Shown here: positions 1 through 64,000 of the stretch, in pieces
Layout of the letters: every line of letters begins with the position of its first letter
How positions within the stretch are numbered: the stretch's first letter is position 1
DNA from: Syntrophorhabdaceae bacterium
GTDB taxonomy: Bacteria > Desulfobacterota > Syntrophorhabdia > Syntrophorhabdales > Syntrophorhabdaceae
Assembly (NCBI GenBank): GCA_035541755.1
Contig: DATKMQ010000063.1
Location: 13,364 to 77,363, forward strand
Direction: 5' to 3'
Length of the DNA: 64,000 nucleotides
Program-made: the position numbers and the translations under genes
The notes under the pieces: model-generated
What the model was told of the DNA's origin: nothing
Database searches by the model: none
What the model saw: only the letters and a program-made list of their open reading frames with translations

Positions 1-2
1 TG

Positions 3-152
3 GTGGCAGGGGTGAATCTACCCATGCTCATCAAGCTCGTCACCCTACGGGAAGAAAAGACTCTTGATGAGTTGGCCGCATTTATTACCCAGTATGGGCA
101 GAGGAATATCTGCCTCGCTACGGACGTTCTCAAGGCGCGGAAGAAGGAATAG
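3..152 (+). CDS. PTS EIIA component, mannose/fructose class (3' end only; gene begins upstream of window)
   Basis: Frame 3 is open from the window edge to TAG at 150-152 and reads VAGVNLPMLIKLVTLREEKTLDELAAFITQYGQRNICLATDVLKARKKE. The 'GVNLPML' segment is typical of EIIA-Man family. It lies directly upstream of ptsH-ptsI. Confidence 0.6.
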   Translation: MAGVNLPMLIKLVTLREEKTLDELAAFITQYGQRNICLATDVLKARKKE

Positions 153-157
153 CGTCC

Positions 158-424
158 ATGCTCGAGGGGATACTCACCATTAGAAACAGGCTTGGCCTTC
201 ATGCCCGTGCGGCTGCCACGTTCGTAAAAAAGGCAGCCGAATTCAAGGCTAACGTATGGGTAGAAAAAGACGACATGCAGGTGAACGGTAAGAGTATTAT
301 GGGCCTTCTGATGCTCGCCTGCCCTTTGGGCAGCAAGATAGTGCTCAAAACCGAAGGAGAGGACGAGAAGAAGGCTTTTGATGAACTTGAATCGTTAATT
401 AATGACGGGTTTCACGAAGAATGA
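158..424 (+). CDS. ptsH: Phosphocarrier protein HPr
   Basis: 88 aa. Active-site His context 'RNRLGLHARAA' and regulatory Ser region 'NGKSIMGLLML'. Confidence 0.9.
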   Translation: MLEGILTIRNRLGLHARAAATFVKKAAEFKANVWVEKDDMQVNGKSIMGLLMLACPLGSKIVLKTEGEDEKKAFDELESLINDGFHEE

Positions 425-2205
425 GTGACGAGCTATTCATTAGCAAACAGTTGAAGGGGTCCGGGGTTTCCTCGGGCATCGCCACGGGAAAGGTCTATCT
501 TCTCGACCGGGGGGCCATATCCATTCCCAAGCGCAGCATCAAGGATGTCTCCATAGAAAAGGAAATCCACCGCTTGAAGAATGCCATCCAAAGATCCGTA
601 GACGAGCTGAAAAGCATTCAGGAGACCATACCGGATGCCGATGTAAAGAAACATGCCTTTATTATCGACGCTCACATGATGATTCTTCAGGATGATTTCT
701 TCTCTCAGAGTGTTATCGATATGATCCGGCAGGAAAAGATAAACGCCGAGTGGGCCCTCGATATCGTGGTCTCCAAGTTCCGGGCGAGTTTCGACAAGGT
801 TGAGGATCCTTATCTTAGGGAGCGAGGCCAGGACATTAAACATATCTATGAGAGGCTCGCGAGGATTCTCGTAAAAGGAAAAACACCGGATATCGATACC
901 CGAAGCGTGAAAGGAAAGTCGATCATTATCGCCCATGACCTCTCCCCGGCCGACACCATCCAACTCAATTTGAACAGGATTTCCGGTTTCGTCACCGACG
1001 TGGGAGGACGGACTTCTCACACCTCCATTGTGGCGCGAGCCCTCGAAATTCCCGCCGTCGTGGGCGTGGGCAACATCACCAGTCTTGTAAAGAACAACGA
1101 TACGATTATCATTGACGGCGATGAGGGGGTTGTCATTATCAACCCCACGAAAGAGGTCCAGAAGGAGTATATAGCCAAGCAACTCCACTTAAGAAGCCAG
1201 AAGAAGGAGTTCTTGAAGGTAGCCCGTCTGAAATCAGAGACCAAGGACGGCTTCAAACTCAAGGTCGGGGCGAACATAGAGCTGCTCGCGGAGATGGACA
1301 TTGTAGAGAAATACGGGGCATTGGGCATCGGGCTCTACCGGACGGAATATATCTATCTGTCAAGAAAGGACTTGCCCACGGAGACAGACCATTATCAAAT
1401 ATACCGGAAACTGGCCGAAAATAGCGTGCTCCAGTATATGACCATACGGACCCTTGATATCGGCGGCGATAAATTTGTTTCGGAGATTAACGTGCCCAAA
1501 GAGATAAACCCCGCTATGGGTCTTCGGGCAATACGGTTGTGCATAAAGGAGGTCCCCCTCTTTAAGGCCCAGCTCATGGGCATCCTGAGGGCAAGCGCTT
1601 ATGGACCCTTGAGAATATTAATCCCCATGGTCTCAGGCATCGAAGAGGTGCGAAAGACCAAGGCGATCATAGCCGAGTGTATGGAAGAATTGAGTCGCAA
1701 ACGCATCGACTATAACAAAGACATTAAGCTCGGCATCATGATCGAGGTCCCCGCTGCCTGCCTCATGAGCGACCAGCTCGCCCAGGAAGTGGATTTTTTC
1801 AGCATCGGGACAAATGACCTCATCCAGTACACGCTCGCCATTGACCGCGTCAACGAATACGTCTCCTACTTGTATGAACCCCTGCATCCGGCGGTTATCA
1901 GGATGATCAAAAAATCCGTTGAAGATGCGCATGCGAACAAGATTGACATCGCCCTGTGCGGGGAAATGGCCGGGGAACCGCTCTATGCACCGGTTCTTCT
2001 TGGCCTGGGCCTTGACGAGATCAGTATGAACCCTTATTCGATCCCGAGGACCAAGAAGGTTATCCGAAGTCTTGATCATAGCTATTGCAGGGAACTCCTT
2101 GAGGAGATCATGAAAAAGGATTCCCCCAGGGAGGCGGAAGCCTTACTCAGAAACGAGATGTCACGGATGTTCCCCGGGGATTTTGCCAAGAGTCATGATG
2201 ATTAG
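421..2205 (+). CDS. ptsI: Phosphoenolpyruvate-protein phosphotransferase (PTS enzyme I)
   Basis: 594 aa. Phospho-His motif 'GGRTSHTSIVARALEIPAVVG' and PEP-binding TIM-barrel strings 'GLYRTEY' and 'SIGTNDLIQYTLAIDR'. ATGA overlap with the ptsH stop. Confidence 0.92.
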   Translation: MSDELFISKQLKGSGVSSGIATGKVYLLDRGAISIPKRSIKDVSIEKEIHRLKNAIQRSVDELKSIQETIPDADVKKHAFIIDAHMMILQDDFFSQSVIDMIRQEKINAEWALDIVVSKFRASFDKVEDPYLRERGQDIKHIYERLARILVKGKTPDIDTRSVKGKSIIIAHDLSPADTIQLNLNRISGFVTDVGGRTSHTSIVARALEIPAVVGVGNITSLVKNNDTIIIDGDEGVVIINPTKEVQKEYIAKQLHLRSQKKEFLKVARLKSETKDGFKLKVGANIELLAEMDIVEKYGALGIGLYRTEYIYLSRKDLPTETDHYQIYRKLAENSVLQYMTIRTLDIGGDKFVSEINVPKEINPAMGLRAIRLCIKEVPLFKAQLMGILRASAYGPLRILIPMVSGIEEVRKTKAIIAECMEELSRKRIDYNKDIKLGIMIEVPAACLMSDQLAQEVDFFSIGTNDLIQYTLAIDRVNEYVSYLYEPLHPAVIRMIKKSVEDAHANKIDIALCGEMAGEPLYAPVLLGLGLDEISMNPYSIPRTKKVIRSLDHSYCRELLEEIMKKDSPREAEALLRNEMSRMFPGDFAKSHDD

Positions 2206-2241
2206 CAGGTTTCTCAATTAAAAATAAACAGGAGGTACACA

Positions 2242-3402
2242 ATGGGAATGAGCAGGTTTCTTTATACATCAGAATCGGTGGCCGAGGGCCATCCCGACAA
2301 GGTTGCCGACCAGATATCGGACGCGATACTCGATACGATCATCGAACAGGACCCCAGAGCGCGGGTAGCCTGTGAATCATACGTTACCACCGGGCTCGCG
2401 CTGGTGGGCGGCGAGATCACCACAAGCGGTTACGCAAATATCCCTGAAATCGTGAGACAAACCGTCAAGGAGATTGGCTATAATGATTCGTCCATGGGTT
2501 TCGATTGGGAAACTTGTGCGGTCCTCACGACAATAGACGAGCAATCACCTGATATCGCAATGGGGGTGAATGAATCGACCGATCACGAACAGGGCGCCGG
2601 GGACCAGGGGCTTATGTTCGGCTACGCCTGCAACGAAACCCCCGAACTCATGCCAATGCCCATCATGTATGCCCACAAGCTCGTGATGCGGCTTGCCGAT
2701 GTTCGAAAGAAAGGGATTCTCAACTTCTTGCGGCCCGACGGCAAGAGCCAGGTGACCATCGAGTACATCGATAAGAAGCCGGCAAGGGTCGATTCTGTTG
2801 TCATCGCGGCACAGCATAACCCGGACGTGACCATCGAAAAAATCAGAGAAGGGATCACCGAAGAAGTGATTAAGAAGATTATTCCAGCCGAGCTCATGGA
2901 CGCCAAGACAAAGATCTATATCAACTCCACAGGGAGGTTTGTGGTGGGCGGCCCCAAAGGCGACTGCGGCATGACCGGTCGGAAAATTATTGTTGATACC
3001 TATGGCGGAGGCCGTCACGGCGGCGGCGCCTTCTCCGGCAAGGACCCCTCCAAGGTGGACAGGAGCGCATCATATATGGCCCGCTACATCGCAAAAAACC
3101 TTGTGGCCGCGGGTTTAGCCGATAAGCTTGAAATCCAGGTCGCTTATACCATCGGCGTGGCCAAACCTGTTTCCGTTATGATCGATACGGAGGGAACGTC
3201 AAAGATCAGCCCCGACAGAATCTCTCAGATCGTACTCGAACTCTTCGATCTGAGACCCAGAAGGATTATCGAGAAACTCGATCTGTTGCGGCCCATATAC
3301 AAAAAGACGGCCTGCGGGGGCCATTTCGGAAGAACCGAGAATACCTTTACCTGGGAAAAACTCGATATGGTCGAGGCGATCCGCAAGGCAGCCGGAATAT
3401 AA
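2242..3402 (+). CDS. metK: S-adenosylmethionine synthetase
   Basis: 386 aa with '[14 protein letters not shown]', '[12 protein letters not shown]' and '[16 protein letters not shown]'. SD AGGAGG lies upstream. Confidence 0.95.
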
Positions 3403-3457
3403 TGAACAATCGGTCTCAACATGCAACACGAGCAGCACTATCAATACTTGGAGGTTT

Positions 3458-4786
3458 ATGATGGACTATGATGTGAAGGATATGAAGCTCGCCGACGCTG
3501 GTTTGGAGCGCATCCAGTGGGCTGAGAGAAGGATGCCTGTATTGAAAAAGATTGAGGAACGATTCAAGAAAGAAAAGCCGCTGAAAGGCGCGAGGATTTC
3601 CTGTTGTCTTCACGTGACCACGGAAACGGCAAACCTCGTGAAAACGCTGAAACAGGGCGGGGCCAGCGTGGCGGTCTGCGCGTCCAACCCACTGTCCACT
3701 CAGGACGACGTGGCAGCGGCCATCGTGAAGCACTTCAAGATTCCAACCTATTCAATAAAAGGTGAAAATGAGAGGCAGTACTACGAACATATTACGAAAG
3801 CGCTCGCTTTCATGCCCAACATTACCATGGACGATGGGGCCGACCTGGTCGGTGCGCTCCATATGATAGCCCTCGAAAAATATGACGCGCTTCATGACGC
3901 CATCAGGAATTGGGTCAAGAAACTCGATGCCAAGTCGAAAAAATCTCTGGTGGAGGGTGTTGCGGGCTCCATGGAGGAGACAACAACCGGTGTGATCCGC
4001 CTGAAAAGTATGGAGAAAGAAAATATCCTGCGCTTCCCCGTGGTGGCCGTGAACGATGCGCAGACCAAACACATGTTCGACAACCGCTATGGAACAGGCC
4101 AGAGCACGATCGACGGCATCTTGAGGGCGACAAACATCCTCTTTGCCGGGGCCACATTCGTTCTTGCCGGCTACGGCTGGTGCGGCAAGGGAGTATCTAT
4201 GCGGGCCAAAGGGCTTGGCGCCCACGTCATCGTCACAGAGGTCGATCCGCTTCGCGCGCTTGAAGCACACATGGATGGTTTTGAGGTCATGGAGATGGAC
4301 AAGGCAGCGAGGCTCGGGGATATTTTTGTCACAACCACCGGTGACATCCACGTTATCAGGAAAGAACACTTTAAAAAGATGAAAGACGGCGCAATTGTGG
4401 CCAATTCGGGCCACTTCAACGTGGAGATAGATATCGACGCGTTAGAGAAGATGAAGAAGTCGAAGAGGAGATTCAGAGAGTTCATCGATGAATACACGCT
4501 CACAGACGGAAAGAAAATATTTCTCCTCGGCGAAGGACGCCTTGTCAATCTCGCTGCCGCCGAAGGCCACCCCTCGGATGTCATGGATATGAGTTTTGCC
4601 AACCAGTCACTCTGCTCCGAATACATGTGGAAGAACGCGAAGAAGCTGGAGAAAAAGGTCTATTCCGTACCCAAGGAGATTGACCAGAGAGTAGCAATGC
4701 TCAAACTTGCGGCGTCCGGCGTTACTATCGACAGGCTGACAAGCGAACAGAAAAAATACCTCACATCCTGGGAGATGGGCACATGA
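3458..4786 (+). CDS. ahcY: Adenosylhomocysteinase
   Basis: 442 aa. '[11 protein letters not shown]', NAD-binding '[12 protein letters not shown]' and '[10 protein letters not shown]'. Confidence 0.95.
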
Positions 4787-5703
4787 TCAAGCTCCTCGTG
4801 GCAGGTACCGTGGCCTATGACTCCATTGAAACACCCTTTGGCAAAGTGGAGAACGTGCTTGGAGGCTCTGCACTCCACTTCACCAATGCGGCAAGTTTCT
4901 TCACTGATGTGGGCATCGTCGCCACGGTAGGGCGAGATTTTCAGCTCGATGATATCGCCTTTCTGAAAGAGCGTAACGTGGACATGGCTGGTCTCGAAGT
5001 TGACCGCAAGGGCAAGACATTCAGATGGCACGGGAAATACAATTTCGATCTCAACCAGGCCATCACGCTCAAGACCGAACTGAACGTTATTGAGAACTTC
5101 AAACCCAGAGTGCCTGAGGACTTTCGTGAGGCAGAGTTTCTTTTCCTCGCCAATATCGATCCGGAATTGCAAGCTCACGTGATCAGTCAGGTGAAAGCAC
5201 CCACAGCCATCGTCCTCGATACGATGAATTTCTGGATCGAGAACAAGTTCGATCGCCTCATGGACGTCATAGAAAAGGTGCACATGGTCATCATCAACGA
5301 GGCTGAACTGAGAGAGATTTCAAAAGAGTACAATCTGGTCAGGGGGGCCCGCAAGCTGATTGCCCGCGGGCCAACCTGTGTGGTGGTTAAGCGAGGGGAA
5401 TACGGGGTCTTCATGATGAACGAAGAGGAAGTTTTTCTCGCGCCTGCTTTCCCGCTGGAGAGTGTCTTTGACCCTACGGGAGCCGGCGATACCTTCGCAG
5501 GTGGATTCATGGGATATCTCGCCAATGTGGGCGATGCGGGGTTTGAGACGATCAAACAGGCCATCGTTATGGGCACGGTCATGGCATCTTTCAACGTAGA
5601 GGACTTCAGTATCAACCGGATCAAAAAGCTGGAGTACGAAGAGATCAGGACGCGCTACTCGGCGTTCAAGGGGTGTATGCAGTTCGGTGAATGCACATTG
5701 TAA
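4783..5703 (+). CDS. PfkB-family ribokinase-like kinase, probably adenosine kinase of the methyl cycle
   Basis: 306 aa. PfkB signature '[17 protein letters not shown]'. ATGA overlap with the ahcY stop suggests co-translation with metK-ahcY. Confidence 0.75.
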
Positions 5704-6071
5704 ATGATACCAATTGCTTTTTTGTGGCGGCCAAAGGCTCGTTCGGGAATCTCATCTGCGCCGCCGTTTATTGCCTACCACCGCGGCTCTCTATTCCGCT
5801 TGTGGTCTTCACGAATCAACTGGCCTCTCTTGAGAAGGTAAGCTTCCTTTGCAGTTTCCCATCGTCTTCTTGAATCAAGATCTATTTGAAGTGTTCCGAG
5901 CATTCCGTTTGCCCATTCTCGATATTTGGGCGTATCGGGATGCCCTTTCTTGCGTCCTTAATATTCAGCTTCGAATACGATCACAGGATGGAAGCTGCAT
6001 AAGATGCGGGTTAACATTAATGGCTTGACGGAGGCGAGGCGCGAAACTACCTTATATGTAAGGAGGAGAAT

Positions 6072-6429
6072 ATGGGGAATCCCTTTGTTCACGTGGAGCT
6101 GCATACGCAGGATGCTGCAAAGGCAAAAGAGTTCTACGGTGCGTTGTTTAACTGGACGCTCGAGGATGTACCGGAGATGGACTATACCGTAATCAAGGTA
6201 GGGGAGGGTACGGGGGGGCATTATGAAGAGCCCCATGCCGGATGCGCTGCCTCAATGGGTGCCCTATGTGCTGGTCGATGACATCGCTAAATCGACCGAA
6301 AAGGCGAGGGGGCTCGGCGCCACGATCCTCGCGGAGGTCACTGAAATCCCCGAGGTAGGTTATTTCAGTATGATGCTCGATCCCACGGGTGCGGCCTTTG
6401 CGTTGTTTCTTCCGACAACGCCCATGTAA
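6072..6429 (+). pseudogene. VOC (glyoxalase/bleomycin-resistance fold) protein interrupted by a +1 frameshift
   Basis: ORFs 6072..6281 and 6223..6429 read as the two halves of one ~118-aa VOC protein ('FVHVELHTQDAAKAKEFY...' and '...PQWVPYVLVDDIAKSTEKARGLGATIL'). The frames switch at the G7 run 6212-6218. Confidence 0.7.
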
Positions 6430-6626
6430 AGCGGGATTAAAGCGAGAGGAATCGCACTGCCATCTTCCTGTCAGCTTGATCGCTGATATACGTCTTGCAT
6501 ACCCTGAGCACTGTGGAAGGGTACTTCTTTTGGAGGGCGCCCGGATAGGGGACGGTTTAATATGCCGATGAGGCAATCATGGCACTACGCATGTCTTTGC
6601 CTATCACGATTCCCGTGTGAGATCTC

Positions 6627-8264
6627 CTATGCAAAGTCCCCGGTACTGTAAGAGAGCTCGAGGATGCGTTCGATGCGGAAGGTTCTCTCGCTCATGCGAA
6701 GGCGGCAGTAGGCGCGAAGTCCCTCAAAGGCCTTGCCTTTGTAATGCATCTTTTCGAGAGCGATAGGCCGCACCGTTCGCGTGGACTTTGTATCGTCCGG
6801 TTTCAGGTAGGTGACTTCCAGATCCATGCCCCGCCGTATGGCGTCCTCAATAATGCTTCGCTTCTCATCAACGCCTGCGGCCTCCTCCGCCTTTCGGTAC
6901 TTGAGACTCGTCAAGAATCTGACCACCCGCCAGTCCATGCGGATCTGCGCCTTGGTGATCGTTCTCTTGAGCACGATGCCTTCAAAACTGACGCAGCGGC
7001 TGAGCGCCACATACACCTGCCCGTGGGCGAAGGCGCCCCGGCCCGTGTCGATGATAACACTGTCGAAGGTCTTTCCCTGACTCTTGTGGATGGTTACGGC
7101 CCAGGCCAGGCGGATCGGATATTGAGTGAAGGAACCAGCTTTGCGCGTGGCGATCCGTTTTGTCGATCTGTCATAGAGATACTCAAAGATCTCCCAGGTA
7201 TGAGGTATGACCGGTACGGTTCCACCGTGTTCGAGCTCCACGAGGACTGCCCTGTCTTCCTCTTCATCCTCTCCTATGCCGAGGACCATGCCGAGGCTGC
7301 CGTTCACCCACCGACCGAATTTATCGTTATTGACGAGCATGATCTGCGCGCCCACTTTCAACTTCAAGCTCTCTTCGGCAGGAAGTGACGATTTGTCAAA
7401 GGCCCCGGTCAAGGCGCCGCCAAACTCCATGATCTGACCCGGCAATTCATTCAGTTTTTCAAAATTTTCCTGCACGGCGAGGTCGTTGGTGCTCGTAAGG
7501 GTGATAGAGAACCGGTCATCGGGCGCCGTGTAATCGGGCAGGCAGCGCTCGTTTAATCTTTCTATATCTTGCCCTGTACAGGTCCTGTTGCGGATGGCAT
7601 TGAGGAGCGCTATGAAATCCGGGTCTGTCTGCCGATATACTTTTTCCAGCTCGATGAACTCCATGTCGAAGCCTGGCTCTGTGAAGACCTGGGCGGAAAA
7701 GAAATAGGGCGACTCGTAGCGGTGGCTGAATATCTCCCTTTCCCCCGCGGTAACCACCGGCGGAAGCTGATACAGATCGCCTATAAAAACCATTTGGATG
7801 CCGCCGAAGCATGCGCCCCGTGAGGGGCCGTTCAAGCGGAGAAATTTCTCGATGCAATCGATGAGGTCGGCTCTGACCATGGAGATCTCATCGATGATGA
7901 TGGTATCGAATTGCCTGTAAAGATGGCCGTCTGCGCCGCTCACTTTTTTTATCTTTTCCGGGGTAACATTCGGCTTGAAATTGAAGAAGGAGTGTATGGT
8001 GTGACCTTCGATGTTCAGGGCCGCAACGCCGGTGGGGGCAAGAACTGCCACCTCCTTTGCGGTCGTGCGCCGGAAATGGTCGAGAAGCGTGGATTTACCC
8101 GTACCCGCCTTTCCCGTGATGAAGGCGTGTTGGGTCGTGTTCTCCATGATATGAAGTGCCCGACGGAATTCTGGATTTACGTCGATTGTGCGCTCGTTGC
8201 GGCCGTCTTTCATGGGCTTTGCCTGATTGGTCGCGCGTTCATGGAGGCCTTGAGGGCGGCACAC
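6627..8264 (-). CDS. SF1B Pif1/RecD-like DNA helicase with C-terminal WYL-like domain
   Basis: Walker A 'GKAGTGKST', 'IIIDEISMV', 'GDLYQLPPV' and 'AVTIHKSQGKTFDSV'. The C-terminal 'RTVRPIALEKMHYKGKAFEGLRAYCRLRMSERTFRIERILEL' fits the WYL-domain pattern. The true start may be Met18 (about 8213). Confidence 0.8.
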   Translation of the reverse strand: MCRPQGLHERATNQAKPMKDGRNERTIDVNPEFRRALHIMENTTQHAFITGKAGTGKSTLLDHFRRTTAKEVAVLAPTGVAALNIEGHTIHSFFNFKPNVTPEKIKKVSGADGHLYRQFDTIIIDEISMVRADLIDCIEKFLRLNGPSRGACFGGIQMVFIGDLYQLPPVVTAGEREIFSHRYESPYFFSAQVFTEPGFDMEFIELEKVYRQTDPDFIALLNAIRNRTCTGQDIERLNERCLPDYTAPDDRFSITLTSTNDLAVQENFEKLNELPGQIMEFGGALTGAFDKSSLPAEESLKLKVGAQIMLVNNDKFGRWVNGSLGMVLGIGEDEEEDRAVLVELEHGGTVPVIPHTWEIFEYLYDRSTKRIATRKAGSFTQYPIRLAWAVTIHKSQGKTFDSVIIDTGRGAFAHGQVYVALSRCVSFEGIVLKRTITKAQIRMDWRVVRFLTSLKYRKAEEAAGVDEKRSIIEDAIRRGMDLEVTYLKPDDTKSTRTVRPIALEKMHYKGKAFEGLRAYCRLRMSERTFRIERILELSYSTGDFA

Positions 8265-8273
8265 ACGTAAGGC

Positions 8274-9221
8274 TCATTGAACGGCCGGCTTAATGATTAC
8301 CCTGCCTTCTGTCGCATCAAGTACAGCGCGGGCGCCCACAGGGATGGTCAGTTTCTTTGTCACATGGCCGAATGCGAGACCGAAAATGCAGGGAATATTG
8401 AGAGACGTTATGCGGTCTTTGATGATATCCATGAGGGTGACGCCGTATTTTTGGTAGGCGTCGCGTTTCAAGTAGCTGCACCTCGTAAACGTCCCGAATA
8501 TTATACCTTTGGCTTGTTGTAGTTTGCCCGCAAGTATGAGTTGCATAAGATACCTGTCTATACGATGCGGTTTTTCATCCACATCCTCGAAGAAGAGGAT
8601 CTTATCCCTGGTGTCCAGTTCGTACGCGGTGCCAAGCGTTGCCGCGGCGATGGAGAGGCATCCTCCTGCAAGCAGGCCTTCAGCTTTACCCGCGCAAACG
8701 GTGAGGATCTCTCTGTTCACCGGATTTGTGAGCTCTAACGGTTTTTCGGTCTCAGTGATCGCATTAAGGAAGTTGTTTCTGGTGTAAGGGCTTAGGTCTT
8801 TGCCGAAATCTGTAGAGACCATGGGACCGTAAAACGTTACGAGCCCGGTTTGGTTGAAGATGGCGATCTCGATGGCCGTAATATCGCTGTAGCCTACAAA
8901 TATTTTCGGATTATCCCTGACTATCGAGAAATCGATGTAGGGAAGTATCTGTGACGTACCTGTGCCGCCGCGACTGCAAAAAATCGCCTTGACCGATTTA
9001 TCTTGAAATGCCGCGTTGATATCATCGGCGCGCTTTTGCGCCTCACCGGCAAAAAGCAGATGTTTGTTGTGAACGTATCTGCCCGCGGTCACATTAAAAC
9101 CCATGCTCTTTAGCGCGAGGCTTCCCCGCTCGTAGCAAGACTCTGTGAGTGTCGGCGAGGCGGGAGAGACGATACAGATTTTATCGCCCCGTTTGAGCGC
9201 CTTTGGCTTGACCGCTTTCAT
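8274..9221 (-). CDS. ldcA: LD-carboxypeptidase (peptidase S66, muramoyltetrapeptide carboxypeptidase)
   Basis: 315 aa. 'ICIVSPASP', 'CSRGGTGTSQILPYIDF' and nucleophile context 'FVGYSDITA'. Confidence 0.82.
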   Translation of the reverse strand: MKAVKPKALKRGDKICIVSPASPTLTESCYERGSLALKSMGFNVTAGRYVHNKHLLFAGEAQKRADDINAAFQDKSVKAIFCSRGGTGTSQILPYIDFSIVRDNPKIFVGYSDITAIEIAIFNQTGLVTFYGPMVSTDFGKDLSPYTRNNFLNAITETEKPLELTNPVNREILTVCAGKAEGLLAGGCLSIAAATLGTAYELDTRDKILFFEDVDEKPHRIDRYLMQLILAGKLQQAKGIIFGTFTRCSYLKRDAYQKYGVTLMDIIKDRITSLNIPCIFGLAFGHVTKKLTIPVGARAVLDATEGRVIIKPAVQ

Positions 9222-9270
9222 GAGCCGAATCTACCACAGACTGGCGCATGCCCGCAAGCCGAAAAGGTGA

Positions 9271-9278
9271 AAGATTTC
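9271..9278. repeat. Target-site duplication, left copy (AAGATTTC)
   Basis: Perfect 8-bp direct repeat of 11417-11424, immediately outside the left inverted repeat. Confidence 0.8.
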
Positions 9279-9303
9279 GGTAATATAATACTTGACATCC
9301 CCA
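9279..9303. repeat. Left terminal inverted repeat (GGTAATATAATACTTGACATCCCCA)
   Basis: Matches the reverse complement of 11392-11416 at 24 of 25 positions. Confidence 0.85.
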
Positions 9304-9320
9304 AGGGAGGGGGATAGAAT
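9292..9320 (+). promoter_or_regulatory. Putative sigma70-type promoter, TTGACA-17-TAGAAT, reading into the DUF3800 gene
   Basis: -35 TTGACA (9292-9297) lies inside the left IR. There is a 17-nt spacer, then -10 TAGAAT (9315-9320). Confidence 0.5.
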
Positions 9321-10217
9321 TTGGATAATAATGAACAACCTTTATATAAAGTGCCAACTATTGAGGAAATACGAGATGCAAGAAAAAATAGGATAGTAAT
9401 AATGCTTTATGCTTTTGGAGATGAAAGTCACGACCAAAAAATGAACAGATTTTACGCTGTATCGGTTATTGTTGGAACGCAAGAAGAATGGGACAATTTA
9501 GCAATTTCTTGGAATAAACGCATAAAGGGCATCGCCTTTCATGCTTCCGATTGTGACTCTGATCTTAATAAATACCAGAACAATACCCACGAAGAAAATA
9601 AACAGCTTTACTGTGATCTGACCAACATGCTTGCGGAAACTAAATTGGTTGGTTACGGTACCGCCATAGATATAGAAAGTTTTAGAAGTTATTTCCCCGA
9701 ACGTGCGGACGATATTCCATATCTTTGTTTCCATTTTGTTATCGGCCATTTTGTTAGGATTGCATCTCGGTTAACGCCACAAGAAAAAATTTCCTTCACT
9801 TTTGATATAAACACAAAAACAAATCCTGGAACCGCTGCTCTGTACCAATGGTTAATAAGTTTGCCGGAATGGCAAGATCAATATGCTAAGTGCATTGATT
9901 CTGTGACGTTTGCTACAGATGAGGACAGGGTTGAAATACAAGCAGCAGACCTGTATAGCAGAGAGATAATGAAATATTACGATGAGTACTGTACGGGTAA
10001 GCGTGATTTACGAAAATCTATTCAAGCGTTGTTCGATACAGGAAGATATAAGTGTGATTTAATGGATAGAAAATTCATTGAAAACTGGAAAAATGAATGT
10101 GACAGCGCGGAAGTATCTAACGATTTATATAATGAGTGGTTATTGAAGAATAGATTAAAAGATAACGCTCCCAACAGGTATAAATTTCTTATCAATACAT
10201 CGGAACTATGGTATTGA
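9321..10217 (+). CDS. DUF3800-domain protein (IS passenger gene)
   Basis: N-terminal 'MLYAFGDESH' (DES motif) and C-terminal 'EIQAADLYSREI' (QxAD motif) are the two DUF3800 hallmarks. The ORF track starts at TTG 9321. ATG 9402 (downstream of the predicted TSS, with AGGA 8 nt upstream) is the more likely start. Confidence 0.75.
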   Translation: MDNNEQPLYKVPTIEEIRDARKNRIVIMLYAFGDESHDQKMNRFYAVSVIVGTQEEWDNLAISWNKRIKGIAFHASDCDSDLNKYQNNTHEENKQLYCDLTNMLAETKLVGYGTAIDIESFRSYFPERADDIPYLCFHFVIGHFVRIASRLTPQEKISFTFDINTKTNPGTAALYQWLISLPEWQDQYAKCIDSVTFATDEDRVEIQAADLYSREIMKYYDEYCTGKRDLRKSIQALFDTGRYKCDLMDRKFIENWKNECDSAEVSNDLYNEWLLKNRLKDNAPNRYKFLINTSELWY

Positions 10218-10223
10218 CGAAAT

Positions 10224-10406
10224 TCATTGAGGATGTTTTTTTTTCATAATAATGGCACAGGCTTGCTCAAACCTTTCGTCTGTGCCTTTTGTGTGTAGCT
10301 CTTTTGCTTTTTCTATGAAGCGCATAGATTCTTCTTCGTTTCTTATCTCTACGTTTTTCTTTTTCGGCTTTTCTTTTTTCTTCTTCATAAATCCCCTTAT
10401 CTTCAA
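10224..10406 (-). CDS. Hypothetical Lys-rich small protein (60 aa; 54 aa from internal ATG 10388)
   Basis: The ORF begins with a TTG that overlaps the transposase stop (TTGA) and has an internal ATG at 10388. No recognisable domain, and coding status is uncertain. Confidence 0.3.
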   Translation of the reverse strand: MKIRGFMKKKKEKPKKKNVEIRNEEESMRFIEKAKELHTKGTDERFEQACAIIMKKKHPQ

Positions 10407-11350
10407 GCAGGCGTCGTATAGGTGAGACGCTTGCCGACTACGCCCAACAATGCCTTGTCTGCTCTTTGCTCATCATCAACGCCCAACTTTACCCTGTTAT
10501 TGTATCTGAAATCGAACTCCGCAAGGTATCTGTGAAGATGTTGTTTGCCGCAATGATGATACACGCCGTTGATGCCACGCTTCAAGATGCTGAAATAGCC
10601 CTCGATGCTGTTTGTGGTGATCTTTTCATCGCCTTCTATGCGAACATACTCATACTCGCTATGGTTCACTTGTGAGTGTTTTCGATTTGCGCCTACGCTC
10701 TCCAATACCGTAGATTCATCGGTTATCAGATGAGCGTTCTCAGCAACCATTTCTTCAACGATAGGCTTCAAGTTCTTTGCTGTGACTCGTTGCACGTGGA
10801 AAGAACGAACAGAGCCGCCACGCTGTAACACAGAGACAACAGCCGCCTTATTATCGAATGGAGATAGCCTGTCTTTCGGACGTTTCCCTGGCTTAACTGC
10901 GTGTGAGCCTGTACGGAATTTACCGCCGACATAAGTTTCATCCATTTCAACGGGGCCATAGAACGGGCCTTCTGGATGCTGTTCCATTGCATATCTGATT
11001 CTGTGGGTCATAAACCAAGCTGTTTTAAGCGTAACGCCAAGAGTGCGGCTCAATTGGTTCGCGCTAATCCCTTTCTTTGAAGTACACATGAAATACATAG
11101 CCTGTAACCAATATCTTAATGGAATGTGGCTATCTTCAAAAATAGTCCCGATCTTCACCGTGAACGGCTTGCGGCAGGCATAGCACTTGTAAAGACCGAT
11201 TCTATAAGTTTTCCCATTGAGCTTGCCGCTTCTCCCAATCGTACCGCAATGAGGACACACGGGGCCATTAGGCCAGAGCTTCGATTCAACAAACTTGTAG
11301 GCTTCTTCCTCATTGTGAAAGCGTTCGGCTGATATTATTGATTGGTTCAT
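10403..11350 (-). CDS. IS1595-family transposase
   Basis: N-terminal Zn-ribbon 'CPHCG...YKCYACRKPFT', an HTH-like 'GISANQLSRTLGVTLKTAWFMTHRIR' and a DDE domain beginning 'EMDETYVGGK'. SD AAGGAG lies 8 nt upstream of the ATG. Confidence 0.9.
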   Translation of the reverse strand: MNQSIISAERFHNEEEAYKFVESKLWPNGPVCPHCGTIGRSGKLNGKTYRIGLYKCYACRKPFTVKIGTIFEDSHIPLRYWLQAMYFMCTSKKGISANQLSRTLGVTLKTAWFMTHRIRYAMEQHPEGPFYGPVEMDETYVGGKFRTGSHAVKPGKRPKDRLSPFDNKAAVVSVLQRGGSVRSFHVQRVTAKNLKPIVEEMVAENAHLITDESTVLESVGANRKHSQVNHSEYEYVRIEGDEKITTNSIEGYFSILKRGINGVYHHCGKQHLHRYLAEFDFRYNNRVKLGVDDEQRADKALLGVVGKRLTYTTPA

Positions 11351-11374
11351 TGTGCTATCTCCTTTCTATTCTTA

Positions 11375-11403
11375 AGTGTAGCACATGCAGGTGGGGATGT
11401 CAA
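11375..11403 (-). promoter_or_regulatory. Putative sigma70-type promoter, TTGACA-17-TACACT, for the transposase
   Basis: -35 TTGACA (complement of 11398-11403) lies inside the right IR. -10 TACACT is the complement of 11375-11380. Confidence 0.5.
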
Positions 11404-11416
11404 GTATAATATTACC
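11392..11416. repeat. Right terminal inverted repeat
   Basis: The reverse complement reads GGTAATATTATACTTGACATCCCCA, 24/25 identical to 9279-9303. Confidence 0.85.
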
Positions 11417-11424
11417 AAGATTTC
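11417..11424. repeat. Target-site duplication, right copy (AAGATTTC)
   Basis: Perfect 8-bp direct repeat of 9271-9278, immediately outside the right IR. Confidence 0.8.
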
Positions 11425-11540
11425 CCTTTATACTCTTTTCTCTTTTGGTTAAAATGTTGGCCGATCCTTTTGCCTGTCGTGAATGACGCAAAAAGGATAA
11501 TGATAGATGTAATAAAGCATATCCTTTCCGGTCAAAGCCA

Positions 11541-12407
11541 TTGAGTGATAACAAAATTCTTCTTATCCACCTGGGCGGCTTAGGCGACGTCTGCCTGTCC
11601 GAATCGATCTTTAATTCTCTGCGCAAGCATTTCGGCAACAGGCTCGTTGGCCTCGGCAACAGACGATTTCTTGAGCTTTTCAGTGAATACTTCGCGAGCG
11701 TTGAGTCCATTGAGTCGAGAAAATGGCTCTATCTGTTTTCGGAGAAGCTGACCGGCCCGGGGTGGGCAAAGGTGATCTTTATCGGAAAGGATCGCGAAAC
11801 GAGGTTGAGAAGCAGGTGGCAGGGCCACTCGGAAGAAGAGATCATGTTCATAGATATGTATCCCGAAGGAGCCTTCGGTGCCCGTATGATCGAGACGAAC
11901 GGGCAAAAGATGCATATCGAGGATTATGAGCTGACTCAGCTTCGCTCGTACGGTATCGAGCCTTTGAAGAAAAAGCCTGTCCCGAGCATCTCATCAAGGG
12001 TTATCCTTTATCCGGAAAAGGGTTTTACCAAGGAAAAATGGAATCCCGGAAATTTCCTCGCGCTCTATGCGTTGTTAGAGGCAGAAGGTGTTGACGTGAC
12101 CGTGCTTGAATCTATCGATCTAAAGCTCAATGCGGGCCGCAAGGTTTTTCTTCAAGACTTAAAAGAGATACAGCGTTTTTTCGCACAGGGAGGCATCTTT
12201 GTATCGAATGATTCGGGTATGGCGCACCTCGCCGGCGCATCAGGTCTTTTCACCGTCACCATATTTAGCGGTTTTGATCCGGCGATCTGGCATCCGCGAG
12301 GAGACAATCTCGTATTGAGATCGGAGGCGAGCGGACTTTCCGCGCACGTGGTCGAGAAGACCGTACGAGAAATCCTGTTCAGGCTTCACGAGTCCGGGAC
12401 GTGGTGA
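11541..12407 (+). CDS. Glycosyltransferase family 9 (LPS heptosyltransferase-like)
   Basis: N-terminal 'KILLIHLGGLGDVCLS' and C-terminal 'FVSNDSGMAHLAGASG' are GT9 hallmarks. TTG start. Confidence 0.78.
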   Translation: MSDNKILLIHLGGLGDVCLSESIFNSLRKHFGNRLVGLGNRRFLELFSEYFASVESIESRKWLYLFSEKLTGPGWAKVIFIGKDRETRLRSRWQGHSEEEIMFIDMYPEGAFGARMIETNGQKMHIEDYELTQLRSYGIEPLKKKPVPSISSRVILYPEKGFTKEKWNPGNFLALYALLEAEGVDVTVLESIDLKLNAGRKVFLQDLKEIQRFFAQGGIFVSNDSGMAHLAGASGLFTVTIFSGFDPAIWHPRGDNLVLRSEASGLSAHVVEKTVREILFRLHESGTW

Positions 12408-12446
12408 AGCCGGCCCCGGCCATGCACACTCCACAACGCTTTTTAG

Positions 12447-13340
12447 TCATCGGGTCTCAAAGGCTTTTCTCATGTAGACCCCTATGCTGTCGATCGCCTG
12501 TCTGCCCTCGACAAGAAGCGCTGAGAAGGCCTGCCAGCAATGGAACATGTTCTCCCAGGCCTCAAAGGTAACATCAAGCCCAGCCTCTTTTGCGTTCTTC
12601 GCAAACTCCTTCACGTCATCAAAGAGAATTTCATGGGTGCCCACCTGGATCAAGAGGGGAGAAAGACCCGTTAGGCTCCCGTAGATTGGCGAAACCATCG
12701 GGTCTTTAGGATCGTGGCCTCTCAGATAGGCCCGTCTCGCCATCTCAAGGTTGTCTTTCCCAAGCCAGTCGCTCAGGGTATTTGATTCCACGGATGGGCG
12801 GCTTAAGGCAAGGTCAACGGCAGGCGAGAGTAAAACCGCCGCTTTGGGAAGAGGAAGAGAATTTTCACGCAGCCTGAACAGCATGGTTAACACGAGATTT
12901 CCTCCGGCCGACAAACCCACGGGTACAATAAGCCGCGGGCTTATTCCTCCGTTGATGAGCCAGAGGTAGGACTTAACACAATCATCAAGGGCTGCGGGAA
13001 AGATGTGTTCGGGGGCAAGGCGGTAATCGACGCTTAATACGCGGCATCTTGAGGTGTAAGCGATCCTTTCGCAGAGCTCCAGATGATCTTTGGTTGATCC
13101 TACCGTGAAACCCCCTCCGTGAAAGAAGAGCACCACTCGATCCATGGGCGCTTGAGCAGTAAAAATCCAGAAGGCAGGTATGTGGCCAATCCGAACGGGC
13201 TCCATCGTGCACATCTGTTCTGAGCGAAAGCGCGCATAAAACGCCTCGAGATTCCGCCGAAGCTCTTCCATGGACGCCGCCTTGAGTTGGGTTTGCTCCT
13301 TCGCCATCCTCAACACTTTTTCGGCGTTCTCGCTCACCAT
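12447..13340 (-). CDS. Alpha/beta hydrolase, hormone-sensitive-lipase-type esterase
   Basis: Oxyanion 'FFHGGGFTVGS' and nucleophile elbow 'GLSAGGNL'. Confidence 0.85.
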   Translation of the reverse strand: MVSENAEKVLRMAKEQTQLKAASMEELRRNLEAFYARFRSEQMCTMEPVRIGHIPAFWIFTAQAPMDRVVLFFHGGGFTVGSTKDHLELCERIAYTSRCRVLSVDYRLAPEHIFPAALDDCVKSYLWLINGGISPRLIVPVGLSAGGNLVLTMLFRLRENSLPLPKAAVLLSPAVDLALSRPSVESNTLSDWLGKDNLEMARRAYLRGHDPKDPMVSPIYGSLTGLSPLLIQVGTHEILFDDVKEFAKNAKEAGLDVTFEAWENMFHCWQAFSALLVEGRQAIDSIGVYMRKAFETR

Positions 13341-13503
13341 TGCGTCATCCTCATCTTTCCCATGTTTTTCAGCATATTCAATCTACAATATAAGGCATCC
13401 TCGCTTCCCGTGTCGTAGTCGTCCTGTCGCGATACGGGCTCGCGGCTTATCCACCCCACAGGAGGTGAGCAGACATTCTCACAGCCACCTGATCGGGCCG
13501 CCT

Positions 13504-13533
13504 TTGCTATACGTGCGCATCATGTGATATAAT
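13504..13533 (+). promoter_or_regulatory. Putative promoter TTGCTA-18-(TGa)TATAAT upstream of the DEAD-box helicase
   Basis: Perfect -10 TATAAT at 13528-13533 with an extended TG, and -35 TTGCTA at 13504-13509. This predicts a 5' UTR of about 90 nt. Confidence 0.4.
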
Positions 13534-13631
13534 AGTGCGTTGTGCAGTCAATTGAACAGTCTTTTTCGTCCGCCCAATCGATTGGGTCGCTCATAGATTG
13601 ATTCACGGCTACAATTTAAAACGCAAAAGGA

Positions 13632-15062
13632 ATGATCATGGCACAAGAGAGATTTGAAGACCTTACATTATCAAAGGAACTCCGCAGGGCCATTCAGGCA
13701 ATGGAATTTGAGGAGATGACCCCCATTCAGGCGCGATCGATCCCACTCGTACTCGAGGGGAAGGATATCATCGGCCAGGCGCAGACGGGCACGGGCAAGA
13801 CCCTTGCCTTCGGCATCCCACTTCTCGAATCAATTCATCCGAAAATCAGGAAAACACAGGCTATCATCCTCTGTCCCACGAGGGAGCTCGCCATACAGGT
13901 GGCAGAAGAGTTGCAAAGACTTCTCAGGTACAAGGATGAGGTAGTCATTCTGCCTGTGTACGGAGGGCAGCCCATAGAACGGCAGCTCAAAATCTTAAAG
14001 AACGGCGTGCATGTGATCATCGGTACGCCCGGACGCACCATCGACCATATCAACCGGGGTACCCTTAAGCTCGAAAACGTAAAGATGGTTGTGCTTGATG
14101 AAGCAGACGAGATGCTCAACATGGGTTTTATCGACGATGTAGAGACTATCCTCCGAAGAACCCCAAGAGAGCGGCAAACACTGCTTTTTTCCGCCACTAT
14201 GCCCAAGCCTATCCTCGATCTCACCAAACGGTATCAGAAAGAACCCGAATATGTAAAAGTTGTGCACAAGCAGTTAACCGTACCCCTTGTTGAACAGTAC
14301 TATCTCGAGGTGCGAGAAGGTATGAAACTCGATGTTCTGTGTCGTCTTATCGATATGTACGGTTTCAAATCGTCACTCGTGTTCTGCAACATGAAGAGAA
14401 GGGTTGATGACGTGGTCATGCATCTCGAAGCCAGGGGATATCCCGCATCGGGTTTGCACGGAGACATGACACAACCGGAACGCATGCACGCCATGGACAA
14501 ATTCAAGAAAAATTCCGCGGAGATTCTCGTAGCGACCGATGTGGCGGCGAGGGGTATTGACGTGGAGGATATTGAAGCGGTCTTTAATTACGACATCCCG
14601 CAGGATGAAGAGTATTATGTTCATCGGATCGGCAGGACCGCCCGGGCCGGCAAGAATGGCAAGGCCTTCACCTTTGTGGTAGGAATGGAGATTTACAAAC
14701 TCCGTGAGATCGAGGCGTTCGCGGCCACCAAGATAGCACGCAGACCGATACCCACCCTTGACGACGTTGAGGCCTTGAGAATAACGGCACTTCTCGACAA
14801 AATAAAAGCCGTCATCGATAAGGGCGGCCTTGAACAGATGGGACAGCTTATTGAGCCCCTCTTAACCGAGGACTACACCTCGCTCGACATCGCCGCCGCC
14901 CTGCTCAAAATAACCATGGAGCAAAATGGCAAAGAATATCAGGAAAATTATCCCCAGGATTCTCTGGAGGAATTCATAGCAACAACAGAGGAACGTTTTC
15001 GTAATCGTCGCACATTCAAGAAGAGGACTGTCAGAAGCTTTTCGGGCAAGAGACGGCGCTAA
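13632..15062 (+). CDS. DEAD-box ATP-dependent RNA helicase (DeaD/CsdA-like)
   Basis: Q motif, 'AQTGTGKT', 'VLDEADEML', 'SAT' and 'HRIGRTARAG', plus a C-terminal DeaD-type extension. Confidence 0.9.
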   Translation: MIMAQERFEDLTLSKELRRAIQAMEFEEMTPIQARSIPLVLEGKDIIGQAQTGTGKTLAFGIPLLESIHPKIRKTQAIILCPTRELAIQVAEELQRLLRYKDEVVILPVYGGQPIERQLKILKNGVHVIIGTPGRTIDHINRGTLKLENVKMVVLDEADEMLNMGFIDDVETILRRTPRERQTLLFSATMPKPILDLTKRYQKEPEYVKVVHKQLTVPLVEQYYLEVREGMKLDVLCRLIDMYGFKSSLVFCNMKRRVDDVVMHLEARGYPASGLHGDMTQPERMHAMDKFKKNSAEILVATDVAARGIDVEDIEAVFNYDIPQDEEYYVHRIGRTARAGKNGKAFTFVVGMEIYKLREIEAFAATKIARRPIPTLDDVEALRITALLDKIKAVIDKGGLEQMGQLIEPLLTEDYTSLDIAAALLKITMEQNGKEYQENYPQDSLEEFIATTEERFRNRRTFKKRTVRSFSGKRRR

Positions 15063-15214
15063 TCCCCAAGTGTAAGACGCGGTTTGCCAGTCATCCCGAG
15101 AGGGATCGAAGAGGCGCTCGCGGCTCTGCGGGCATCGCGATGCTCCTGTCTATATCCGCCGGTTTTTGTCACAAATCCATGCCACAGGTAGACGGGGCGA
15201 CTTAAGCGTCCCGG

Positions 15215-15385
15215 CTAACTCCTGTACATCTTTAAGAGTTCGTCTATTTGGTCCTGCGAGAGGTTCTCGCTTCCCTCCGCGCATTCGACGGCACTCTTCT
15301 CTTCAGCCCCCTCCAATTGCTGTGTTCCCGCTACGATATCGCCGAACAGGGCGTCGAGGTCATTTTGAGAAAAGAACTCATCCAT
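15215..15385 (-). CDS. Small acidic protein (56 aa) with two FliM-N-terminus-like 'LSQxxIDxL' motifs
   Basis: MDEFFSQNDLDALFGD...ENLSQDQIDELLKMYRS. Start chosen at ATG 15385, which has an AAGGG SD and lies downstream of the promoter at 15446-15474. The longer ORF-track start (15490) lies upstream of that promoter. Confidence 0.5.
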   Translation of the reverse strand: MDEFFSQNDLDALFGDIVAGTQQLEGAEEKSAVECAEGSENLSQDQIDELLKMYRS

Positions 15386-15445
15386 ATAGACCCTTAGTAA
15401 GCATCTGAGATAATTATCGGCAAAAGTAAAAAAAATAACAGTAAT

Positions 15446-15474
15446 ACGATAAAAAAAGTTGATTTTTTTGTCAA
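15446..15474 (-). promoter_or_regulatory. Putative promoter TTGACA-17-TATCGT for the small acidic ORF
   Basis: -35 is the complement of 15469-15474 and -10 is the complement of 15446-15451, in an AT-rich intergenic tract. Confidence 0.4.
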
Positions 15475-15627
15475 GGTAAACAAGCGGCATAGCTTTCGCG
15501 CACCATGCGCTCCACCTTTTCGCCCCCGCACGATTGCGTGAGGGATGCCGCAGGGCTTTGGGTTAAGCCGTGGGTCAAGGCCACATTAAACAGGGTAACG
15601 ACAAAGGCTCTGCTTTGCCTGAACATG

Positions 15628-15656
15628 TTGTAACCGGTGGCCAATTCGTATAGAAT
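15628..15656 (+). promoter_or_regulatory. Putative promoter TTGTAA-17-TAGAAT; predicts a leaderless receiver-LpxC mRNA
   Basis: The -10 ends 8 nt before ATG 15665. There is no Shine-Dalgarno in 15657-15664 (ATTGCACC). Confidence 0.4.
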
Positions 15657-15664
15657 ATTGCACC

Positions 15665-16918
15665 ATGCACAAGGTATTGATCATCGATGATGAAAAAGAC
15701 ATCCTTGATACGCTCTCGTCCATTCTTCAGGATGAGGGGTTCTCGGTTCTCAAGGCGGTAGATGGGGAGGAAGGGCTCGCCTTCTTTGAGCGCGAAAAGC
15801 CGGACATCGTCCTTCTCGACGTATGGATGCCCGAGCTCGATGGCATTCAGGTTTTGAAAAAGATAAAAGAACAGGACAAGGATGCTATCGTCATCGTCAT
15901 ATCGGGACATGGAACCATATCCACGGCAGTAGAGGCCGTGAAGATGGGGGCCTTTGATTTTCTTGAGAAACCGCTCTCTATAGACAAAGTGTTGGAGGTG
16001 GTCTTAAGGGGCCTCGGCACGGAGTATAAATCCAAAGGCAAAACGGAAGATTTCAAACTGAAAAGTTCGAAAGGATTGAGACAACTCAAACAGAGAACAA
16101 TCGGAAAAAGCATTGTCGTCTACGGTGTGGGACTCTTCTCCGGAGTCAAGACGGGCATGATTCTGCTTCCCGTGCCGGAGAACACCGGCATTGTCTTCGA
16201 GCACATCCCCGACGGGGAGCGCGTGCCGGCCTACATCGATTACGCCTTTTCCGTAGGCAACAACTCTTCGGTAAAAGGCAAGAACTGCGCAGTCCGGACC
16301 ATCGAACATCTGCTTTCAGCGTGTCATATGTGCGGCATCACCAACCTTCTCGTAAAGGTAAGTGAGGAGATACCGAACTTCGACGGCTCGGCCATCGAAA
16401 TCTGCAACAAGATCGAAGAGTCCGGTGTGGTGGAGCAGGATGAAGGCATAGAGCCTTTGAGGATCACGGAACGAATAGAGCTGACAAATCTTGCCCAGGG
16501 CAAGCTTCTTTCCATCGAGCCCTCGGAGACTTTCGAGGTAGAATACGAACTGGAACAGGCCGCACCCATCGGCAGGCAGACGTATCGCTTCTCGGGTAAC
16601 AGGCAATCCTACGTGAACGACATTGCGCCTGCACGAACATTCAGCTTTATCAAGGATTTTGAGCAGCTCGCTAAGAAAGGCCTGGGTTCGGGAGGCAGGG
16701 TTGACAACGCTATCCTCAATGTGATTCTCTTAAACGACAACGGCGTCATCAACACAAAACTCAGGTTTCAGGATGAGTTCGTGCGCCACAAGATCCTCGA
16801 TCTCATCGGTGACATCTATCTCCTCAACAGGCCAGTACTCGGCAAAATCAGGGCAAAACAGACGGGCCATCTCGAAAACATAGCCCTGGTCAAAGAACTG
16901 AAGAGGCGCTTTCTCTGA
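15665..16918 (+). CDS. Response-regulator receiver domain fused to UDP-3-O-acyl-GlcNAc deacetylase (LpxC) domain
   Basis: REC: 'LIIDDEKD', 'VLLDVWMPELDG' and 'FLEKPL'. LpxC: 'KQRTIGKSIVVYGVGLFSG', 'RTIEHLLSA', 'ARTFSF', 'FQDEFVRHKILDLIGDI' and 'TGHLEN'. The Zn and catalytic residues are conserved relative to E. coli LpxC. Confidence 0.88.
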   Translation: MHKVLIIDDEKDILDTLSSILQDEGFSVLKAVDGEEGLAFFEREKPDIVLLDVWMPELDGIQVLKKIKEQDKDAIVIVISGHGTISTAVEAVKMGAFDFLEKPLSIDKVLEVVLRGLGTEYKSKGKTEDFKLKSSKGLRQLKQRTIGKSIVVYGVGLFSGVKTGMILLPVPENTGIVFEHIPDGERVPAYIDYAFSVGNNSSVKGKNCAVRTIEHLLSACHMCGITNLLVKVSEEIPNFDGSAIEICNKIEESGVVEQDEGIEPLRITERIELTNLAQGKLLSIEPSETFEVEYELEQAAPIGRQTYRFSGNRQSYVNDIAPARTFSFIKDFEQLAKKGLGSGGRVDNAILNVILLNDNGVINTKLRFQDEFVRHKILDLIGDIYLLNRPVLGKIRAKQTGHLENIALVKELKRRFL

Positions 16919-17014
16919 GCAGCGAAACAGGGAAGCGCAACGCCTGCCGCTTTTCATCCCAATGCCGGGGCTCGAATAGGCCTTTCCGCCCTTTAACCGG
17001 GATACCCATGGCAT

Positions 17015-17043
17015 ATTTACTTTTCGGGAATTTTGGGTATAAT
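17015..17043 (+). promoter_or_regulatory. Weak candidate promoter ATTTAC-17-TATAAT upstream of ychF
   Basis: Perfect TATAAT at 17038-17043, but a poor -35. Confidence 0.25.
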
Positions 17044-17145
17044 ATCCTTTGAGTCACAAGGTGACTTAAATTTCGTCTGGATCAGTACAATCACACCAAA
17101 AGCTGATACATACTGACCAAAAACGTATCTGGTTGTCCTTGAGGA

Positions 17146-18204
17146 GTGGAAATGTATATTTCTATCATCGGTCATGCCCTGTCCGGTAAAACAACGCTTT
17201 TTCAGGCCCTAAGCGGAGCGCAGTGCGAGGCCGGGTTTTCCGATAAGACGGCCGTCACGGCCATCGATGTAGCTGACGAGCGCCTCGATATGCTGAGCAC
17301 TGTCTTTAAACCGAAAAAAACCGTCTATGCCAGGGTAGAAGTCACCGATTCGGTAGCCATCAGCCAGGGTGACGCACCGGATAAGGCGATAAACCCCAAA
17401 ACGCTCCAACAGATGCGCTCAAGCGATGCCTTCATTCTCACCGTGGGCTGCTTCGACGAGAAAACCCCTGAGCAAGCGGCAGCTGATGTTCATGCAATGA
17501 AAGGGGAATTTATTCTTTCTGATATGGCGCAGATTGAGACCCGCCTCGAAAGGATGCGCAAGCAGGGGAAGAAGGGTGATACGGGCCAGGCGCAGGAAGA
17601 ATCTCTCCTCGCGCGCTGTCTTACCCACCTCAACGAAGAGATGCCCCTGTTTAGCCTCGCGCTCAACCCGCAGGAATTACGGACACTTCGGGGTTATCAG
17701 TTTCTTTCCCTCAAGCCCCTCATGATCTTTGTGAACGCATCGGAGCATGCGGTGGACCAGGCCAAAAAGATCGCGGAACATCTCGCCTTACGCTTTCCCG
17801 AATCTCCCGTGATATGGGCCTCGGCCAAGCTTGAAAGCGAACTCGCTGCAATGGATAACGCCGAACGGACGGTCTTTATGGAGGAGTATGCCATTGCCGA
17901 ATCGATACGCGGCCGCATCATACGGCTTGCCTATGAGACCCTGGGGCTCATCTCATTCCTCACCGTAGGAGAAGACGAGTGTCGCGCCTGGCCCGTGAGG
18001 CAAGGAAGTAACGCCCAGGATGCCGCCGGGGCCATACACGGCGATCTCGCTGCAAAATTTATTCGCGCTGAAACCATGTCCTACGATGATTTTATCAGGC
18101 ATGGCTCAATGGCGGAATGCAAGAAGGCCGGCGTATGGAGGCTTGAAGGCAAGACCTATGTGGTCAAAGACGGTGATATCCTCACCATCAGGGCGGGCAC
18201 TTAA
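17146..18204 (+). CDS. ychF: YchF/OLA1-type ribosome-binding ATPase/GTPase
   Basis: P-loop 'GHALSGKTTLFQAL' and a C-terminal YchF/TGS-like 'LISFLTVGEDECRAWPVRQGSNAQDAAGAIHGDL...YVVKDGDILTIR'. GTG 17146 or ATG 17152 could be the start. Confidence 0.75.
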   Translation: MEMYISIIGHALSGKTTLFQALSGAQCEAGFSDKTAVTAIDVADERLDMLSTVFKPKKTVYARVEVTDSVAISQGDAPDKAINPKTLQQMRSSDAFILTVGCFDEKTPEQAAADVHAMKGEFILSDMAQIETRLERMRKQGKKGDTGQAQEESLLARCLTHLNEEMPLFSLALNPQELRTLRGYQFLSLKPLMIFVNASEHAVDQAKKIAEHLALRFPESPVIWASAKLESELAAMDNAERTVFMEEYAIAESIRGRIIRLAYETLGLISFLTVGEDECRAWPVRQGSNAQDAAGAIHGDLAAKFIRAETMSYDDFIRHGSMAECKKAGVWRLEGKTYVVKDGDILTIRAGT

Positions 18205-18276
18205 TATTTCATACGCATTCTTGAGATGCCCACAAACACTGAGAGGCGCCATTTTACGGGGCTTCGCAGATTTCAC

Positions 18277-18304
18277 TTGACAGAAACCTTAACTTACTAA
18301 TAAT
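18277..18304 (+). promoter_or_regulatory. Putative promoter TTGACA-16-AATAAT for the nuoEFG-like/nfnAB operon
   Basis: Consensus -35 at 18277-18282 and an AT-rich -10 at 18299-18304. This leaves a leader of about 150 nt. Confidence 0.4.
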
Positions 18305-18457
18305 CTGATACGCAGGGGTTGTTATGGAAAGCGTCGGTGCAACACACACTCTTCCTCACTGCTATTCATTGATGGAACCTCGTCTGCGAACTCGCATTCA
18401 ACGTAGCGCGTCTGTTTTTCGGTAACGCCACAGGTACGTGGCATAGAGGGGAAATCT

Positions 18458-18907
18458 ATGCCTGATGCGATTGAAACGATTCTCAAGAAACATGGACGGA
18501 CTTCCGATGAATTGATCCCTATCCTGCAGGACGTCCAAAAAGCAATCGGCTACGTTGGTCCGGAATCAATATCAAAGATATCCCGCCATTTGAAGATCTC
18601 GGAAAACCAGATATTCGGCGTCTCGTCTTTCTACGCCCAATTCCGATTTACCGAGCCGGGACGTCACTCGGTCAAAGTGTGTCTCGGCACAGCCTGTCAT
18701 GTAAAGGGGGGCGCCACCCTGCTCGAAATGGTTGAGCGCGACCTCGGCATCACCTGCGGGGAGACCACCGAAGATAAACGCTATGACCTGGAACGGGTTG
18801 CCTGTCTCGGATGTTGCGCCCTCTCTCCCGTCGTACAGATTGATCGCGATATATACAGCAGGATGTCGGTAAATAAACTAACGGAGCTCTTAAAAAAATA
18901 TGAATAA
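18458..18907 (+). CDS. NuoE/HydC-like thioredoxin-fold [2Fe-2S] subunit
   Basis: 149 aa. Cys pattern 'VKVCLGTACHV...VACLGCCALSP'. Confidence 0.9.
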   Translation: MPDAIETILKKHGRTSDELIPILQDVQKAIGYVGPESISKISRHLKISENQIFGVSSFYAQFRFTEPGRHSVKVCLGTACHVKGGATLLEMVERDLGITCGETTEDKRYDLERVACLGCCALSPVVQIDRDIYSRMSVNKLTELLKKYE

Positions 18908-20780
18908 ATTAGAGAGCAGAATCGAATCGGCGAAGAAGAAGTGGGAATCGGTTGAGAATAATAAAGAACCCATTATCTTCGTGGGCGCAGCGTCCTGTGG
19001 CAGGGCGGCAGGGGCACTGGAGCTCCTCACGGAGATCGACAACTTCATAAAAGAGGAGAACGTGAAGGCGAGGGTGGTCGAGGTCGGGTGCATCGGACCC
19101 TGTTACCTCGAACCGCTTGTGGACATTAAGATGCCGGGGCAACCGAGAGTGAGTTACAACAACGTAAACGCCAGAACACTTTCCATGATTCTGAAATCAC
19201 ACTTGATCGACGGTACGCCCCATGCAAAGCTTGCCCTCGGCCATTTCGGCGCCAAGGATTTTGACGGCATCCCGCAGTTTTATGAGCTCCCCATGTTGAA
19301 ACCTCAGGTGAGGATTGCGCTACGCAACTGTGGTCTCATCGACCCGGAAGATATAGACCAGTACCTCGCCGTAGACGGATACCGGGGCCTCGTCAAGGCC
19401 CTCGCCATGTCGCCGGATGAGGTCATAGGGGTTGTGCGGCAGGCAGGACTCAGGGGGCGCGGGGGCGCGGGCTTCCCCACGTACAAGAAATGGATGGTCT
19501 GTAGAAACGCCCCGGGCGATCAGAAATACCTTATTTGCAACGCCGATGAAGGGGACCCCGGCGCCTTCATGAACAGATCACTTATAGAATCCGATCCCCA
19601 TGCGGTGCTCGAAGGCATGCTCATCGCGGGATATGCCATAGGCGCAAGCAAAGGCATTATCTACATAAGGGCCGAATATCCGCTCGCCATAGAGCGCCTG
19701 AAGAGGGCGATTCAACAGATGAAGGAGTGCGGACTCATCGGTAAGAATATACTCGGCTCAGGTTTCAATTTTGATATCAAAATCAAGGAGGGGGCAGGCG
19801 CATTTGTCTGTGGTGAGGAGACCGCCCTTATCGGTTCCATAGAAGGCAAGAGGGGCATGCCCAAATCCCGGCCACCCTTTCCAGCCATATCGGGACTTTT
19901 TGGAATGCCCACGATTATCAACAACGTAGAAACAATGGGAACCCTTCCCAATATCGTGCGCAATGGAGCGGAATGGTATACCAAATTCGGAAAAGAAGGC
20001 AATCGGGGCACAAAGACCTTTTCTCTCGTAGGTAAGACGAGGCGTCCCGGCTTGATCGAGGTCCAACTCGGTACAACCTTGAGAGAAATCATCTTCGACA
20101 TCGGGGGGGGCGTGCAAAAAAACTTTAAGGCGATCCAGACGGGCGGACCCTCCGGAGGCTGTCTGTCCGAAGAGTTTCTCGATCTTCCCGTGGATTATGA
20201 ATCGCTCGCTGCGGCAGGCTCTATCATGGGCTCGGGGGGTCTCATCGTCATGGACGATGATACCTGTATCGTGGATGTGGCAAAATATTTCCTGGATTTT
20301 ACCCAAAAAGAGTCGTGCGGAAAGTGCGTGCCCTGCCGGGTCGGCACGAGGCACATGGTAGAAATCCTTGACAGGATTACCCACGGCGAGGGAAATCCTG
20401 AGGACCTGCTGGCACTTCGGACTTTAGGCGATACGATCAAGAAGGGTGCCCTCTGTGGTCTTGGCCAAACCGCACCCAACCCGGTTCTTACCACACTGAG
20501 ATACTTCAGGAACGAATATCTCGAGCACGTCAAGGACCATCGCTGCAAGGCAACTGTCTGTAAGGACCTCATCGAGTATCGCGTCATAAAGGAGAAGTGC
20601 ACGGGATGTCAGTCCTGCGTGAGGGTTTGTCCTACCGGGGCCATAACCGGACCAAGGTCTGAACCTCACAACCTTGATGCGACAAAGTGTATAAAGTGTC
20701 GCTCCTGTTACGAAATTTGTCGCTACGACGCCATTGCGGGCGATGCTATCGTGATCCGGACCGCGGAGAAGAGATCATGA
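18900..20780 (+). CDS. NuoF/HydB-like NADH-binding flavoprotein subunit with extra N-terminal [2Fe-2S] and C-terminal 2x[4Fe-4S] domains
   Basis: 'GLRGRGGAGFPTYKKW' (FMN), 'ICNADEGDPGAF', 'ESCGKCVPCRVG', and C-terminal 'CTGCQSCVRVCP' plus 'CIKCRSCYEICR'. 8-nt overlap with the upstream gene. Confidence 0.9.
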   Translation: MNKLESRIESAKKKWESVENNKEPIIFVGAASCGRAAGALELLTEIDNFIKEENVKARVVEVGCIGPCYLEPLVDIKMPGQPRVSYNNVNARTLSMILKSHLIDGTPHAKLALGHFGAKDFDGIPQFYELPMLKPQVRIALRNCGLIDPEDIDQYLAVDGYRGLVKALAMSPDEVIGVVRQAGLRGRGGAGFPTYKKWMVCRNAPGDQKYLICNADEGDPGAFMNRSLIESDPHAVLEGMLIAGYAIGASKGIIYIRAEYPLAIERLKRAIQQMKECGLIGKNILGSGFNFDIKIKEGAGAFVCGEETALIGSIEGKRGMPKSRPPFPAISGLFGMPTIINNVETMGTLPNIVRNGAEWYTKFGKEGNRGTKTFSLVGKTRRPGLIEVQLGTTLREIIFDIGGGVQKNFKAIQTGGPSGGCLSEEFLDLPVDYESLAAAGSIMGSGGLIVMDDDTCIVDVAKYFLDFTQKESCGKCVPCRVGTRHMVEILDRITHGEGNPEDLLALRTLGDTIKKGALCGLGQTAPNPVLTTLRYFRNEYLEHVKDHRCKATVCKDLIEYRVIKEKCTGCQSCVRVCPTGAITGPRSEPHNLDATKCIKCRSCYEICRYDAIAGDAIVIRTAEKRS

Positions 20781-22978
20781 CAAAAGAAAAGAGACTATCC
20801 ATTACCATCGATAACAGAAAAGTTGAAGTGAAACCACATCTCACCATATTGCAGGCCGCCAAGGAGCATGGCATCTACATACCGTCGCTCTGTACTCTCG
20901 AGCACCTTCCCTCGTATGGTGCGTGCAGGCTTTGTGTCGTTGAGGTGGATGGCTTGAGGGGCTTTCCTACGTCCTGTACTACGCCGGTGGAAGACGGAAT
21001 GGTCATCAGGACAGATACCGGGGAGATCAGGACACTTCGCCAGGAGGTGCTCAAACTACTCTTGAGCGAACATCCGGCCAGTTGTCTGTTCTGCACCGAG
21101 CAGGGCGAGTGCAAACAATACCAGGGCACCATAAGGAAGGTAGGGGTAACCACAGGCTGCCGGTACTGTCCAAACGACGAGCGCTGTGAACTTCAGCTCA
21201 TTACCGAAAGGATCGGTCTTGCGGACACATCATACCCTGTTTACTATCGCAACTTTCCGGTAGAGAAATTCGATCCGTTCTACGATAGAGATTACAATCT
21301 CTGCATTCTCTGCGGGCGCTGTGTTCGTGTATGTAGCGAGGTGCGTCTCAACGGAACGCTCAGCTTCAAACAGCGAGGCAAGGCGACGACCATCGGCCCG
21401 GCCTTCGACCGCTCCCATCTGGATGCCGGCTGTGAATTCTGCGGGGCCTGCGTGACCGTTTGCCCCACAGGAGCGCTCAGTACAAAGACGAGTAAATGGT
21501 ACGGTAAGCCTGACGCAGAGGTCAAAACAACCTGTCTTTACTGTCCCGTGGGCTGTGAGCTTATGCTTCAGATCAAGCATAACGAGACCATAGACGTACT
21601 CCCCAATTACGATTCGCCATTGGACAGGGGTCTTCTCTGTGTGAAAGGGCGTTTCGCTGTGCCCGAATACGTGTGCAGCTCCGAACGCCTCTCACACCCC
21701 CAACGTATGACGCCGGTGGGTTATGAAGACATCTCCTGGGATGAGGCTTTAGACCTGGCGGCGCAGAAGTTGTCCGAAACAAGACCCGAGGACATGCTTT
21801 TCGTTGTTTCACCTCAGCTCACCAATGAGGATCTCTTCATGGCCTGCCATCTGGCCAGAGGCGCGATCGGTACAGATGAGATTCTCTCCCCTGTGATTTC
21901 TGATTTGGGGGAGGACCTTGTCCCATTTCTCAACCTTACGTTGGCGGCAAGTCCCTTCGACGTTATCGATTCAGCCGACACAATCGTCGCGGTCGGATTC
22001 GATGCAACATACGGTTTTACGCCGCTTGGCATCAGAATTAAAGAGGCCGCGAAAGGGGGGGTAGCGCTTATAACTCTCAATGGCTATGGATCCAACCTCG
22101 ATATGCTGTCCGAGGAGGCCCTGTGCTTCGACGCTACGAAATGGCCGTCAGTCCTGGATAAGTTCATGGGCAAGACGCCTGGCAACGGAAAAGGCCGCAG
22201 GTCGTCCCACAAGGTGATTGTCATGGGAGAAGAGGCGATCTTTTCACGAAAGCGTGGCGAGCTTTTTGAGAAGATCATGAAGATGAAGGAATACTTCGGC
22301 TGGAATGTGATCGTCGCGCATCCTTATACGAACCTTCTCGGGCTTCTGTCCATGGGGGCTTTCCCCGGTATTAACAGAGGAGAGCTGCTCCGTAATGGTT
22401 CCAGGGGGACGACCCTCACGCTTAAGAAGGGTCTTTTGGCGTCTGTGAATATGAGCAAGCCGCGAAAGGCTGGCTATGTCATCGGAGAAGCACAATTGGA
22501 AAATATGCCTCACTGCGAATTCCTCATCTACCAGAATGCGTTGCCGCCCGCATCTTCACGCAAGCCGGATTTAATCCTTCCTTCAAGCCTGTTCAGCGAA
22601 ACGCCCGGCACGGTCGTGAGCATGGAGGGAAGGGTGTTGCAGGTGCGCAAGGCCACGGAACCGTATGCAGAATCCAGGCCTGACTGGTGGATTATGAGTA
22701 AGATTTCAGAAAAGATCAGTAAGGATGCCTTAAAATTCCGATCGCTCTCTGCAATACAGGCGGAAATAAAGAAACAGATGGCGGGTTTCTTCGATGGAAA
22801 AAGCAGACTGGAATTTCGGAAAATCGGCGCAAGACAGACCGATCTGGGCGCGAGCGGTACACGTCGGGCGGGACCGGGGACTTCGCGCAAACCGTGGCAA
22901 CAGATGTACCGGGGGATCGATCTTCAGGATATTGTCCCGGGCATGCGGGTCATAGAGCAAAGGAGATGCCATGAATAG
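20777..22978 (+). CDS. NuoG/FdhA-like Fe-S subunit with a truncated, apparently cofactor-less molybdopterin-oxidoreductase domain
   Basis: [2Fe-2S] 'CRLCVVEV', 'HPASCLFCTEQGEC', 'CILCGRCVRVC', 'CEFCGACVTVCP' and a Mo-type Fe4S4 'TTCLYCPVGC...LLCVKG'. Start set at ATG 20777 (ATGA overlap with the upstream stop), not the 20687 ORF-track start. Confidence 0.85.
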   Translation: MTKEKRLSITIDNRKVEVKPHLTILQAAKEHGIYIPSLCTLEHLPSYGACRLCVVEVDGLRGFPTSCTTPVEDGMVIRTDTGEIRTLRQEVLKLLLSEHPASCLFCTEQGECKQYQGTIRKVGVTTGCRYCPNDERCELQLITERIGLADTSYPVYYRNFPVEKFDPFYDRDYNLCILCGRCVRVCSEVRLNGTLSFKQRGKATTIGPAFDRSHLDAGCEFCGACVTVCPTGALSTKTSKWYGKPDAEVKTTCLYCPVGCELMLQIKHNETIDVLPNYDSPLDRGLLCVKGRFAVPEYVCSSERLSHPQRMTPVGYEDISWDEALDLAAQKLSETRPEDMLFVVSPQLTNEDLFMACHLARGAIGTDEILSPVISDLGEDLVPFLNLTLAASPFDVIDSADTIVAVGFDATYGFTPLGIRIKEAAKGGVALITLNGYGSNLDMLSEEALCFDATKWPSVLDKFMGKTPGNGKGRRSSHKVIVMGEEAIFSRKRGELFEKIMKMKEYFGWNVIVAHPYTNLLGLLSMGAFPGINRGELLRNGSRGTTLTLKKGLLASVNMSKPRKAGYVIGEAQLENMPHCEFLIYQNALPPASSRKPDLILPSSLFSETPGTVVSMEGRVLQVRKATEPYAESRPDWWIMSKISEKISKDALKFRSLSAIQAEIKKQMAGFFDGKSRLEFRKIGARQTDLGASGTRRAGPGTSRKPWQQMYRGIDLQDIVPGMRVIEQRRCHE

Positions 22979-23828
22979 AGTCATTGAAAGGACCATGATA
23001 GTTCCTAACATGCACCTCCTTGTGATTGAGGCCCCGGAGATTTCGTCAAAGGTAAGGCCGGGCCAGTTTGTCATTATCCGTGCAAACGATGAAGGCGAAA
23101 GGATACCCCTGTCTGTCGCGGACTGGAACAAAGAGCAGGGAACCGTTACCACCGTTTTCATGGAGGTAGGGGCTTCCACCGGGGCGCTTGCGTCGCTTGA
23201 AAAGGATGATGCGGTCGCCACGTGCGTCGGCCCGCTCGGAAATTCGACTGAGATCGGCCGGTTCGGTACGGTTCTCTTGATCGCTGGATGCTACGGCATC
23301 GGCAGCATCTATCCGGTGGCGAAGGAATTGAAAGCCGCCGGAAACCAGGTGATTACCGTACTCGAGGCCAGGAGTTCTTACCTCATTTACTGGGCAAAGA
23401 GGTTTGCCAGTCTCTCTGAGAAGATCTTTAGCGTAACGAGAGACGGGAGTCTCGGCATGAAGGGACATATTACGAGGCTCACGGAGATCATCCACTCCCT
23501 GCCCCAGCCTCCCGACCGAGTCATTGTGAACGGTTGCACCTATCTCATGGCCCACACATCAGAGGTCACGAGGGAACTCGGCATTCCCACGCTCGTGAAC
23601 TTAAACCCCATCATGATCGACGGGACGGGTATGTGCGGTGTGTGCCGGGTTACAGTAGGCGGTCAAATGAAATTCGCCTGTGTTGACGGCCCGGAATTTG
23701 ATGGCCACAAGGTGGATTGGAAGGAATTTCTCTCGAGACGTAAGGCGTACATGAGCGAAGAGACACTCTTTTTCAGACATAGCGAGCCCCACACTAAGGC
23801 CCATAAAGAAGGGAAGTGCCAGGCATGA
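22971..23828 (+). CDS. nfnA: NfnA-type small subunit (FAD/[2Fe-2S], sulfide dehydrogenase SudB-like)
   Basis: 285 aa. 'PGQFVIIR', 'ERIPLSVAD' and [2Fe-2S] 'DGTGMCGVCRVTVGGQMKFACVDGPEF'. Confidence 0.85.
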   Translation: MNRVIERTMIVPNMHLLVIEAPEISSKVRPGQFVIIRANDEGERIPLSVADWNKEQGTVTTVFMEVGASTGALASLEKDDAVATCVGPLGNSTEIGRFGTVLLIAGCYGIGSIYPVAKELKAAGNQVITVLEARSSYLIYWAKRFASLSEKIFSVTRDGSLGMKGHITRLTEIIHSLPQPPDRVIVNGCTYLMAHTSEVTRELGIPTLVNLNPIMIDGTGMCGVCRVTVGGQMKFACVDGPEFDGHKVDWKEFLSRRKAYMSEETLFFRHSEPHTKAHKEGKCQA

Positions 23829-25249
23829 ACGAAGAAAAAACCCCCGAAAAACAAAGCAAGATCGACCTCAATCGAAGAGACATGCCCAAACAGTCTCCAG
23901 AGATGAGGAGCCACAACTTTAGCGAGGTGGCGCTAGGTTACAACACGGAATTGGCACTCAGCGAGGCAAGCCGTTGCTTAAAGTGCAAGAAGCCGAGGTG
24001 CGTCACCGGATGTCCCGTAGAGATAGACATCCCTGGCTTCATTTCGTGCATCGTGCAAAATGATTTTTCCGCAGGCATCAAGAAACTCAAAGAAAAAAAC
24101 TGTCTGCCGGCTGTCTGCGGAAGGGTCTGCCCTCAGGAATCCCAGTGCGAATCGCAGTGCATTTTGAAAAACAAGGGCGCTGAGGTGGCTATCGGCCGGT
24201 TGGAAAGATTTCTCGCCGATTGGGAGGCACACAGCGGTCAGGTGGACGTCCCACCAAAAACCAAATCGAGCGGAAAGAAGGTGGCGATTGTGGGCTCGGG
24301 TCCGGCGGGGATCACCGTGGCCGGCGATCTGGTTCTCTTGGGCCACGAGGTTACCATCTTTGAGGCGCTTCACAGAGCGGGTGGCGTTCTCACGTACGGT
24401 ATTCCCGAATTTCGTCTGCCCAAGGCCATAGTGGCACGAGAAGTCGCCTACGTGAAAAGTCTTGGGGTAAATGTCATTACCGATTTCGTGGTGGGCAAGA
24501 CACGGACTATCGATGAACTCCTCGACGCATTCGACGCGATCTTCATTGGGACGGGTGCGGGCCTGCCCTGGTTCATGAACATTCCCGGTGAGAACTTAAA
24601 CGGGGTTTATTCGGCGAATGAGTACCTGACCCGCATGAATCTCATGCAGGGGTATCGATTCCCCCACTCTTCAACACCTATCAAGAAGCACAGGAAGGTC
24701 GCCGTGGTAGGGGGTGGAAATGTAGCTATGGATTCGGCCCGAACCGCACTCAGGATGGGGGCCGATGAGGTGCGTATCATTTATCGCAGATCCCATGCAG
24801 AGCTCCCGGCACGGCTTGAGGAAAGTGAGAATGCCGAGGAAGAAGGCGTGATTTTCAATATGCTTACCCTGCCCGTCAGATATATCGGTGACGAAAACGG
24901 ATGGCTCAAGGAGATCGAATGCCTCAAGATGGAGCTTGGCGAACCCGACGCGTCAGGCAGAAGAAAGCCCGTTGAGGTGCCAAACTCGAATTTCCGCATT
25001 GAAATGGATGCCGTGGTCTGCGCCATCGGGAACAGCCCGAACCCGCTCGTTCCCTCCACCACACCCGGCCTTGACACCACGCGCCACGGAACGCTCGTGG
25101 CCAACGAGCAAACCGGAAAGACGACCCGAAGCCGCATATGGGCGGGCGGCGACATTGTTACCGGGGCGGCAACCGTCATCCTTGCCATGGGCGCGGGACG
25201 AAAGGCGGCAAGGTCCATGCACGAATATTTGACGACAGGCGTAGAGTAA
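23816..25249 (+). CDS. nfnB: NfnB-type large subunit (GltD-like, 2x[4Fe-4S] + FAD/NADPH)
   Basis: 477 aa. 'CLKCKKPRCVTGCPV', 'CGRVCPQESQCESQC', 'VAIVGSGPAGITVAG' and 'GGDIVTGAATVILAMGAGR'. Confidence 0.85.
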   Translation: MPGMNEEKTPEKQSKIDLNRRDMPKQSPEMRSHNFSEVALGYNTELALSEASRCLKCKKPRCVTGCPVEIDIPGFISCIVQNDFSAGIKKLKEKNCLPAVCGRVCPQESQCESQCILKNKGAEVAIGRLERFLADWEAHSGQVDVPPKTKSSGKKVAIVGSGPAGITVAGDLVLLGHEVTIFEALHRAGGVLTYGIPEFRLPKAIVAREVAYVKSLGVNVITDFVVGKTRTIDELLDAFDAIFIGTGAGLPWFMNIPGENLNGVYSANEYLTRMNLMQGYRFPHSSTPIKKHRKVAVVGGGNVAMDSARTALRMGADEVRIIYRRSHAELPARLEESENAEEEGVIFNMLTLPVRYIGDENGWLKEIECLKMELGEPDASGRRKPVEVPNSNFRIEMDAVVCAIGNSPNPLVPSTTPGLDTTRHGTLVANEQTGKTTRSRIWAGGDIVTGAATVILAMGAGRKAARSMHEYLTTGVE

Positions 25250-25330
25250 CACGCAAGACCTCCCCGGGACGAGCAGGCTCGCTGTGAACCAGGCAGGCGA
25301 AGAATATTCCCACACACTTGTATTCTGCTC

Positions 25331-25359
25331 TTGACATGGCGCAGAAAAGACCGTATAGT
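25331..25359 (+). promoter_or_regulatory. Putative promoter TTGACA-17-TATAGT upstream of the ArsR-family gene
   Basis: Consensus -35 at 25331-25336, a 17-nt spacer, and -10 TATAGT at 25354-25359. Confidence 0.5.
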
Positions 25360-25406
25360 AGTTTCCAAGTTTCGCAACTATTATAGGATTGTGAGGGGCA
25401 AACGGC

Positions 25407-25751
25407 GTGTTGAGGGATGGTGACATAAGGGTCTACGAGATGCAGGCGGATATGTGTGCTGCTCTTGCCAATGCTAAACGATTACAAATACTTAACCTCT
25501 TAAAGGATGGGGAGGTATCGGTTGCCCAAATGGTAAGGGTCACGGGCGTTAGCAAGGCCAATCTCTCCCAGCATCTCGCTATACTCAGACAAAGAAACCT
25601 CGTATCGACCAGGAGGCAAGGGACTACCATCTATTACACAATCTCGAACCCCAAAATCACGGAAGCTTGTGCAATCATCCGGGGAGTTCTCATCGAAATG
25701 CTCAAAGAAAAAGTGAAGCTCTCCAAAAGGATGCAGGAAGTGAAGCTTTGA
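25407..25751 (+). CDS. ArsR/SmtB-family winged-helix transcriptional regulator
   Basis: 'CAALANAKRLQILNLLKDGEVSVAQMVRVTGVSKANLSQHLAILRQRNLVSTRRQGTTIYY'. GTG 25407 or ATG 25440 could be the start. No alpha3 'CVC' metal site. Confidence 0.85.
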   Translation: MLRDGDIRVYEMQADMCAALANAKRLQILNLLKDGEVSVAQMVRVTGVSKANLSQHLAILRQRNLVSTRRQGTTIYYTISNPKITEACAIIRGVLIEMLKEKVKLSKRMQEVKL

Positions 25752-25773
25752 CCTTTTATCGGGAGCCAGTAGT

Positions 25774-25789
25774 TGCGATATATCGCAAT
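25774..25789. promoter_or_regulatory. Perfect 16-bp palindrome TTGCGATATATCGCAA (candidate operator)
   Basis: Self-complementary over all 16 nt. It lies 23 nt after the ArsR-family stop, and no T-tract follows it. Confidence 0.35.
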
Positions 25790-26537
25790 TAAGAAATAAT
25801 TAGGCACTCGTTATCGTCACTAATAATAGAGAGTTACATAGCTAAAGAAGAGTCGGCGTAGCCTGCGAGGAATCAAAGGACCGAGAGCATGTGCTTTCGC
25901 TTAAAACATGGGGACACAACACACAGGCAGTACCTCATGGCGGCCTTCTTCTTCGTACTCATTGCTTCTGCATAGCTTACTTAGGTCGCAGGATACCCCG
26001 TCACGATCCAAATCACGGCCGGCTTCACCATGGCCCTGAGAGAACCCGGGACGGATGCGTATGTCCGAGAGGCATATTCTCATTGGAGGCGTATCTCTCA
26101 CACGCATAACCCGGTGTTGCCAAGGCCTTTCGGTTTGTTCAGGTTCTCCTTTCGGTGATGCGTGCGCTCTTTAAGTGGTCCTCGGTATGCATGGTACTCA
26201 GATTTCATGGTTTGGCCCGATCCACACGCGATGGGTTCAGCATTCGTAACAATTTTCAGTGCGACGAAAGGCGCTCGTCACTGCCTCGGTCTTCACTTCA
26301 CATCAACGTTCGCGGGGCTTGATCTCTTCATTTGTACGATTTCGACCAACTCTGTTTGGCCGTTCGGAAAGATGCGTTGCAGCGCGCTGGCCCCACGTAA
26401 AAAAGACTCTTTTTGACTTGACAAAATGGAGCTTCCTTGTGCATATTATCACAAAACAGAGACAGGGGTTCTATCCTCGTCTAAAAGGGGGTATTCTCAC
26501 AATACCATTTCATCATTGAATCTTCACCGGGTTCACC

Positions 26538-28607
26538 ATGAATAACACAGGACAAGATCTTATAGAACACGAAGAACACACCAACCGGGGCCTCACCATT
26601 GACAGTAGAAAATGCCGTCTCTGTCTGTACTGCGTGCAGCTTTGCCCTTCGAAGGCCGTAAAGCTTGAAAAAGACACGATCAAGGTAATTCCTGAACGGT
26701 GTATCCTGTGTGCGAGTTGCATCAAAGGCTGTCCTCAACACGCAATGAGCCTGTATGGCGGCCTTGGTACGGTGGGAAGTGTGCTCGCCTCGGGCGCTAA
26801 GACGATCGCCTGTCTTGACCCTGCCTTTCCTGCCGCTTTTGATGCCGAGAGCCCGCGCCGATTCGTTACCGCATTGAAGAAGCTCGGGTTTACCGAAGTC
26901 TGGGAGGGGGCCTTCGGCGTGGAACTCGTAAGCCAGGCTTATAGAAGACTACTCGACAGCAATACCGGCTCCCCGCTCATCTCGTCATTTTGCCCTGCTA
27001 TTGTCTTCTACATCCAGAAATATCTACCTCAGCTCATCCCCAATCTGGCGCCTATCGTGTCCCCAATGATTGCGATAGGCAAGGTGGCGCGCCACATCAA
27101 GGGGAATGATTGGAAGACCATATATATTACGCCCTGCCTTGCACAGGTGGGGGAGAGCGTGGCGGACGAGGTAGCCGGGGTGATAGATCACGTCATCACA
27201 TTCCGTGACGTCCAGCGCATGCTTGATGCGGCAGGCATAGACCAGGGTAAGCTCGAAGAAACCGAATTTGATGGTCCGCGACCCTTTTTGGGCAGAATCA
27301 TGCCGGTGATCGGCGGCCTGAATCGAAGCATGGGTTCAAGCTTTGACGTGCTCGAGGACGAAGTAAGCGTGGCATACGGACGGCGACAGGTGATAGGCCT
27401 TCTCAATCAGCTTGCCTCCGGTTACATACGAGCGGGGTTCCTCGATCTTGTCTATTGTGACGGTTGTATTGACGGGCCCTTCATCGACAGAGAACTCTCG
27501 GTACTCGGGAGAAGACATGTTATTGCCCGATATACCAAGGGTGAGATGGCCAAACAGAATATGTCCGATGTCCACAAAGAACTCGAGAAATACCAAGGTA
27601 TCGACCTTGGTCGTGAGTTCCGTAATACGGAAGAGAAACTTACCGCGCCTTCCGAAGAAGAAATAGAAACGATCCTCAAGAAGATAGACAAGCTCCCGCC
27701 CAGCAACAACCTTGACTGCAGGGCCTGCGGATACGCGACCTGTCGTGATAAGGCCATAGCCGTTGCCCAGGGGCTCGCTGACGCACAATTCTGTCTCCCC
27801 TACCTGCTTGACCAGAGCAACAAGATCTATCAGCAACTTGAGAAGTCGCATCGCGAGCTGCAAAAATCGCATCAAGAACTCGAACATGCCCAGTATCAGC
27901 TCATCCGCACAGAGAAGCTGGCAGCCCTGGGGCAACTCGCTGCAGGTGTGGCCCACGAAATCAATAACCCGCTTGGTACCATTACTATATACGCGCACAT
28001 ACTGTTAAAGACTATGGAGACCGAAGATCCGAGACGGGATGATATCGCGCTTATCATTAACGAGGCAAACCGTACAAAAGGTATCGTTCAGGGGCTCTTA
28101 AGTTTCGCGCGCGAGACCAAGCTCAAACCGGGCGACACGGATATTAATGAGCTCCTCGAAGACGCTCTCGGGCTTCTCGTCAACCAGTCCCTGTTCCAGA
28201 ACATAAAAATAAAGAAAAATTTTGCCAAAGACCTGCCCGCCATATTTGCCGACGGGACTCAGCTTAAGCAGGTGTTCTTAAATATTGTCCTCAACGCAGC
28301 GCAGGCAATGGAAGGCAAGGGCAATCTCGCGATTACAACATGGTTGCAAAAAGACCATATAAAGATTAGGATTCGTGATACAGGCCCGGGCATTCTGCCG
28401 GAACATGTGGCAAAACTCTTCAACCCCTTTTTCACCACCAAAGAGAAGGGTACCGGGTTGGGGCTTGCCATCTCTTACGGGATTATCGAGAGGCATTCCG
28501 GCAAAATCGAAGTCGACACCGAATTGGAAAGAGGAAGCACCTTTACCATTTCCTTACCTCTGGGCAGAGACGAAAAGGATTTGCAGGACGAAACAAAGAG
28601 GCATTAA
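26538..28607 (+). CDS. Sensor histidine kinase with N-terminal 2x[4Fe-4S] ferredoxin, [FeFe]-hydrogenase-large-subunit-like domain and a CxxCGxxxC Fe-S module
   Basis: 'CRLCLYCVQLCP' and 'CILCASCIKGCP'. Hydrogenase-like strings 'SSFCPAIV', 'ITPCLAQVGE' and 'LVYCDGCIDGP'. 'DCRACGYATCRDKAIAVAQG...FC'. H-box 'AHEINNPL' and HATPase 'GTGLGLAISYGII'. Confidence 0.85.
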   Translation: MNNTGQDLIEHEEHTNRGLTIDSRKCRLCLYCVQLCPSKAVKLEKDTIKVIPERCILCASCIKGCPQHAMSLYGGLGTVGSVLASGAKTIACLDPAFPAAFDAESPRRFVTALKKLGFTEVWEGAFGVELVSQAYRRLLDSNTGSPLISSFCPAIVFYIQKYLPQLIPNLAPIVSPMIAIGKVARHIKGNDWKTIYITPCLAQVGESVADEVAGVIDHVITFRDVQRMLDAAGIDQGKLEETEFDGPRPFLGRIMPVIGGLNRSMGSSFDVLEDEVSVAYGRRQVIGLLNQLASGYIRAGFLDLVYCDGCIDGPFIDRELSVLGRRHVIARYTKGEMAKQNMSDVHKELEKYQGIDLGREFRNTEEKLTAPSEEEIETILKKIDKLPPSNNLDCRACGYATCRDKAIAVAQGLADAQFCLPYLLDQSNKIYQQLEKSHRELQKSHQELEHAQYQLIRTEKLAALGQLAAGVAHEINNPLGTITIYAHILLKTMETEDPRRDDIALIINEANRTKGIVQGLLSFARETKLKPGDTDINELLEDALGLLVNQSLFQNIKIKKNFAKDLPAIFADGTQLKQVFLNIVLNAAQAMEGKGNLAITTWLQKDHIKIRIRDTGPGILPEHVAKLFNPFFTTKEKGTGLGLAISYGIIERHSGKIEVDTELERGSTFTISLPLGRDEKDLQDETKRH

Positions 28608-28637
28608 TTCAAAATATAAAGACAGGGAGAAGAAACC

Positions 28638-29039
28638 ATGGGCAAAAAAAGAATCTTGGTCATCGATGACGATGTGGATTTCGTGGATCTCAACAAGGCT
28701 ATCCTCGAAAACAGCGGATTCGAGGTAGTGACAGCATTTTCGGGCCGTGAAGGCATGGATAAGGTCAAGTTTGAATCGCCTGACCTTATCATGCTCGATC
28801 TCATGATGGAAAAGCACGACTCGGGTTTTAACTTTGCAAAGACCATCAAGGCAGATCCTCGCTATAAAAACATACCGATTCTTATGATCTCATCAGTGAA
28901 AACAGAAACCGGGTACGATTTTTCCATGGACCTCGACGGCTACTGGATGAAGACCGATGATTTTGTCGGTAAACCGGTTGCGCCGGAAGAACTGCTCAAG
29001 CGCATCAACAGTCTTTTGGCGAAAGAACAAAAAGAATAA
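28638..29039 (+). CDS. Stand-alone response-regulator receiver (CheY-like, no output domain)
   Basis: 133 aa. 'LVIDDDVD', 'IMLDLMM' and 'FVGKPV'. Confidence 0.9.
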   Translation: MGKKRILVIDDDVDFVDLNKAILENSGFEVVTAFSGREGMDKVKFESPDLIMLDLMMEKHDSGFNFAKTIKADPRYKNIPILMISSVKTETGYDFSMDLDGYWMKTDDFVGKPVAPEELLKRINSLLAKEQKE

Positions 29040-29055
29040 TCCTTAGAGAGTATGC

Positions 29056-30549
29056 ATGGCTGAGACAGCGCACATCCTGGTAGTTGATGATGAGAAGGGT
29101 ATCCGTGAAGGGTGCCGAAGGATCCTCGTCAGCGAAGGATATGCCGTTGATTTGGCGGAAAACGGGAAAGAGGCCCTGGACATGGTGCGAGCAAAACCCT
29201 ACGACCTCCTCCTTGTCGATCTCATGATGCCTGTCATGGGAGGTATGGAGCTCATGGAAGAGGTAGGGCAGATTGACCCTGAAATCATCATGATCGTCAT
29301 TACCGGTTTTGCAACGGTGGAAACCGCTGTCGACGCCATGAAGCGAGGCGCGTATGACTACATCCCAAAACCCTTCTCGCCTGACCAGCTCATCTCTGTT
29401 CTCAACAGAGGCCTTGAAAAGAGACGGCTCAGGATCGAGACGGAAAAGCTCCGTGAGGAAAGGGATCAGAAGCTCCTTGAAATAGCCAGCGAAAAATCGA
29501 AGCTTCGTACCGTGGTCAACTCAATGGCCGATGGGATCATTGTTATCAACCGCGAGGGTCAGCTCGTGCTCTTTAACCCCGCGGCGACTAAAATGCTTGA
29601 TCTCGATCAAAGACTCGAGCTCGGCAAGAGTGTCCTCGACATCATAGTGCAAAAGGATTTGCTCGACCTTATAAACAAGGCCTTTTCTCCTGATTCCTCA
29701 AGGTACACGGTTCTTTCCGAGGAGATCGAACTGACCGGGGCGGAATCAAAGACCCTTATGGTCAACGTTGCGAGGGTAGAGGACGAGATGGGCCGCGATC
29801 TCGGCGCGGTGAGCACTTTTCGCGACATAACAGGACTTAAGGAGATCGAGGAGATAAAATCGCAGTTTGTCCGGATGGTTGCGCACGAACTCAGGGCGCC
29901 TCTGGCGGCGGTGACCGGGTACCTGACGGCCTACCTCACAGGGGTAGCAGGCACCGATCCTCAGGTGAACCGCCAGATGCTGGAGCGGGCCCGGCTCAGG
30001 GCTGAGTCGCTTATCGAGCTGGTAAACGATCTTTTGCAGTTCGCGAGACTCGAATCAAAGAAGGTCGAAAGAAAAAAGGAGCTTCTCGACATATCGGAAA
30101 TTATCGTGAACACCGTAGAACTCCTAAAACCTCAGGGTGCAGGCAAAGACCTCGTCTTTGAGCTCAACATCCCGGCCAAGCTACCCTTGATCGAAGCGGA
30201 CCGGACAGAAATGGATCAACTCATCACAAACCTTGTATCAAACGCCATAAAGTATAATGTAAAAGACGGCAAGGTCGTGGTCAGCGCCACGCCGGATACT
30301 CATTTCTTGACCATTAAGGTGGCCGACACGGGAATCGGCATTGAAGAGGAGTTTCTGCCCTGTATTTTTGATGAATTCTATCGGGTGCAGGGGCCTAATA
30401 CGCGGTACACCACGGGGACCGGCCTCGGGTTATCGATCGTGAAGAAGATCGTGGAATCCAATTTCGGCCGTATCGAAGTGGAAAGTCAGGTAGACAGAGG
30501 AACTACGTTTACGGTGAAACTACCCCTCAAGGGGATGGATAGAGAATAA
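29056..30549 (+). CDS. Receiver-PAS-histidine kinase (N-terminal REC hybrid kinase)
   Basis: REC 'LVVDDEKG...LLLVDLMMP...YIPKPF', a PAS region, H-box 'AHELRAPL' and HATPase 'GTGLGLSIVKKIV'. Confidence 0.9.
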   Translation: MAETAHILVVDDEKGIREGCRRILVSEGYAVDLAENGKEALDMVRAKPYDLLLVDLMMPVMGGMELMEEVGQIDPEIIMIVITGFATVETAVDAMKRGAYDYIPKPFSPDQLISVLNRGLEKRRLRIETEKLREERDQKLLEIASEKSKLRTVVNSMADGIIVINREGQLVLFNPAATKMLDLDQRLELGKSVLDIIVQKDLLDLINKAFSPDSSRYTVLSEEIELTGAESKTLMVNVARVEDEMGRDLGAVSTFRDITGLKEIEEIKSQFVRMVAHELRAPLAAVTGYLTAYLTGVAGTDPQVNRQMLERARLRAESLIELVNDLLQFARLESKKVERKKELLDISEIIVNTVELLKPQGAGKDLVFELNIPAKLPLIEADRTEMDQLITNLVSNAIKYNVKDGKVVVSATPDTHFLTIKVADTGIGIEEEFLPCIFDEFYRVQGPNTRYTTGTGLGLSIVKKIVESNFGRIEVESQVDRGTTFTVKLPLKGMDRE

Positions 30550-30579
30550 GCGAGAATCAAATTCTTAAAAGGAGAAGAT

Positions 30580-32838
30580 ATGGCGAACAAAGAAACGAAA
30601 CTCAACGAGATCGTGGAGAAAAGGCTACTTGCTCCCTCGATCACCATGTACAAACTCTATGTGCCGGATATCGCAAAAAAGGTCAAGGCAGGCCAGTTCG
30701 TCGTGGTCCGATGCGATGACATGGCCGAACGTGTCCCGCTCACGGTCGCCGATTTCGACCGCAAACAAGGCACTATCACGATTATTTTCCAGGAAGTCGG
30801 TGCCTCGACGCAGAAGCTGGGGAAATTCGAACAAGGTGACTCACTTCTTGACGTGGTCGGCCCCCTCGGCAAACCGAGCCACATCGAGAAATTCGGCACC
30901 GTGGTCTGCGTGGGCGGGGGAGTCGGTGTGGCGCCGGTCCTTCCTATCGCAAAAGCGCTCTTCGAAGCAGGCAACGAGGTGATTTCGATTATCGGCGCCC
31001 GCACGAAAGAGATGCTTATCCTCGAGGAAGAGATGAAAAAGGCGAGCACAAAACTCTACGTAACGACCGATGACGGCACCTACGGCCACCACGGTTTTGT
31101 TACCGACGTGTTAAAGCAGGTCATCGAGGAGAAGAAAAAGATCGACCTCGTCGTGGGCATCGGCCCGGTCGTCATGATGAGGGCCGTTTCCGACGTGACG
31201 AGACCCCATAACATTAAGACCGTCGTCTCCCTCAACACGATCATGGTGGATGGGACCGGTATGTGCGGTTGCTGCAGGGCGACGATCGGTGGAGAGACAA
31301 AGTTTGTCTGCGTTGATGGGCCTGAATTTGACGGCCATCAGGTCGATTTCAAGGAACTGGTACTGCGCCAGAAGATGTATAATCGCGAAGAAAGACGCGC
31401 CATGTGGGATCACGCCTGTAAACTTGAAGCCAAAGCCAAGGCCATGAAGAAGTCGAAGCTCAGGGAAAAGATGCCCGAGCAAGACCCCAAAAATAGGATC
31501 CAGAATTTTAGCGAAGTTGCCCTGGGCTATACCCACGACAACGCGCTCAGGGAAGCATCGAGGTGCCTCCAGTGCAAGAACTCTCCCTGTGTTGAAGGCT
31601 GTCCGGTCAATGTCCAGATTCCTGCCTTCATCAAGCAGATAAGGGAAGGCGATTTCATGGGCGCCATCCACACGATCAAATCGACAAACAGTCTGCCCGC
31701 CGTCTGCGGCCGCGTATGCCCCCAGGAAACCCAATGCGAACAGAAGTGCGTACTCGGAAAGAAAGGACAGCCCGTGGCCATCGGTCGACTGGAACGCTTC
31801 GCCGCGGATTATGAGCTGCACAAGGGCGACGTAAGGGCTCCCCAGAAAACGAAAAGCACGGGAAAGAAGGTCGCCGTAATCGGCGCCGGCCCATCCGGGC
31901 TCACGGTTGCCGGCGAACTTTCGAAAAAGGGACACGATGTGACGGTCTTCGAGGCCCTGCACAAGGCGGGAGGGGTCTTGGTATACGGTATTCCCGAGTT
32001 CCGTCTGCCCAAGGCCGTGGTGCAGCGCGAGGTAGACTATGTTGAGAAACTCGGCGCGAAGATCAAAGTGGACACCATAGTCGGTCAGACCATGACGCTT
32101 GACGAACTCTTTGAAGCAGGATTTGATGCGGTCTTTATCGGCACAGGTGCGGGGCTTCCCTATTTCATGAATATCCCCGGTGAAAACCTAAACGGAGTTT
32201 ACTCGGCAAACGAGTTTCTCACCAGGGCAAATCTGATGAAGGCCTACCTCTTTCCGGAATACGATACGCCGGTCAGAGTGGGTAGCAGGGTCGCTGTAGT
32301 AGGCGGCGGGAATGTGGCCATGGATGCGGCAAGGGTCTCTAAACGGCTCGGCGCCAATGTCTATCTCATTTATCGCCGTTCCAAAGAGGAGATGCCCGCG
32401 CGGGCCGAAGAAGCTCACCACGCCCAGGAGGAGGGCATAGATTTCAGGCTCCTCACCAACCCGGTAAGGATCATAGGCGATGAAAACGGCTGGGTCAAGG
32501 GCATCGAATGTGTGAAGATGGAGCTTGGCGAGCCCGATGCCTCAGGCAGGAGAAGACCGGTTGAGATCAAGGGCTCCAATTATGTAATCGATGTTGATGT
32601 AGTAATCATAGCCATTGGCCAGGGTCCGAACCCGATCCTCACATCCACCACGCCGGGGTTGAAGTTGAGAAAGTCAGGCAACATAGAGGCAGACGCCGAG
32701 ACTGGCCAGACGAGCCGTGAAGGCGTGTTCGCCGGCGGTGACATAGTGACCGGGGCAGCGACCGTCATCCTTGCAATGGGCGCCGGAAGAGCGGCCGCAA
32801 AAGCAATTGACGAATATCTCGCGGCCAAGACCAAATAG
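30580..32838 (+). CDS. nfnAB: Fused NfnA-NfnB (single-polypeptide NADH-dependent ferredoxin:NADP+ oxidoreductase-like)
   Basis: 752 aa. Residues about 1-280 align with the 22971 product ('DGTGMCGCCRATIGGETKFVCVDGPEF'). Residues about 300-752 align with the 23816 product ('CLQCKNSPCVEGCPV', 'GGDIVTGAATVILAMGAGR'). Confidence 0.88.
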   Translation: MANKETKLNEIVEKRLLAPSITMYKLYVPDIAKKVKAGQFVVVRCDDMAERVPLTVADFDRKQGTITIIFQEVGASTQKLGKFEQGDSLLDVVGPLGKPSHIEKFGTVVCVGGGVGVAPVLPIAKALFEAGNEVISIIGARTKEMLILEEEMKKASTKLYVTTDDGTYGHHGFVTDVLKQVIEEKKKIDLVVGIGPVVMMRAVSDVTRPHNIKTVVSLNTIMVDGTGMCGCCRATIGGETKFVCVDGPEFDGHQVDFKELVLRQKMYNREERRAMWDHACKLEAKAKAMKKSKLREKMPEQDPKNRIQNFSEVALGYTHDNALREASRCLQCKNSPCVEGCPVNVQIPAFIKQIREGDFMGAIHTIKSTNSLPAVCGRVCPQETQCEQKCVLGKKGQPVAIGRLERFAADYELHKGDVRAPQKTKSTGKKVAVIGAGPSGLTVAGELSKKGHDVTVFEALHKAGGVLVYGIPEFRLPKAVVQREVDYVEKLGAKIKVDTIVGQTMTLDELFEAGFDAVFIGTGAGLPYFMNIPGENLNGVYSANEFLTRANLMKAYLFPEYDTPVRVGSRVAVVGGGNVAMDAARVSKRLGANVYLIYRRSKEEMPARAEEAHHAQEEGIDFRLLTNPVRIIGDENGWVKGIECVKMELGEPDASGRRRPVEIKGSNYVIDVDVVIIAIGQGPNPILTSTTPGLKLRKSGNIEADAETGQTSREGVFAGGDIVTGAATVILAMGAGRAAAKAIDEYLAAKTK

Positions 32839-32861
32839 ATTCGTTTCTCTTGTGCAACGTG

Positions 32862-32893
32862 AAAGGGCAGGCCCTTCCGGCCTGCCCTTTTTG
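32862..32893 (+). terminator. Rho-independent terminator after nfnAB
   Basis: 12-bp perfect stem AAAGGGCAGGCC / GGCCTGCCCTTT with a 5-nt loop, running into a T-tract. Confidence 0.75.
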
Positions 32894-32938
32894 CATTAAA
32901 GCACGCCGATCAAGGGCGCTATCAATTGTCACATCCTG

Positions 32939-32967
32939 TTGACTTCCGGCGCGTGCCGCATCATACT
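32939..32967 (+). promoter_or_regulatory. Putative promoter TTGACT-17-CATACT upstream of ubiE
   Basis: -35 at 32939-32944 and -10 at 32962-32967. Confidence 0.4.
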
Positions 32968-33023
32968 ACAGAGAAGTGGCGCTCAAGGAAGAACCCCGAA
33001 CGTATACCGAGAAGGCAGGACGC

Positions 33024-33818
33024 ATGGAAGAGAAGGCGTCCGGAGAAGACGTAAAGCTTGTCAACTTCGGATTTCAAAAGGTACCTGAAACAGAGAAAGC
33101 TTCGCGGGTGAGAGATCATTTCGACCATATAGCGGGCCGATACGATTTCATGAATACGCTGTGCAGCTTCGGCATCCATTACCTATGGAAACGGATGGCT
33201 GTGGCTCTTCTTAATCTCAAACAAGGGGAAACCGTCCTTGATGTGTGCGGCGGCACAGGCGACCTTTCGGTGCTTGCGGTAAACAAGGTGGGACCTTTCG
33301 GCCGGGTAATCCTCGCCGACATAAACCACGCCATGATCGAGGCGGGCAGGCGCAAAAGACTCCATAGGGAACAGAGAAAAAAGATCGTCTATCTTCAGTC
33401 CGATACCGAAAACATGGCCATACAATCCGATTCCGTTGATGCGGTCATGGTGGGGTTCGGAATCAGGAACCTCACCCATATGGAGCGGGGCTTTGGCGAG
33501 ATATATCGTGTCCTCAAACCCGGCGGGCGGCTCATGTGTCTTGAATTTTCGAGGCCCAGGGCGGCTTGGTTTCGCTGGCTTTACGATTTCTATTCCTTCC
33601 ACATTATGCCTTATGTGGGCCTCATCTTTGCCGGTTCGAAACAACCCTTTACCTATCTGCCTCAATCGATCCGCCGATTTCCCGGTCCCCAAGAACTCAA
33701 AGAGCATATCGCAGGGATAGGCTTTGAGCGCGTATCATACGAGATTTTCACCAACGGCATTGCCGCAACACATATGGGCATAAAACCAGGGAGGGCGGGG
33801 CATTTGCCTCCCGCATAG
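33024..33818 (+). CDS. ubiE: Demethylmenaquinone / ubiquinone C-methyltransferase
   Basis: 'VNFGFQKVPETEKASRVRDHFDHIAGRYDFMNTLCSFGIHYLWK', SAM motif 'VLDVCGGTGDL' and 'FGIRNLTHMERGFGEIYRVLKPGGRLMCLEFS'. ATG 33024 is preferred over the GTG 32976 ORF-track start, which would sit at the predicted TSS. Confidence 0.82.
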   Translation: MEEKASGEDVKLVNFGFQKVPETEKASRVRDHFDHIAGRYDFMNTLCSFGIHYLWKRMAVALLNLKQGETVLDVCGGTGDLSVLAVNKVGPFGRVILADINHAMIEAGRRKRLHREQRKKIVYLQSDTENMAIQSDSVDAVMVGFGIRNLTHMERGFGEIYRVLKPGGRLMCLEFSRPRAAWFRWLYDFYSFHIMPYVGLIFAGSKQPFTYLPQSIRRFPGPQELKEHIAGIGFERVSYEIFTNGIAATHMGIKPGRAGHLPPA

Positions 33819-33821
33819 CAC

Positions 33822-34442
33822 GTGCGCTTAAGCGATGAGAACTCGATGAAGCTCAACTGGGCCGAACGGTGGGTCGTTAATAACCCCCTTCGCGTCGTTC
33901 AACAACGCATGGAGTTAAAAAAACTCAAGGCCATGTTACCTTTAAAGCCGCACTTCACCGCGCTCGAAATAGGCTGTGGCAGAGCCGCGGGCGCCGGGCT
34001 CATTCTCGAAGAATTCTTACCCTCGATGATCTATGCTACGGACCTCGATGTTCACATGCTTGAAAAGGCCAGGGATTATCTCCCCAGTGAGAAACGGAAG
34101 AATATCGTTCTTGTCGCGGCCGACGGTTCTTCTCTCCCCTTTAGAGACGGCTCAATTGATGCAGTATTTGACTTCGGGGTGCTCCATCATATCGTGGACT
34201 GGCGCAGGGCAGTTTCCGAAATAGCGCGGGTGCTCAAACCCGAAGGGGCATTCTTCCTGGAAGAGCTCTATCCGACCCTGTATCAGAACTTGATTACGAG
34301 GCACATCCTCCTGCACCCGAGACGTGGACGCTTTCGAAGCGACGATCTCAAACATTCGCTCGCTCGCGAAGGGCTTTTGTTCAAGGACTGTAGAGAACTG
34401 AAGGCGGTCGGCATTTTAGGTGTGGCCCTCAAGGCCCCATAA
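33822..34442 (+). CDS. Class I SAM-dependent methyltransferase
   Basis: 'ALEIGCGRAAGAGL', 'DAVFDFGVLHHI' and 'VLKPEGAFFLEE'. Start uncertain (GTG 33822 or ATG 33846). Confidence 0.72.
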   Translation: MRLSDENSMKLNWAERWVVNNPLRVVQQRMELKKLKAMLPLKPHFTALEIGCGRAAGAGLILEEFLPSMIYATDLDVHMLEKARDYLPSEKRKNIVLVAADGSSLPFRDGSIDAVFDFGVLHHIVDWRRAVSEIARVLKPEGAFFLEELYPTLYQNLITRHILLHPRRGRFRSDDLKHSLAREGLLFKDCRELKAVGILGVALKAP

Positions 34443-34489
34443 ACCCGGTATTCATTGTCCAAACAAAAGGATGGGTGTGAAGGTCCCGT

Positions 34490-35203
34490 CTATTCCTTTT
34501 TTACGGGGAAGGTCAGGTTCGCGCCATATGACCCGATTATTACGACAAGGGGCAAAAGTGACAAAACGAGTATGAGATAGCAAAAACCCTCTCCCCTGAG
34601 AGGATGCAGGATATCGGGGACGGCCATACGCCACACAAAAACAACGAGGTCGACACACAAGAGCACGAGAGAAAGCCATTTCTTCATGGTAACGGCCCTT
34701 ACGGGACGCGCCATGTAGTTCAAGTACCACGTAAAATATCCCGTGACGATTGCTACGGGGATGAAGACAAGACCGGCGCCCAGGCAGTTGAGCGCTGTTG
34801 TCTCAAAGGCAGCAATCCTTGTGGCAAGATAAATAAGTGTGAAGACCGTGGCGGAAAACATGAAGACAATGGGAAAATGAACCGTCATGGGATGGGGGTG
34901 GCGCTTAAGCATTGGGTAACGCGTAAGAAGTCCGGACAGGATGGCGGGCTTATCCTCTTTTGCAACCGGCCCTTCCTTGAGCATGCCCACCTCGGGGTAT
35001 CTCTCCAAGAAGTCAGGACCGTGGGGCGCCACTTCAATTTCGTCTGTCAAATCGGCTCCGGCATCATGGCGTCCCATATGAACGCCACCTTTCCATACCG
35101 GGCTTTGTGTCACATCAAAGATCCTTCCCCGGTACGCTACGTAAACGGGGTTTGAATCCTTCCCGTTGTATCTTAATAGCTCCTTCATATCGATTTGCTT
35201 CAC
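34490..35203 (-). CDS. Cytochrome b5/MAPR-like heme-binding domain fused to a 4-TM DUF2231-like membrane domain
   Basis: N-terminal 'ELLRYNGKDSNPVYVAYRGRIFDVTQSPVWKGGVH...DLTDEIEVAPHG', followed by four hydrophobic helices. Confidence 0.65.
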   Translation of the reverse strand: MKQIDMKELLRYNGKDSNPVYVAYRGRIFDVTQSPVWKGGVHMGRHDAGADLTDEIEVAPHGPDFLERYPEVGMLKEGPVAKEDKPAILSGLLTRYPMLKRHPHPMTVHFPIVFMFSATVFTLIYLATRIAAFETTALNCLGAGLVFIPVAIVTGYFTWYLNYMARPVRAVTMKKWLSLVLLCVDLVVFVWRMAVPDILHPLRGEGFCYLILVLSLLPLVVIIGSYGANLTFPVKKE

Positions 35204-35228
35204 AGAAAGCTCCTTAGTCTTTCATGTT

Positions 35229-36170
35229 TCATACGAGCATACTCAAGCATACACTCACGAGACAGGCAAGCGGATAATACGAGGCCCTGTTAAAGAGGAG
35301 TTGGGCGGCAACGCGTTGTCTCGTCCGGCAAAGCGTAAGGGCAGGAATGACCAAGAGATAGATGGCCGCCAAAAGGCAGAGCGTTCCGGCAGCCATGCGA
35401 TTCGGCAGGGGCGATAGACTGAAAACCGCAGCGCTAAGAACAATGGCAAATACGAGTGAAGCCATAATCACCGCGGCTGCCCACCTAAGTCCGAAACACA
35501 CCGGGATGGTCGTCGCCTGGAGTATGGTATCTTCTCTCATGTCAGCCCAGTCGTTAGGGGTGTTCTGGCCACCCATCTCCCAAAAGAAGAGCCAGAGAAA
35601 CACCGTGCCGAGGAAGATGGGAGAAGGATGGGGATCGACTGCGTAGATAGCGGCCACCGCCCCTGATGTTTTAACCGCCCCGCTTATGAGCACCTTGAGA
35701 TAGCCGCTCCGCCAGGCCAGGCAGTAGAACGCCTCAAGGAGGCAGCTCGTGAAAAACACAAACACGCAGAGCGGATTGAGTAAATAGGCCCCGATAAAGG
35801 TGAGAAACCCCCAGCCCAAGGCCCACCAAAGCGCCTTTCGAAAGGGCAAGAGGCCGCACGCAACGGGGTGGCGGACAAAAATGGAGTCAAGGTCATCTTG
35901 CTTGTCGGGCGCCGGCGTGATCGAAGATTTGCTTCGGTCTACCCGGCGATCCACGAGGTCATTTAAGGCGTATACCGTGGTATAGCCCGCAAATACGGTA
36001 ACCACGCCCAGGCAAACAATCCATAACGACGGAAAAGCCCCATAGCAGAGAAGGGCCGCTACAGCCGGGGTCGCCATATCGAGTAGTCCATGAGGGGTAC
36101 GGGACAGGGCCAAGAAAAGCTTGAGCTGTGAAAGTACCGATCGCGGCAGATTTACTGATACGGCATTCAC
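35229..36170 (-). CDS. UbiA-family aromatic prenyltransferase
   Basis: Asp-rich motifs 'ALNDLVDRRVDR' and 'NDWADMREDT', with about 8 TM helices. Confidence 0.8.
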   Translation of the reverse strand: MNAVSVNLPRSVLSQLKLFLALSRTPHGLLDMATPAVAALLCYGAFPSLWIVCLGVVTVFAGYTTVYALNDLVDRRVDRSKSSITPAPDKQDDLDSIFVRHPVACGLLPFRKALWWALGWGFLTFIGAYLLNPLCVFVFFTSCLLEAFYCLAWRSGYLKVLISGAVKTSGAVAAIYAVDPHPSPIFLGTVFLWLFFWEMGGQNTPNDWADMREDTILQATTIPVCFGLRWAAAVIMASLVFAIVLSAAVFSLSPLPNRMAAGTLCLLAAIYLLVIPALTLCRTRQRVAAQLLFNRASYYPLACLVSVCLSMLV

Positions 36171-36289
36171 CAGGCCAACCCTCCTTTCACACAGCTTTCA
36201 ACCCCCGGGGTGAGTTCCCTATACTTTTTCTCAATTGGTTCGAGGCCGTTCATGCTCAAGAGACAATATAAGCCGACGTTCCGGCCGAT

Positions 36290-38800
36290 TCAAGAAGTTT
36301 CGGGTGACAAAAGCTGCTCGGTGGCCACTGCGCCGATTCGGTTGAGGCGAAGCGTGTTCCCGATGACGGTAAGACTGCTTAACAACATTGCCATGACTGC
36401 GACGAGCGGGTTAAGAAGCCCCGCTGCCGCCACTGGAACTGCAACGATGTTGTAGAGGAAAGCGAAACAAAGGTTCTGTCGGACCGCTCGCGTAGACAGC
36501 CGGGAAAACATGAATAGATCGGCAATCGCCTTGAGCCTGCCGGACGGTATGATGAGATCCGCCGCCTCCAGGGTAATGTCCTGTCCCGATCCCATGGCTA
36601 CACCCACATCTGCCTCGGCGAGCGCAAGCGCGTCATTCACGCCATCTCCCACCATACCTATCTTGCGTCCCTCACGCTTAAGGGTCCGAATCACCTCAGT
36701 TTTTTCCGCGGGGAGGGCCTCCCCCAGGAAATCGGCGATCCCTAAGGAGCGGGCAATGGCCGCCGTGGTCTCGTTGCCATCGCCTGATAACAGGACGACC
36801 TTAGTCCCTTTGTGCTTCAACCAGGCCACAAAGAGGCCTGCATCCTGCTTCAATACGTCTCCGAACACAAGAAAGCCCTGTGCTTCTCTTTCTGAGCCGA
36901 AAAATACCACGGTCATCCCGTCTTGTTCATGAGAGAGAGCCTCTCGATCCAGATGAGGGGCGAGCACAATCCCGTACCTTAATAGCAGTCGCCTGCTGCC
37001 CGCGAATATTCTCTTTCCGTTCACAGTTCCTTCGACGCCGAGTCCCTCAAGTTCCTTTACATTCAACGCTTGTCCCACACTGAACCCTGAACGCAACGTA
37101 TGGTGTATGATCTCTTGCGCAAGGAAGTGTGTGGAATTCGTCTCGATGGCCGCGATCATCTCAAGGACTTCTTTTTCGTCGATGAGAGGCGAGACCACCT
37201 TGCGCAGCGCAAAACGCCCTTCAGTGACGGTACCGGTCTTGTCGAGTACCAACGTGTCGAGCTCTTTCACACGTTCTAAGGCCCCGGGACTTCTGACAAC
37301 GATTCCTCTTTGACGGCAAAGGCCCGTTGCAACCACTTTGACAAGCGGTATTGCAACACCAAGGACACACGGACAGGCGACAAGAAGCACTGAAAGACAC
37401 GTAAGAAGAATCCGTTGGCTAGTCGCTCCCAGGCCCCACAAGACAAGCGCAGTAGTCACAGCAACGCCCATTATGGCAGGCACGAAGATGCGGCTTATAG
37501 AGTCGGCAAGCTCCTCGCTCGTACTCCTATGTTCCAGGGCGTCCGTGACGAGCTCTCTCACCTGCCCGAGATAGCTTAAGCGCGCCGGCCTCACCGCAAT
37601 GATCTCGACCGTGCCGGATACAAGCTGACTCCCCGCGAGAACCACCTCTTCAGGCCCTTTGACAGTGGGCCTTGTCTCCCCGGTAAGGACCGACTGGTCA
37701 AAAAGACCCCGTCCGCGGGCAAGCCGGCCATCGACGGGTATCCGTTCTCCGTCTTCAACCACAAAGAGATCATTCGGTATCAAGGCGTCGGCTCTTATCC
37801 ATTGCTCTCTATCACCCTTTTTCAGTCTCACTTTTTGCAGTCCCGTATCTTCGGTGGCGAGTGACGCCAAGACTTTTTCTCGCGCGTGCATCTCGATATA
37901 CCTGCCGAGAAGCACGATGGTGATGAGCATGGCCGCTATGTCAAAGTAGAGGTGAATACTGCCCTGCTTCATTCTCAGAAGGCTATAGAAAAAGGCCGCA
38001 AGGGCGCTCACGGAGATAAGCGTATCCATCGAGATCAGTCCGTGGCAAATACCAGCCCAAGCCTTCTTCAGGATCGGCATGCCGCCGTAAAAGACCACAG
38101 GAACCGACATCACAAGCATGGGATAAGAGAAGAGCGCAACAACGCGGGGGGTAAGCTCACGGATCAAGCCGTAGTAGAGCACATAGGAGAGCATCATGAT
38201 GTTTACCGCCAGAATTGATGAGATGCCGAGACGGATCAGCGTGGCGTCCTTTAAGGTTCTCGTCGCCCGTGCGTCTTTTTCCCCGGTACTCGCCCTGTAG
38301 CCGATCTTATTGATACGGGACACGATCTCGGCAGGGCTCGTCCGATTGGGGAGATATTGAATTCTCGCCTTGTCCGTGAGAAAAAAGACCCGGCATTGGG
38401 CGATGCCATCCATTTTCCTGAGCACTTCCTCAATGACCCAGGCACAGGCGGGGCACCACATGCCCTCGAGAGACAGGTTGAGGGTGAGCTGAGCGACGCT
38501 TGTGTTGACCCCTTTAATCTCAACGGGGGTGTGGGCAGCGTCTTCGTTGCCCGGAATAACTCCTGCCTTAACACAGGCGCGGAATACGTCGCTCTCGCGG
38601 AAGTTGTGCGGGAGTTTCCCGGTGGCGCTGGCGAGAATTAAGAAAACGTGCCTGCAACCGGGACAACAGAACGTGAGAGAATTCTCTGTGTGTCGATTCT
38701 CGCCCGCGCGCAGACCGCAGAGATCGCAAAAGACGTGAACGGCGTGCACCTCTTTAGCTACGCCCTGGCTTGAGACTCGGGGCGAGAGTTCATCGGACAA
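36290..38800 (-). CDS. ccoI: Heavy-metal (Cu) P1B-type ATPase, CcoI/FixI-like
   Basis: 836 aa. N-terminal Cys-rich 'FCDLCGL...CCPGC', an HMA-like 'MWCPACA', TM 'CPC', 'DKTGTVT' and 'GDGVNDALAL'. It follows the cbb3 genes. Confidence 0.82.
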   Translation of the reverse strand: MSDELSPRVSSQGVAKEVHAVHVFCDLCGLRAGENRHTENSLTFCCPGCRHVFLILASATGKLPHNFRESDVFRACVKAGVIPGNEDAAHTPVEIKGVNTSVAQLTLNLSLEGMWCPACAWVIEEVLRKMDGIAQCRVFFLTDKARIQYLPNRTSPAEIVSRINKIGYRASTGEKDARATRTLKDATLIRLGISSILAVNIMMLSYVLYYGLIRELTPRVVALFSYPMLVMSVPVVFYGGMPILKKAWAGICHGLISMDTLISVSALAAFFYSLLRMKQGSIHLYFDIAAMLITIVLLGRYIEMHAREKVLASLATEDTGLQKVRLKKGDREQWIRADALIPNDLFVVEDGERIPVDGRLARGRGLFDQSVLTGETRPTVKGPEEVVLAGSQLVSGTVEIIAVRPARLSYLGQVRELVTDALEHRSTSEELADSISRIFVPAIMGVAVTTALVLWGLGATSQRILLTCLSVLLVACPCVLGVAIPLVKVVATGLCRQRGIVVRSPGALERVKELDTLVLDKTGTVTEGRFALRKVVSPLIDEKEVLEMIAAIETNSTHFLAQEIIHHTLRSGFSVGQALNVKELEGLGVEGTVNGKRIFAGSRRLLLRYGIVLAPHLDREALSHEQDGMTVVFFGSEREAQGFLVFGDVLKQDAGLFVAWLKHKGTKVVLLSGDGNETTAAIARSLGIADFLGEALPAEKTEVIRTLKREGRKIGMVGDGVNDALALAEADVGVAMGSGQDITLEAADLIIPSGRLKAIADLFMFSRLSTRAVRQNLCFAFLYNIVAVPVAAAGLLNPLVAVMAMLLSSLTVIGNTLRLNRIGAVATEQLLSPETS

Positions 38801-39494
38801 ACCCTAATACCCCCTTTGAGAGTATGATGATCCCCATGGCCGTTATCGATAAACCGGCCATGCGCTCTCCTGTAAGCCTTGCCTTGAGCGAGAAGGTGGA
38901 GCCCAATAAGCCGGTGAACAACAAGACAGGCAGAGTCCCTAAACCAAAGACGATCATGATAAGAAATCCTTGAGTGATATCAGCCGTGAAAGCGGCCCTT
39001 AAGACCATCGCCCAGGAAAGCATGCAGGGCAAAAAGCCTGTCGCAAAGCCGAGCGTTGCCTTGACTAACGCATGGGGCGACCTCAAGCGCTTTCCTATAA
39101 ATCTCATGACAAACGAAGATTTTGAGTCGGACGATGTCTCGGTGAAATATCCCGCAGGGATCACCTTGAGCACGATCAAACCCAACACGACCATGAACGC
39201 GCCCGCCGCAGCCGTGGCCGGAGTACGTATGTCCTTTAACGCTGAGGCCAGACTCCCGCAATAGACAAGTCCGGCGCCGACGCCCCCTAAGAGTCCGTAC
39301 GCGGCTATCCTTCCTGCCTGAAACGCCGCGTGATGCGTAAGACCCGCTACGTACGGGGGGCGCCCGGCACTAAGACCATCACTCGCCGGGCTGAACTGCA
39401 ACGAATAGGCAACTACAATTGGACCGCACATACCGAGACAATGAAGACTCCCGGCAAGACCGGTCAACAATGCCCAGAGCAGGTCCGCGTTCAT
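38790..39494 (-). CDS. TauE/SafE- or DsbD_2-like membrane protein with 'HCLGMCGP' motif (cbb3/metal-maturation associated)
   Basis: 234 aa and polytopic. 'GSLHCLGMCGPIV' near the N-terminus. Overlaps both neighbours (ATGA upstream, 11 nt downstream). Confidence 0.6.
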   Translation of the reverse strand: MNADLLWALLTGLAGSLHCLGMCGPIVVAYSLQFSPASDGLSAGRPPYVAGLTHHAAFQAGRIAAYGLLGGVGAGLVYCGSLASALKDIRTPATAAAGAFMVVLGLIVLKVIPAGYFTETSSDSKSSFVMRFIGKRLRSPHALVKATLGFATGFLPCMLSWAMVLRAAFTADITQGFLIMIVFGLGTLPVLLFTGLLGSTFSLKARLTGERMAGLSITAMGIIILSKGVLGFVR

Positions 39495-40000
39495 GGCTGC
39501 CTCTTCACAGATCGCATGTAGACGATTATCGCCCAGCTGTCACCGGCCGACGCGGTGGGAAAAAGCGCCGGATGCCTCTTGAACCCGAGCCGCATCCTCG
39601 AATAGATAAGACCATCGGGTTGTGACAAGACGTGATCTGATATGAGATCGGCGGGCAGCGGGGCAAAACTCTGCCCCACGGTGCCTCTGCCATCGAGCTT
39701 CACACCATGACACTGGACACAAAAATAGCCATAGGCCACGCGGCCTTGTTCTGCCGATTGCTTTGAATACGACAGGGGGTTCTTGAGTTTTATCGGATCA
39801 CTTTTCACGAGAGTCTCATAGCCGTCATCAAGCGGGATGCTCCTTTTGTCCATGTCAGGCATCTTCTTTTTGAAGGCTTTTATGGCGTCCCCATCGTACA
39901 TATGTCCGTAGTTGCAACCCCAGCACATAATAGCGGCGATAAGGGCTGCAAAAAAAGGAAGAGCCCTTAACCCCCATCCTGTTCGCCCGGATTGTTTCAT
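39491..40000 (-). CDS. Monoheme c-type cytochrome, probable lipoprotein (ActE- or CcoP-like)
   Basis: 'AAIMCWGC' signal/lipobox-like N-terminus and a single 'CVQCH' with a distal Met region. Start set at ATG 40000 (ATGA overlap), not at 40234. Confidence 0.72.
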   Translation of the reverse strand: MKQSGRTGWGLRALPFFAALIAAIMCWGCNYGHMYDGDAIKAFKKKMPDMDKRSIPLDDGYETLVKSDPIKLKNPLSYSKQSAEQGRVAYGYFCVQCHGVKLDGRGTVGQSFAPLPADLISDHVLSQPDGLIYSRMRLGFKRHPALFPTASAGDSWAIIVYMRSVKRQP

Positions 40001-40290
40001 TCGGCGCGCCTCCCTGCTTTTTGTTGCGGCGGGATCGGTTTCTCTGAAACGTGCTGTAGATGCGGCTCTCCGGTGTTTCCAGCAGGTTGAGGAGATGTGG
40101 AATAGAGGGATTTTCCGGGAGTATCTTCCACATCCGTGAAGTCCCAATCCGGCGGGCCTTTGTCCCCTATCGTGAAAAACATGAAGAGCCCGTACAGCAA
40201 GAATATGACTGCGAGGCCTATGACAAAGAACCATGCTTTAAGGGTTGTCCTATCCTCATCGTCTCTTTTGGTTTCACCTGGAATATCCAT
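39997..40290 (-). CDS. Hypothetical single-TM protein (97 aa)
   Basis: 'MDIPGETKRDDEDRTTLKAWFFVIGLAVIFLLYGLFMFF...'. SD GAGGGG. Its stop overlaps the next start (ATGA). Confidence 0.45.
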   Translation of the reverse strand: MDIPGETKRDDEDRTTLKAWFFVIGLAVIFLLYGLFMFFTIGDKGPPDWDFTDVEDTPGKSLYSTSPQPAGNTGEPHLQHVSEKPIPPQQKAGRRAE

Positions 40291-40315
40291 TCGCCCCTCT
40301 GCCACAAGTGCGGGC

Positions 40316-40588
40316 CTATATCGGCCTTGCCTTGAAAACTGCGAAATAAGAAACCACGTACAAAATGATCGAGAGCACAACAGCCGCGTACAAAAAGACA
40401 AGTACAGGGGGGATATAATTACCTCCGCGGGTCTTTTCCATATGTCCGCCTTCTGTTGGGTCTATCTCTTCACCGGACTTAAAGTCTGTACCATAGCGGA
40501 AGGAAAGGTAGAGCACGATGGCACCTGCCACTCCAAGGAACAGGGCAAGAACCAGATGATGGAAATCAATCGCGGCGAAAAATCTCAC
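40316..40588 (-). CDS. Hypothetical 2-TM membrane protein (90 aa)
   Basis: Two hydrophobic helices. Its ATG overlaps the upstream stop (ATGA), indicating translational coupling within the cbb3 cluster. Confidence 0.5.
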   Translation of the reverse strand: MRFFAAIDFHHLVLALFLGVAGAIVLYLSFRYGTDFKSGEEIDPTEGGHMEKTRGGNYIPPVLVFLYAAVVLSIILYVVSYFAVFKARPI

Positions 40589-40863
40589 GGGGTCACCCCC
40601 TTCATCCTGACAATCATGGTGACGAGCGCAGCCACGATGCCTGAGAGGCCGATAAGGAGGATACCGGCTGCTATAATGATTTCCCGTCCGGCCCCACCTC
40701 GCTTATCCGCATTCGTCGGATCGGCCTCGCCCCGTAAAGGAAGGTAACGTGCCCGCTCCTGCTCCCGAAACTGGCCCGCCGCGTGTGCTAAGATGAAAAC
40801 CGTGAGACTCGTAGCGAGCCCGACGACAAGTAACCCGATCCATATCATGTAATAGAGATTCAT
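40585..40863 (-). CDS. CcoS/FixS-like cbb3 maturation protein with an extra C-terminal TM helix
   Basis: 'MNLYYMIWIGLLVVGLATSLTVFILAHAAGQFREQERARYLPL' resembles the CcoS TM plus 'GQF(D/R)' motif. Start at ATG 40863 (ATGA overlap with the ccoO stop). Confidence 0.5.
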   Translation of the reverse strand: MNLYYMIWIGLLVVGLATSLTVFILAHAAGQFREQERARYLPLRGEADPTNADKRGGAGREIIIAAGILLIGLSGIVAALVTMIVRMKGVTP

Positions 40864-41828
40864 TCTCGCCTCCCTCCCCCCTTGGGCCACGTGTCCGCGG
40901 GGATGTAAGCCGCGTCGATGCCCCTCGGTTCTCTGTGGGCGTCGCTCTCTCCTACGAACGTCACGGCCACGTAGTCGCCCACATCCCAGATCTTCTCCGA
41001 TTCGAGTTCGCGCTTGAAGTAGGGCATCGCAGTTCCTGTGATTCCGTTCATGATCTGATAATAAAGAATACCGCCGGATATACCGCGCCCCTTGAGAAGC
41101 GTAAAATTGAGAGGAGGAGGATTGAGATAAGGCTCGGCCGGGCCCATGCCGTCTCCAACCGGTCCATGGCAGCCGATGCAGAAACTCTCGAAAATACGAT
41201 GCCCACGCTTCAATCCCGCGTCAGAGGTGGGGTAAGGGTTCGGAAGGTTCCGCCAGGGCTCAGGTACCATAGAATGAAGCCATTTGACGTTGTCATCCGG
41301 GCCGTCCTCGTAAGCCTTAACCGCAGCCGCCTTCCATTGCCGCTGCCTTTCCGTGCGGAAATCGGCATCTTTGAAGCCTAAGGCCTGTTTATAGGCGATG
41401 AGCGATGCTATCCGGTCTTTGCCCAGATACTCAAAAGAAGGCATAATGGATTCGGGTCTCACAAACCGGGGATTTATGTAGTGCGCGAGATGCCAGTCGT
41501 CAGGATGTTCTCCGCCTTCCTGAGACAGGTCGGGGCCGGTCCTCTCCGAACCCAGAAGGTGCGGCCGCTCTGCCACGTAATCACCTGACTGGGCTATGCG
41601 CTCTGCCCCGATATCCCAGTCGATGTTCCGCACAAACTGGGTGTGGCAGTATGTACACCCGTTGGCAATATAGAGTCTCCTGCCCTCTTCCTCGGACGCG
41701 GTCCTTGCACGGAATATGTCTGACGGTTTCTCGCTGATGGTTAGCCAGGGGAGGACTACCGAAATAAAGAGCACGGAGGTGAAGATGGCAAGGCCCCCGT
41801 ATATGAGAAGCTTCAAGGTCACCCTCAT
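40860..41828 (-). CDS. ccoO: cbb3 oxidase subunit II (CcoO) fused to a second c-type cytochrome domain
   Basis: 322 aa. An N-terminal TM, the CcoO-type 'CTYCHTQFVR...GPDL' and a second heme motif 'CIGCHGPVGDG...MPYF'. Confidence 0.85.
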   Translation of the reverse strand: MRVTLKLLIYGGLAIFTSVLFISVVLPWLTISEKPSDIFRARTASEEEGRRLYIANGCTYCHTQFVRNIDWDIGAERIAQSGDYVAERPHLLGSERTGPDLSQEGGEHPDDWHLAHYINPRFVRPESIMPSFEYLGKDRIASLIAYKQALGFKDADFRTERQRQWKAAAVKAYEDGPDDNVKWLHSMVPEPWRNLPNPYPTSDAGLKRGHRIFESFCIGCHGPVGDGMGPAEPYLNPPPLNFTLLKGRGISGGILYYQIMNGITGTAMPYFKRELESEKIWDVGDYVAVTFVGESDAHREPRGIDAAYIPADTWPKGGGRRE

Positions 41829-43255
41829 GGTTTCTCCTTTGTGGTCTTACCCATGAGGGTTCGCCCCACGTTGTAAAGGCCTATGGCGGCTCCCGCCGCG
41901 ATGAGTGTACCAAACCCTAGCCGCCATACCCAGTAGACATGCAGTTCGGGAAGGACCTTGTATACGACTGAACCGGCAAGCCAGGCGCTTCCCTGAATCA
42001 AACCCGCTATGGTGAGGACCATAAAGAATCCGGTGAGCCCCACGAGTAGGAGCCAGTACTGTATATCGGCGAGCTTACGACTGTAAAGGTCTCTCCCTGT
42101 GATCCTCGGGAGGAAGAAATAGAGACCGCCTATGGCAATGAACCCCGAGAAACCAAGCACCGCGATATGAGAATGGCCTATGACCCAGTTCGTCAGGTGG
42201 GTAACCCTTTGGACGACCGGAAGGGCCTGGAAGGGCCCCTGGAGACAGACGAGCAGGTACCAGACGAGGCCCGCAAACACAAACTTTCCGCCGATCTCTT
42301 CGTGGATATTACTGAGACGCCCCTGAATCGTGAGCCAGAGATTGACGAGAACCGTGGCAACGGGGATGAGCATGCCGATGCTTCCTGTTATAGCCACGAT
42401 CTTGAGCCATGTGGGGGCGGGCGTCTGCAAAAGATGGTGCGTGCCTATGTGCGGATAGAACATGAGGATGGTCCAGAAACCTACAAGAGAAAGGGTATGA
42501 CTGAATAAGGGGGCGCGGCATACCACGGGCATCACGTAATACGCAACACCGATCGCAAGCGGCGTCAGGAACAGCCCGACGATCCCATGTCCGTAGAACC
42601 ACGCGAGTATTCCGTCGGGCATGCCTGTGATTGCCCCCGTGGACGGGTTCCACACGGCGTTCCCGAAGAAATAGATAAAAAAGACGAAGACAAGGGCAGC
42701 GAGCGCGTACCAGACCGAAACGTAGAGTACCTTCTCCTCCCTGTCGGCAACGGTTCGCATGAGATTATAAAAGGTAATGCCGAATACTACGAGCACGGCA
42801 ATATCTACCGGCCAGATATACTCGGCATATTCCCTGCTCTGGGTAAAACCCAAAGCAAGGGTCACTGTTCCAGCCGCGATGAGCAGGTTCCAGATACAGA
42901 CCGTGGCCCGACCCAGGCCAACGTTAAAGAGAGGCCGCCGCGCCAGACGGGGTACGTAGTAGTTGATGGAACCGAGTAGCGCTGACCCCACAAATCCGAA
43001 GATCATGATGTTCGTGTGCATTGGTCGTACACGACCGAACACAAGCCAGGAAACATTCTTGTACAAAGGGAAATCAGGTGCAATCATGGCTGACGCGAGA
43101 AAAAGACCGGCCAGTGTGCCTATGACGAACCAGAACGCGCTCGAGAGGAAGAAGCCGGCCGCGGGAAGATAGTGTACTTCTGATGTCTTGATTATGCCCA
43201 CCCCTTGTCTTCTTTCGTTCAACCCTTCTGATGCGATCTCGTTCAATCTGTTCAA
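41825..43255 (-). CDS. ccoN: cbb3-type cytochrome c oxidase subunit I
   Basis: 476 aa, 12+ TM. 'HTNIMIFGF', 'WFYGHGIVG', 'HHLL' and 'GHSHIAVLGF'. TTG start. Confidence 0.88.
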   Translation of the reverse strand: MNRLNEIASEGLNERRQGVGIIKTSEVHYLPAAGFFLSSAFWFVIGTLAGLFLASAMIAPDFPLYKNVSWLVFGRVRPMHTNIMIFGFVGSALLGSINYYVPRLARRPLFNVGLGRATVCIWNLLIAAGTVTLALGFTQSREYAEYIWPVDIAVLVVFGITFYNLMRTVADREEKVLYVSVWYALAALVFVFFIYFFGNAVWNPSTGAITGMPDGILAWFYGHGIVGLFLTPLAIGVAYYVMPVVCRAPLFSHTLSLVGFWTILMFYPHIGTHHLLQTPAPTWLKIVAITGSIGMLIPVATVLVNLWLTIQGRLSNIHEEIGGKFVFAGLVWYLLVCLQGPFQALPVVQRVTHLTNWVIGHSHIAVLGFSGFIAIGGLYFFLPRITGRDLYSRKLADIQYWLLLVGLTGFFMVLTIAGLIQGSAWLAGSVVYKVLPELHVYWVWRLGFGTLIAAGAAIGLYNVGRTLMGKTTKEKP

Positions 43256-43272
43256 GGACCTTCAGGCCTCCC

Positions 43273-43830
43273 TCATCTGTGACATGCAAGCCAGCAATCG
43301 TGTTGCGCGTTCTTTTTCCGATGGCAGGCGAGGCAGAAACCCATCTTAAAGTCAACCTTTTGCAGCCGATCCATGCTCTTCACGTCGCCGTGACAGTCCA
43401 TACAATCAAGTTTACCCCATTTGAGATGGGGGACATGGTTAAAAAACACGAAATCAGGTACCCAGAAGACCTGCTTCCAGGGAGTTGGCGTGCCCGAACG
43501 AAAATACTGTTCTTCCCGCTTGATCTCAGGATGATTGGGAATTATATACTTGTGGCAGAAAAAACATTTCTCCACGGCAGGAAGACCCGCGTGTTGAGAC
43601 CGCTCCACATTCGGGTGGCAGAAGCGACAGTTTATACCTTTCACGCCTGCGTGTACCCGATGACTGAAGGAGACCGGCTGGGCGTCTCCGATACGCCTCC
43701 CGTAAGAGAAATACAGATAGAGCGTGAGGCCGAAGAGGACCGCGAGCGGAACGAGCCAGAGGTAGCCCGTAGATAATGCCCGTTTCTTACGGTTTTCTTC
43801 AGGCTCTCGCCTGGTCTCGGCTTTCTTCAT
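43273..43830 (-). CDS. actA: Multiheme cytochrome c, ActA-like
   Basis: An N-terminal TM, four CXXCH motifs (CRFCH, CFFCH, CMDCH, CLACH) and a terminal 'CWLACH'. Start at ATG 43830 (ATGA overlap), not 43926. Confidence 0.72.
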   Translation of the reverse strand: MKKAETRREPEENRKKRALSTGYLWLVPLAVLFGLTLYLYFSYGRRIGDAQPVSFSHRVHAGVKGINCRFCHPNVERSQHAGLPAVEKCFFCHKYIIPNHPEIKREEQYFRSGTPTPWKQVFWVPDFVFFNHVPHLKWGKLDCMDCHGDVKSMDRLQKVDFKMGFCLACHRKKNAQHDCWLACHR

Positions 43831-45074
43831 GGCTCCAACCTCTGTTGTCTTAATTCGATCATTTCTCTGAAGAGAGGGTCCGACACAGGCATAAGCGGCA
43901 CCCGGCTCAAGAAACATTTGAAACAAAGTCCAGAGGCGCCGAAGTATCCAGCAGTGATGAGTATTTCTGTGAACCCGAGAGGGAATTCATTCTGTCGCCA
44001 GAGGGAAGGGGCCACGAGTATGAGTTTTTCGAGCCACATACCCGTGAGGATCATAAGGCAAAGCAGAATCATAGGCACTCTTTTCAGCTTTATTCTTCTG
44101 CTCAAAAGCACGAAAAACGGTATCAAAAATATCATGAACAGGACGACCCAGGCGAGCGGCTCCCAGGGGGTAAGCTTAACCCTGAGGATCACGTAACGCG
44201 TCTCCGCCGGCAGGTTTCCGTACCATATGGTGAGGAACTGGGCGTAGAACAAGTATCCCGTAAACAGGCAGAATGCGAGGGTGAGCTTTCCCAGGTCATG
44301 GAAATGTCTTTCGCCCTGGTAATCATTCGGTCTTAAGGTTCGTTGCATAACAAGTGCAATCAGGTAGAGTGCGGCAACGCCCGCGTAGAATGAACCCACC
44401 AGGAAATATCCCCCGAGAAGGGTGGAATACCAGTGCGCATCAAGGGCCATGATCAGATCGAATCCGATAAGCGTCAGGACAAATGTGTATGCGATTACGA
44501 GGATGGGCGATAAGGTTTTCTGTTTCCTCCAGCTCGCGAGCCATGGACTGGAGCTCTTGTCCTCGCCGGTCGCGTCCCGCGAATTCGCTTGAGATGCGCT
44601 CCACTCGGAATCGCCTTTCACGGAAAAGAAGATCATAGTCAGTGCGATTACCGTAAGAAGGAGGAGACCTCCCCCGTCGCGGGCAAACAGAAACGGTACG
44701 TTGAGCCAGACGGCCCTATCGGGCACGGGCTGTTTGATCCAGGGAAAAAGCTCCATCCTGCCGAAATAGAGTATCCAGAAGAGAACAAAGGCCACGGGTA
44801 GAAATGCGCCGAAGGCCTCGGCAAACCTTTTGAGCGGGCGTCCCCACCGCGCGCCCACTATATTGAGTACAGCCACAAATACGAGAGCACCGCAGGACAG
44901 GCCTGTCCAGAAAAGGAAATTCACCAGGTAAGCCTGCCAGGCCCTGAGCGGGTTTTTTCCAAGGACACCCGCAACGAAAGAGACCACCCCGGTAAGAACC
45001 AGAATCGCGAGCGCGAGGTTCGTAAGATGTGACCCCTTGAATCTCCTCTTACCCGCCACGCTACCAGGCAACAT
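43827..45074 (-). CDS. actF: NrfD-like polytopic membrane subunit, ActF-like
   Basis: About 10 TM helices, a paralogue of the 45563 product. Start set at ATG 45074 ('MLPGSVAGKRRF...'). The ORF-track start (45392) would overlap actD by 330 nt. Confidence 0.7.
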   Translation of the reverse strand: MLPGSVAGKRRFKGSHLTNLALAILVLTGVVSFVAGVLGKNPLRAWQAYLVNFLFWTGLSCGALVFVAVLNIVGARWGRPLKRFAEAFGAFLPVAFVLFWILYFGRMELFPWIKQPVPDRAVWLNVPFLFARDGGGLLLLTVIALTMIFFSVKGDSEWSASQANSRDATGEDKSSSPWLASWRKQKTLSPILVIAYTFVLTLIGFDLIMALDAHWYSTLLGGYFLVGSFYAGVAALYLIALVMQRTLRPNDYQGERHFHDLGKLTLAFCLFTGYLFYAQFLTIWYGNLPAETRYVILRVKLTPWEPLAWVVLFMIFLIPFFVLLSRRIKLKRVPMILLCLMILTGMWLEKLILVAPSLWRQNEFPLGFTEILITAGYFGASGLCFKCFLSRVPLMPVSDPLFREMIELRQQRLEP

Positions 45075-45573
45075 TGCGCACCTCTCCTGCACCGGATTCC
45101 TTAAGCAGTTTCCGTATCTCTTCCTGTTCGCTCCGAGAGCACGCAACAAGCACCCCGAAGCGGTCCTGAGAAAAAACCGGGTCGTATCCGCTGGCCGTGG
45201 CACGCCTCGGCAGGCGTCCCAAAAAGATCCAGGCCGCGACACTCGCAAGCACGCCTCCGAGGATAGTTCCTTCAAAGCAGACGATGACCCAGGGCACCCA
45301 GGGTAGAACCGGTTTCCCGCTCGTAATAAGGCTAAATGAAAGATGGGCATATATCGCGAGACCCAATAGCCCGAGACCACCTCCGATCCCACCCAAAAGA
45401 GTAATCAAACGAGCTCTACTCGGCCTCTTTGCCAGTATCTCATCTATCTCCGGGATATAGAGGGGAGAAAAGACCGTTTCGATCTTTCTCGCACCCGAGG
45501 TAAGACCCCGAAGGGCGAAAAGGAAATCGTCAACGTAGGTAAACAGGCCCAAAAGCCCCTCCCTATGCGCCAT
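45061..45573 (-). CDS. actD: DUF3341 membrane subunit, ActD-like
   Basis: 170 aa. 'GLLGLFTYVDDFLFALRGL' and two central TM helices. SD GGAGGA. Confidence 0.72.
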   Translation of the reverse strand: MAHREGLLGLFTYVDDFLFALRGLTSGARKIETVFSPLYIPEIDEILAKRPSRARLITLLGGIGGGLGLLGLAIYAHLSFSLITSGKPVLPWVPWVIVCFEGTILGGVLASVAAWIFLGRLPRRATASGYDPVFSQDRFGVLVACSRSEQEEIRKLLKESGAGEVRNVAW

Positions 45574-46897
45574 GATAGTCCTCCTTCGGACGGATTGGGG
45601 CGCCCGCCTCTGCCTTAAGTTCGGTTATGGCGATCGACGGCAGGAATTTGACGAAGAGTAAGAACAGAAAGAAGAATAGACAGAATGACCCAAAAGTAAT
45701 GGACCAATCCACCCAGTTCGGCCAGTAGTTCCCCCACGCAAACGGCAGATAGTCTCTCGCCATGGAACCGCAGATGATCACGAAACGCTCGAGCCACATG
45801 CCGATATTTATCAGTATGGAGATGGCAAAAAGCCAGGCAGGGCTCGTCCGCACCCTCTTTATGAAGAAAAACAGGGGGGCGACGGCGTTGCAGCCTGCCA
45901 TGATCCAAAAGAGCGGTGCGTAGTAACCGATCGCCCTGAAAAGAAAAGTCTGTCGCTCGAAGACGTTGCCGCTGTACCACGCGACAAAAGGCTCAACTAC
46001 GTAGGCGTAGGCCACAATGAGGCCCATGAGGATCGAGGTCTTTGCCACCTTCTCAAGCGTGTCGATCGTAATCACCGACTCCAGATGAAAGAAACGCCGA
46101 AGGGGTATGAGAAGGGAGAGCACCATGGCAAGGCCCGAGTGGATGGCCCCGGCCACAAAATAGGGCGGAAAGATCGTACTGTGATAGCCCGGTATAATGG
46201 CGAGCGCAAAGTCCCAGGAGACCACACTGTGTACCGAGATGACAAGCGGCGTGCAGAGCGCTGCAAGGAGAAGATAGGACATACCGTAATGGTGCCATTG
46301 CCGGTCTGTGCCCGACCAGCCAAGCGAGAATAAGCCGTAGATCTTCTTTCGAATGCCCGTCATCCGATCGCGGGCGGTCGCAAGGTCGGGGACAAGCCCC
46401 GTGTACCAGAACAAGAGGCTTGCCGTCATGTAGGTTGAAACGGCAAGAAAGTCAAAGATGAGCGGCGATTGGAAGTCTGGCCAGAGCGTGCGCTGATTCG
46501 GATATGGAATGATCCAATAGAAGACCCAGAAGCGACCAAGGTGTATGAGGGGAAACAGGGATGCGATGAGCACCGCAAAGATTGTCATCGCCTCTGCGCT
46601 TCTCGAAATGCTTGTACGAAAGCGCGCACGAAACAGAAAAAGGATGGCCGATATGAGTGTGCCGGAATGGGCGATTCCGATCCAGAAAACAAAGTCTACG
46701 AGATAAGCCCCCCAGAGCACCGGCGGCCTATATCCGGCAACACCCATGCCTGTAAGTATCTGGTAGGGCCATACGACGAAATAGCCGTAGATCACCCCCA
46801 GTAACAGAAGACCGACTATCACCCAGTAAGTCCGCCCGGCAGGTGCGAGCGTGTTAAGAATCTTCCGGTCTACCTCGTGAAAGGCGAGTCTCTCCAC
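45563..46897 (-). CDS. actC: NrfD/PsrC-family quinol-interacting membrane subunit, ActC-like
   Basis: 444 aa, about 10 TM. The GTG start shares 1 nt with the actB stop. Confidence 0.82.
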   Translation of the reverse strand: MERLAFHEVDRKILNTLAPAGRTYWVIVGLLLLGVIYGYFVVWPYQILTGMGVAGYRPPVLWGAYLVDFVFWIGIAHSGTLISAILFLFRARFRTSISRSAEAMTIFAVLIASLFPLIHLGRFWVFYWIIPYPNQRTLWPDFQSPLIFDFLAVSTYMTASLLFWYTGLVPDLATARDRMTGIRKKIYGLFSLGWSGTDRQWHHYGMSYLLLAALCTPLVISVHSVVSWDFALAIIPGYHSTIFPPYFVAGAIHSGLAMVLSLLIPLRRFFHLESVITIDTLEKVAKTSILMGLIVAYAYVVEPFVAWYSGNVFERQTFLFRAIGYYAPLFWIMAGCNAVAPLFFFIKRVRTSPAWLFAISILINIGMWLERFVIICGSMARDYLPFAWGNYWPNWVDWSITFGSFCLFFFLFLLFVKFLPSIAITELKAEAGAPIRPKEDYHGA

Positions 46898-49869
46898 TAG
46901 ACGCCTCCCACCGTATCCTGCAGCATCTTAAGACGTATCTTCTTCAGATATATCACGCCGGGCTTGGTATTCAGTTCACCAAGCACCTGATAGGCCCTCG
47001 ATTCCCGAACCGCGCGCGCAACCCGGCTTGCCGGGTCCATGAGATTTCCAAAAATCAACGCATCCGCAGGGCAGGTCTGTACACACGCGGGGGAGATTTC
47101 GCCGTCCCGTATTCGTCTATCCTCGCGTCTCGCCCGGATTCGTGCCTCGTTGATACGTTGGATGCAGAAGGAACACTTCTCCATGACGCCCTTTGTCCTT
47201 GCCGTTACGTCGGGGTTAAGCTGCCACTCCAGCGGCGGGTCGTGGGTGAAGGTGAACCAGTTAAACCGACGCACCTTGTACGGGCAGTTCTGGCTGCAGA
47301 AGCGTGTTCCGATGCATCGATTATAGACCTGGTTGTTGATCCCCTCTAAGCTGTGATTTGGCGCAAAGACAGGACAGACCGCCTCGCAGGGGGCCTCGTC
47401 GCAGTGCTGGCAGAGCATAGGGAGAAAGCGGACCAAAGGTTCCGATTTGTCGAAGTATCGTTGTATGTGAAGCCACGCCATTTCCCTGCCCTTGATCACC
47501 TGTTTTCTTCCTACAACCGCCACGTTGTTTTCTGCATAGCAGGCTACCACACAGGCGCCGCAGCCTATGCACCTGTCAAGGTCCACGGCCATGCACCACC
47601 GGTATCCATCATGCTTGTGAGCGGGATAGAAATCGCGCTCCGCCACGAAACCCTTTGACAGAGGAAGCACCACATCGGGTTTGTGCCGCGGGCTCGAGAC
47701 GAATTCATGCCATGTCAGCGATCTTGCGATGTTGCGCTCATACTGCCAGGAGGCGCCGTCCGTATGCGCGAATGCAACGGATTTGCCTGTCCTTGCCACC
47801 TCCACGTGAAGGCACGGCCTTTGAACCCCTCCTGCCTCATCGAGGGTCGCCTGTAAGATGCGTATGGCGTTTCCCGTGTCGCTCGATGCGAATCGGCCGA
47901 AACTCCTTTGGCCGCATCCTATGGGCATGGCGAGCGTGTCGGGCATAATCCCCGGCCAAACAAATGCCGGCGCCTCGATTGAGTGAGAAGCACTGCGTAA
48001 GGTGAGCATGTCTCCTCTGTTTACACCGAGCCTTTTCGCAGTCTCAGGATGAACTTCTACCCATCCGTCCCAGGTAACGGCCGTGACGGGGTCGGGCAAC
48101 TCCTGCAAGAATGGTCGGTTTCCCATGCGTCCATCGAAGAACTGCACGGTGGGGTAAGAAACAAGACAGATGGCCCCTCGGACGCGGGTACGCCCTTCAT
48201 CAGTAGCAGAGAACCGGTCTTTGAGCGACGGCAAGCGGGCGGCGCTTGATGAGCCTCTGCCTTCTTTCCACAGGCCTCCCCTTCTTAAGGCTTGCTGGCA
48301 CGCTTCGTGTGTATCCCCGCCTTGCTCCCCGGTCTTTTCTTGAACCTTGAAGGAGCTGCGAAGCGCCTCAAACGTGTCCTTGTGGGGAAACGCAGCCGCA
48401 CCTTTCAGCGCACGCCCGATGGACAGAAGAATATCGCCTGGGGTCCGCGTGTCGAACACAGAGCCCATTACGGGCTGCAGCAACCCACGCATGCCCGTCC
48501 ACGGAGAATAGTCACCCCAAGATTCAAGGAACGTGTGGATCGGCATGATCAGGTGGGCGAGTGAATTTGTCTCATCGGGAAAACTCGAAAGGCTGACAAC
48601 AAGCGGCACAGACTTTAATGCCTCGGAAAATCCCCATTGATCGGGCAAATTATAGACCGGGTTCGCCCGGAGAATAAATAAAACGTCGATCTCACGGGCA
48701 CTCATCCTACCCACGAACTCCTTCATCTCTCTCGCTCGGCTCATTCGGGAAAGCGAGGATATAACGGAGAAGTCGATGGTTCCGGCCCGTGGGGGAGCGA
48801 GCCTGCAGAGGATGTTCACAGCCTTCGCAGTCTCGAAGGCGTAGGCATCCTCATAACCCAAACCTTCGGCAAGTGCAAGGGGGCGCCTGGCTCTCATAAA
48901 GGCGGCTGAGATCATTTTCAGCGTTTCTTCGCTCACGCCCGCGCGTTCTGCCACCACCTGAGTGGTAAATCCTGACACAGCCGACTTCATGCTTTCCCGA
49001 TCGTTACCATCAAGGCCGGGGGCATAGCCCTTCTCAAGAAGCATCCGGATGAGGCCTAAAGCAACCGTGGACTGCTCTCCCGGTGGCACGGCTATCCAGT
49101 GGTCGGCATTGGCGGCGGTCATGGAAAGGCGTGGGCCCACATACAGGAAAGGATGCCTGACCCCTCTCGAGAGCTCACGAAACCGGGCAAACTGACGGGC
49201 ATAACGCACGTTCGAGACCCATGTTTCGAGAAAATTTGCGCCAAAGGAAATGAGAAAATCGGCCGCGTCCAGGTTATATGACGGTATGGCATCGATGCCG
49301 AAGATCGCCTGGTTGGCCTGCCTTAAGGCCTCGTACGCCAGGGGCTCATACGTGATGTGTCCTTCCGATCCTACGGCGGATAGAAAACCACGGATTATCT
49401 CCCGCTCCACTCCCGTTGTCAGATCGCTGATAAAGGCCACGCGCTGTCCGCCCATTCCTGGTGGCAATTGAGATAGCGCGTGCGTGACTCTATTTTCCGC
49501 TTGAGACCACGTGATCGGCGTGAGTGCGCCGCTCACAGCTCTTTTTGAGGGTTGCCGGAGGCGGTCCGGATTATAGATGCCCTGAACCGATGCCTGACCT
49601 CTTGCGCAGAGTTTGCCGGTATTGACCGGGTTGAGGGGGTTCCCCTCCACTTTAATGACCCTGCCGTCACAATTCTTAGCAAGCATCCCGCATCCGGCCG
49701 GGCATTCTCTGCAGGTTGTGGCGTACCAGCTTGCCTCGCCGGGAACGATATCCTCCGGATCCGTGATGAACGGTATGAGCGTGCGTGTAGCATCTGAACA
49801 ACTCCCCAGAGAGGCGCTTAAGCCAAGGAGCCCTGCAGCCTTCAGGAACAGACGACGCGATAGGTCCAC
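46897..49869 (-). CDS. actB: Alternative complex III subunit ActB (molybdopterin-oxidoreductase-like domain fused to a 4-cluster Fe-S domain)
   Basis: 990 aa. Tat signal 'SRRLFLKAAG', 'CRECPAGCG', then C-terminal 'CIGCGACVVAC', 'CQHCDEAPCEAVCP', 'CIGTRFCSQNCPY' and 'CVQTCP'. GTG start with a GAGGG SD. Confidence 0.85.
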   Translation of the reverse strand: MDLSRRLFLKAAGLLGLSASLGSCSDATRTLIPFITDPEDIVPGEASWYATTCRECPAGCGMLAKNCDGRVIKVEGNPLNPVNTGKLCARGQASVQGIYNPDRLRQPSKRAVSGALTPITWSQAENRVTHALSQLPPGMGGQRVAFISDLTTGVEREIIRGFLSAVGSEGHITYEPLAYEALRQANQAIFGIDAIPSYNLDAADFLISFGANFLETWVSNVRYARQFARFRELSRGVRHPFLYVGPRLSMTAANADHWIAVPPGEQSTVALGLIRMLLEKGYAPGLDGNDRESMKSAVSGFTTQVVAERAGVSEETLKMISAAFMRARRPLALAEGLGYEDAYAFETAKAVNILCRLAPPRAGTIDFSVISSLSRMSRAREMKEFVGRMSAREIDVLFILRANPVYNLPDQWGFSEALKSVPLVVSLSSFPDETNSLAHLIMPIHTFLESWGDYSPWTGMRGLLQPVMGSVFDTRTPGDILLSIGRALKGAAAFPHKDTFEALRSSFKVQEKTGEQGGDTHEACQQALRRGGLWKEGRGSSSAARLPSLKDRFSATDEGRTRVRGAICLVSYPTVQFFDGRMGNRPFLQELPDPVTAVTWDGWVEVHPETAKRLGVNRGDMLTLRSASHSIEAPAFVWPGIMPDTLAMPIGCGQRSFGRFASSDTGNAIRILQATLDEAGGVQRPCLHVEVARTGKSVAFAHTDGASWQYERNIARSLTWHEFVSSPRHKPDVVLPLSKGFVAERDFYPAHKHDGYRWCMAVDLDRCIGCGACVVACYAENNVAVVGRKQVIKGREMAWLHIQRYFDKSEPLVRFLPMLCQHCDEAPCEAVCPVFAPNHSLEGINNQVYNRCIGTRFCSQNCPYKVRRFNWFTFTHDPPLEWQLNPDVTARTKGVMEKCSFCIQRINEARIRARREDRRIRDGEISPACVQTCPADALIFGNLMDPASRVARAVRESRAYQVLGELNTKPGVIYLKKIRLKMLQDTVGGV

Positions 49870-49939
49870 TCTACCCTCACATTATTCAATTTTTCGAAGA
49901 TTGACCTATTTTATACAGCGAATCCCGAGTGAAAGACAG

Positions 49940-49968
49940 GGCCGATGCTTGAGAAAGCAACATCGGCC
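49940..49968 (-). terminator. Stem-loop between the Zn-ribbon ORF and actB (terminator or attenuator candidate)
   Basis: GGCCGATG...CATCGGCC 8-bp stem extended by 3 bp after a 1-nt bulge, followed on the minus strand by CCUGUCUUUC. Confidence 0.3.
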
Positions 49969-49990
49969 GGTCTACCCCCATCAGTCATGC

Positions 49991-50176
49991 CTATTTAATC
50001 TTTTTCTTGCATCGGGTGCAGAACATAGGGTTATCATCGTGGATCGTATCTTCGGTGATGAGCTGGTTAGGCCCGGCTTCCTCCCTTTCTTCATCCGTGG
50101 CGCACACGGGACAAACGAGCGTCTTGTTCTTGAGTTGATATGCCCTGATTTCTTTCTCCTGTAGCGGTCCCTTCAT
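49991..50176 (-). CDS. Small 4-Cys Zn-ribbon protein (61 aa)
   Basis: 'CPVC'...27 residues...'CTRC'. SD AGGAAGG lies 7 nt upstream. Confidence 0.55.
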   Translation of the reverse strand: MKGPLQEKEIRAYQLKNKTLVCPVCATDEEREEAGPNQLITEDTIHDDNPMFCTRCKKKIK

Positions 50177-50312
50177 ATCTTTACCTTCCTTTTGATTGTT
50201 ATTGGCCTTTTCTTTAGGTCTTTCAATACTATGTGACAGGAGATGCGCTTAGTCAATACCACAAAGTCCTTCAAAGCGTGAGCCTCTCAAGGTACCCAGT
50301 AACCCGCGCCCC

Positions 50313-51491
50313 TCAGACTGTAAGATAGGCATCCGGGGCGAGACTCGTGGCGAGCATCGCCATATTGATATCACGGTGCTCCGTCCAGATGGCAGATTCC
50401 TGGTTTGCTGCATTAAGCCAGAACGTTTCAATTTCGTCGACGAGAGGCATATAATCTATCAACGCCTTAATGTTCCGGTAGATAACTTTTTGCCCGTCGA
50501 AGAGACGCTTCTTTTCCCTCGTGAGATCGTCCAGTTTGAAAAGCGCCTTAAGCCCGATCGAGAGGCCCAGTTCACGAAATGCGAGACGGTACTCGAGAGG
50601 CGCCTTGAGCAAACCCCTTTTGTGAGAGGACTGAATGCCCGTCAGGGCATCCGATAGTACGCTCAAAAGAAGGTGCTGGTCGTTCGAAACGCCGCTTACG
50701 ATCAATTGGGCGAGCCTGTACGAGTCCGTGAGCAAGCCCCCGATACCGAGTGGATCATCCGTGAGCCAGCTTCTCTTACGGCACATTTCAGCCATGTCTC
50801 TTAGTTCCCCGGCAAGATTCAAAACCCCGCCTCCGCCCGTGTGTCTTAAGCGGGTCGCGTCGAGACATCGGTATGTAACGTATCCATCGAGAGGGTCATG
50901 GTGTCCCATGGATGAAACGAGCGGATACGTGAGGTCCGTGCTCATCTTCCAGTACATGCGCTTTTCATGAGGCGAACCGCGGCTCGTATAGACGAAGGAG
51001 TTGTGTATCCCTTTCGCAAGTTCAATGGCCCAGGCGTTGAATTTCGCATCTTTCAACACCGCAGCGCACCTATTCAATGCGTGCATCCATTTTGTCAGAT
51101 AGTGAAAGTACTGCCCGTCCCTATCCCATTCCGCCTCGTCATCAAACGGCTCATCAGGTGCTCGTTCCCTGAGCTTCTTTCCGATCCGTAGGCCTCCTGC
51201 CGTGGGATGCAGCCTGCCCTTAGCTTCGGCAAGGCCGCTCAACCAGCCTTTTTTTCGATCATCCGGGCGATGACGGCCGAGCACCGCGTGTACCTGGTCT
51301 ACGAGATCTCTCGCAAGCTTACCGTAAAGCTGGTCCTCAGTCCTTCCGTGAAGCTCCAGGAAGTTGCAAAGGGCAAAGGCATCCGTCCAGAGATAGCGCG
51401 TAGGTTGCTTACGGGCCGGAAACAAGCCCGTGAACCGCGCAAAATCAATCATTATGTCACGGACCTGAGGTAGTGCGTCGCTTTCCAGCAT
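50313..51491 (-). CDS. Hypothetical protein (392 aa), no recognised domain
   Basis: Long ORF with no signal peptide or TM helices. Same strand as qNOR and 85 nt downstream of it. Confidence 0.65.
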   Translation of the reverse strand: MLESDALPQVRDIMIDFARFTGLFPARKQPTRYLWTDAFALCNFLELHGRTEDQLYGKLARDLVDQVHAVLGRHRPDDRKKGWLSGLAEAKGRLHPTAGGLRIGKKLRERAPDEPFDDEAEWDRDGQYFHYLTKWMHALNRCAAVLKDAKFNAWAIELAKGIHNSFVYTSRGSPHEKRMYWKMSTDLTYPLVSSMGHHDPLDGYVTYRCLDATRLRHTGGGGVLNLAGELRDMAEMCRKRSWLTDDPLGIGGLLTDSYRLAQLIVSGVSNDQHLLLSVLSDALTGIQSSHKRGLLKAPLEYRLAFRELGLSIGLKALFKLDDLTREKKRLFDGQKVIYRNIKALIDYMPLVDEIETFWLNAANQESAIWTEHRDINMAMLATSLAPDAYLTV

Positions 51492-51576
51492 GTATGTTTC
51501 ACCGGTCTGATCCCAGGCATACCCGGGGATTTGTCACACACCTCAATCTTCTCGAACGTCTCGGAAGTCACACCCC

Positions 51577-53895
51577 TTAAGGACCCCCGACTTCACGGGG
51601 GGCAAAACGGTCACCTGCGACCAGCGTCGTCTGTATATCCTTCCGCACAAAGGTACGAAGCGCTGCGATGACGAGCGGAATAACTCCCAGGCCAATAAAG
51701 ATCAGATCCGCCGGTAACCTCAGCCATTCGAGGAGGTGCATCGCGGGCACATTCAGAAAAGCAGGATTCCGTGCATGCCAGTATCCGTTATTCAATACGT
51801 CCACAAACTGCATAACTCCCGAAGGAAAAAGACTCAGGGCAACCATTAGGGCAAGACCCACATTCAAACCGAAGAACGAAACCCTGACATATTTCTCAAT
51901 ATCAGCCCATTGTCTTTCCGTCGAAGTCTGTCTCAGACCGAATACAATGTAAGCCACGCCGAGCATGCCAAACACACCCATGAGCGCGGCGTGTCCGTGG
52001 TTGGGGGTAAGATTGGTTCCAGCTTCGAAATAGCTGACGATGGGAAGGTTTATAAGGAAACCAAAGATCCCAGCCCCCACGAAATTCCAAAAACCAACCG
52101 CTATGAGAAAGAGAAACGTCCACCTGTGTGGCACAATAAGCTCTTTCCCACAAACGTCACACTTTCCATGGCCCAGCCTAATGAAATCCCACGCGTCAAG
52201 CGTAAGCAGGGTAAGCGGTACCACTTCCATAGCCGAAAATATGGCTGACAGGGCCATGTTCGTCTGTGACTGACCCGTCCAGTACCAGTGGTGTCCAGTA
52301 CCGATAATGCCGCTTCCCAGAAACAGGATCGCGTCAAGGTAGATGATCCTGGTGGCGGTCTGGCGGGAAACCATGTCCAACCGATAGAAAAGCACAGCCA
52401 CCATGACCGTTGCAAAAAGCTCGAAGAATCCCTCTACCCAAAGGTGAATGATCCAAAATCGCCAGTTATCCACAACCGTAAAATTGGTTTTGCCTGTGAA
52501 GAACATGGCCGGTACGTAGAAGAGCGGGATAGTGAGCGCGGCCATAAGAAAAAGCTTTGCGATCTCGCTCTTTGCCGGATCATTAAAGGCGCTACGGATG
52601 ATCCTGTAAACGAGAATCCACCAGATGAGCAATCCGACGGCGAGCAAAAATTGCCATGCCCTTCCGAGTTCGAGATACTCCCACCCTTGATGTCCGAGCC
52701 AGAACCAGGCTTCACCAAGTAGCTGCCTCACGCCGAACATCTCCCCAAGAAGACTGCCCAGGACGATCACGATAAGAACAAGAAACAACACATGAATCAT
52801 GATCCTCTGTGATTTGGTTTCCCTCTCTCCCAGCGAAGAGGCAAGAAAAAGCCCACCCCCAATCCAGGCCGTGACTATCCAAAAAACCGCGAGCTGCAGA
52901 TGCCAGGTACGCAGGATGTTACTTGGAAGATAATACGCGAGGTTTAAACCGTAAAAGCTTGATGGGTCAGCGCGGAAATGAGCCGTGGCGCCGCCCACAA
53001 GTGTCTGCGCAAGAAAGAGCAACGTAGCCGCTACGAAATACTTGATAGTTGCCTTCTGCGCTTGGTTCATGATCCCCGAGAGCATCCCGGGGTGAACATG
53101 TTCTCCCTTGCCCTTCCATCCGAGATAGCCGAACTTTCCGAAGGAAAAGAGCACCGCCGCGGTACCCGCGAGCAACGCAATAAGGCTCAACGCACTCCAG
53201 AGAAAGGTGTTGGCGTCGGGGTTGTTTCCTGCCACGGGATCGTATGGGAAATTGTTTGTGTATGAGTATGATTTACCTGGACGATTGGCCGCAGATGCCC
53301 AGGCGGCCCAGGCAAAAAAAGCCGTTAGCTCCTTAACATCTTTGCTGTCCGATATGGCCTTGGGTAATAGACCTCTATTCCCCACAGATTCTGCAAAATA
53401 GGCTTTCCACTTTCCTTGCTGATGTTCGTAAGAGAAAGCCTCCGGCGCGCTGAAAACGAGTATCCGCCTTGCCGGATCGTACCGGTTCTCCTTTAGGACG
53501 TCGTGCACCAAGGCTTGTACCATGGTTTTCTGTGATTCGTTGAGCCCCGGGGCATCTCTTTGGAAATATTGGTGCGCCAACAGGCCAGTCGTATCCATCG
53601 CCAATGTATGAAGATATTCCGCCGAGAAATCGGGGCCAATATAGGCCCCATGCCCCCAGATGCTACCATTTTCCATGAGTCCGTGCTTGAGAAACACTTC
53701 CTGTCCCGACATAATATCATTGCCGCTAAACAGTGTATTGCCGGAAGTATCGATAACCTTGAGCGGTACGGGTGGTGCATCCGAGTAAGCCCTAAACGCC
53801 ACCCAGAGGAGAACGGCAAAACAGGCTACGACTATAAAGACGACCGAACGCCGCCACCAGAGAGACAGCGTCTCAGCTTGTTCTGACGAGTTCAT
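51577..53895 (-). CDS. norZ: Quinol-dependent nitric oxide reductase (qNOR, single-subunit NorZ/NorB type)
   Basis: 772 aa. N-terminal TM plus a heme-less cytochrome-c-like extension 'GQEVFLKHGLMENGSIWGHGAYIGPDF', then a 12-TM heme-copper-oxidase-like core with 'HLWVEG' and 'GHHWYW'. Confidence 0.88.
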   Translation of the reverse strand: MNSSEQAETLSLWWRRSVVFIVVACFAVLLWVAFRAYSDAPPVPLKVIDTSGNTLFSGNDIMSGQEVFLKHGLMENGSIWGHGAYIGPDFSAEYLHTLAMDTTGLLAHQYFQRDAPGLNESQKTMVQALVHDVLKENRYDPARRILVFSAPEAFSYEHQQGKWKAYFAESVGNRGLLPKAISDSKDVKELTAFFAWAAWASAANRPGKSYSYTNNFPYDPVAGNNPDANTFLWSALSLIALLAGTAAVLFSFGKFGYLGWKGKGEHVHPGMLSGIMNQAQKATIKYFVAATLLFLAQTLVGGATAHFRADPSSFYGLNLAYYLPSNILRTWHLQLAVFWIVTAWIGGGLFLASSLGERETKSQRIMIHVLFLVLIVIVLGSLLGEMFGVRQLLGEAWFWLGHQGWEYLELGRAWQFLLAVGLLIWWILVYRIIRSAFNDPAKSEIAKLFLMAALTIPLFYVPAMFFTGKTNFTVVDNWRFWIIHLWVEGFFELFATVMVAVLFYRLDMVSRQTATRIIYLDAILFLGSGIIGTGHHWYWTGQSQTNMALSAIFSAMEVVPLTLLTLDAWDFIRLGHGKCDVCGKELIVPHRWTFLFLIAVGFWNFVGAGIFGFLINLPIVSYFEAGTNLTPNHGHAALMGVFGMLGVAYIVFGLRQTSTERQWADIEKYVRVSFFGLNVGLALMVALSLFPSGVMQFVDVLNNGYWHARNPAFLNVPAMHLLEWLRLPADLIFIGLGVIPLVIAALRTFVRKDIQTTLVAGDRFAPREVGGP

Positions 53896-53962
53896 AAATA
53901 CCTCTCTCGCTTCGCCGCAGTAGGTTGACAGCCGAATTCATTTGTCTCGAAGTCATAAAGAC

Positions 53963-53991
53963 CGCCCGGGGCTACCGGTACGCCCGGGGCT
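53963..53991. repeat. 11-nt perfect direct repeat CGCCCGGGGCT x2 separated by palindromic ACCGGTA
   Basis: Copies at 53963-53973 and 53981-53991, in the 108-nt spacer between the 75-aa Zn-ribbon ORF and norZ. Confidence 0.6.
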
Positions 53992-54003
53992 GCTGCGGGC
54001 AGC

Positions 54004-54231
54004 TCATTTGCCTTTACGGCCCGGGGATGCGGGTGGAGGTTTGATCTCTTTACGGCATTTGGTGAAATACTTCTGGTTCCTCAACTCGAAGGTGCGCTGT
54101 CTGCAATGAGGACACGTATACCACACGTCATTTCCGCATTTGGGGCAGTATCCCGGTGTGTGCGTCTCCTTTGTAGAGACACTTCTCGAATAATTGCACG
54201 CCGGATTTGAACACAGATTGTAATGCGCCAT
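54004..54231 (-). CDS. Small Cys-rich Zn-ribbon protein (75 aa)
   Basis: Cys pairs 'CSNPAC', 'CPKC' and 'CPHC'. SD GAGGTG lies 6 nt upstream. Confidence 0.55.
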   Translation of the reverse strand: MAHYNLCSNPACNYSRSVSTKETHTPGYCPKCGNDVWYTCPHCRQRTFELRNQKYFTKCRKEIKPPPASPGRKGK

Positions 54232-54260
54232 AAGGTCACCTCGGAGCAGCGATTTAAGCA

Positions 54261-54278
54261 GAATACATATGTGTATTC
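54261..54278. promoter_or_regulatory. Inverted repeat GAATACA-N4-TGTATTC upstream of the Zn-ribbon/norZ unit (candidate operator)
   Basis: 7-bp perfect arms, 30-47 nt upstream of ATG 54231. Confidence 0.3.
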
Positions 54279-54429
54279 ATCATCGCCGATGCATTCTGTC
54301 AAGGGGCACGCGCATATAAAAACACTTCACTTTACTTCACAAAACGGTTGACAGGTCTTATGCTTTGTAAGGGATGTTACCCGAGGCGTGTGATTATTGC
54401 TTGAAAAATGTCATAAGGAGGAGGGCGCA

Positions 54430-54963
54430 ATGATGAAAACAACGGTACGTGTATTCGTGGTATTTGCTGTGATGGGTTTGTTTCTTGCGGGATGCGGGTG
54501 CTTTCAACAGCAGATGAGGGGTGAGACGCAGGCGCCGCCTGCCCCCATGGCGCAAACAGTCACGCCCGAGGCCAAGCCGGAGATGCCTGTCGCGGCTGCC
54601 GCCCCGGCTGCTGTGGCCTCGGCTCCATCTGTCATGTTAAAGGACATCAATTTCGATTTCGACAAATCCAATATCCGTCCCATGGACGCCGACATTTTGA
54701 AAGGGGACGTGGGCTGGTTTAACGCAAATGCGGGCAAAAAGGTCAGGATTGAGGGCAATTGCGATGAGCGGGGAACCGTGGAATATAACCTTGCCTTGGG
54801 GCAAAGAAGGGCTGACTCCACCAAGGACTTCCTGTCTAATCTCGGGGTCGACGCCAAGTTGCTCACCACCATAAGCTACGGAAAAGAGAAACCGCTCTGC
54901 CAGGAACACAATGAGGACTGCTGGGCAAAAAATAGACGCGCACACTTTGTGCCCGCCGACTGA
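54430..54963 (+). CDS. pal: Peptidoglycan-associated lipoprotein (OmpA-family C-terminal domain)
   Basis: Lipobox 'FLAGCG' and 'NFDFDKSNIR...IEGNCDERGTVEYNLALGQRRA...NRRAHF'. ATG 54430 is preferred because AGGAGG lies upstream of it. Confidence 0.85.
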   Translation: MMKTTVRVFVVFAVMGLFLAGCGCFQQQMRGETQAPPAPMAQTVTPEAKPEMPVAAAAPAAVASAPSVMLKDINFDFDKSNIRPMDADILKGDVGWFNANAGKKVRIEGNCDERGTVEYNLALGQRRADSTKDFLSNLGVDAKLLTTISYGKEKPLCQEHNEDCWAKNRRAHFVPAD

Positions 54964-55099
54964 GCAGAACGACCCAAAACCGGACGGAATGTTGAAGGGA
55001 ACGATGGGCAAAGAAAGCCCTAAAGTTCTCAAAGTTTGAAAGGGATTTTATTCTTTCTATATCGAGTTCGTTTAACACGAGGGCCCGGGCCTTTGCATC

Positions 55100-55399
55100 T
55101 CACCCAAGGCCGAGAGGGTAGTTTCCCGCGTGATGCCCCTCTCTTAAGCCCTCGATCACGATGAACAGGTAGCCTTTTTTCGAACCGTCGAGCGTGGTGT
55201 ACTTCACAGAATAGTCCGTGGCAAGCCGTAGATTACCACTTTCTTCACCAGGTTCTTTTGCAGGATTACGTGGAGCTCTGTTTCATGGCCCCCTTCATCC
55301 TGAAAAGCCGAGTAACTGTCGAATGCCGGGTGCTACGCTGTGGTGATGGCCGTATTTCCTGTCAAGTGACAGGAGCCTTGATAAACGGGGGCTCGGTGA
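55100..55399 (-). pseudogene. Decayed nicotinamidase/isochorismatase-family (pncA-like) gene remnant
   Basis: Three minus-strand frames read '...KYGHHHSVAPG', 'HPAFDSYSAFQDEGGHETELHVILQKNLVKKVVIYG' and 'LATDYSVKYTTLDGSKKGYLFIVIEG', collinear with PncA 'DHCV...VDSYSAF...GLATDYCVKFTVLDA'. There are at least 2 frameshifts, an in-frame stop, catalytic Cys changed to Ser, and no N-terminus. Confidence 0.55.
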
Positions 55400-55448
55400 C
55401 TAAATTCTAGGTGCCTGTTGCCGAATCGAAGCTAACCGGGGGAGAATT

Positions 55449-57020
55449 TTGCGGGTACTCGCTATGGAACATGATCCTGGTGTGGTCGATTTTTTGTCTC
55501 AGCCGGAGAACTATCCTGAAAGAGTGGCGTTAATCGATCACGTGGAGACACATATATCCCATGTCTTTGTCTGTGATGACTTTGCGTACAAGATAAAGAA
55601 GCCGGTCAGCCTGGGGTTCGTTGATTTTTCATCGCTTAAGAAACGGCGTTTCTTCTGTAAACGCGAGATAGCCTTGAATGCCCGACTCGCAAAAGATATC
55701 TACCTCTCGGTCCTTCCCATCTACCGAACAGAGCACGGTTACTCTTTCGCGCCTCATCGCGCGGCTCATATCGTGGAATATGCGATAAAGATGAAAAGGA
55801 TTTCCATGGATTGTCTTCTTTTTAAGCTCGTAAGCGATGGCAGGCCGCTCTACGGCGAGATGGAACGCGTTGGTGCCACCCTCGCCGATTTCCATAAGAG
55901 CTCCTCCCCTTACCGAGGCAAGAGGTACGGCACGTATGAAACGATCACTCACGCCACCTCGCAGAACTTCGAACAGATTAAGCCTTACTTGGGTCTTACT
56001 ATCGATGCGCCCCTTCTTGAGAGGCTCATGGAATACACGCGGGCATTTCTCGAGAGCGATGGGGGGCTATTTTCGGCGAGAAAGAGGTCTTTGCACGTGC
56101 GCGACGGTCATGGCGACCTGCACTGTCAGCACATATGTCTCGAGCAACCGCCCATCATCTTTGACTGCATCGAATTCAATGACGCCTTTCGCGTGATCGA
56201 CGTGCTTTTAGACGTGGCGTTTCTGTTTATGGATCTCGAATATAGAGGCAGGTTCGACCTCTCATCACGCCTTCTTGCCGCCTACTTCTCGCGGCAAAAG
56301 GATGAATTCCACCGGAATCTTCTCACCTTCTACAAGGTTTACCGGGCCGTGGTGCGCGGCAAGGTGGAGGGGTTCAGGGCAGCAGGACTCGCTCAAGGGA
56401 AAGAAAGGGAGGAGGCCCTGAAGGCAGCCAATGATTATTTCCGGCTCGCCGACTATTATGTGGCCGACGGAAACAAGCATTTTAATCCCATTGTATTCAT
56501 GGGCCTGTCAGGGTCAGGTAAATCGACAATAGCCAGAGATTTTTCATCGCACGCCATTGTTCTCAAATCCGATGAGGTGAGAAAACAGCTGGCGGGCCTT
56601 GAAAGTAGCGTTCACATGTACGAAGACTACGGTAAGGGCATCTATGCGCCGGAATTGACCGACAAATTTTATGGCATCCTTCTTGAAAAAACATTGGAGC
56701 ATGCGGGTTCCGGACAGAAGGTAGTGGTCGACGCCACCTACCTCACGGCGAACCATCGCAGGGATTTTTACTATCACTGCCGTAAGCGCGGTCTCAACCC
56801 CTTTTTTGTTCACTGCTTTGCCGATGAGAAGACACTGAGGAAAAGAATCACCCAGCGGATTTACGAGGGAACTGACCCGTCGGATGCCCACCTCGGCGTA
56901 CTCGACCATCAGTTGGAACACCGTGAAGACCCTGAGGAGTTGCCATCTTACAGGGTTCTTAAGATCAATACGGATCACGCCGTCCATGATATCGTATCGG
57001 CGCTCAAGGAATTCCTGTAA
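55449..57020 (+). CDS. Bifunctional aminoglycoside-phosphotransferase-like kinase / P-loop (AAA_33) kinase protein
   Basis: The N-terminal about 330 aa is APH-fold ('VETHISHVF', 'RDGHGDLHCQHI'). The C-terminal P-loop is 'FMGLSGSGKSTIA'. Confidence 0.72.
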   Translation: MRVLAMEHDPGVVDFLSQPENYPERVALIDHVETHISHVFVCDDFAYKIKKPVSLGFVDFSSLKKRRFFCKREIALNARLAKDIYLSVLPIYRTEHGYSFAPHRAAHIVEYAIKMKRISMDCLLFKLVSDGRPLYGEMERVGATLADFHKSSSPYRGKRYGTYETITHATSQNFEQIKPYLGLTIDAPLLERLMEYTRAFLESDGGLFSARKRSLHVRDGHGDLHCQHICLEQPPIIFDCIEFNDAFRVIDVLLDVAFLFMDLEYRGRFDLSSRLLAAYFSRQKDEFHRNLLTFYKVYRAVVRGKVEGFRAAGLAQGKEREEALKAANDYFRLADYYVADGNKHFNPIVFMGLSGSGKSTIARDFSSHAIVLKSDEVRKQLAGLESSVHMYEDYGKGIYAPELTDKFYGILLEKTLEHAGSGQKVVVDATYLTANHRRDFYYHCRKRGLNPFFVHCFADEKTLRKRITQRIYEGTDPSDAHLGVLDHQLEHREDPEELPSYRVLKINTDHAVHDIVSALKEFL

Positions 57021-57164
57021 CGCGGAAGAGCTTAAGACGCGTGTGCCGGGAGATTTTGCAATTCACCGGATATTTTAGTAGTATAAATTGCTCTGTTTTG
57101 ATGAACCTGCTGTTGGAGGAACCCCATTAGGTCGACAACAAAACCGAAATCCGGGACTCTGGAT

Positions 57165-60100
57165 TTGCCTTGTCCCATCGTGGCTATAGGTGCTTCAGCG
57201 GGCGGTCTTTCCGCTCTTGAACTTTTTTTGGCGGCCCTGCCCAGGCAGTTTAACTTTGCCGTGGTTTTCATGCAGCACCTCTCGCCGAAACACAAGAACC
57301 TTCTCCCGGAACTGCTTAAGTCCCGAATGAAACACCTGACCATTGAGGAGATAACGGATGGCCTTGAAGTAAAGGCGGGTAGACTCTATCTCTCCGGTCC
57401 CAAACAGGAAATCAAAATCGAAAAGGGAGTGCTTCGGGTGTCCTCACGATTAAGACCCCATGTGCACCTTGCCATCGACGAATTTCTCATTGCCCTGTCC
57501 CAGGACGCCTCTCAACGCACCATTGCGGCCATCTTTTCCGGGGCAGGCACTGATGGCGCCCGTGGAGTTCGCGCGGTGCACAGCGCCGGGGGCACTGTCT
57601 TTGTCCAGGACCCCGCCGGGGCTGAGTATCCGGATATGCCGCTCGCCGCCATAGATACCGGCGAGGTGGACGGGGTGTTCTCGCCGGACGATATGGCGAG
57701 GGAAATAGTGAAGTTTTATGATTCCGGCATGATCTTGACGGCGCCGGACCAGTTTATGGCGCCCGCAAACTTCGATGGTCTTTTTCGTCTGATTGATGAA
57801 AAGACAGGGTATCGATTTAACCACTATAAGAAGGGTGTCGTGGCCCGAAGGGTCAGGAGACGGATGTATCTCCATGGTATATCGACCGTTAATGAGTATC
57901 TGGAGTTTCTTGCCGGAAAGGATCGGGAGGCTCATCAACTCGCACAGGACCTGATGATAGGGGTAACCTCCTTTTTCAGGGATCGGCTGGCCTGGAAAGC
58001 CCTCCACCTGGAAGTAACGAGAAAACTCGTTGCTCAGGAAGATGATTCGCCCATCAGAGTCTGGACCGCCGCTTGCGCCACAGGAGAAGAGGCCTATTCC
58101 ATCGCCATGATGCTGAAATATGAGCTCGATAGCGCTGGAAAGAAGCGAGACATACAGGTCTTCGCAACGGATGTAAACGATCGGGCTCTTGAGCGAGCCC
58201 GCGAGGCCATATATCCGCCCACCATATCCGCTGATCTTCCGCCGGAGTACATCCATAAGTTCTTCGCGGCTCAAGACGACAAGCTTTCCTTCACCGTAAA
58301 CAAAGAGATACGACAGTTCGTGGTTTTCGCCAAACAGGACGTGCTTACCGATCCGCCCTTTTCTCGTCTGGACCTCGTAATCTGCCGCAACCTTCTGATA
58401 TATCTTGAGCCGGATGCTCAGGAAAAGTGTTTTACGCTCTTTCACTATGCCTTGAAGAACGGCGGGTTTCTCTTTCTCGGTAACGCAGAATCTCCAGGGA
58501 GAAACACCCCTCTCTTTACCTCGCTTGCTCACAAAAAATGCCGCATCTATCGCAGGGCGGAGACAAGGACGCGACCGAGAATACCCCTGTCCATGCCGTT
58601 TGCAGAGCGCACGGGAACGTCATCCAGGCAGAAACCTGTGGCAGAGGACCGGCGGTCCATCACACAATTCGTCCAGGAGGCGCTCCTTGAGGAACACGCG
58701 CCCGCAGCGCTCGCAATCAACCAGAACCACGAGATTCTCTACCACAATGGCCCCACAAACCGGTACCTGCACCAGCCCCGAGGTACGCCGACTCAGAATT
58801 TCCTGGAGCTTCTCCCCCAGAAACTGCGTAACAGATTACGGGGAGCTATTTATCGGGTAGGCGAGGAAACAAAACCGGTGAACGTCCGCACGACTGTGAC
58901 GGACGGTGATGGGCGTAAAAAAAAGGTCGCCATCCGCGTCTCAAAATTGCGGGACAATCTCTTTCTCGTGACTTTCAGGGAAAAAGCGGGGCCGCCTGGG
59001 GAAACAGAGGTCCTGGTCCCCGAAGCAGAAGTGATTGAAGAAACCGCAGTACGTCAATTGGAGAACGAGCTTGCCGCTACGCGGGATGATCTCCAGAGCC
59101 ATATCGAGCAACTAAGAAGCTTGAATGAAGAGCTTGAATCCTCGAACGAGGAGCTTCAGGCAGCCAACGAAGAGCTTGAAACCTCCCGGGAAGAGCTCCA
59201 GTCTCTCAACGAAGAGCTAACGACGGTCAACGCCCAGCTCCAGACCAAAATTGAGGAACAAGAGGAGACGAACGACGATCTGAGCAATTTCTTTACGAGC
59301 ACGAATATACCGACGATCTTTCTCGACCAGAAATTCAGGGTGAAACGGTTTACCCCTGCCATGTCGCGCCTCATTACGTTGATACCGGGTGACGTCGGAC
59401 GCCCCATCGTGGATATGTCACGTGATAGCCTGGGTCCCGATCTCACTGCCGATGCCCGATCGGTCCTTCACAGTTTGAGCGCCATAAAGAAGGAGTTCAA
59501 ACTCGGCCAGACCTGGTACATTCGTACCACCCTCCCGTATCGCACCACGGACAATCGCATTGAAGGGGTGGTTGTCGCCTATACGGATGTGACGGAGATG
59601 AAGGCGGTTCAAGAAGAGCTCGCGGATTCCCGGCGTCGTCTCGCGGTAATCGTGGATACCATTGCCGATGGATTTTTTGCCATGGACCGCACCTGGCGGA
59701 TCATCCATGCCAACGAAGCGGCCCTCAAACATTTCGACAAAACGCGAGACCAGATCGTGGGTCGTCTGTTGTTCGATGTATTCCCTGAGACGCGAGACAC
59801 CGCCTTTGAGACCGAGTATGCGCGCGCCATGGAAAGCGGTGAGGCCGTTCATTTTGAGGCGAGCTCCATGATCTCCGATAAAGTGATCGAGGTCCACGCC
59901 TATCCGGGTCCAGAGACCATGGCGATCTTGTTTCGCGATATCACGGAGCGCAGGAGGGCTGAGGCTGAAAGACGTCGCCTTGCCTCCTTCCCTGAGCTTA
60001 ACCCCAACCCGATCGTGGAAGTCGATTTGTCCGGTCAGTTGATCTTCGCCAATCCCGGCACCTACGCCCTTCTCGATAAACTCAGCATCGCCACCAGGGA

Positions 60101-62951
60101 TTACCGGACACTTCTGCCTGACGATCTACACATCATACTCAGTGATTGGGACCGCAAGAGTCCTCTCGTAGTCGGCCGCGAAGTCTCTGTCAAGGACAGA
60201 GTTCTTGATGAGACGATCCAGCTTGTCCCTGAATTTGAAGTGGCGCGTATCTATGCGCGCGACATTACAAAACGAAAGCTGGCCGAGAACCAGGTTGCCA
60301 GTTTCACCAGGCTCTACGCGGTCTTGAGCAGGGTAAATGAGACCATCGTGAGAACTCGCGACGAAGAGACGTTGTTTCGCGAAGTCTGCCGTATCCTCGC
60401 TGACGAGGGCGGCTTTCCTTTAGTCTGGGTTGGCATGGTGGAGAAACAACGGGTAGTTTCAGCGGCTTTTTGCGGTCCCGCAAGCGACTATCTGAAAGAA
60501 ATCAAAGTCGAGGTAAGCGGCAGGCTTGGCAAGGGCCCTACCGGCACCTGTATACGGGAAAACAGGGCGGTGATCAATGACGATTTTGCGACCAACCCTG
60601 CCGTTTCGCCCTGGCATGAAGCGGCCTCACGGTACGGGCTTCGCGCCTCGGCTGCATTTCCTTTGCGCCGACAGAATAAAGCCGTGGGTGCGTTCACAAT
60701 TTACGCATCAGAATCGAATGCCTTCGATCAAGAGCAGGTCCGTCTGCTCGAATCCTTAAGCTCTGACATCTCATACGCGCTCGATGCCATTGAACAGGAG
60801 CGGCTCCGCATACAAACTGAGCTTGATCTCACCAACGCAAAGGAGACCTGGGAACGAACATTCGACGCGGTGCCGGACCTGATCGCGATCCTCGATAACA
60901 ACCATCGGATCGTGCAGGTGAACGAGGCCATGGCCAAACGTCTCGGAGTGAAAGCCGAGCAGTGCCTGGGCCTATACTGTTACGAGGCTGTTCACGGTCT
61001 GTCCTGGCCCCCCGAGTTCTGTCCCCACGTGAAGACCCTCAAGGATTCTTGCGAGCACATGGAACAGGTTCACGAAGCCCGGCTCGGAGGCGATTTCGAA
61101 GTGACCACAACCCCGATTTATGACGGCCAGGATAATATGGTCGGCTCCGTACATGTGGCCCACGATATCACCGAGCGCGAGCGGGTTGAACATGCGCTCA
61201 GAAGGAACATGGAACGTCTGGACATCATATCGACAACCGCGAGCCAGCTTCTCATAAGCGAAGAGCCTCAACGACTCGTCGAGGCCCTCTGTGACAAAGT
61301 TCTTAAGCACCTTGACTGCCAGGCCTTCTTCAACTTCCTCGTCGACGATGTGAGAAACTGCCTTCGGCTCAATGCTTATGCTGGTATCCCCCACGAGACT
61401 GCTCAACAGATATTGTTCCTCGATTTCGGCGTTGCTGTGTGCGGATGCGCGGCGCGCGATGCCTGCCGGATCGTTGCCGAGCATATCCCCACCACGCCGG
61501 ACATAAGGACCGATCTTGTCCGTTCCTTCGGCATCAAAGCCTACGCCTGTCATCCCCTGTTCGCTCAAGGACGCGTCATAGGGACGCTCTCGTTCGGTAC
61601 CAAATCGCGACTCACCTTCACGGAAGATGAACTGTCGCTCATGAAGACCGTGGCAGATCTGGTGGCAACAGCCATGGAGCGGATTCGTCTACTCAAATCG
61701 GCCCGGGAAAAGGCAGAGGAGCTTGAAATCCGGGTGGAGGAGAGGACCTTTGAGCTAAGCGAGGCATATGAATCGCTGCGGACCGAAGTGGAGGAGCGCA
61801 AGAGAACCGAGGAACAGCTTCGACAGGCCAACAAAATGGAGGCCATAGGAACCCTCGCCGGAGGGATCGCCCATGACTTCAACAACATCCTTGCCGCCAT
61901 TATGGGATTTGCGGAGATGGCGGTAGACGACACGATAGACAACCCGGACGTGACGAAAAATCTTCGCTACGTGCTCAAATCGGCTCACCGGGGAAAAGAA
62001 CTGGTGAAGCAAATCCTTGCCTTTTCTCGCAAGGCCGAACACATAAGGGGGTTGATCTCTGTTGCCTCAATCCTGAAAGAAACGGTGCAGCTTTTGAGGG
62101 CCTCTATTCCGAGCACTATCGAGATAAAAGTCAAAACCACCGCAAGCTCAGATAACGTATTCGCCTCCCCGGTAGAAATACAGCAAATCCTTATGAACCT
62201 CGTCACCAATGCCTCCCTTGCTATGCAGGACAAGGGGGGGACCGTAGAGATCAGTCTCAATGACATCGATTTCCGGTCAGACCCCCCGGTGGCCTATCCG
62301 GATATGGAACCTGGAGAGTACATTCAGCTCGCCGTAAAGGACACGGGAGTCGGTATAGCACCGGAGGTCATGAAGCGGATCTTCGAACCCTTTTTTACCA
62401 CGCGGGAGGTGGGCAAAGGTACGGGTATGGGGCTTGCCGTAGTGTACGGGATCGTGAAAGACCTGGACGGATATATCGCGGCAGAGAGTGAGCCTGGAGC
62501 AGGCTCCATCTTTCGCGTGATCCTGCCCAAGGCAGCGTCCCGCGCAGCGCCCGAGCAGCAAGTGGCTGAAGCGAGCCCGAGAGGAAAAGAACGGATTCTT
62601 TTCATCGATGATGAGGAGCTGCTCGCGCAGTGGGGCCGAGCCGCGCTCGCGAAGCTCGGTTACGACGTAACATCCGTCACCGACAGCGTGGAGGCTTTGA
62701 AGATCTTTACGGCTGACCCGTCCCGATTTGACCTTATCATCACCGACCAGACCATGCCCGGCATGACGGGCATGCAGCTTGCCGGGGAGCTTCTCAAAAT
62801 ACGCCCTGAAATTCCGGTCATTCTCTCAACGGGCCACAGCGAATCCGTTACGCCGGAAGCAGTCAAGGCGGCAGGGATAAAAGAGCTTCTCCTGAAACCT
62901 GTCGACAGGACGCAATTCGCCTCGATCGTACGTCGCGTCCTCGACCTCTGA
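57165..62951 (+). CDS. 1928-aa CheB-methylesterase / CheR-methyltransferase / multi-PAS / GAF / histidine kinase / receiver hybrid signalling protein
   Basis: 'VAIGASAGGLSALELF' (CheB-like), 'FFRD...RVWTAACATGEEAYSIAM' (CheR), an 'NEEL' heptad coiled coil, several PAS regions, GAF, H-box 'AHDFNNIL', HATPase 'GTGMGLAVVYGIV' and REC 'FIDDEE...ITDQTMPGMTG'. Confidence 0.9.
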   Translation: MPCPIVAIGASAGGLSALELFLAALPRQFNFAVVFMQHLSPKHKNLLPELLKSRMKHLTIEEITDGLEVKAGRLYLSGPKQEIKIEKGVLRVSSRLRPHVHLAIDEFLIALSQDASQRTIAAIFSGAGTDGARGVRAVHSAGGTVFVQDPAGAEYPDMPLAAIDTGEVDGVFSPDDMAREIVKFYDSGMILTAPDQFMAPANFDGLFRLIDEKTGYRFNHYKKGVVARRVRRRMYLHGISTVNEYLEFLAGKDREAHQLAQDLMIGVTSFFRDRLAWKALHLEVTRKLVAQEDDSPIRVWTAACATGEEAYSIAMMLKYELDSAGKKRDIQVFATDVNDRALERAREAIYPPTISADLPPEYIHKFFAAQDDKLSFTVNKEIRQFVVFAKQDVLTDPPFSRLDLVICRNLLIYLEPDAQEKCFTLFHYALKNGGFLFLGNAESPGRNTPLFTSLAHKKCRIYRRAETRTRPRIPLSMPFAERTGTSSRQKPVAEDRRSITQFVQEALLEEHAPAALAINQNHEILYHNGPTNRYLHQPRGTPTQNFLELLPQKLRNRLRGAIYRVGEETKPVNVRTTVTDGDGRKKKVAIRVSKLRDNLFLVTFREKAGPPGETEVLVPEAEVIEETAVRQLENELAATRDDLQSHIEQLRSLNEELESSNEELQAANEELETSREELQSLNEELTTVNAQLQTKIEEQEETNDDLSNFFTSTNIPTIFLDQKFRVKRFTPAMSRLITLIPGDVGRPIVDMSRDSLGPDLTADARSVLHSLSAIKKEFKLGQTWYIRTTLPYRTTDNRIEGVVVAYTDVTEMKAVQEELADSRRRLAVIVDTIADGFFAMDRTWRIIHANEAALKHFDKTRDQIVGRLLFDVFPETRDTAFETEYARAMESGEAVHFEASSMISDKVIEVHAYPGPETMAILFRDITERRRAEAERRRLASFPELNPNPIVEVDLSGQLIFANPGTYALLDKLSIATRDYRTLLPDDLHIILSDWDRKSPLVVGREVSVKDRVLDETIQLVPEFEVARIYARDITKRKLAENQVASFTRLYAVLSRVNETIVRTRDEETLFREVCRILADEGGFPLVWVGMVEKQRVVSAAFCGPASDYLKEIKVEVSGRLGKGPTGTCIRENRAVINDDFATNPAVSPWHEAASRYGLRASAAFPLRRQNKAVGAFTIYASESNAFDQEQVRLLESLSSDISYALDAIEQERLRIQTELDLTNAKETWERTFDAVPDLIAILDNNHRIVQVNEAMAKRLGVKAEQCLGLYCYEAVHGLSWPPEFCPHVKTLKDSCEHMEQVHEARLGGDFEVTTTPIYDGQDNMVGSVHVAHDITERERVEHALRRNMERLDIISTTASQLLISEEPQRLVEALCDKVLKHLDCQAFFNFLVDDVRNCLRLNAYAGIPHETAQQILFLDFGVAVCGCAARDACRIVAEHIPTTPDIRTDLVRSFGIKAYACHPLFAQGRVIGTLSFGTKSRLTFTEDELSLMKTVADLVATAMERIRLLKSAREKAEELEIRVEERTFELSEAYESLRTEVEERKRTEEQLRQANKMEAIGTLAGGIAHDFNNILAAIMGFAEMAVDDTIDNPDVTKNLRYVLKSAHRGKELVKQILAFSRKAEHIRGLISVASILKETVQLLRASIPSTIEIKVKTTASSDNVFASPVEIQQILMNLVTNASLAMQDKGGTVEISLNDIDFRSDPPVAYPDMEPGEYIQLAVKDTGVGIAPEVMKRIFEPFFTTREVGKGTGMGLAVVYGIVKDLDGYIAAESEPGAGSIFRVILPKAASRAAPEQQVAEASPRGKERILFIDDEELLAQWGRAALAKLGYDVTSVTDSVEALKIFTADPSRFDLIITDQTMPGMTGMQLAGELLKIRPEIPVILSTGHSESVTPEAVKAAGIKELLLKPVDRTQFASIVRRVLDL

Positions 62952-63022
62952 GCTTCGGAATGACATCCGAACTCATTGTATGAGAGGCCTGTCTCCATCT
63001 ATTTTATTCGTGTAAGCCCATA

Positions 63023-63051
63023 TTGACACAGGCCTGTCTGAGGGTTATGTT
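63023..63051 (+). promoter_or_regulatory. Putative promoter TTGACA-17-TATGTT
   Basis: -35 at 63023-63028 and -10 at 63046-63051, 20 nt upstream of GTG 63072. Confidence 0.4.
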
Positions 63052-63071
63052 CCGGACAGGGAAAAGAGCGG

Positions 63072-63440
63072 GTGAAGTGGATCTTCGTCATCGTCATTCT
63101 CGGTATCTTTCTTGTGCTCGGTGTGTTCTTGACCACTGTCGACGCGCAGCGTCACGCCGGATTTGACGGGAGAGGCCACTTCCACGGAGGCCACTTCGGG
63201 GGGCCGCACGGCTTCGGGTTCTTCTACTACGATCCCTACTGGTATTACCCGTATTATTATCCTTACGACTATTACTATTATTACGGAGACCCGTACGTTG
63301 ATAGCCTGCCCCCGCCGGTGTATATCGAACCGGAAGAGCCTTCTTACTGGTACTTCTGTTTGAACCCCGAGGGTTATTATCCGTACGTGACGAGTTGCCC
63401 GGGCGGATGGATGAGGGTGCTTCCGACCCCGCCACCTTAA
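63072..63440 (+). CDS. Secreted Tyr/Pro/Gly-rich protein with C-terminal 'YWYFC..PEGYYPYV..CPGGW' motif
   Basis: Signal peptide 'MKWIFVIVILGIFLVLGVFLTTVDA', a low-complexity 'YYDPYWYYPYYYPYDYYYYYGDPY' and a two-Cys C-terminal motif. GTG start. Confidence 0.6.
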   Translation: MKWIFVIVILGIFLVLGVFLTTVDAQRHAGFDGRGHFHGGHFGGPHGFGFFYYDPYWYYPYYYPYDYYYYYGDPYVDSLPPPVYIEPEEPSYWYFCLNPEGYYPYVTSCPGGWMRVLPTPPP

Positions 63441-63465
63441 AAACGACAAGGGAGGGTATTATAAA

Positions 63466-64000
63466 ATGAAATGGCGTCAGAGTCTCTTATTGTTGTCCAT
63501 CCTTGTTCTTCTCACCGGTTGCGCTACAGTGCCCACGGGCCCAACCGTCATGGTGGTGCCGGGTAGAGACAAGCCCTTCGAGGTGTTCATGACCGATGAC
63601 ACCGCCTGCAGACAATGGGCGAGTGGCCAGATCGGGGGGGTCTCGCCAAGTCAGAGGGCCAATCAGAATCTCGCTACCGGGGCCGCGGTCGGGACTGCCG
63701 TGGGTGCCGGTTTGGGTGCAGCCATGGGATCCGCTTCGGGCCATGCCGGTGGCGGTGCAGCCGTGGGTGCCGGGATCGGTCTTCTCGGTGGCACGGCCAT
63801 GGGGAGCAATGCTGCCTACATTACCGAGTCACAGCTTCAAAGACGGTATAACATAGCCTACGCACAATGCATGTACGCCAAGGGCAACGAGATTCCCGGT
63901 GTGATTCGCCGTCCGGCTGAGCTCTACGCGCCCCCTCCACCTGAGAGGGCGTCAGGTCCGTGGGTCACAGTGCCGGGTCAATATGTAGACGGTGCGTGGG
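63466..64000 (+). CDS. Glycine-zipper lipoprotein (3' end beyond window)
   Basis: Not in the ORF track because there is no stop before the window edge. ATG 63466 has a GGGAGGG SD, lipobox 'LLTGC' and a Gly-zipper 'GAAVGTAVGAGLGAAMGSASGHAGGGAAVGAGIGLLGG'. The frame stays open to 64000. Confidence 0.72.
   Translation, partial: MKWRQSLLLLSILVLLTGCATVPTGPTVMVVPGRDKPFEVFMTDDTACRQWASGQIGGVSPSQRANQNLATGAAVGTAVGAGLGAAMGSASGHAGGGAAVGAGIGLLGGTAMGSNAAYITESQLQRRYNIAYAQCMYAKGNEIPGVIRRPAELYAPPPPERASGPWVTVPGQYVDGAW

Follow-up and report, generated by a model that had tools for sequence, protein, structure and literature searches.

How does the enzyme that governs entry into lipid A synthesis come to carry the receiver domain of a response regulator? 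LpxC commits cells to lipid A synthesis and sets its rate. To our knowledge, its regulation is understood in detail in only a few proteobacteria. The question is raised by a single gene (15665-16918) in a stretch of 64,000 nucleotides from a Syntrophorhabdaceae bacterium (contig DATKMQ010000063.1), referred to here as the window. An initial annotation had described the gene as a complete receiver (REC) fused to a catalytically intact LpxC, and had proposed that the committed step in making lipid A is wired to a phosphorelay. The analysis described here indicates that the encoded protein is probably a response regulator in which the enzyme LpxC serves as the output domain. The features of the locus are collected in Table 1.

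Table 1. Positions in the window of the REC-LpxC gene, its parts and the region preceding it.
Feature	Position	Strand	Basis or remark
REC-linker-LpxC gene (putative response regulator/enzyme)	15665..16918	+	complete ORF, 417 aa plus stop
REC domain, residues 1-116, NtrX/NtrC type	15665..16012	+	Pfam, NCBIfam and PDB matches
Lys-rich flexible linker, residues 117-141	16013..16087	+	low identity, low AF2 pLDDT
Full-length LpxC domain (predicted UDP-3-O-acyl-GlcNAc deacetylase), residues 142-417, lacking the C-terminal tail	16088..16915	+	Pfam, TIGR00325
Intergenic region 5' of the REC-LpxC gene, 602 bp	15063..15664	.	upstream neighbour deaD

The gene is a standalone gene, preceded by deaD and followed by ychF 227 bp downstream. 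A promoter search of the 602-bp upstream region gave only weak promoter-like matches. An identical protein (P0001) has been recorded from an NCBI Syntrophorhabdaceae MAG. In a relative that is 89% identical (L002), an NMO/FabK-like gene fills part of the space 5' of the REC-LpxC gene. A small divergent open reading frame in this space of the window (15215-15490, minus strand) was considered as a partner and treated as a relic, since its frame is broken in the 89% relative. Its region is still recognizable there, and its translation in the window carries two SQxxhDxLh motifs similar to CheY-binding peptides.

Matches to Pfam, TIGR00325 and PDB entries bear out the presence of both domains in one reading frame. 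For the LpxC part, residues 143-413 were matched by Pfam LpxC (PF03331) over model positions 1-267 of 268 (250.5 bits, cut-off 27, E 3e-74), and the NCBIfam lpxC equivalog model TIGR00325 was passed with 200.1 bits (cut-off 187.25). The best PDB matches were LpxC from Aquifex, Pseudomonas and E. coli (E 1e-34 to 2.5e-42), with the alignment spanning Aquifex LpxC residues 4-266. All of the short motifs from which the initial annotation had read the two domains are present, both in the receiver (LLDVWMPELDG, SGHG, EKPL) and in the enzyme (TIEHLL, ARTFSF, RHKILDLIGD, TGHLEN). With residue numbers and roles that we take to be those of Aquifex LpxC, E214/H215 of the window protein (nt 16304-16309) correspond to E73/H74, T325 (nt 16637-16639) to T179, H375/K376/D379/D383 (nt 16787-16813) to H226/K227/D230/D234, and H402 (nt 16868-16870) to H253. 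In E. coli numbering, the zinc ligands H79, H238 and D242 are present in this alignment as H215, H375 and D379, and the catalytic residues E78, H265, T191, K239 and D246 as E214, H402, T325, K376 and D383.

The catalytic and zinc residues are invariant in an alignment of 35 homologues that are 70-100% identical to the window protein, and also in 13 divergent fused proteins (39-61% identity). The initial annotation was thus right that none of them has been lost. It had not noted one deviation, at the position corresponding to His19 of the active-site lining. This position is Phe158 in the window protein; 13 of the 35 homologues have F there and 22 have H. The window protein is predicted to function as a deacetylase. 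It had also been pointed out that the C-terminal tail is missing, and the alignment to E. coli LpxC indeed ends at residue 273 of 305, about 30 residues short. The absence of the tail stands, but its value as a regulatory clue does not: the alignment to Aquifex LpxC breaks off at this very place, and LpxC of betaproteobacteria likewise lacks the degron according to a 2025 review (PMC12444477). The missing FtsH tail is common outside enterobacteria, does not discriminate between readings and proves nothing.

The receiver was matched by Pfam Response_reg (PF00072) at residues 4-113 (107.1 bits, E 7e-31), and its best PDB matches were 4D6X, the receiver of a Fis-family regulatory protein, and Brucella NtrX (5M7N). 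Its key residues comprise the acidic pair D8/D9, the phospho-acceptor D52 (nt 15818-15820), S80, F99 and K102. D8, D9, D52, S80 and K102 are invariant in the 35 homologues; at position 99, 34 of them have F and one has Y. The phospho-acceptor is also unchanged in the 13 divergent fused proteins. The best response-regulator family model was NtrX (NF051870), which matched residues 1-150 with 136.5 bits (cut-off 600) over model positions 1-146 of 452, that is, the receiver and the start of the linker. An NtrX protein would combine REC, AAA+ and a Fis-type HTH and score above the cut-off. The window protein falls below it and has neither the AAA+ domain nor the HTH. The GAFTGA loop and intact Walker B that mark sigma-54 activators are missing along with the AAA+ domain. 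By these matches, the protein belongs to the LpxC and receiver families, and it belongs neither to NtrX nor to the sigma-54 activators.

Is the receiver maintained to the same degree as the enzyme? Mean pairwise identity among the 35 homologues was 0.79 for the receiver (0.91 for its beta4-alpha5 part), 0.76 for the LpxC domain and 0.32 for the linker. The receiver is therefore constrained like LpxC, with the linker behaving as a free tether. Judged by conservation and domain matches, neither domain has lost its integrity, and the two are equally constrained. In the AF2 model of the window protein (pLDDT 76.7, pTM 0.79), pLDDT was below 50 at residues 121-139, and the linker is predicted to be disordered. 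Linkers in 372 minimal REC-LpxC proteins were of low complexity and ranged from 18 to 62 residues. A flexible linker of such variable length argues against rigid helical coupling between the domains.

A search for REC-LpxC fusions, as proposed in the initial annotation, revealed a clade of several phyla rather than a singular oddity. At least 120 clusters (grouped at 90% identity) were found to have the same two Pfam domains and to be 70-98% identical to the window protein. A second subclade contributed 120 more REC-LpxC clusters in the same grouping, for a total of more than 240. Among 1.84 billion representative proteins, with matches annotated with Pfam, the nearest relatives of the window LpxC domain are found in REC-AAA+-LpxC, REC-HTH-LpxC and REC-LpxC proteins, and plain LpxC ranks behind them. 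The long form of about 700-750 aa contains REC, a sigma-54-type AAA+ domain, an AAA lid and LpxC, with a Fis-type HTH also placed between REC and LpxC. Other relatives have a decayed AAA+ domain (650 aa) or retain REC, the Fis-type HTH and LpxC (about 490-505 aa), and further ones are REC-LpxC proteins with linkers of varied length. The source names of these fused relatives include Nitrospinota, 'Deltaproteobacteria', Entotheonellia and Spirochaetota.

The distribution of the fusion was also followed in GTDB, where the LpxC-domain alignment was scanned against species-representative genomes and 80 loci were obtained among the matches listed. Each of the 42 listed loci with at least 42% identity to the window LpxC domain carries an N-terminal fusion, which in L024 and L040 is frameshifted. 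A further fused locus among the matches listed (L045) has 39-40% identity, and the listed loci with plain LpxC or with LpxC carrying a C-terminal FabZ-like domain are all at or below 41%. The fused loci among the matches listed belong to Binatia, Syntrophobacteraceae, Desulfomonile, Desulfocapsaceae, the isolate Desulfopila sp. IMCC35006, Thermoanaerobaculia, Holophagae, Aminicenantes, Terriglobia, Nitrospinota and Thermodesulfovibrionia. The fused LpxC clade as a whole spans Desulfobacterota, Binatia, Acidobacteriota, Nitrospinota, Nitrospirota, Spirochaetota and Entotheonellia. One locus labelled Syntrophorhabdus (L018, 51% identical) raised the idea of two REC-LpxC types in one genome, which was dropped because the relatives of L018 are labelled Deltaproteobacteria or Thermodesulfobacteriota.

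From what kind of regulator did the receiver come? In a neighbour-joining tree, all fused LpxC domains form one clade, within which long forms are interspersed with short ones. The simplest reading would be a single old fusion, after which the AAA+ domain and HTH were lost repeatedly; we infer this single-fusion history rather than read it from the tree, which is without support values. Residues 1-450 of a long form of 749 aa align to residues 5-452 of 454 of Brucella NtrX 5M7N (E 8e-76). Both of these proteins lack GAFTGA, and NtrC4 has GAFTGA at the same position. The motif was found in none of the nine long fused forms examined, and in long forms with a Walker B-like motif, the Glu is replaced. 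The long relatives keep the AAA+ domain and the HTH, yet score below the NtrX cut-off (P0271, for example, at 343 bits). The window gene is the most reduced form of this very large family, with a fusion of an NtrX-like regulator and LpxC as its putative ancestor.

The genes that adjoin the fusion point to a kinase of matching type. Clustering of neighbouring genes gave one conserved neighbour, a protein of about 750-790 aa. Its gene is the next one upstream, reads in the same direction and, across the 14 clustered loci, is separated from the fusion by about 20 bp (median). The protein has the domains NtrY_N, HAMP, PAS, HisKA and HATPase_c. With a profile of this NtrY-type kinase, the kinase was found 5' of the fusion in 16 GTDB loci among the matches listed and in 18 metagenome loci (34 together). 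Most of the kinase-adjacent fused genes encode minimal REC-LpxC proteins of 419-436 aa, and 17 of the 18 metagenome loci with the upstream kinase have this architecture, which is that of the window protein. The kinase is an ordinary two-component kinase, and the term phosphorelay used in the initial annotation, which implies multiple steps, does not apply.

The same kinase family is also found beside LpxC that is not fused. In at least eight loci (Acidobacteria, Methylomirabilota/Rokubacteria, 'Deltaproteobacteria' MAGs and three metagenome contigs), an unfused lpxC is followed by a gene of this family. In all five of the GTDB loci examined, the kinase is in turn followed by a REC-AAA-HTH regulator in which GAFTGA and Walker B are intact. 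The best model for this regulator is again NtrX, with a score below its cut-off. A kinase and regulator beside plain lpxC, together with the fusion elsewhere, indicate that lpxC is tied to an NtrY-type system in two ways, through gene neighbourhood in certain phyla and through fusion in others. A comparable arrangement may be seen by analogy in a related lineage, in DVU2931-DVU2934 of D. vulgaris, a two-component system dedicated to lpxC. There, lpxC was the sole DAP-chip target of the DNA-binding response regulator DVU2934, and in Syntrophobacter fumaroxidans lpxC adjoins the orthologous regulator operon (PMC3333781), an arrangement reminiscent of the lpxC-kinase-regulator clusters. The D. 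vulgaris system differs in acting through transcription and in having separate proteins.

NtrY/NtrX has been connected to lpxC in alphaproteobacteria as well. Deletion of ntrYX in R. sphaeroides raised lpxC mRNA 8.8-fold and increased LPS, an effect that was indirect (PMC7240162), and in C. crescentus NtrYX inhibits lpxC transcription (PMC12444477). The family described here is like NtrY/NtrX in several respects: the window receiver and linker start have the NtrX model as their best match, the kinase beside relatives has the NtrY architecture, and the alignment of the long relatives to Brucella NtrX runs the length of NtrX, both being without GAFTGA. It differs in how lpxC is reached. NtrX acts on lpxC via transcription (indirectly in R. 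sphaeroides), whereas in the window family the enzyme itself is the output domain, and the window protein lacks AAA+, HTH and an adjacent ntrY and scores 136 against 600 bits. The fusion would help to explain in physical terms the reported, and puzzling, connection of NtrYX with lpxC or LPS in alphaproteobacteria.

The window gene itself has moved away from such a kinase. No NtrY-type kinase was found nearby in about 45 contexts of the window subclade (the window, L001, L002, L085-L087, L168 and about 38 metagenome loci with at least 67% identity), and the neighbours of the gene vary among these contexts. The initial annotation had noted that no cognate kinase is adjacent, which is true for the window and for the whole subclade examined. 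On gene neighbourhood, the window gene is an orphan response regulator, and kinase adjacency has been lost throughout the examined contexts of the subclade. Three kinases encoded elsewhere in the window (26538-28607, 29056-30549 and 57165-62951) were considered as partners and rejected. Their similarity to the NtrY profile is only generic, with scores of 110-150 bits where true neighbours reach about 1000, and outside the closest relative they do not recur beside the gene.

How might such a protein work? We consider it reasonably probable that the window gene encodes a tethered REC-LpxC derived from an NtrY-type system and controlled post-translationally by phosphorylation of D52. A membrane kinase of the NtrY type, presumably encoded elsewhere in the genome, would phosphorylate D52. 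The resulting change on the alpha4-beta5-alpha5 face of the receiver would alter LpxC output post-translationally. The likeliest route would be for the tethered receiver to dock on the catalytic domain and be released from it, as in CheB, or else for the receiver to dimerize. The flexible linker is compatible with CheB-like autoinhibition. LpxC is not known to us to require oligomerization, and we know of no precedent for a dimerization switch in LpxC. Phosphorylation would probably change LpxC activity, in one direction or the other. An envelope or redox signal would then be passed on to lipid A flux with no need for new transcription. As to ancestry, an old fusion that joined LpxC to the response regulator from a two-component system of the NtrY type may have decayed in steps, from REC-AAA+-HTH-LpxC to REC-LpxC behind a kinase gene and then to the window subclade, with the gene away from the kinase. 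The core of the initial proposal, that LpxC is wired to two-component signalling, is supported by the constraint on the receiver, the kinase adjacency and the unfused clusters; its second part, control of activity by phosphorylation, is suggested by the sequence.

Other explanations of the fusion have to be weighed against post-translational control through the receiver. The source is a metagenome-assembled contig and two relatives (L024 and L040) carry frameshifts, so that two neighbouring genes might have been joined by assembly or gene calling. An intact, continuous frame nevertheless recurs in hundreds of independent assemblies (NCBI, JGI, ENA, Logan), including the isolate Desulfopila sp. 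IMCC35006, and the idea of an artefact is thereby already refuted, with next to no probability left to it. The receiver could also be a non-signalling vestige of the ancestral regulator attached to a constitutive enzyme. The loss of kinase adjacency in every window-subclade context seen would fit such a history, as would the AAA+ and HTH domains already gone along the window lineage. A receiver without function would, however, be expected to decay like the linker, which is down to 32% identity, and the receiver is conserved at least as well as the enzyme (79% against 76%) with D8/D9/D52/S80/K102 invariant. We therefore regard a vestigial receiver as very improbable. That the receiver governs how much LpxC there is or where it sits, and not its catalysis, with phosphorylation gating proteolysis or membrane recruitment in place of the enterobacterial C-terminal FtsH degron, is a live though rather unlikely alternative. 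The level of LpxC is the main control point in the best-studied systems (PMC12444477), the C-terminal tail is missing, and the flexible Lys-rich linker is a possible protease entry site. Against this, absence of the tail is common outside enterobacteria, and no protease or adaptor gene is conserved beside the fusion in the neighbourhoods examined.

The main alternative concerns which LpxC the cell relies on. The fusion could be an accessory paralogue beside a separate, unfused housekeeping LpxC, and REC-LpxC would then be a conditional extra copy or act on another N-acetylated substrate. The fused LpxC domains do form a clade of their own, 34-41% identical to plain LpxC, and the window protein has Phe in place of the His19 equivalent. 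It nevertheless passes the lpxC equivalog cut-off with its catalytic residues invariant, and among the 80 GTDB loci listed, no assembly gave both a fused and a plain copy. Among the loci listed, fused and plain forms are instead split by class within phyla, with Thermoanaerobaculia, Holophagae and Aminicenantes fused and Pyrinomonadaceae and Vicinamibacterales plain, and likewise Thermodesulfovibrionia fused and Nitrospiraceae plain. A second full-length LpxC is absent from about 170 loci and from the 64-kb window, and a paralogue is unlikely on this evidence. An apparent second LpxC in one locus (L026) was a C-terminal fragment only. We infer that the window protein would be the housekeeping LpxC of its cell. 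It is a more tentative extension, for which the odds are somewhat less than even, that an NtrY-controlled response regulator has the sole cellular LpxC as its output domain across several environmental phyla, namely in many Desulfobacterota, Binatia, part of Acidobacteriota, Nitrospinota, Thermodesulfovibrionia and some Spirochaetota.

Response regulators that have an enzyme as their output are well established. They include CheB (receiver-linker-methylesterase), PleD and WspR (REC-GGDEF) and RpfG (REC-HD-GYP). By analogy, these proteins may serve as models for REC-LpxC, as they too have an N-terminal receiver on a flexible linker joined to a hydrolytic or catalytic domain, and they offer plausible precedents for relief of inhibition or for dimerization driven by phosphorylation. 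The window protein differs from them in that its output is a lipid A biosynthetic enzyme. It shares with canonical LpxC the fold-defining sequence and the catalytic and zinc residues, and differs from the canonical enterobacterial enzyme in lacking the C-terminal degron. LpxC is also found fused in LpxC-FabZ (NF009667). Unlike there, the window protein has its extra domain at the N-terminus, and this domain is a module for signalling and no enzyme of the pathway.

MurA activates LpxC in Pseudomonas. The controls of LpxC that have been reviewed comprise FtsH/LapB proteolysis in enterobacteria and other lineage-specific mechanisms (PMC12444477). In the literature searched, no description was found of a receiver-LpxC or NtrX-LpxC fusion, or of LpxC as the output domain of a response regulator, and the words 'fusion', 'fused' and 'receiver' are absent from the 2025 review of lipid A regulation (PMC12444477). 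The REC-LpxC family is thus apparently undescribed, while NtrYX control of lpxC transcription and enzymatic outputs of response regulators were already known.

These observations are relevant to the fields of outer-membrane biogenesis and two-component signalling. REC-LpxC with a neighbouring kinase would represent directly testable post-translational control of outer-membrane synthesis by a two-component system. If the fused protein is the sole LpxC of its cells, it would add a third, undescribed mode of LpxC control to proteolysis and activation by a protein partner, and the forms of 700-750 aa would combine a DNA-binding protein and an enzyme. The series from full regulator fusion through partly decayed forms to the minimal REC-enzyme would illustrate how a transcription factor is turned into an enzyme regulator by fusion to a pathway enzyme. 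In public annotations, the fused proteins are named either LpxC or NtrX.

Plain lpxC, without a receiver domain, is also found beside a kinase of the NtrY type (NtrY_N-HAMP-PAS-HisKA-HATPase), the family that adjoins the fused REC-lpxC genes of distant relatives. This arrangement, with the kinase gene coming after plain lpxC, is a conserved cluster seen at L046, L064, L065, L069, L077, L162, L164 and L166. These clusters occur in MAGs of Acidobacteria, Methylomirabilota/Rokubacteria and 'Deltaproteobacteria' and in three metagenome contigs. In the five GTDB loci examined, the kinase is followed by an NtrC-family regulator bearing GAFTGA.

On the downstream side of REC-lpxC genes of the window's type, at a distance of a few kb, two lineages (L001 and L087) share genes for a SpoIID-like protein, an NTP_transferase and an APH-type kinase. 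Judged from their Pfam families, the latter two genes may represent a MurU/AmgK-like pair. A convergent NUDIX gene lies nearby in three lineages. A Thermoanaerobaculia MAG (L026) carries, besides an intact REC-LpxC gene, an LpxC fragment with 63% identity to it, which stems from either partial duplication or misassembly.

Upstream of REC-lpxC, the window was compared with the relative L002 (89% identity). L002 has an NMO/FabK-like gene between deaD and REC-lpxC that is missing from the window at 15063-15664. The window retains a remnant there that includes a small ORF, whose reading frame is broken in L002 and whose two motifs are similar to CheY-binding peptides. Further upstream, GC content falls to 0.44-0.47 at 9321-11500. 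At the equivalent position, the syntenic L002 has an MscS-type channel gene, to which the 298-aa ORF of the window showed no relationship.

Features in the window and at L026
Feature	Coordinates	Strand	Content or position
IS1595-family transposase	10403-11350	-	inside low-GC stretch 9321-11500
298-aa ORF, unannotatable			inside low-GC stretch 9321-11500
Small ORF	15215-15490	-	two SQxxhDxLh motifs; part of remnant at 15063-15664
Hydrogenase-like sensor kinase	26538-28607		Fe-S motif-bearing domain similar to the [FeFe]-hydrogenase large subunit, fused to HisKA and HATPase_c
Hybrid kinase	29056-30549		REC-PAS-HisKA-HATPase; next after hydrogenase-like sensor kinase
cbb3-type-like haem-copper oxidase genes	within 40860-53895	-	FixO-like, COX1
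Alternative-complex-III-like module	within 40860-53895	-	molybdopterin-like subunit, two NrfD proteins
NorB-like oxidase	within 40860-53895	-	cytochrome c domain
1928-aa CheB/CheR-containing kinase	57165-62951	+	methylesterase (CheB), methyltransferase (CheR), multiple PAS and GAF domains, HisKA, HATPase_c, C-terminal receiver
C-terminal LpxC fragment, ~100 aa	L026 4392-4691		~1 kb downstream of intact REC-LpxC gene

The window also encodes a large CheB/CheR-containing kinase and two neighboring sensor kinases, and a kinase of the latter region is syntenic in L002. NuoE/NuoF-like, formate-dehydrogenase-like and NfnAB-like genes (18458-25249) lie just upstream of both sensor kinases. The Syntrophorhabdaceae are known for anaerobic syntrophy, with which the oxidase and alternative-complex-III-like genes of the window contrast.

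What the first reader, a model, noticed from the sequence alone, without database searches (positions are those of the whole stretch)
26538..28607. Histidine kinase whose sensor is a ferredoxin plus [FeFe]-hydrogenase-like domain
The N-terminal half contains 2x[4Fe-4S] (CRLCLYCVQLCP and CILCASCIKGCP). This is followed by a domain collinear with the H-cluster domain of [FeFe]-hydrogenases:
- 'SSFCP' in place of TSCCP. The cluster-ligating Cys is kept, and the proton-relay Cys is replaced by Phe.
- 'TPCLAQVGE' in place of MPCxxKxxE. The Cys is kept and the Lys is lost.
- 'VYCDGCIDG' in place of MxCxGGCxxG, one residue shorter.

Next come a CxxCGxxxC...C Fe-S module, a coiled coil and a standard HisKA/HATPase transmitter. 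The architecture resembles the putative sensory (HydS-type, group C) hydrogenases. However, it is fused directly to a kinase and has substitutions that argue against turnover. It is a candidate H2, redox or Fe-S-status sensor.
Basis: partly seen in the sequence, partly recalled or inferred. Interest (0 to 1): 0.7.

Follow-up and report, generated by a model that had tools for sequence, protein, structure and literature searches.

The report
Hydrogenase-derived iron-sulfur sensor kinase, Nfn-linked
This gene encodes a signalling kinase whose sensor is a remodelled [FeFe]-hydrogenase domain that keeps its iron-sulfur cluster ligands but has probably lost the hydrogen-splitting di-iron site, and it always travels with a redox-balancing transhydrogenase (NfnAB), so it is a good candidate for how syntrophic bacteria sense their internal electron (or H2) status.

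Summary
ORF 26538-28607 (+) encodes a 689-aa protein with 2x[4Fe-4S] ferredoxin, an [FeFe]-hydrogenase H-domain (Pfam 4e-41), a Cx2Cx4Cx16C Fe-S module, a helical linker and an intact HisKA/HATPase kinase. All three motif claims hold in HMM alignments to CpI/HydA. The general kind is known but uncharacterised: HydDB group C1, "histidine kinase-linked, putative sensory".

New findings here:
- The one-residue L3 deletion is shared by a large HK-fused clade that keeps K358 and A230 and often lies beside hydA and hydE/G/F. The deletion alone is therefore not evidence against an H-cluster.
- The window protein belongs to a derived subclade nested in that clade (Syntrophorhabdales, "Syntrophus", Smithella, KSB1, Eubacteriales). 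In it A230->D and K358->Q/R/H are universal, C299->F/V, and the di-iron cavity positions show relaxed constraint.
- This subclade never has hydA/hydEFG within 10 kb (0/27 loci against 34/53). It is the first gene of a conserved four-gene operon: HK, REC, REC-PAS-HK, fused NfnAB. The operon is also present in cultured S. aromaticivorans UI.

Best reading (about 0.55): an Fe-S redox-poise sensor, no longer an H2 sensor. A modified H2 sensor remains possible (about 0.3).

The parts
26538..28607 (+). Hydrogenase-like sensor histidine kinase, 689 aa (NCBI HVN95876.1, 100% identical)
   Evidence: ORF; Pfam architecture; identical protein P0001 from a Syntrophorhabd* MAG on an 81-kb contig
26595..26747 (+). 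Ferredoxin-like domain with 2x[4Fe-4S] motifs, residues 20-70 (C26/29/32/36 and C55/58/61/65); inferred electron entry point
   Evidence: Pfam Fer4_10/Fer4_7/Fer4; all 8 Cys invariant in alignment A1
26799..27479 (+). [FeFe]-hydrogenase H-domain homologue, residues 88-314
   Evidence: Pfam Fe_hyd_lg_C 4.2e-41; phmmer/hmmsearch to HydA/CpI at 1e-22 to 2e-31; Foldseek
26817..26825 (+). D94-P95-A96, equivalent to CpI A230-P231-S232. Asp replaces Ala at the di-iron cavity and is invariant in the Nfn-linked clade
   Evidence: Alignment: D in 26/26 Nfn-linked against A in 48/48 hydrogenase-linked; gap-free local context LDPAFP against IAPSFP
26982..26996 (+). L1/P1 variant SSFCP. F151 replaces the proton-relay Cys299; C152 is the cluster ligand Cys300
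   Evidence: alignment; F in 114/125 and C in 125/125 close homologues
27129..27155 (+). L2/P2 variant TPCLAQVGE. C200 = Cys355, T198 = Met353, Q203 = Lys358 (lost), E206 = Glu361 (kept)
   Evidence: alignment; position 203 is Q66/H37/R22 and never K in 125 close homologues
27450..27476 (+). L3/P3 variant VYCDGCIDG. C307 = Cys499 and C310 = Cys503, with one residue deleted between them and no GGGQ
   Evidence: Profile-to-PDB alignment; [YF]-C-x-G-C-[VI]-D-G-P conserved
27711..27800 (+). C-terminal Fe-S module C394-x2-C397-x4-C402-x16-C419 (PF04060); the last ligand sits at the start of the signalling helix
   Evidence: Pfam FeS 6e-8; Cys positions; same Cx2Cx4Cx16C motif as M2e/M2f sensory hydrogenases (PMC8163306)
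27801..27926 (+). Helical linker (residues 422-463) joining the Fe-S module to the DHp domain
   Evidence: AF2 helix 422-439 running to the end of the model; sequence YQQLEKSHRELQKSHQELEHAQYQLIRTEKL. Coiled-coil character is inferred
27927..28565 (+). HisKA (464-526, phospho-acceptor H473) and HATPase_c (572-676) transmitter with intact N, G1, F and G2 boxes
   Evidence: Pfam; motif scan; NCBIfam best partial matches AtoS/ZraS-type kinases, all below cutoff
28638..29039 (+). Stand-alone receiver (REC) protein, 133 aa, 30 nt downstream of the kinase; likely phosphotransfer partner
   Evidence: Pfam Response_reg 9.5e-20; conserved at this position in 23/23 Nfn-linked loci and in strain UI
29056..30549 (+). 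REC-PAS-HisKA-HATPase hybrid kinase, 497 aa; second tier of the relay
   Evidence: Pfam; conserved in 22/23 loci, in hydrogenase-linked relatives and in strain UI
30580..32838 (+). Fused NfnA-NfnB (NfnSL-type NADH-dependent ferredoxin:NADP+ oxidoreductase), 752 aa, 30 nt downstream of the relay genes
   Evidence: Pfam; residues 295-749 match T. maritima NfnB 4ylf_B (6.5e-186) and residues 10-273 match P. furiosus NfnI small subunit 5jca_S (4e-98); present in 23/23 Nfn-linked loci
26418..26447 (+). Sigma-70-like promoter match (TTGACA-18-CATATT, 10/12) about 90 nt upstream of the kinase start; candidate operon promoter
   Evidence: Consensus scan only, not significantly enriched over shuffles. 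No + strand terminator-like site was found inside the four-gene cassette

Best explanation
This is a soluble Fe-S-cluster redox-sensing histidine kinase descended from the kinase-linked (HydDB C1-type) sensory [FeFe]-hydrogenases.

Shown:
- It carries ligands for four cubane clusters: two in the ferredoxin domain, one at the former H-cluster site (C152, C200, C307, C310) and one in the Cx2Cx4Cx16C module.
- It has a complete HisKA/HATPase transmitter.
- It is the first gene of a tightly spaced, conserved operon: HK, REC, REC-PAS-HK, fused NfnAB.

Inferred:
- In this subclade the di-iron subsite has been lost or disabled. The changes are A230->Asp, K358->Gln/Arg/His and C299->Phe, with relaxed constraint on the cavity positions.
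- The H-domain therefore now holds only a [4Fe-4S] cluster and serves as one link in an intramolecular electron wire.
- Electrons from reduced ferredoxin, or directly from the co-expressed NfnAB, enter at the N-terminal clusters and equilibrate down to the C-terminal cluster.
- The last ligand of that cluster (C419) begins the helix that runs into the DHp histidine (H473). The cluster's redox state thus sets the autokinase/phosphatase balance.
- Phosphate then passes to the single-domain REC and to the REC domain of the PAS kinase, which relays to an unidentified output.

The signal read is the ferredoxin/NAD(P)H redox poise that Nfn equilibrates, rather than H2 itself.
For: - Architecture and motifs.
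- The four H-site Cys are invariant in 125/125 close homologues.
- All proton-pathway residues are replaced.
- Cavity residues were defined from PMC10147833. Against the sister hydrogenase-linked clade, the Nfn-linked clade has A230D (26/26 against 0/48) and K358->R/Q/H (26/26 against 0/48), plus I268G, C299F/V, F417->aliphatic and M497->V.
- Relaxed constraint: mean entropy of the 15 cavity sites is 0.34 against 1.87 for the rest of the H-domain in the hydrogenase-linked clade (45% mean identity). It is 0.77 against 1.17 in the less diverged Nfn-linked clade (59% identity).
- Genomic context: hydA/hydE/hydG/hydF lie within +-10 kb in 0/27 loci of this clade and in 34/53 other loci (Fisher p 4e-9). 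A fused NfnAB lies immediately downstream in 23/25 loci against 0/53.
- The clade is monophyletic and nested within K358-bearing forms.
- Intergenic gaps are 30, 16 and 30 nt.
- The same cassette occurs in cultured S. aromaticivorans UI.
- From memory, not verified here: exchange of K358 in CpI/CrHydA1 severely impairs H-cluster occupancy and activity (Knorzer et al. 2012, J Biol Chem).
Against: - No cofactor was observed; everything about [2Fe] loss is inferred from sequence.
- Position 203 is always an H-bond donor (Q/H/R), and E361, S323-P324 and M177 stay fixed, so a re-tuned di-iron site cannot be excluded.
- Validated H-cluster-binding sensors (TmHydS, TamHydS) already tolerate changes at C299, M353 and M497 (PMC8163306).
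- The pocket change and the context switch map to a single branch of the tree. The association is therefore one evolutionary event, and the Fisher p-values overstate independence.
- Whether these genomes encode hydEFG elsewhere could not be checked.
- No DNA-binding response regulator is conserved near the cassette, so the output is unknown.
- The AF2 model was too poor (mean pLDDT 61.9) to examine the cavity.
Confidence: 0.55

Rival explanations
1. It is still a true H2 sensor. HydEFG encoded elsewhere in the genome install a di-iron subcluster in a re-tuned pocket, with Gln/Arg/His replacing Lys358 as the cyanide H-bond donor and Phe151 blocking proton exit so that a reduced state is trapped. 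H2 reduces the cluster chain, and the kinase reports H2 partial pressure, the key thermodynamic variable for a syntroph. The cell then adjusts Nfn-mediated redox balancing.
For: - All four H-cluster cysteines, E361 and S323-P324 are invariant.
- Position 203 is restricted to H-bond donors Q/H/R.
- Sister-clade proteins with the same L3 deletion are embedded between hydA and hydE-hydG-aspA-hydF (L028) and are often hydA/hydEFG-linked.
- Characterised sensory hydrogenases also lack C299 and the proton pathway and still bind an H-cluster (PMC8163306).
- The hosts are syntrophs (Syntrophorhabdus, Smithella, 'Syntrophus'), for which H2 sensing would be valuable.
Against: - K358 and A230 are invariant in all 48 hydrogenase-linked relatives and in the four CxGGC forms, but are replaced in all 26 members of this clade. 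One replacement is a carboxylate (Asp94) next to where the anionic CN-ligated cluster would sit.
- Cavity positions show relaxed constraint.
- No hydA or maturase gene lies within 10 kb in 27 loci or anywhere in the 64-kb window.
Confidence: 0.3
2. It senses oxidants or Fe-S cluster integrity (O2, NO, iron or sulfur limitation). Cluster degradation or loss, rather than reversible reduction, switches the kinase, as in FNR/NreB-type sensors. This would protect oxygen-sensitive ferredoxin-dependent metabolism.
For: - Four predicted cubane clusters give many oxidant-labile sites.
- The window also encodes cbb3-type oxidase, a qNor-like NorB and other respiratory genes, so the organism meets O2 or NO.
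Against: - The strictly conserved partner is NfnAB, not oxidative-stress, Suf/Isc or respiratory genes.
- The respiratory genes lie more than 8 kb away on the other strand and are not conserved with the cassette.
- A four-cluster wire is more elaborate than known cluster-loss sensors. This last point is an inference.
Confidence: 0.1
3. The hydrogenase-like half is not a signal-input domain. It is a docking or electron-transfer subunit of the Nfn (or upstream Bfu-like) complex, and the kinase half is regulated by other inputs such as the PAS kinase.
For: - Group C3 proteins have been treated as a 'T' subunit of BfuABC gene clusters (PMC11406978).
- It is co-transcribed with NfnAB, and a Bfu-like operon lies upstream in 7-9 loci.
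Against: - The Fe-S module is fused in-frame through a continuous helix to the phospho-acceptor domain, the standard layout for an input domain.
- The HK-REC-REC-HK trio is conserved independently of which redox enzyme lies next to it.
Confidence: 0.05

Closest known systems
HydDB [FeFe]-hydrogenase group C1, 'histidine kinase-linked (putative)' sensory hydrogenases, including the HATPase-containing C1 proteins reported in Hydrogenedentota
   Same: - H-domain homologue combined with histidine-kinase signalling (PMC5037454).
- Degenerate P1-P3 motifs and a fused HATPase_c domain were noted for Hydrogenedentota C1 proteins (PMC11406978).
- The Hydrogenedentota locus L042 falls in the sister clade in my tree.
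- Shared features: the L3 C-x-G-C deletion, the C-terminal Fe-S module, and the downstream REC and REC-HK genes.
   Different: - Those relatives keep A230 and K358 and a strongly constrained cavity, and are frequently next to hydA and/or hydEFG.
- The window protein's subclade has D230 and Q/R/H358, relaxed cavity constraint, no hyd genes nearby and a fused NfnAB as its invariant partner.
- No C1 member has been characterised biochemically, as far as the searched literature shows.
HydS-type sensory [FeFe]-hydrogenases: Thermotoga maritima HydS (group C, M2f) and Thermoanaerobacter mathranii HydS (group D, M2e)
   Same: - N-terminal 2x[4Fe-4S], H-domain and C-terminal Cx2Cx4Cx16C module.
- C299 and the whole proton pathway are not conserved, and M353/M497 are replaced (PMC8163306).
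- 33-39% identity to PAS-type relatives such as P0220 from Pelotomaculum.
   Different: - PAS-type relatives in my data set keep K358, A230 and the canonical C-x-G-G-C L3. TmHydS and TamHydS themselves were not aligned here.
- TmHydS and TamHydS bind a spectroscopically verified H-cluster.
- They signal through PAS or neighbouring proteins, not a fused HisKA/HATPase.
- They sit next to bifurcating hydrogenases.
Eukaryotic hydrogenase-like proteins Nar1 / NARFL (IOP1) of the cytosolic Fe-S assembly pathway
   Same: Functional analogy only: an [FeFe]-hydrogenase H-domain that retains the cubane-ligating cysteines but carries no di-iron subcluster and does not turn over H2 (general knowledge, not tested here).
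   Different: - Eukaryotic, and acts in Fe-S protein maturation rather than signalling.
- No kinase.
- Recalled to keep the canonical CxxxC spacing.
- No direct sequence comparison was run here, so this is a 'works like', not a membership claim.
Regulatory [NiFe]-hydrogenase HoxBC with kinase HoxJ (group 2b, histidine kinase-linked)
   Same: Logic: a catalytically poor hydrogenase module coupled to a histidine kinase to report H2 (HydDB table, PMC5037454).
   Different: Unrelated fold and cofactor. Sensor and kinase are separate polypeptides. It controls hydrogenase genes, not a transhydrogenase.

Membership tests
[FeFe]-hydrogenase H-domain (Pfam Fe_hyd_lg_C) superfamily | Significant sequence and fold similarity to the H-domain | tested here: met
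   Pfam 141.6 bits (cutoff 22.1), E 4.2e-41. Profile against PDB: HydA2 2e-31, HydA1 7e-31, CpI 1e-28. Foldseek top 50 are all [FeFe]-hydrogenases.
Catalytic [FeFe]-hydrogenase (groups A/B) | Four cysteines ligating [4Fe-4S]H and bridging to [2Fe]H (CpI C300, C355, C499, C503) | tested here: met
   C152, C200, C307 and C310 align to them and are invariant in 125/125. The C499-C503 spacing is one residue shorter.
Catalytic [FeFe]-hydrogenase (groups A/B) | P1 TSCCPxW with the proton-relay Cys299, and the proton pathway E279/E282/R286/S319 | tested here: not met
   SSFCPAI: F151 at C299. E279Q, E282R, R286L, S319A (alignment).
Catalytic [FeFe]-hydrogenase (groups A/B) | P2 MPCxxKxxE with Lys358 contacting the distal CN ligand | tested here: not met
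   TPCLAQVGE: Q203 at K358; Q/H/R and never K in 125 homologues. Role of K358 as described in PMC10147833.
Catalytic [FeFe]-hydrogenase (groups A/B) | P3 ExMxCxxGCxxGGGQ | tested here: not met
   DLVYC-DGCIDGPFI: one-residue deletion, M497V, no GGGQ. NCBIfam TIGR04105 scores 159 bits against a cutoff of 450.
Catalytic or sensory H-cluster proteins in general | HydE, HydF and HydG maturases encoded in the genome | not testable with these tools
   None in the 64-kb window and none within +-10 kb in 27 loci of this clade. The rest of the genomes could not be read, and the literature held gave no statement for Syntrophorhabdus.
Putative sensory [FeFe]-hydrogenases (M2e/M2f; groups C/D) | N-terminal 2x[4Fe-4S] domain + H-domain + C-terminal Cx2Cx4Cx16C motif, with the proton pathway absent | tested here: met
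   Definition taken from PMC8163306.
Putative sensory [FeFe]-hydrogenases (M2f, group C3/HydS) | PAS domain fused C-terminally | tested here: not met
   No PAS hit in this protein at E <= 0.01. The PAS domain lies in the neighbouring REC-PAS-HK.
HydDB group C1 (histidine kinase-linked) | H-domain protein coupled to a histidine kinase | tested here: met
   Direct fusion to HisKA/HATPase_c. Clusters with Hydrogenedentota-type C1 relatives.
HydDB group C1 (histidine kinase-linked) | Assignment by the HydDB k-NN classifier | not testable with these tools
   HydDB is not available here.
HydDB group C1 (histidine kinase-linked) | Genomic association with a catalytic hydrogenase, which is the basis of the proposed H2-regulatory role | tested here: not met
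   0/27 loci of this subclade against 34/53 of the other loci.
HisKA-family sensor histidine kinase | H-box histidine and N, G1, F and G2 boxes | tested here: met
   H473 (HEINNPL), NIVLNA, DTGPG, FNPFF, GTGLGL. Pfam HisKA 1e-11 and HATPase_c 1e-25.
NfnAB (NfnSL) transhydrogenase, the conserved operon partner | NfnA-like FAD/[2Fe-2S] module plus NfnB-like 2x[4Fe-4S]/FAD/NADPH module | tested here: met
   4ylf_B 6.5e-186; 5jca_S 4e-98; 4ylf_A 2.5e-77. Pfam domains. Here the two are fused in one 752-aa chain.

The most novel reading that the evidence does not exclude
A lineage of sensory [FeFe]-hydrogenases has shed its di-iron subcluster. It has been re-purposed as a four-cluster 'redox wire' input domain of a histidine kinase that reads the ferredoxin/NAD(P)H poise set by an electron-bifurcating transhydrogenase (NfnAB), with which it forms a mobile four-gene module. 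This would be the first dedicated two-component sensor for the low-potential ferredoxin pool and flavin-based electron bifurcation, and a bacterial counterpart of the eukaryotic Nar1/NARFL 'hydrogenase without hydrogen' theme.
Probability: 0.45. Interest if true: 0.72.

Novelty: new variant of a known kind. Interest (0 to 1): 0.58.

Why it matters
How strict anaerobes, and syntrophs in particular, sense their internal low-potential electron pool or ambient H2 is essentially unknown. The 'sensory' [FeFe]-hydrogenases are the main candidates. Only PAS-type or stand-alone members have been studied, and none has a demonstrated signalling output.

This family offers a self-contained system: sensor, kinase, two receivers and a defined metabolic partner, NfnAB. 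It also offers a natural comparison pair. The hydrogenase/maturase-linked clade has an intact cavity, and the Nfn-linked clade has D230/non-K358. Together they could show which residues decide whether an H-domain holds a di-iron site and how cluster redox state is converted into phosphorylation.

The cassette is present in a cultured organism, S. aromaticivorans UI (WP_051409322.1), so the question is directly testable.

Tried and rejected
- **Sigma-54 promoter search** (TGGCAC-N5-TTGCA, up to 2 mismatches): 15 hits against 15.1 expected, none convincing upstream of the kinase. This gives no support for an NtrC-type output.
- **Rfam scan of the 787-bp upstream gap:** no match.
- **Search for a conserved DNA-binding response regulator** or any fifth conserved gene around the cassette in 23 loci: none. 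Only HK, REC, REC-PAS-HK and NfnAB are conserved, and the upstream ArsR gene is present in only about 3 other loci.
- **AF2 model of the sensor half** from an 18-sequence alignment: mean pLDDT 61.9, with the Fer4 domain, residues 252-277 and the L3 loop below 50. It is usable only to confirm the fold, and no coordinates are available for cavity analysis.
- **Idea that the L3 one-residue deletion alone marks loss of the H-cluster:** rejected, because relatives embedded in hydA-hydEFG clusters share it.
- **Literature search** for hydrogenase or maturase content of Syntrophorhabdus, and for any description of an Nfn-linked hydrogenase-like kinase: nothing found. Nobu et al. 2015 and Greening et al. 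2016 are not held.
- **Upstream 763-aa 'FdhA-like' gene as a formate dehydrogenase:** not supported. It aligns to FdsA only over residues 37-465 and lacks a Molydop_binding hit, so it was left as NuoG/BfuA-like.


Full report
**1. Observation**

The ORF at 26538-28607 (+) is real and encodes 689 aa. Pfam finds these domains:
- a ferredoxin-type dicluster domain (residues 20-70)
- the [FeFe]-hydrogenase H-domain Fe_hyd_lg_C (88-314; E 4.2e-41, 141.6 bits against a 22.1-bit cutoff)
- the small 'FeS' domain PF04060 (392-421)
- HisKA (464-526)
- HATPase_c (572-676)

The protein has only 17 cysteines, and 16 of them fall into four cluster motifs: C26/29/32/36, C55/58/61/65, C152/200/307/310 and C394/397/402/419. 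The kinase H, N, G1, F and G2 boxes are intact.

- SSFCP aligns to TSCCP, so F151 = CpI C299 and C152 = C300.
- TPCLAQVGE aligns to MPCTSKKFE, so T198 = M353, C200 = C355, Q203 = K358 and E206 = E361.
- With a family profile, fldlvyC.eGCvdGp aligns to fvevmtCpeGCisGg. That is exactly one residue missing between C499 and C503.
- The same alignment shows that every proton-pathway residue is replaced: E279Q, E282R, R286L, S319A, C299F.

A shallow-MSA AF2 model is poor (mean pLDDT 61.9), but Foldseek still returns only [FeFe]-hydrogenases.

**2. Origin and size of the family**

The protein is 100% identical to NCBI HVN95876.1 from a Syntrophorhabd* MAG. More than 120 clusters at 90% identity share 63-82% identity and the same architecture. 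They are labelled Syntrophorhabdus, Syntrophorhabdaceae, Syntrophorhabdales, 'Syntrophus sp.' or Proteobacteria.

Searching with the sensor half alone shows that the module is combined with several different outputs:
- HisKA/HATPase
- GGDEF (P0151, P0238)
- HTH_8 (P0159)
- PAS, the classic HydS type (for example Pelotomaculum P0220)

**3. What is already known**

[quoted passage not shown] A 2024 survey of Hydrogenedentota found 53 C1 proteins carrying a HATPase_c domain. [quoted passage not shown]

Land et al. describe the M2e/M2f sensory classes as having the N-terminal 2x[4Fe-4S] domain and a C-terminal Cx2Cx4Cx16C motif. They lack C299 and the proton pathway and vary at M353 and M497 (PMC8163306). 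The window protein has exactly C394-x2-C397-x4-C402-x16-C419.

The general kind is therefore known, though uncharacterised. The fusion to a kinase is not in itself new.

**4. Comparative anatomy**

A scan of one genome per GTDB species returned 80 loci. I extracted the sensor protein from each and read off the residues that line the H-cluster. The cavity list comes from PMC10147833: K358, P324 and Q325 contact the distal CN, and S323, I268, A230, P231, S232, P354, F417 and V423 form the cavity. To these I added C299, M353, M497 and E361.

Three states emerge.

(a) Four CxGGC forms and the PAS-type HydS relatives keep the canonical L3 spacing.

(b) A large HK-fused clade of 48 loci has the one-residue L3 deletion. 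It spans Planctomycetota, Spirochaetota, Armatimonadota, Acidobacteriota, Hydrogenedentota and Bacillota. These proteins keep:
- A230 (48/48), P231 (48/48) and S232 (46/48)
- K358 (48/48) and E361 (47/48)
- an aromatic residue or Leu at F417
- G at M353 and L at M497

(c) The window protein's clade has 26 loci: Syntrophorhabdales, 'Syntrophus', Smithella, KSB1 and Eubacteriales. It also has the deletion, and in addition:
- A230->D (26/26)
- K358->R/Q/H (26/26; Q66/H37/R22 among 125 homologues)
- I268->G
- C299->F/V
- F417->I/V
- M497->V

The local alignment around A230 is gap-free (IAPSFP against LDPAFP).

A neighbour-joining tree places the CxGGC forms basally. It makes the deletion clade monophyletic and nests clade (c) as a single derived branch inside clade (b).

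**5. Genomic context separates the two HK clades**

In Planctomycetota locus L028 the gene order is (Pfam):
- NuoF-GltD fusion
- HydA (Fe_hyd_lg_C 338 bits, plus the small-subunit domain)
- HK sensor
- REC
- REC-HK
- HydE
- HydG
- AspA
- HydF

Across all loci, hydA and/or hydE/G/F lie within +-10 kb in 34 of 53 loci outside clade (c), and in 0 of 27 clade (c) loci (Fisher p 4e-9). The 64-kb window has none either.

Clade (c) is instead followed, in the same order and strand and with very short gaps, by three genes:
- a 133-aa stand-alone REC
- a REC-PAS-HisKA-HATPase protein
- a 752-aa fused NfnA-NfnB

This arrangement is present in 22-23 of 23 loci that extend far enough, and nothing else is conserved. 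In the window the gaps are 30, 16 and 30 nt, and no + strand terminator-like site was found inside the cassette.

The fusion is a bona fide NfnSL-type enzyme. Residues 295-749 match T. maritima NfnB (4ylf_B, 6.5e-186), and residues 10-273 match P. furiosus NfnI small subunit (5jca_S, 4e-98).

The same four genes occur in cultured S. aromaticivorans UI (WP_051409322.1; GCA_000512235.1). There they are preceded by transposase and integrase genes. The REC and REC-HK pair also follows the sensor in clade (b), so the three signalling genes are an ancestral module that changed its metabolic partner.

**6. Is the di-iron site still there?**

Because clade (b) shares the L3 deletion and yet sits among maturase genes, the deletion is not evidence against an H-cluster. 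The evidence for loss in clade (c) has four parts:
- the only charged residue contacting the distal cyanide (K358) is replaced
- a carboxylate is introduced at A230
- Phe occupies the position next to the bridgehead amine (C299)
- constraint on the cavity positions is relaxed

On the last point, the 15 cavity sites in clade (b) have mean entropy 0.34, against 1.87 for the rest of the H-domain (ratio 0.18; none of 20,000 random site sets is as low). In clade (c), which is less diverged overall (59% against 45% mean identity), they have 0.77 against 1.17 (ratio 0.66). M353, P354, K358, S232, F417 and M497 have all become variable.

Against loss:
- the four cysteines, E361, S323-P324 and M177 remain fixed
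- position 203 is always an H-bond donor
- verified sensory hydrogenases tolerate changes at C299, M353 and M497
- the pocket change and the context switch occurred on one branch, so they are a single evolutionary event and not independent observations
- I could not check whether these genomes encode hydEFG elsewhere

**7. Mechanism proposed (about 0.55)**

The protein is a soluble Fe-S redox-sensing kinase. The H-domain now carries only its cubane and forms part of a four-cluster wire.

The proposed path of the signal is:
1. Electrons from reduced ferredoxin, or from the co-expressed NfnAB, enter through the N-terminal ferredoxin domain.
2. They set the redox state of the C-terminal Cx2Cx4Cx16C cluster.
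3. The last ligand of that cluster (C419) begins the helix leading to H473.
4. The cluster's redox state therefore biases autophosphorylation.
5. Phosphate passes to the REC protein and to the REC-PAS-HK.

The final output is unknown. No DNA-binding regulator is conserved nearby, and no sigma-54 promoter or RNA element was found upstream.

What is shown: the domain composition, the ligand conservation, the operon and the clade-specific substitutions. What is inferred: cofactor content, the electron donor, and the direction and target of signalling.

Rival explanations:
- a re-tuned but genuine H2 sensor (about 0.3)
- an oxidant or cluster-integrity sensor (about 0.1)
- a structural or electron-transfer subunit of Nfn/Bfu (about 0.05)

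**8. Verdict**

It belongs to the known but uncharacterised kinase-linked sensory [FeFe]-hydrogenase lineage. Within it, it represents a distinct derived variant: D230/non-K358, Nfn-linked and maturase-unlinked. I did not find this variant described in the literature I could search. I rate it a new variant of a known kind, with interest about 0.58. It is not categorically new, but it offers an unusually clean and testable system for how anaerobes sense low-potential redox state or H2.

Noticed in passing
window 15665-16918 (+): A response-regulator receiver domain fused to LpxC (UDP-3-O-acyl-GlcNAc deacetylase), 417 aa. This suggests phosphorylation control of the committed step of lipid A synthesis. 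The same gene is present at 90% identity in L002.
   Followed up: no
window 18458-25249 (+): Five-gene Bfu-like operon just upstream of the cassette:
- a 149-aa ORF (NuoE-like by position, not scanned)
- NuoF/HydB-like, 626 aa
- a 763-aa NuoG/FdhA-like protein with HydA-type N-terminal Fe-S domains but a truncated molybdopterin part (aligned to FdsA only over residues 37-465, no Molydop_binding domain)
- NfnA-like, 285 aa
- NfnB-like, 477 aa

It is conserved upstream of the kinase cassette in 7-9 of 23 related loci. The substrate is unknown.
   Followed up: partly
L028 8189-9961; also L029, L035, L040, L055: The HydA genes adjacent to the hydrogenase-linked HK sensors carry P1 = TSCSPGW, with the second Cys (the position of the cluster ligand C300) replaced by Ser. 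P2 and P3 are canonical where checked: both in L028, P2 also in L029, L035 and L055, and no P2 match in L040. PMC11406978 notes that Ser at this position is common in several BfuA subtypes.
   Followed up: partly
L081 (S. aromaticivorans UI, KI867150.1 3079108-3101210), positions 6828-9556: In the cultured strain the four-gene HK-REC-REC-PAS-HK-NfnAB cassette is immediately preceded by an integrase, an HTH_17 protein and a DDE transposase. The cassette also occurs in KSB1 and Eubacteriales MAGs (L023, L026). Together these hint that it moves horizontally as a unit.
   Followed up: no
window 57165-62951 (+): A 1928-aa multidomain signalling protein: CheB methylesterase, CheR methyltransferase, several PAS and GAF domains, HisKA-HATPase and REC.
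   Followed up: no
window 36290-53895 (-): A block of respiratory and metal genes in a MAG from a lineage known for obligate syntrophs:
- Cu/heavy-metal P-type ATPase
- cbb3-type oxidase subunits (FixO-like, COX1)
- two NrfD-like membrane proteins with a 990-aa molybdopterin/4Fe-4S protein (ACIII-like)
- a multihaem cytochrome
- a 772-aa qNor-like NorB
   Followed up: no
window 25407-25751 (+) and 25752-26537: An ArsR-family regulator, followed by an unusually long 787-bp non-coding gap, precedes the kinase. ArsR is found near the cassette in only 3 other loci (L001, L006, L013). The gap has no Rfam match and only weak sigma-70-like sites.
   Followed up: partly
window 10403-11350 (-): IS1595-family transposase (DDE_Tnp_IS1595 plus zinc ribbon), in a lower-GC stretch (0.44-0.47 around 8-12 kb).
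   Followed up: no

Follow-up and report, generated by a model that had tools for sequence, protein, structure and literature searches.

In the 64,000-nucleotide stretch of DNA analysed here (the window), from an uncultured syntrophic bacterium, one predicted operon joins a hydrogenase-like Fe-S sensor kinase (HK1), a second kinase (HK2) and a free receiver (REC) to the redox-balancing enzyme NfnAB. The free receiver and the fused nfnAB gene are the invariant core of this arrangement, both kinases are dispensable add-ons, and the three signalling genes are best explained as an older cassette that one lineage, the Syntrophorhabdales, put to new use by attaching it to the fused NfnAB. The features concerned are:

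18458-25249, + strand: operon of NuoE/NuoF/NuoG-like genes and split NfnA/NfnB (context; from domains and locus comparison)
25407-25751, + strand: ArsR-family HTH gene (context; Pfam HTH_5)
26418-26447, + strand: sigma-70-like promoter upstream of HK1 (TTGACA, 18 nt, CATATT; 10/12 consensus match)
26437-26454, no strand assigned: Rex-type operator candidate, TTGTGCATATTATCACAA, overlapping the -10 region (16/18 match to consensus)
26538-28607, + strand: HK1, soluble sensor histidine kinase (domain search, alignments)
28638-29039, + strand: free 133-aa receiver, PhoB/WalR-type REC (Pfam Response_reg only)
29056-30549, + strand: HK2, receiver-PAS-kinase (Pfam Response_reg, PAS, HisKA, HATPase_c)
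30580-32838, + strand: fused NfnAB, 752 aa (NfnA part approximately residues 1-285, NfnB part approximately 295-752)
32852-32896, + strand: intrinsic-terminator-like hairpin after nfnAB (13-bp perfect stem at 32861-32891, then U-rich)

The four open reading frames are separated by 30, 16 and 30 nt, as the initial annotation had it, and the spacers range from -38 to +102 nt across 21 loci. When the upstream regions of relatives are compared, the -35 and -10 regions align and the flanks do not. A consensus scan of the + strand found a second promoter-like site (9/12 match) inside HK1 and no further ones in the block, listed no terminator-like sites within it, and gave neither kind of site from 27867 to 32939; the hairpin after nfnAB was overlooked by this simple scan only because its stem includes part of the T-run. 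This hairpin, the strong terminator that the initial annotation had placed at 32862-32893, folds at -30.2 kcal/mol (z = -4.7 vs shuffles), with an equally good fold in 0 of 200 shuffles. The best explanation is that the four genes form one operon, predicted to run from the promoter-like site to the hairpin. In domain searches none of the three signalling proteins showed an output domain such as HTH or GGDEF, and no DNA-binding output was present in the cassette at any of the more than 50 loci seen, which bears out the earlier description of two kinases and two receivers that lack one. The ArsR-family gene lies upstream of the block in at least 15 loci (50-73% identical).

NfnAB consists of an NfnA-type module (NAD_binding_1, DHODB_Fe-S_bind) followed by an NfnB-type module (Fer4_20, Pyr_redox_2), and scores 1147 bits against the fused-family model NCBIfam NF009414, above the curated cut-off of 1103. 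Among solved structures it comes closest to T. maritima NfnAB (4ylf) and P. furiosus NfnI (5jca), with E = 6.5e-186 to T. maritima NfnB, and it is 78-92% identical in relatives. In a search of 301 genomes of the phylum, the uninterrupted fusion was almost confined to Syntrophorhabdales. Conservation of the four-gene block in other genomes, which had been suggested as a check, was found at every HK1-holding Syntrophorhabdales locus fetched (approximately 37), all of them colinear. At 13 loci outside the Syntrophorhabdales there is no receiver or kinase upstream of nfnAB.

The HK1-REC-HK2 trio itself, made up of an H-domain sensor kinase, a free receiver and a receiver-(PAS)-kinase, is more widespread. 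It occurs in the same order and with 34-46% identity in other Desulfobacterota (L088, L089, L095, L096, L098-L101), within rex-hydCBA...hydEG clusters and beside NuoE/NuoF/HydA, rex and hydE/G; nfnAB is absent from these loci. The position that hydCBA takes beside the trio there is occupied in the window by the NuoEFG-like/split NfnAB operon. The trio is an older cassette than its tie to nfnAB. Since this free receiver also occurs in the hydrogenase-linked trios, where nfnAB is missing, partnership with Nfn is not intrinsic to its family, and its target may instead be the kinases or something else that the loci share.

A natural deletion series is found among relatives, with the arrangements REC-HK2-nfnAB, REC-(HK2 without its receiver)-nfnAB and REC-nfnAB, and the free receiver is upstream in every fused-nfnAB locus fetched. 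Four congeners without any kinase retain it upstream of nfnAB (spacer 33-55 nt). D54 is replaced (E, G) in two of the four, and the motif LDGYWMKTDD, invariant and located at residues 99-108 on the alpha4-beta5 side, is unchanged; these congeners may derive from one ancestral deletion and so not be independent. In two genera without HK1 (L106, L118) the receiver domain of HK2 is also lost and the PAS-HK is kept beside the free receiver. The presence of the receiver beside nfnAB despite the loss of both kinases points to control of the enzyme and not of the gene. The earlier suggestion that nfnAB is a plausible beneficiary of redox sensing is thus likely to be right, since the receiver stays directly upstream where HK1 or both kinases are gone; neither the age of the trio nor the dispensability of the kinases had been noticed.

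Single-domain receivers are well known as phosphate sinks. We give little credence to a reading in which a DNA-binding response regulator encoded elsewhere is the end point of the relay, with the free receiver as a phosphate sink or buffer and nfnAB co-expressed rather than controlled, although many other response regulators are encoded in the genome and the nfnAB-free hydrogenase-linked trios would suit it. A sink is purposeless without kinases, yet an intact receiver with its motif stands directly before nfnAB in the four kinase-less genomes, and at L104 the receiver is kept before nfnAB in a wholly different upstream context. The closest paralogue of the free receiver in the genome is only 38% identical and the best of the HK2 receiver 43%, which argues for an insulated module.

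The free receiver carries D10/D11, D54, S85 and K112. HK2 consists of an NtrC/NtrX-type receiver (D11/D12, D55, T83, K105), a coiled-coil linker, a PAS domain and a PhoR/WalK-type transmitter (His277). The DHp domain of HK1 best matches AtoS/ZraS and that of HK2 PhoR/WalK/PnpS, while the HK2 receiver best matches NtrX/AtoC/NtrC1 and the free receiver PhoB/WalR. In other phyla, NtrC-type regulators directly follow the nearest relatives of the HK1 core, and their receiver resembles that of HK2. Family matching predicts which kinase pairs with which receiver in a statistical sense only; on this matching and the deletion series, we prefer a sequential cascade (HK1 to the HK2 receiver, HK2 to the free receiver) to a branched one, and so retain the former of the two phosphorelay designs offered by the initial annotation. 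Wiring by adjacency would instead have HK1 phosphorylate the free receiver, which would modulate HK2 allosterically or by heterodimerising with the HK2 receiver (DivK-DivL-like) in a branched or feedback pathway. Cognate pairs are usually neighbours, the HK1-REC-HK2 order is conserved across the phylum, and the conserved alpha4-beta5 face of the free receiver is the usual receiver dimerisation surface. We nevertheless consider this wiring improbable: the nearest relatives of HK1 pair this transmitter class with receivers of NtrC type whereas the free receiver is PhoB-type, and where HK1 is lost, two genera have lost the HK2 receiver as well but not the free receiver.

What HK1 would sense is suggested by its domains (Pfam Fer4 dicluster, Fe_hyd_lg_C with E = 4e-41 over the full profile, PF04060 FeS, HisKA and HATPase_c). 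A 2x[4Fe-4S] ferredoxin domain (Cys 26/29/32/36 and 55/58/61/65) is joined to an [FeFe]-hydrogenase H-domain that retains the four H-cluster cysteines (Cys152, Cys200, Cys307, Cys310), and a Cx2Cx4Cx16C motif (Cys 394/397/402/419) and an AtoS/ZraS-type transmitter (His473) complete the protein. F151 and Q203 stand at the positions of CpI C299 and K358. The [2Fe]-binding pocket is degenerate in the Syntrophorhabdales clade, where the K358 position is K in 0 of 114 members (Q in 57, H in 36, R in 21) and the C299 position is F in 105 of 113. With the anchoring lysine of the [2Fe] subcluster gone, HK1 is more likely to read the ferredoxin/electron pool through its [4Fe-4S] clusters than to detect H2 at a complete H-cluster. 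Hydrogen bonds can be donated by Q, H and R alike, and HydF and HydG are encoded in the genome, so a modified H-cluster is still conceivable.

Alternatively, HK1 could genuinely sense H2, in the manner of TmHydS and TamHydS, with an H-cluster that is unusual but complete, so that the operon would fit Nfn to H2 partial pressure, which decides the feasibility of syntrophic metabolism. The four cluster cysteines, N-terminal F-clusters and Cx2Cx4Cx16C of groups C/D are present (PMC8163306), loss of C299 is normal among sensory hydrogenases (PMC8163306, PMC10055695), sister cassettes lie within hydrogenase clusters, and HydF, HydG, true HydA genes and a HydS-like gene were found in the genome. We regard this as unlikely, if not strongly so. 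The variation at the K358 position among close relatives, never K, suggests relaxed constraint, whereas K is present in 127 of 148 family representatives (50% clusters, those scored at the position) and in each of the 8 kinase versions linked to hydrogenases; the bulky F is rare at the C299 position (4/148); sensory hydrogenases are reported to conserve the residues that form hydrogen bonds to the [2Fe] ligands (PMC10055695); and the cassette no longer lies beside hydrogenase genes.

The candidate operator resembles the Rex consensus TTGTGAA-W4-TTCACAA, an 18-bp palindrome (PMC2883068). Only 5 such sites, this one included, occur in the 3.85-Mb genome, compared with 0-2 in shuffles, and the box is kept with at most one half-site mismatch in 13 of 21 orthologous upstream regions; similar boxes precede rex or hyd genes at L101 and L095. 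It is missing in the Syntrophorhabdus-proper clade and in kinase-less loci, and could alternatively be merely a conserved -10/start region. The genome has two Rex genes, unlinked to the block. We infer a DNA-binding input at the level of the operon which, like the degenerate pocket, the initial annotation had overlooked.

We propose the following mechanism, which as a whole we think has an even chance of being correct. The redeployed cassette and nfnAB would be transcribed from a promoter with a Rex-type (NADH/NAD+) operator as far as the hairpin after nfnAB. The Fe-S clusters of HK1 would sense cytoplasmic redox, and its AtoS/ZraS-type transmitter would phosphorylate the NtrC-type receiver of HK2, which in turn would gate the PhoR/WalK-type transmitter of HK2. 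The PhoB-type free receiver, phosphorylated by HK2, would then act by protein binding, most probably to NfnAB itself, so that the exchange between NADH plus reduced ferredoxin and NADPH would be tuned post-translationally.

Rex control of nfn is known from C. kluyveri, where nfn belongs to the unit rex-crt-bcd-etf-hbd-nfn, and in C. autoethanogenum a fused nfn lies downstream of rex (PMC6405883). The window is similar in its promoter-overlapping palindrome (16/18) and in the presence of Rex genes in the genome, but rex is unlinked, the operon encodes its own putative phosphorelay, and the candidate box is absent from part of the order. The enzyme shares the NfnA-then-NfnB domain order with 4ylf and 5jca and with the fused 'pattern B' Nfn, which is also one chain; a review gives pattern B for Firmicutes (Clostridium autoethanogenum/ljungdahlii), Bacteroidetes and Fusobacteria, not for the Syntrophorhabdales lineage (PMC6405883). 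A signalling partner is described for none of the known Nfn enzymes.

The HK1-REC-HK2 trio in hydrogenase clusters matches the putative histidine-kinase-fused sensory [FeFe]-hydrogenases of group C, catalogued in HydDB as 'C1 histidine kinase-linked (putative)' and as 'BfuT' (group C3) beside BfuABC (PMC5037454, PMC8163306, PMC10055695, PMC11406978); signalling has been shown for none of these. With groups C/D (TmHydS, TamHydS), HK1 has in common two N-terminal [4Fe-4S] motifs, an H-domain that keeps the four cluster cysteines but has lost the one of the proton relay, a C-terminal Cx2Cx4Cx16C and a fused signalling domain. It differs from the catalogued proteins in lacking the CpI K358 lysine (Q here; Q/H/R in the clade), in its Phe at C299, and in the place of its gene, away from hydrogenase structural genes and between the NuoEFG-like/NfnAB operon and the fused nfnAB.

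Networks of several kinases that lack output domains, and single-domain receivers acting through protein binding, are known (Myxococcus RedCDEF, CheY-FliM, DivK-DivL, CpdR-ClpXP). As in these, kinases and receivers occur here without an effector domain and the output is presumably a protein-protein contact, although the homology is limited to generic domains and the proposed target is a soluble electron-bifurcating flavoenzyme. The closest counterparts by gene order, the hydrogenase-linked trios, have in common with the window the Cx2C form of the L3 motif and the lack of a DNA-binding output. In contrast, their sensors retain K358 and adjoin HydA and maturases with no downstream nfnAB, and a rex gene heads some of their clusters where the window has only a candidate operator. 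The Syntrophorhabdales clade is set apart by the link to a fused nfnAB, by the loss of the K358 lysine (with C299 to F) and, in the promoter of the window, by a putative Rex-type operator.

Four open reading frames, all on the plus strand, make up the block; the first three form the trio.

Genes of the block (window positions, strand, product)
26538-28607, plus strand, HK1, hydrogenase-like Fe-S sensor kinase, 689-aa ORF
28638-29039, plus strand, REC, free receiver, 133-aa ORF
29056-30549, plus strand, HK2, receiver-PAS-kinase, 497-aa ORF
30580-32838, plus strand, NfnAB, fused transhydrogenase, 752-aa ORF

The spacers between these genes in the window are 30, 16 and 30 nt. Based on Pfam, HK1 comprises a 4Fe-4S dicluster, a full-length Fe_hyd_lg_C domain (E = 4e-41), PF04060 ('FeS'), HisKA and HATPase_c; REC has a receiver domain only, and HK2 a receiver, PAS, HisKA and HATPase_c. 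In NfnAB, the NfnA modules (FAD/NAD, [2Fe-2S]) precede the NfnB modules (2x[4Fe-4S], FAD, NADPH) in a single chain. The protein scores 1147 bits against NCBIfam NF009414 (fused pattern B, cut-off 1103) over profile positions 1-751, and its best solved relatives are T. maritima NfnAB (4ylf_A/B) and P. furiosus NfnI (5jca_S/L). By family score and domain order, the 752-aa protein is a fused pattern B NfnAB with predicted enzyme activity.

In both kinases HisKA and HATPase_c are above cut-off, and the H-box histidines (H473 in HK1, H277 in HK2) and the surrounding boxes are invariant across 21 orthologues. The acceptor sets are complete in the free receiver (D10/D11 acidic pocket, D54, S85 and K112) and in the receiver of HK2 (D11/D12, D55, T83 and K105). 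As the initial annotation had stated, domain searches of all three signalling proteins recovered no HTH, GGDEF or other output domain. Judged by its domain content, the relay lacks its own transcriptional output. A consensus scan of the plus strand identified promoter-like sites at 26418-26447, upstream of HK1, and, more weakly, within HK1, and no terminator-like site within the block. The hairpin 3' of nfnAB folds at -30.2 kcal/mol (z = -4.7). The gene layout, spacers and strong hairpin after nfnAB first described for this region were right in every detail that could be checked by ORFs, Pfam, consensus scan and folding. An Rfam scan of 25200-33100 detected no riboswitch or leader, its sole match being a sub-threshold sRNA on the terminator hairpin.

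The closest full-length relatives of HK1 are encoded in MAGs labelled Syntrophorhabdus, Syntrophorhabdaceae, 'Syntrophus sp.' or 'delta proteobacterium', a group that is the class Syntrophorhabdia (Thermodesulfobacteriota) in the NCBI taxonomy. An HK1 orthologue (63-80% identity) occurs in 29 of 41 related genomes. Conservation of the four-gene block elsewhere had been named as a check on the phosphorelay reading. HK1, REC, HK2 and fused nfnAB are colinear in all 20 of the relatives' loci that were fetched, with spacers of -38 to +102 nt, and the same order is found in 19 further named loci, a few of which duplicate the first set. Compared with the window, NfnAB is the best conserved of the four (78-92% identity), and HK2, REC and HK1 are less so (60-83%).

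The initial annotation proposed a branched or sequential phosphorelay. The phospho-acceptor domain of HK1 best matches the AtoS/ZraS kinases, which partner NtrC-type regulators. The best matches of the HK2 receiver are NtrX, AtoC, NtrC and NtrC1/DctD structures, those of the HK2 phospho-acceptor domain are PhoR, WalK and PnpS, and those of the free receiver are PhoB/WalR-type receivers. The closest relatives of the HK1 kinase core in other phyla are directly followed by NtrC-type activators (450 aa), the receivers of which are 38-48% identical to that of HK2. Within the genome, the best paralogue of HK2 adjoins one of the best paralogues of the free receiver in an ordinary PhoR/PhoB-like pair on contig C170. 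Taken together, the family-level matches, the NtrC-type neighbours and the C170 pair point to a linear cascade, in which HK1 would phosphorylate the receiver of HK2 and HK2 would phosphorylate the free receiver; we infer these steps, as we do all mechanistic steps of the relay. The domain matches and the deletion series found in relatives argue for the sequential arrangement, and the branched one is not favored.

HK1 is absent in 12 relatives. We examined seven HK1-less relatives, six of these 12 and a genome from the phylum search (G303). Fused nfnAB is kept in all seven, at 79-88% identity. One genome (G036) has REC-HK2-nfnAB; G010 and G303, from two genera, have REC, an HK2 that begins at PAS, its receiver gone, and nfnAB; and in G001, G002, G003 and G006, which are from the window's own genus, both kinases are gone and REC lies 33-55 nt before nfnAB. 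In G003 the context upstream of REC-nfnAB is unrelated, and the deletions in these four genomes may reflect one shared history. As REC and fused nfnAB persist through every deletion, they are the invariant core of the block. The loss of HK1 is accompanied by loss of the HK2 receiver, in line with the prediction of the proposed wiring.

The phospho-acceptor D54 is kept in all 120 of the closest homologues of the free receiver, and is replaced in two of the four kinase-less relatives (by E in G001 and by G in G002). The motif LDGYWMKTDD, invariant in all four kinase-less receivers, aligns to the alpha4-beta5 region, a contact surface in PhoB-type receivers. Outside the order, nfnAB is nearly always encoded by two separate genes, and none of 13 loci checked has a receiver or kinase upstream of it.

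The suggestion that nfnAB is a plausible beneficiary of redox sensing gains from the retention of the small receiver with fused nfnAB in every HK1-less relative examined: the enzyme sharing the operon is the relay's most plausible target, and would be reached through this receiver. More specifically, the free receiver could be a dedicated phospho-switchable subunit of NfnAB, such that a two-component cascade fed by Fe-S (the ferredoxin pool) gates the bifurcating transhydrogenase at the protein level, a proposal that we regard as rather unlikely. If it is true, the receiver in kinase-less lineages would persist as a constitutive accessory subunit of NfnAB. In strict anaerobes, Nfn balances NADH, NADPH and reduced ferredoxin against one another, and in syntrophs such as Syntrophorhabdus this balance decides whether degrading aromatic compounds yields any energy.

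HK1 was aligned to CpI, the [FeFe]-hydrogenase used for residue numbering, and to the HydA and HydS-like proteins of the same genome. Fer4 families match the N-terminus at residues 20-70, and all eight cysteines (26, 29, 32, 36, 55, 58, 61 and 65) are conserved among orthologues. The H-domain (PF02906) matches with E = 4e-41 over profile positions 2-245, and C152, C200, C307 and C310 are invariant and align with CpI C300, C355, C499 and C503, the cysteines holding [4Fe-4S]H and bridging to [2Fe]. The Cx2C spacing of HK1 is common to 90 of 148 family representatives (the best 150 of the sensor module from a 1.84-billion-protein library, of which 148 were scorable). There follow C394-x2-C397-x4-C402-x16-C419, with a match to PF04060, and then HisKA/HATPase; this Cx2Cx4Cx16C motif is typical of group C/D sensory hydrogenases, as defined in PMC8163306. 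The C299 position is occupied by F151, and Phe is found there in 105 of 113 clade members and just 4 of the 148 representatives.

In CpI, K358 holds a cyanide ligand of the [2Fe] subcluster. The corresponding residue of HK1 is Q203, and within the nfn-linked clade (n = 114) it is Q in 57, H in 36, R in 21 and K in none. Lysine is found in 127 of the 148 representatives scored and is kept in all eight of the hydrogenase-linked versions of the kinase. The entire nfn-linked clade forms one 50% cluster, with the next relative 43% identical. In the tree, nfn-linked, hydrogenase-linked and sigma-54-fused sensors form three cleanly separated, well-supported clades with no settled branching order, and thus the 'loss' of K358 rests on parsimony with true hydrogenases. 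To us, the variability of this position and the absence of lysine suggest relaxed constraint, which favors an Fe-S redox sensor that would lack a canonical [2Fe] site over an H2 sensor. The genome carries HydF, HydG, HydA and a HydS-like gene, so maturation of HK1 would be possible in principle. On balance we lean modestly towards the redox sensor and regard a true H2 sensor as the somewhat less probable of the two.

In the true HydA proteins of the genome (C83:4393-6120 and C77:24114-25142), and in that of a hydrogenase-linked locus (L101:5128-6954), the L1 motif is TSCSPGW, which in a gap-free alignment would place Ser at the position of the cluster ligand CpI Cys300, with the preceding Cys kept. 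The HydA gene on C83 is preceded by an NfnB/GltD-like gene. About 4 kb from the HydA gene on C77, a 452-aa, M2e-like HydS-like protein (C77:18509-19867) has F-clusters, H-domain, Ala at the C299 position, K358 and Cx2Cx4Cx16C, and lacks PAS and kinase domains.

Searching the phylum with the sensor part of HK1 gave strong matches in 22 of 301 genomes. Eight of the loci, from other families (L088, L089, L095, L096 and L098-L101), encode counterparts of the trio (HK1-like kinase, free receiver, HK2-like kinase) in the same order, at 34-46% identity. Here genes of the NuoE/NuoF type and a true HydA immediately precede the trio, often with rex at the head and hydE/hydG after, and in none of the eight does nfnAB follow. 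By this distribution, the trio is older than its link to nfnAB. In other Desulfobacterota (L090-L094 and L097), the same sensor module is fused to a sigma-54 activator with a Fis-type HTH, by architecture a one-component version of the sensor. These proteins keep 2x[4Fe-4S], the H-domain and Cx2Cx4Cx16C, with His at the C299 position and L3 in a Cx3C form.

Common to the relatives' regions upstream of HK1 are a TTGACA box and a palindrome, TTGTGCATATTATCACAA, that overlaps the -10 region (window 26437-26454). The palindrome matches the Rex operator consensus TTGTGAA-W4-TTCACAA (PMC2883068) at 16 of 18 positions. Sites at this level or better number five in the genome, compared with 0-2 in shuffles, and 13 of 21 orthologous upstream regions retain the candidate box with no more than one mismatch in the half-sites. 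Boxes resembling it lie ahead of rex or hyd genes at two of the hydrogenase-linked loci, L101 and L095. The genome encodes two Rex proteins (PF06971, on C179 and C172), and Rex control of nfn is documented for C. kluyveri (PMC6405883). No Rex-like box was found in the Syntrophorhabdus-proper clade or in the kinase-less loci, and no auto-operators before the genome's two rex genes. The putative Rex operator would constitute a DNA-binding input to the operon. A sigma-54 promoter upstream of HK1 was rejected, the GG/GC spacing in TGGAGCTTCCTTGTGCA being by eye one base too long, and the sigma-70/Rex reading is preferred.

The remaining genomic sites matching at least 16 of 18 positions are at C169:13276, C59:2116, C26:10749 and C84:2332. 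Three of the four are 29-108 nt upstream of genes resembling acetyl-CoA synthetase, an aldehyde:ferredoxin-oxidoreductase/BamB-like tungsten enzyme and a carboxyltransferase (glutaconyl-CoA decarboxylase-like); C84:2332 has no ORF of at least 100 aa within 300 nt. Together these sites could mark the aromatic-degradation core as a small Rex regulon. At window 26394-26420, an inverted repeat of 13 nt (CACGTAAAAAAGA / TCTTTTTGACTTG, 85% complementary, arms separated by 1 nt) overlaps the -35 element of the promoter upstream of HK1.

Many loci have a NuoE/NuoF/NuoG-like and split-NfnAB operon upstream of the block (window 18458-25249), together with an ArsR-family gene. Since this operon has its own TTGACA-N17-TAATAA-like promoter (window 18270-18310) and no Rex-like box there, the two Nfn-containing operons seem to be differently controlled. 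The 786-nt gap between arsR and HK1 (window 25752-26537) contains no intact gene. In many relatives the same place encodes a 203-243 aa membrane protein, a NapH-like polyferredoxin with Fer4_5 and 2x[4Fe-4S] motifs (for example L036:6183-6914 and L102:9765-10376), and kinase-less congeners have the order arsR, polyferredoxin, REC, nfnAB. For a polyferredoxin remnant in the gap, tblastn gave one weak match (22% identity, E = 1e-4), which the closer homologue from L015 did not reproduce. The arsR homologue of a kinase-less congener (L102:9228-9570) is in two overlapping pieces in different frames and may be frameshifted.

The natural deletion series singles out the small receiver as the persistent partner of fused Nfn. 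The four soluble proteins form a complete system that could be rebuilt in vitro and would show signal passage from sensory [FeFe]-hydrogenase modules that are so far purely 'putative'. As the sensor of this clade seems to have abandoned the [2Fe] site, H2 and redox sensing can be tested against each other using the hydrogenase-linked sister cassettes.

Sensors of this type have been catalogued: HydDB lists 'C1 histidine kinase-linked (putative)' (PMC5037454), and a 2024 survey named group C3 proteins with a histidine-kinase domain adjoining BfuABC 'BfuT' (PMC11406978). The literature searched contained no description of a relay behind such a sensor or of a link to Nfn, and no post-translational regulator of any Nfn or any flavin-based electron-bifurcating enzyme. 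The block is not a new kind of system, as fused Nfn and Rex-controlled nfn are also already known. New here are an evolutionary connection between the cassettes linked to hydrogenase and those linked to Nfn, the degeneration of the [2Fe] pocket in the clade of the latter, a wiring of the trio at family level, and the deletion series, from which the free receiver emerges as a candidate regulatory subunit of NfnAB. HK1 shares with the group C/D sensory [FeFe]-hydrogenases (HydS/BfuT) the F-cluster cysteines, the four H-cluster cysteines, a replaced C299 and Cx2Cx4Cx16C with a signalling domain. In contrast to HK1, that class is reported to keep the residues that hydrogen-bond the [2Fe] ligands (K358) and is encoded with group A hydrogenase genes, whereas the neighbors of HK1 are the NuoEFG-like/NfnAB operon, arsR and fused nfnAB, and the HydA genes of the genome are on other contigs.
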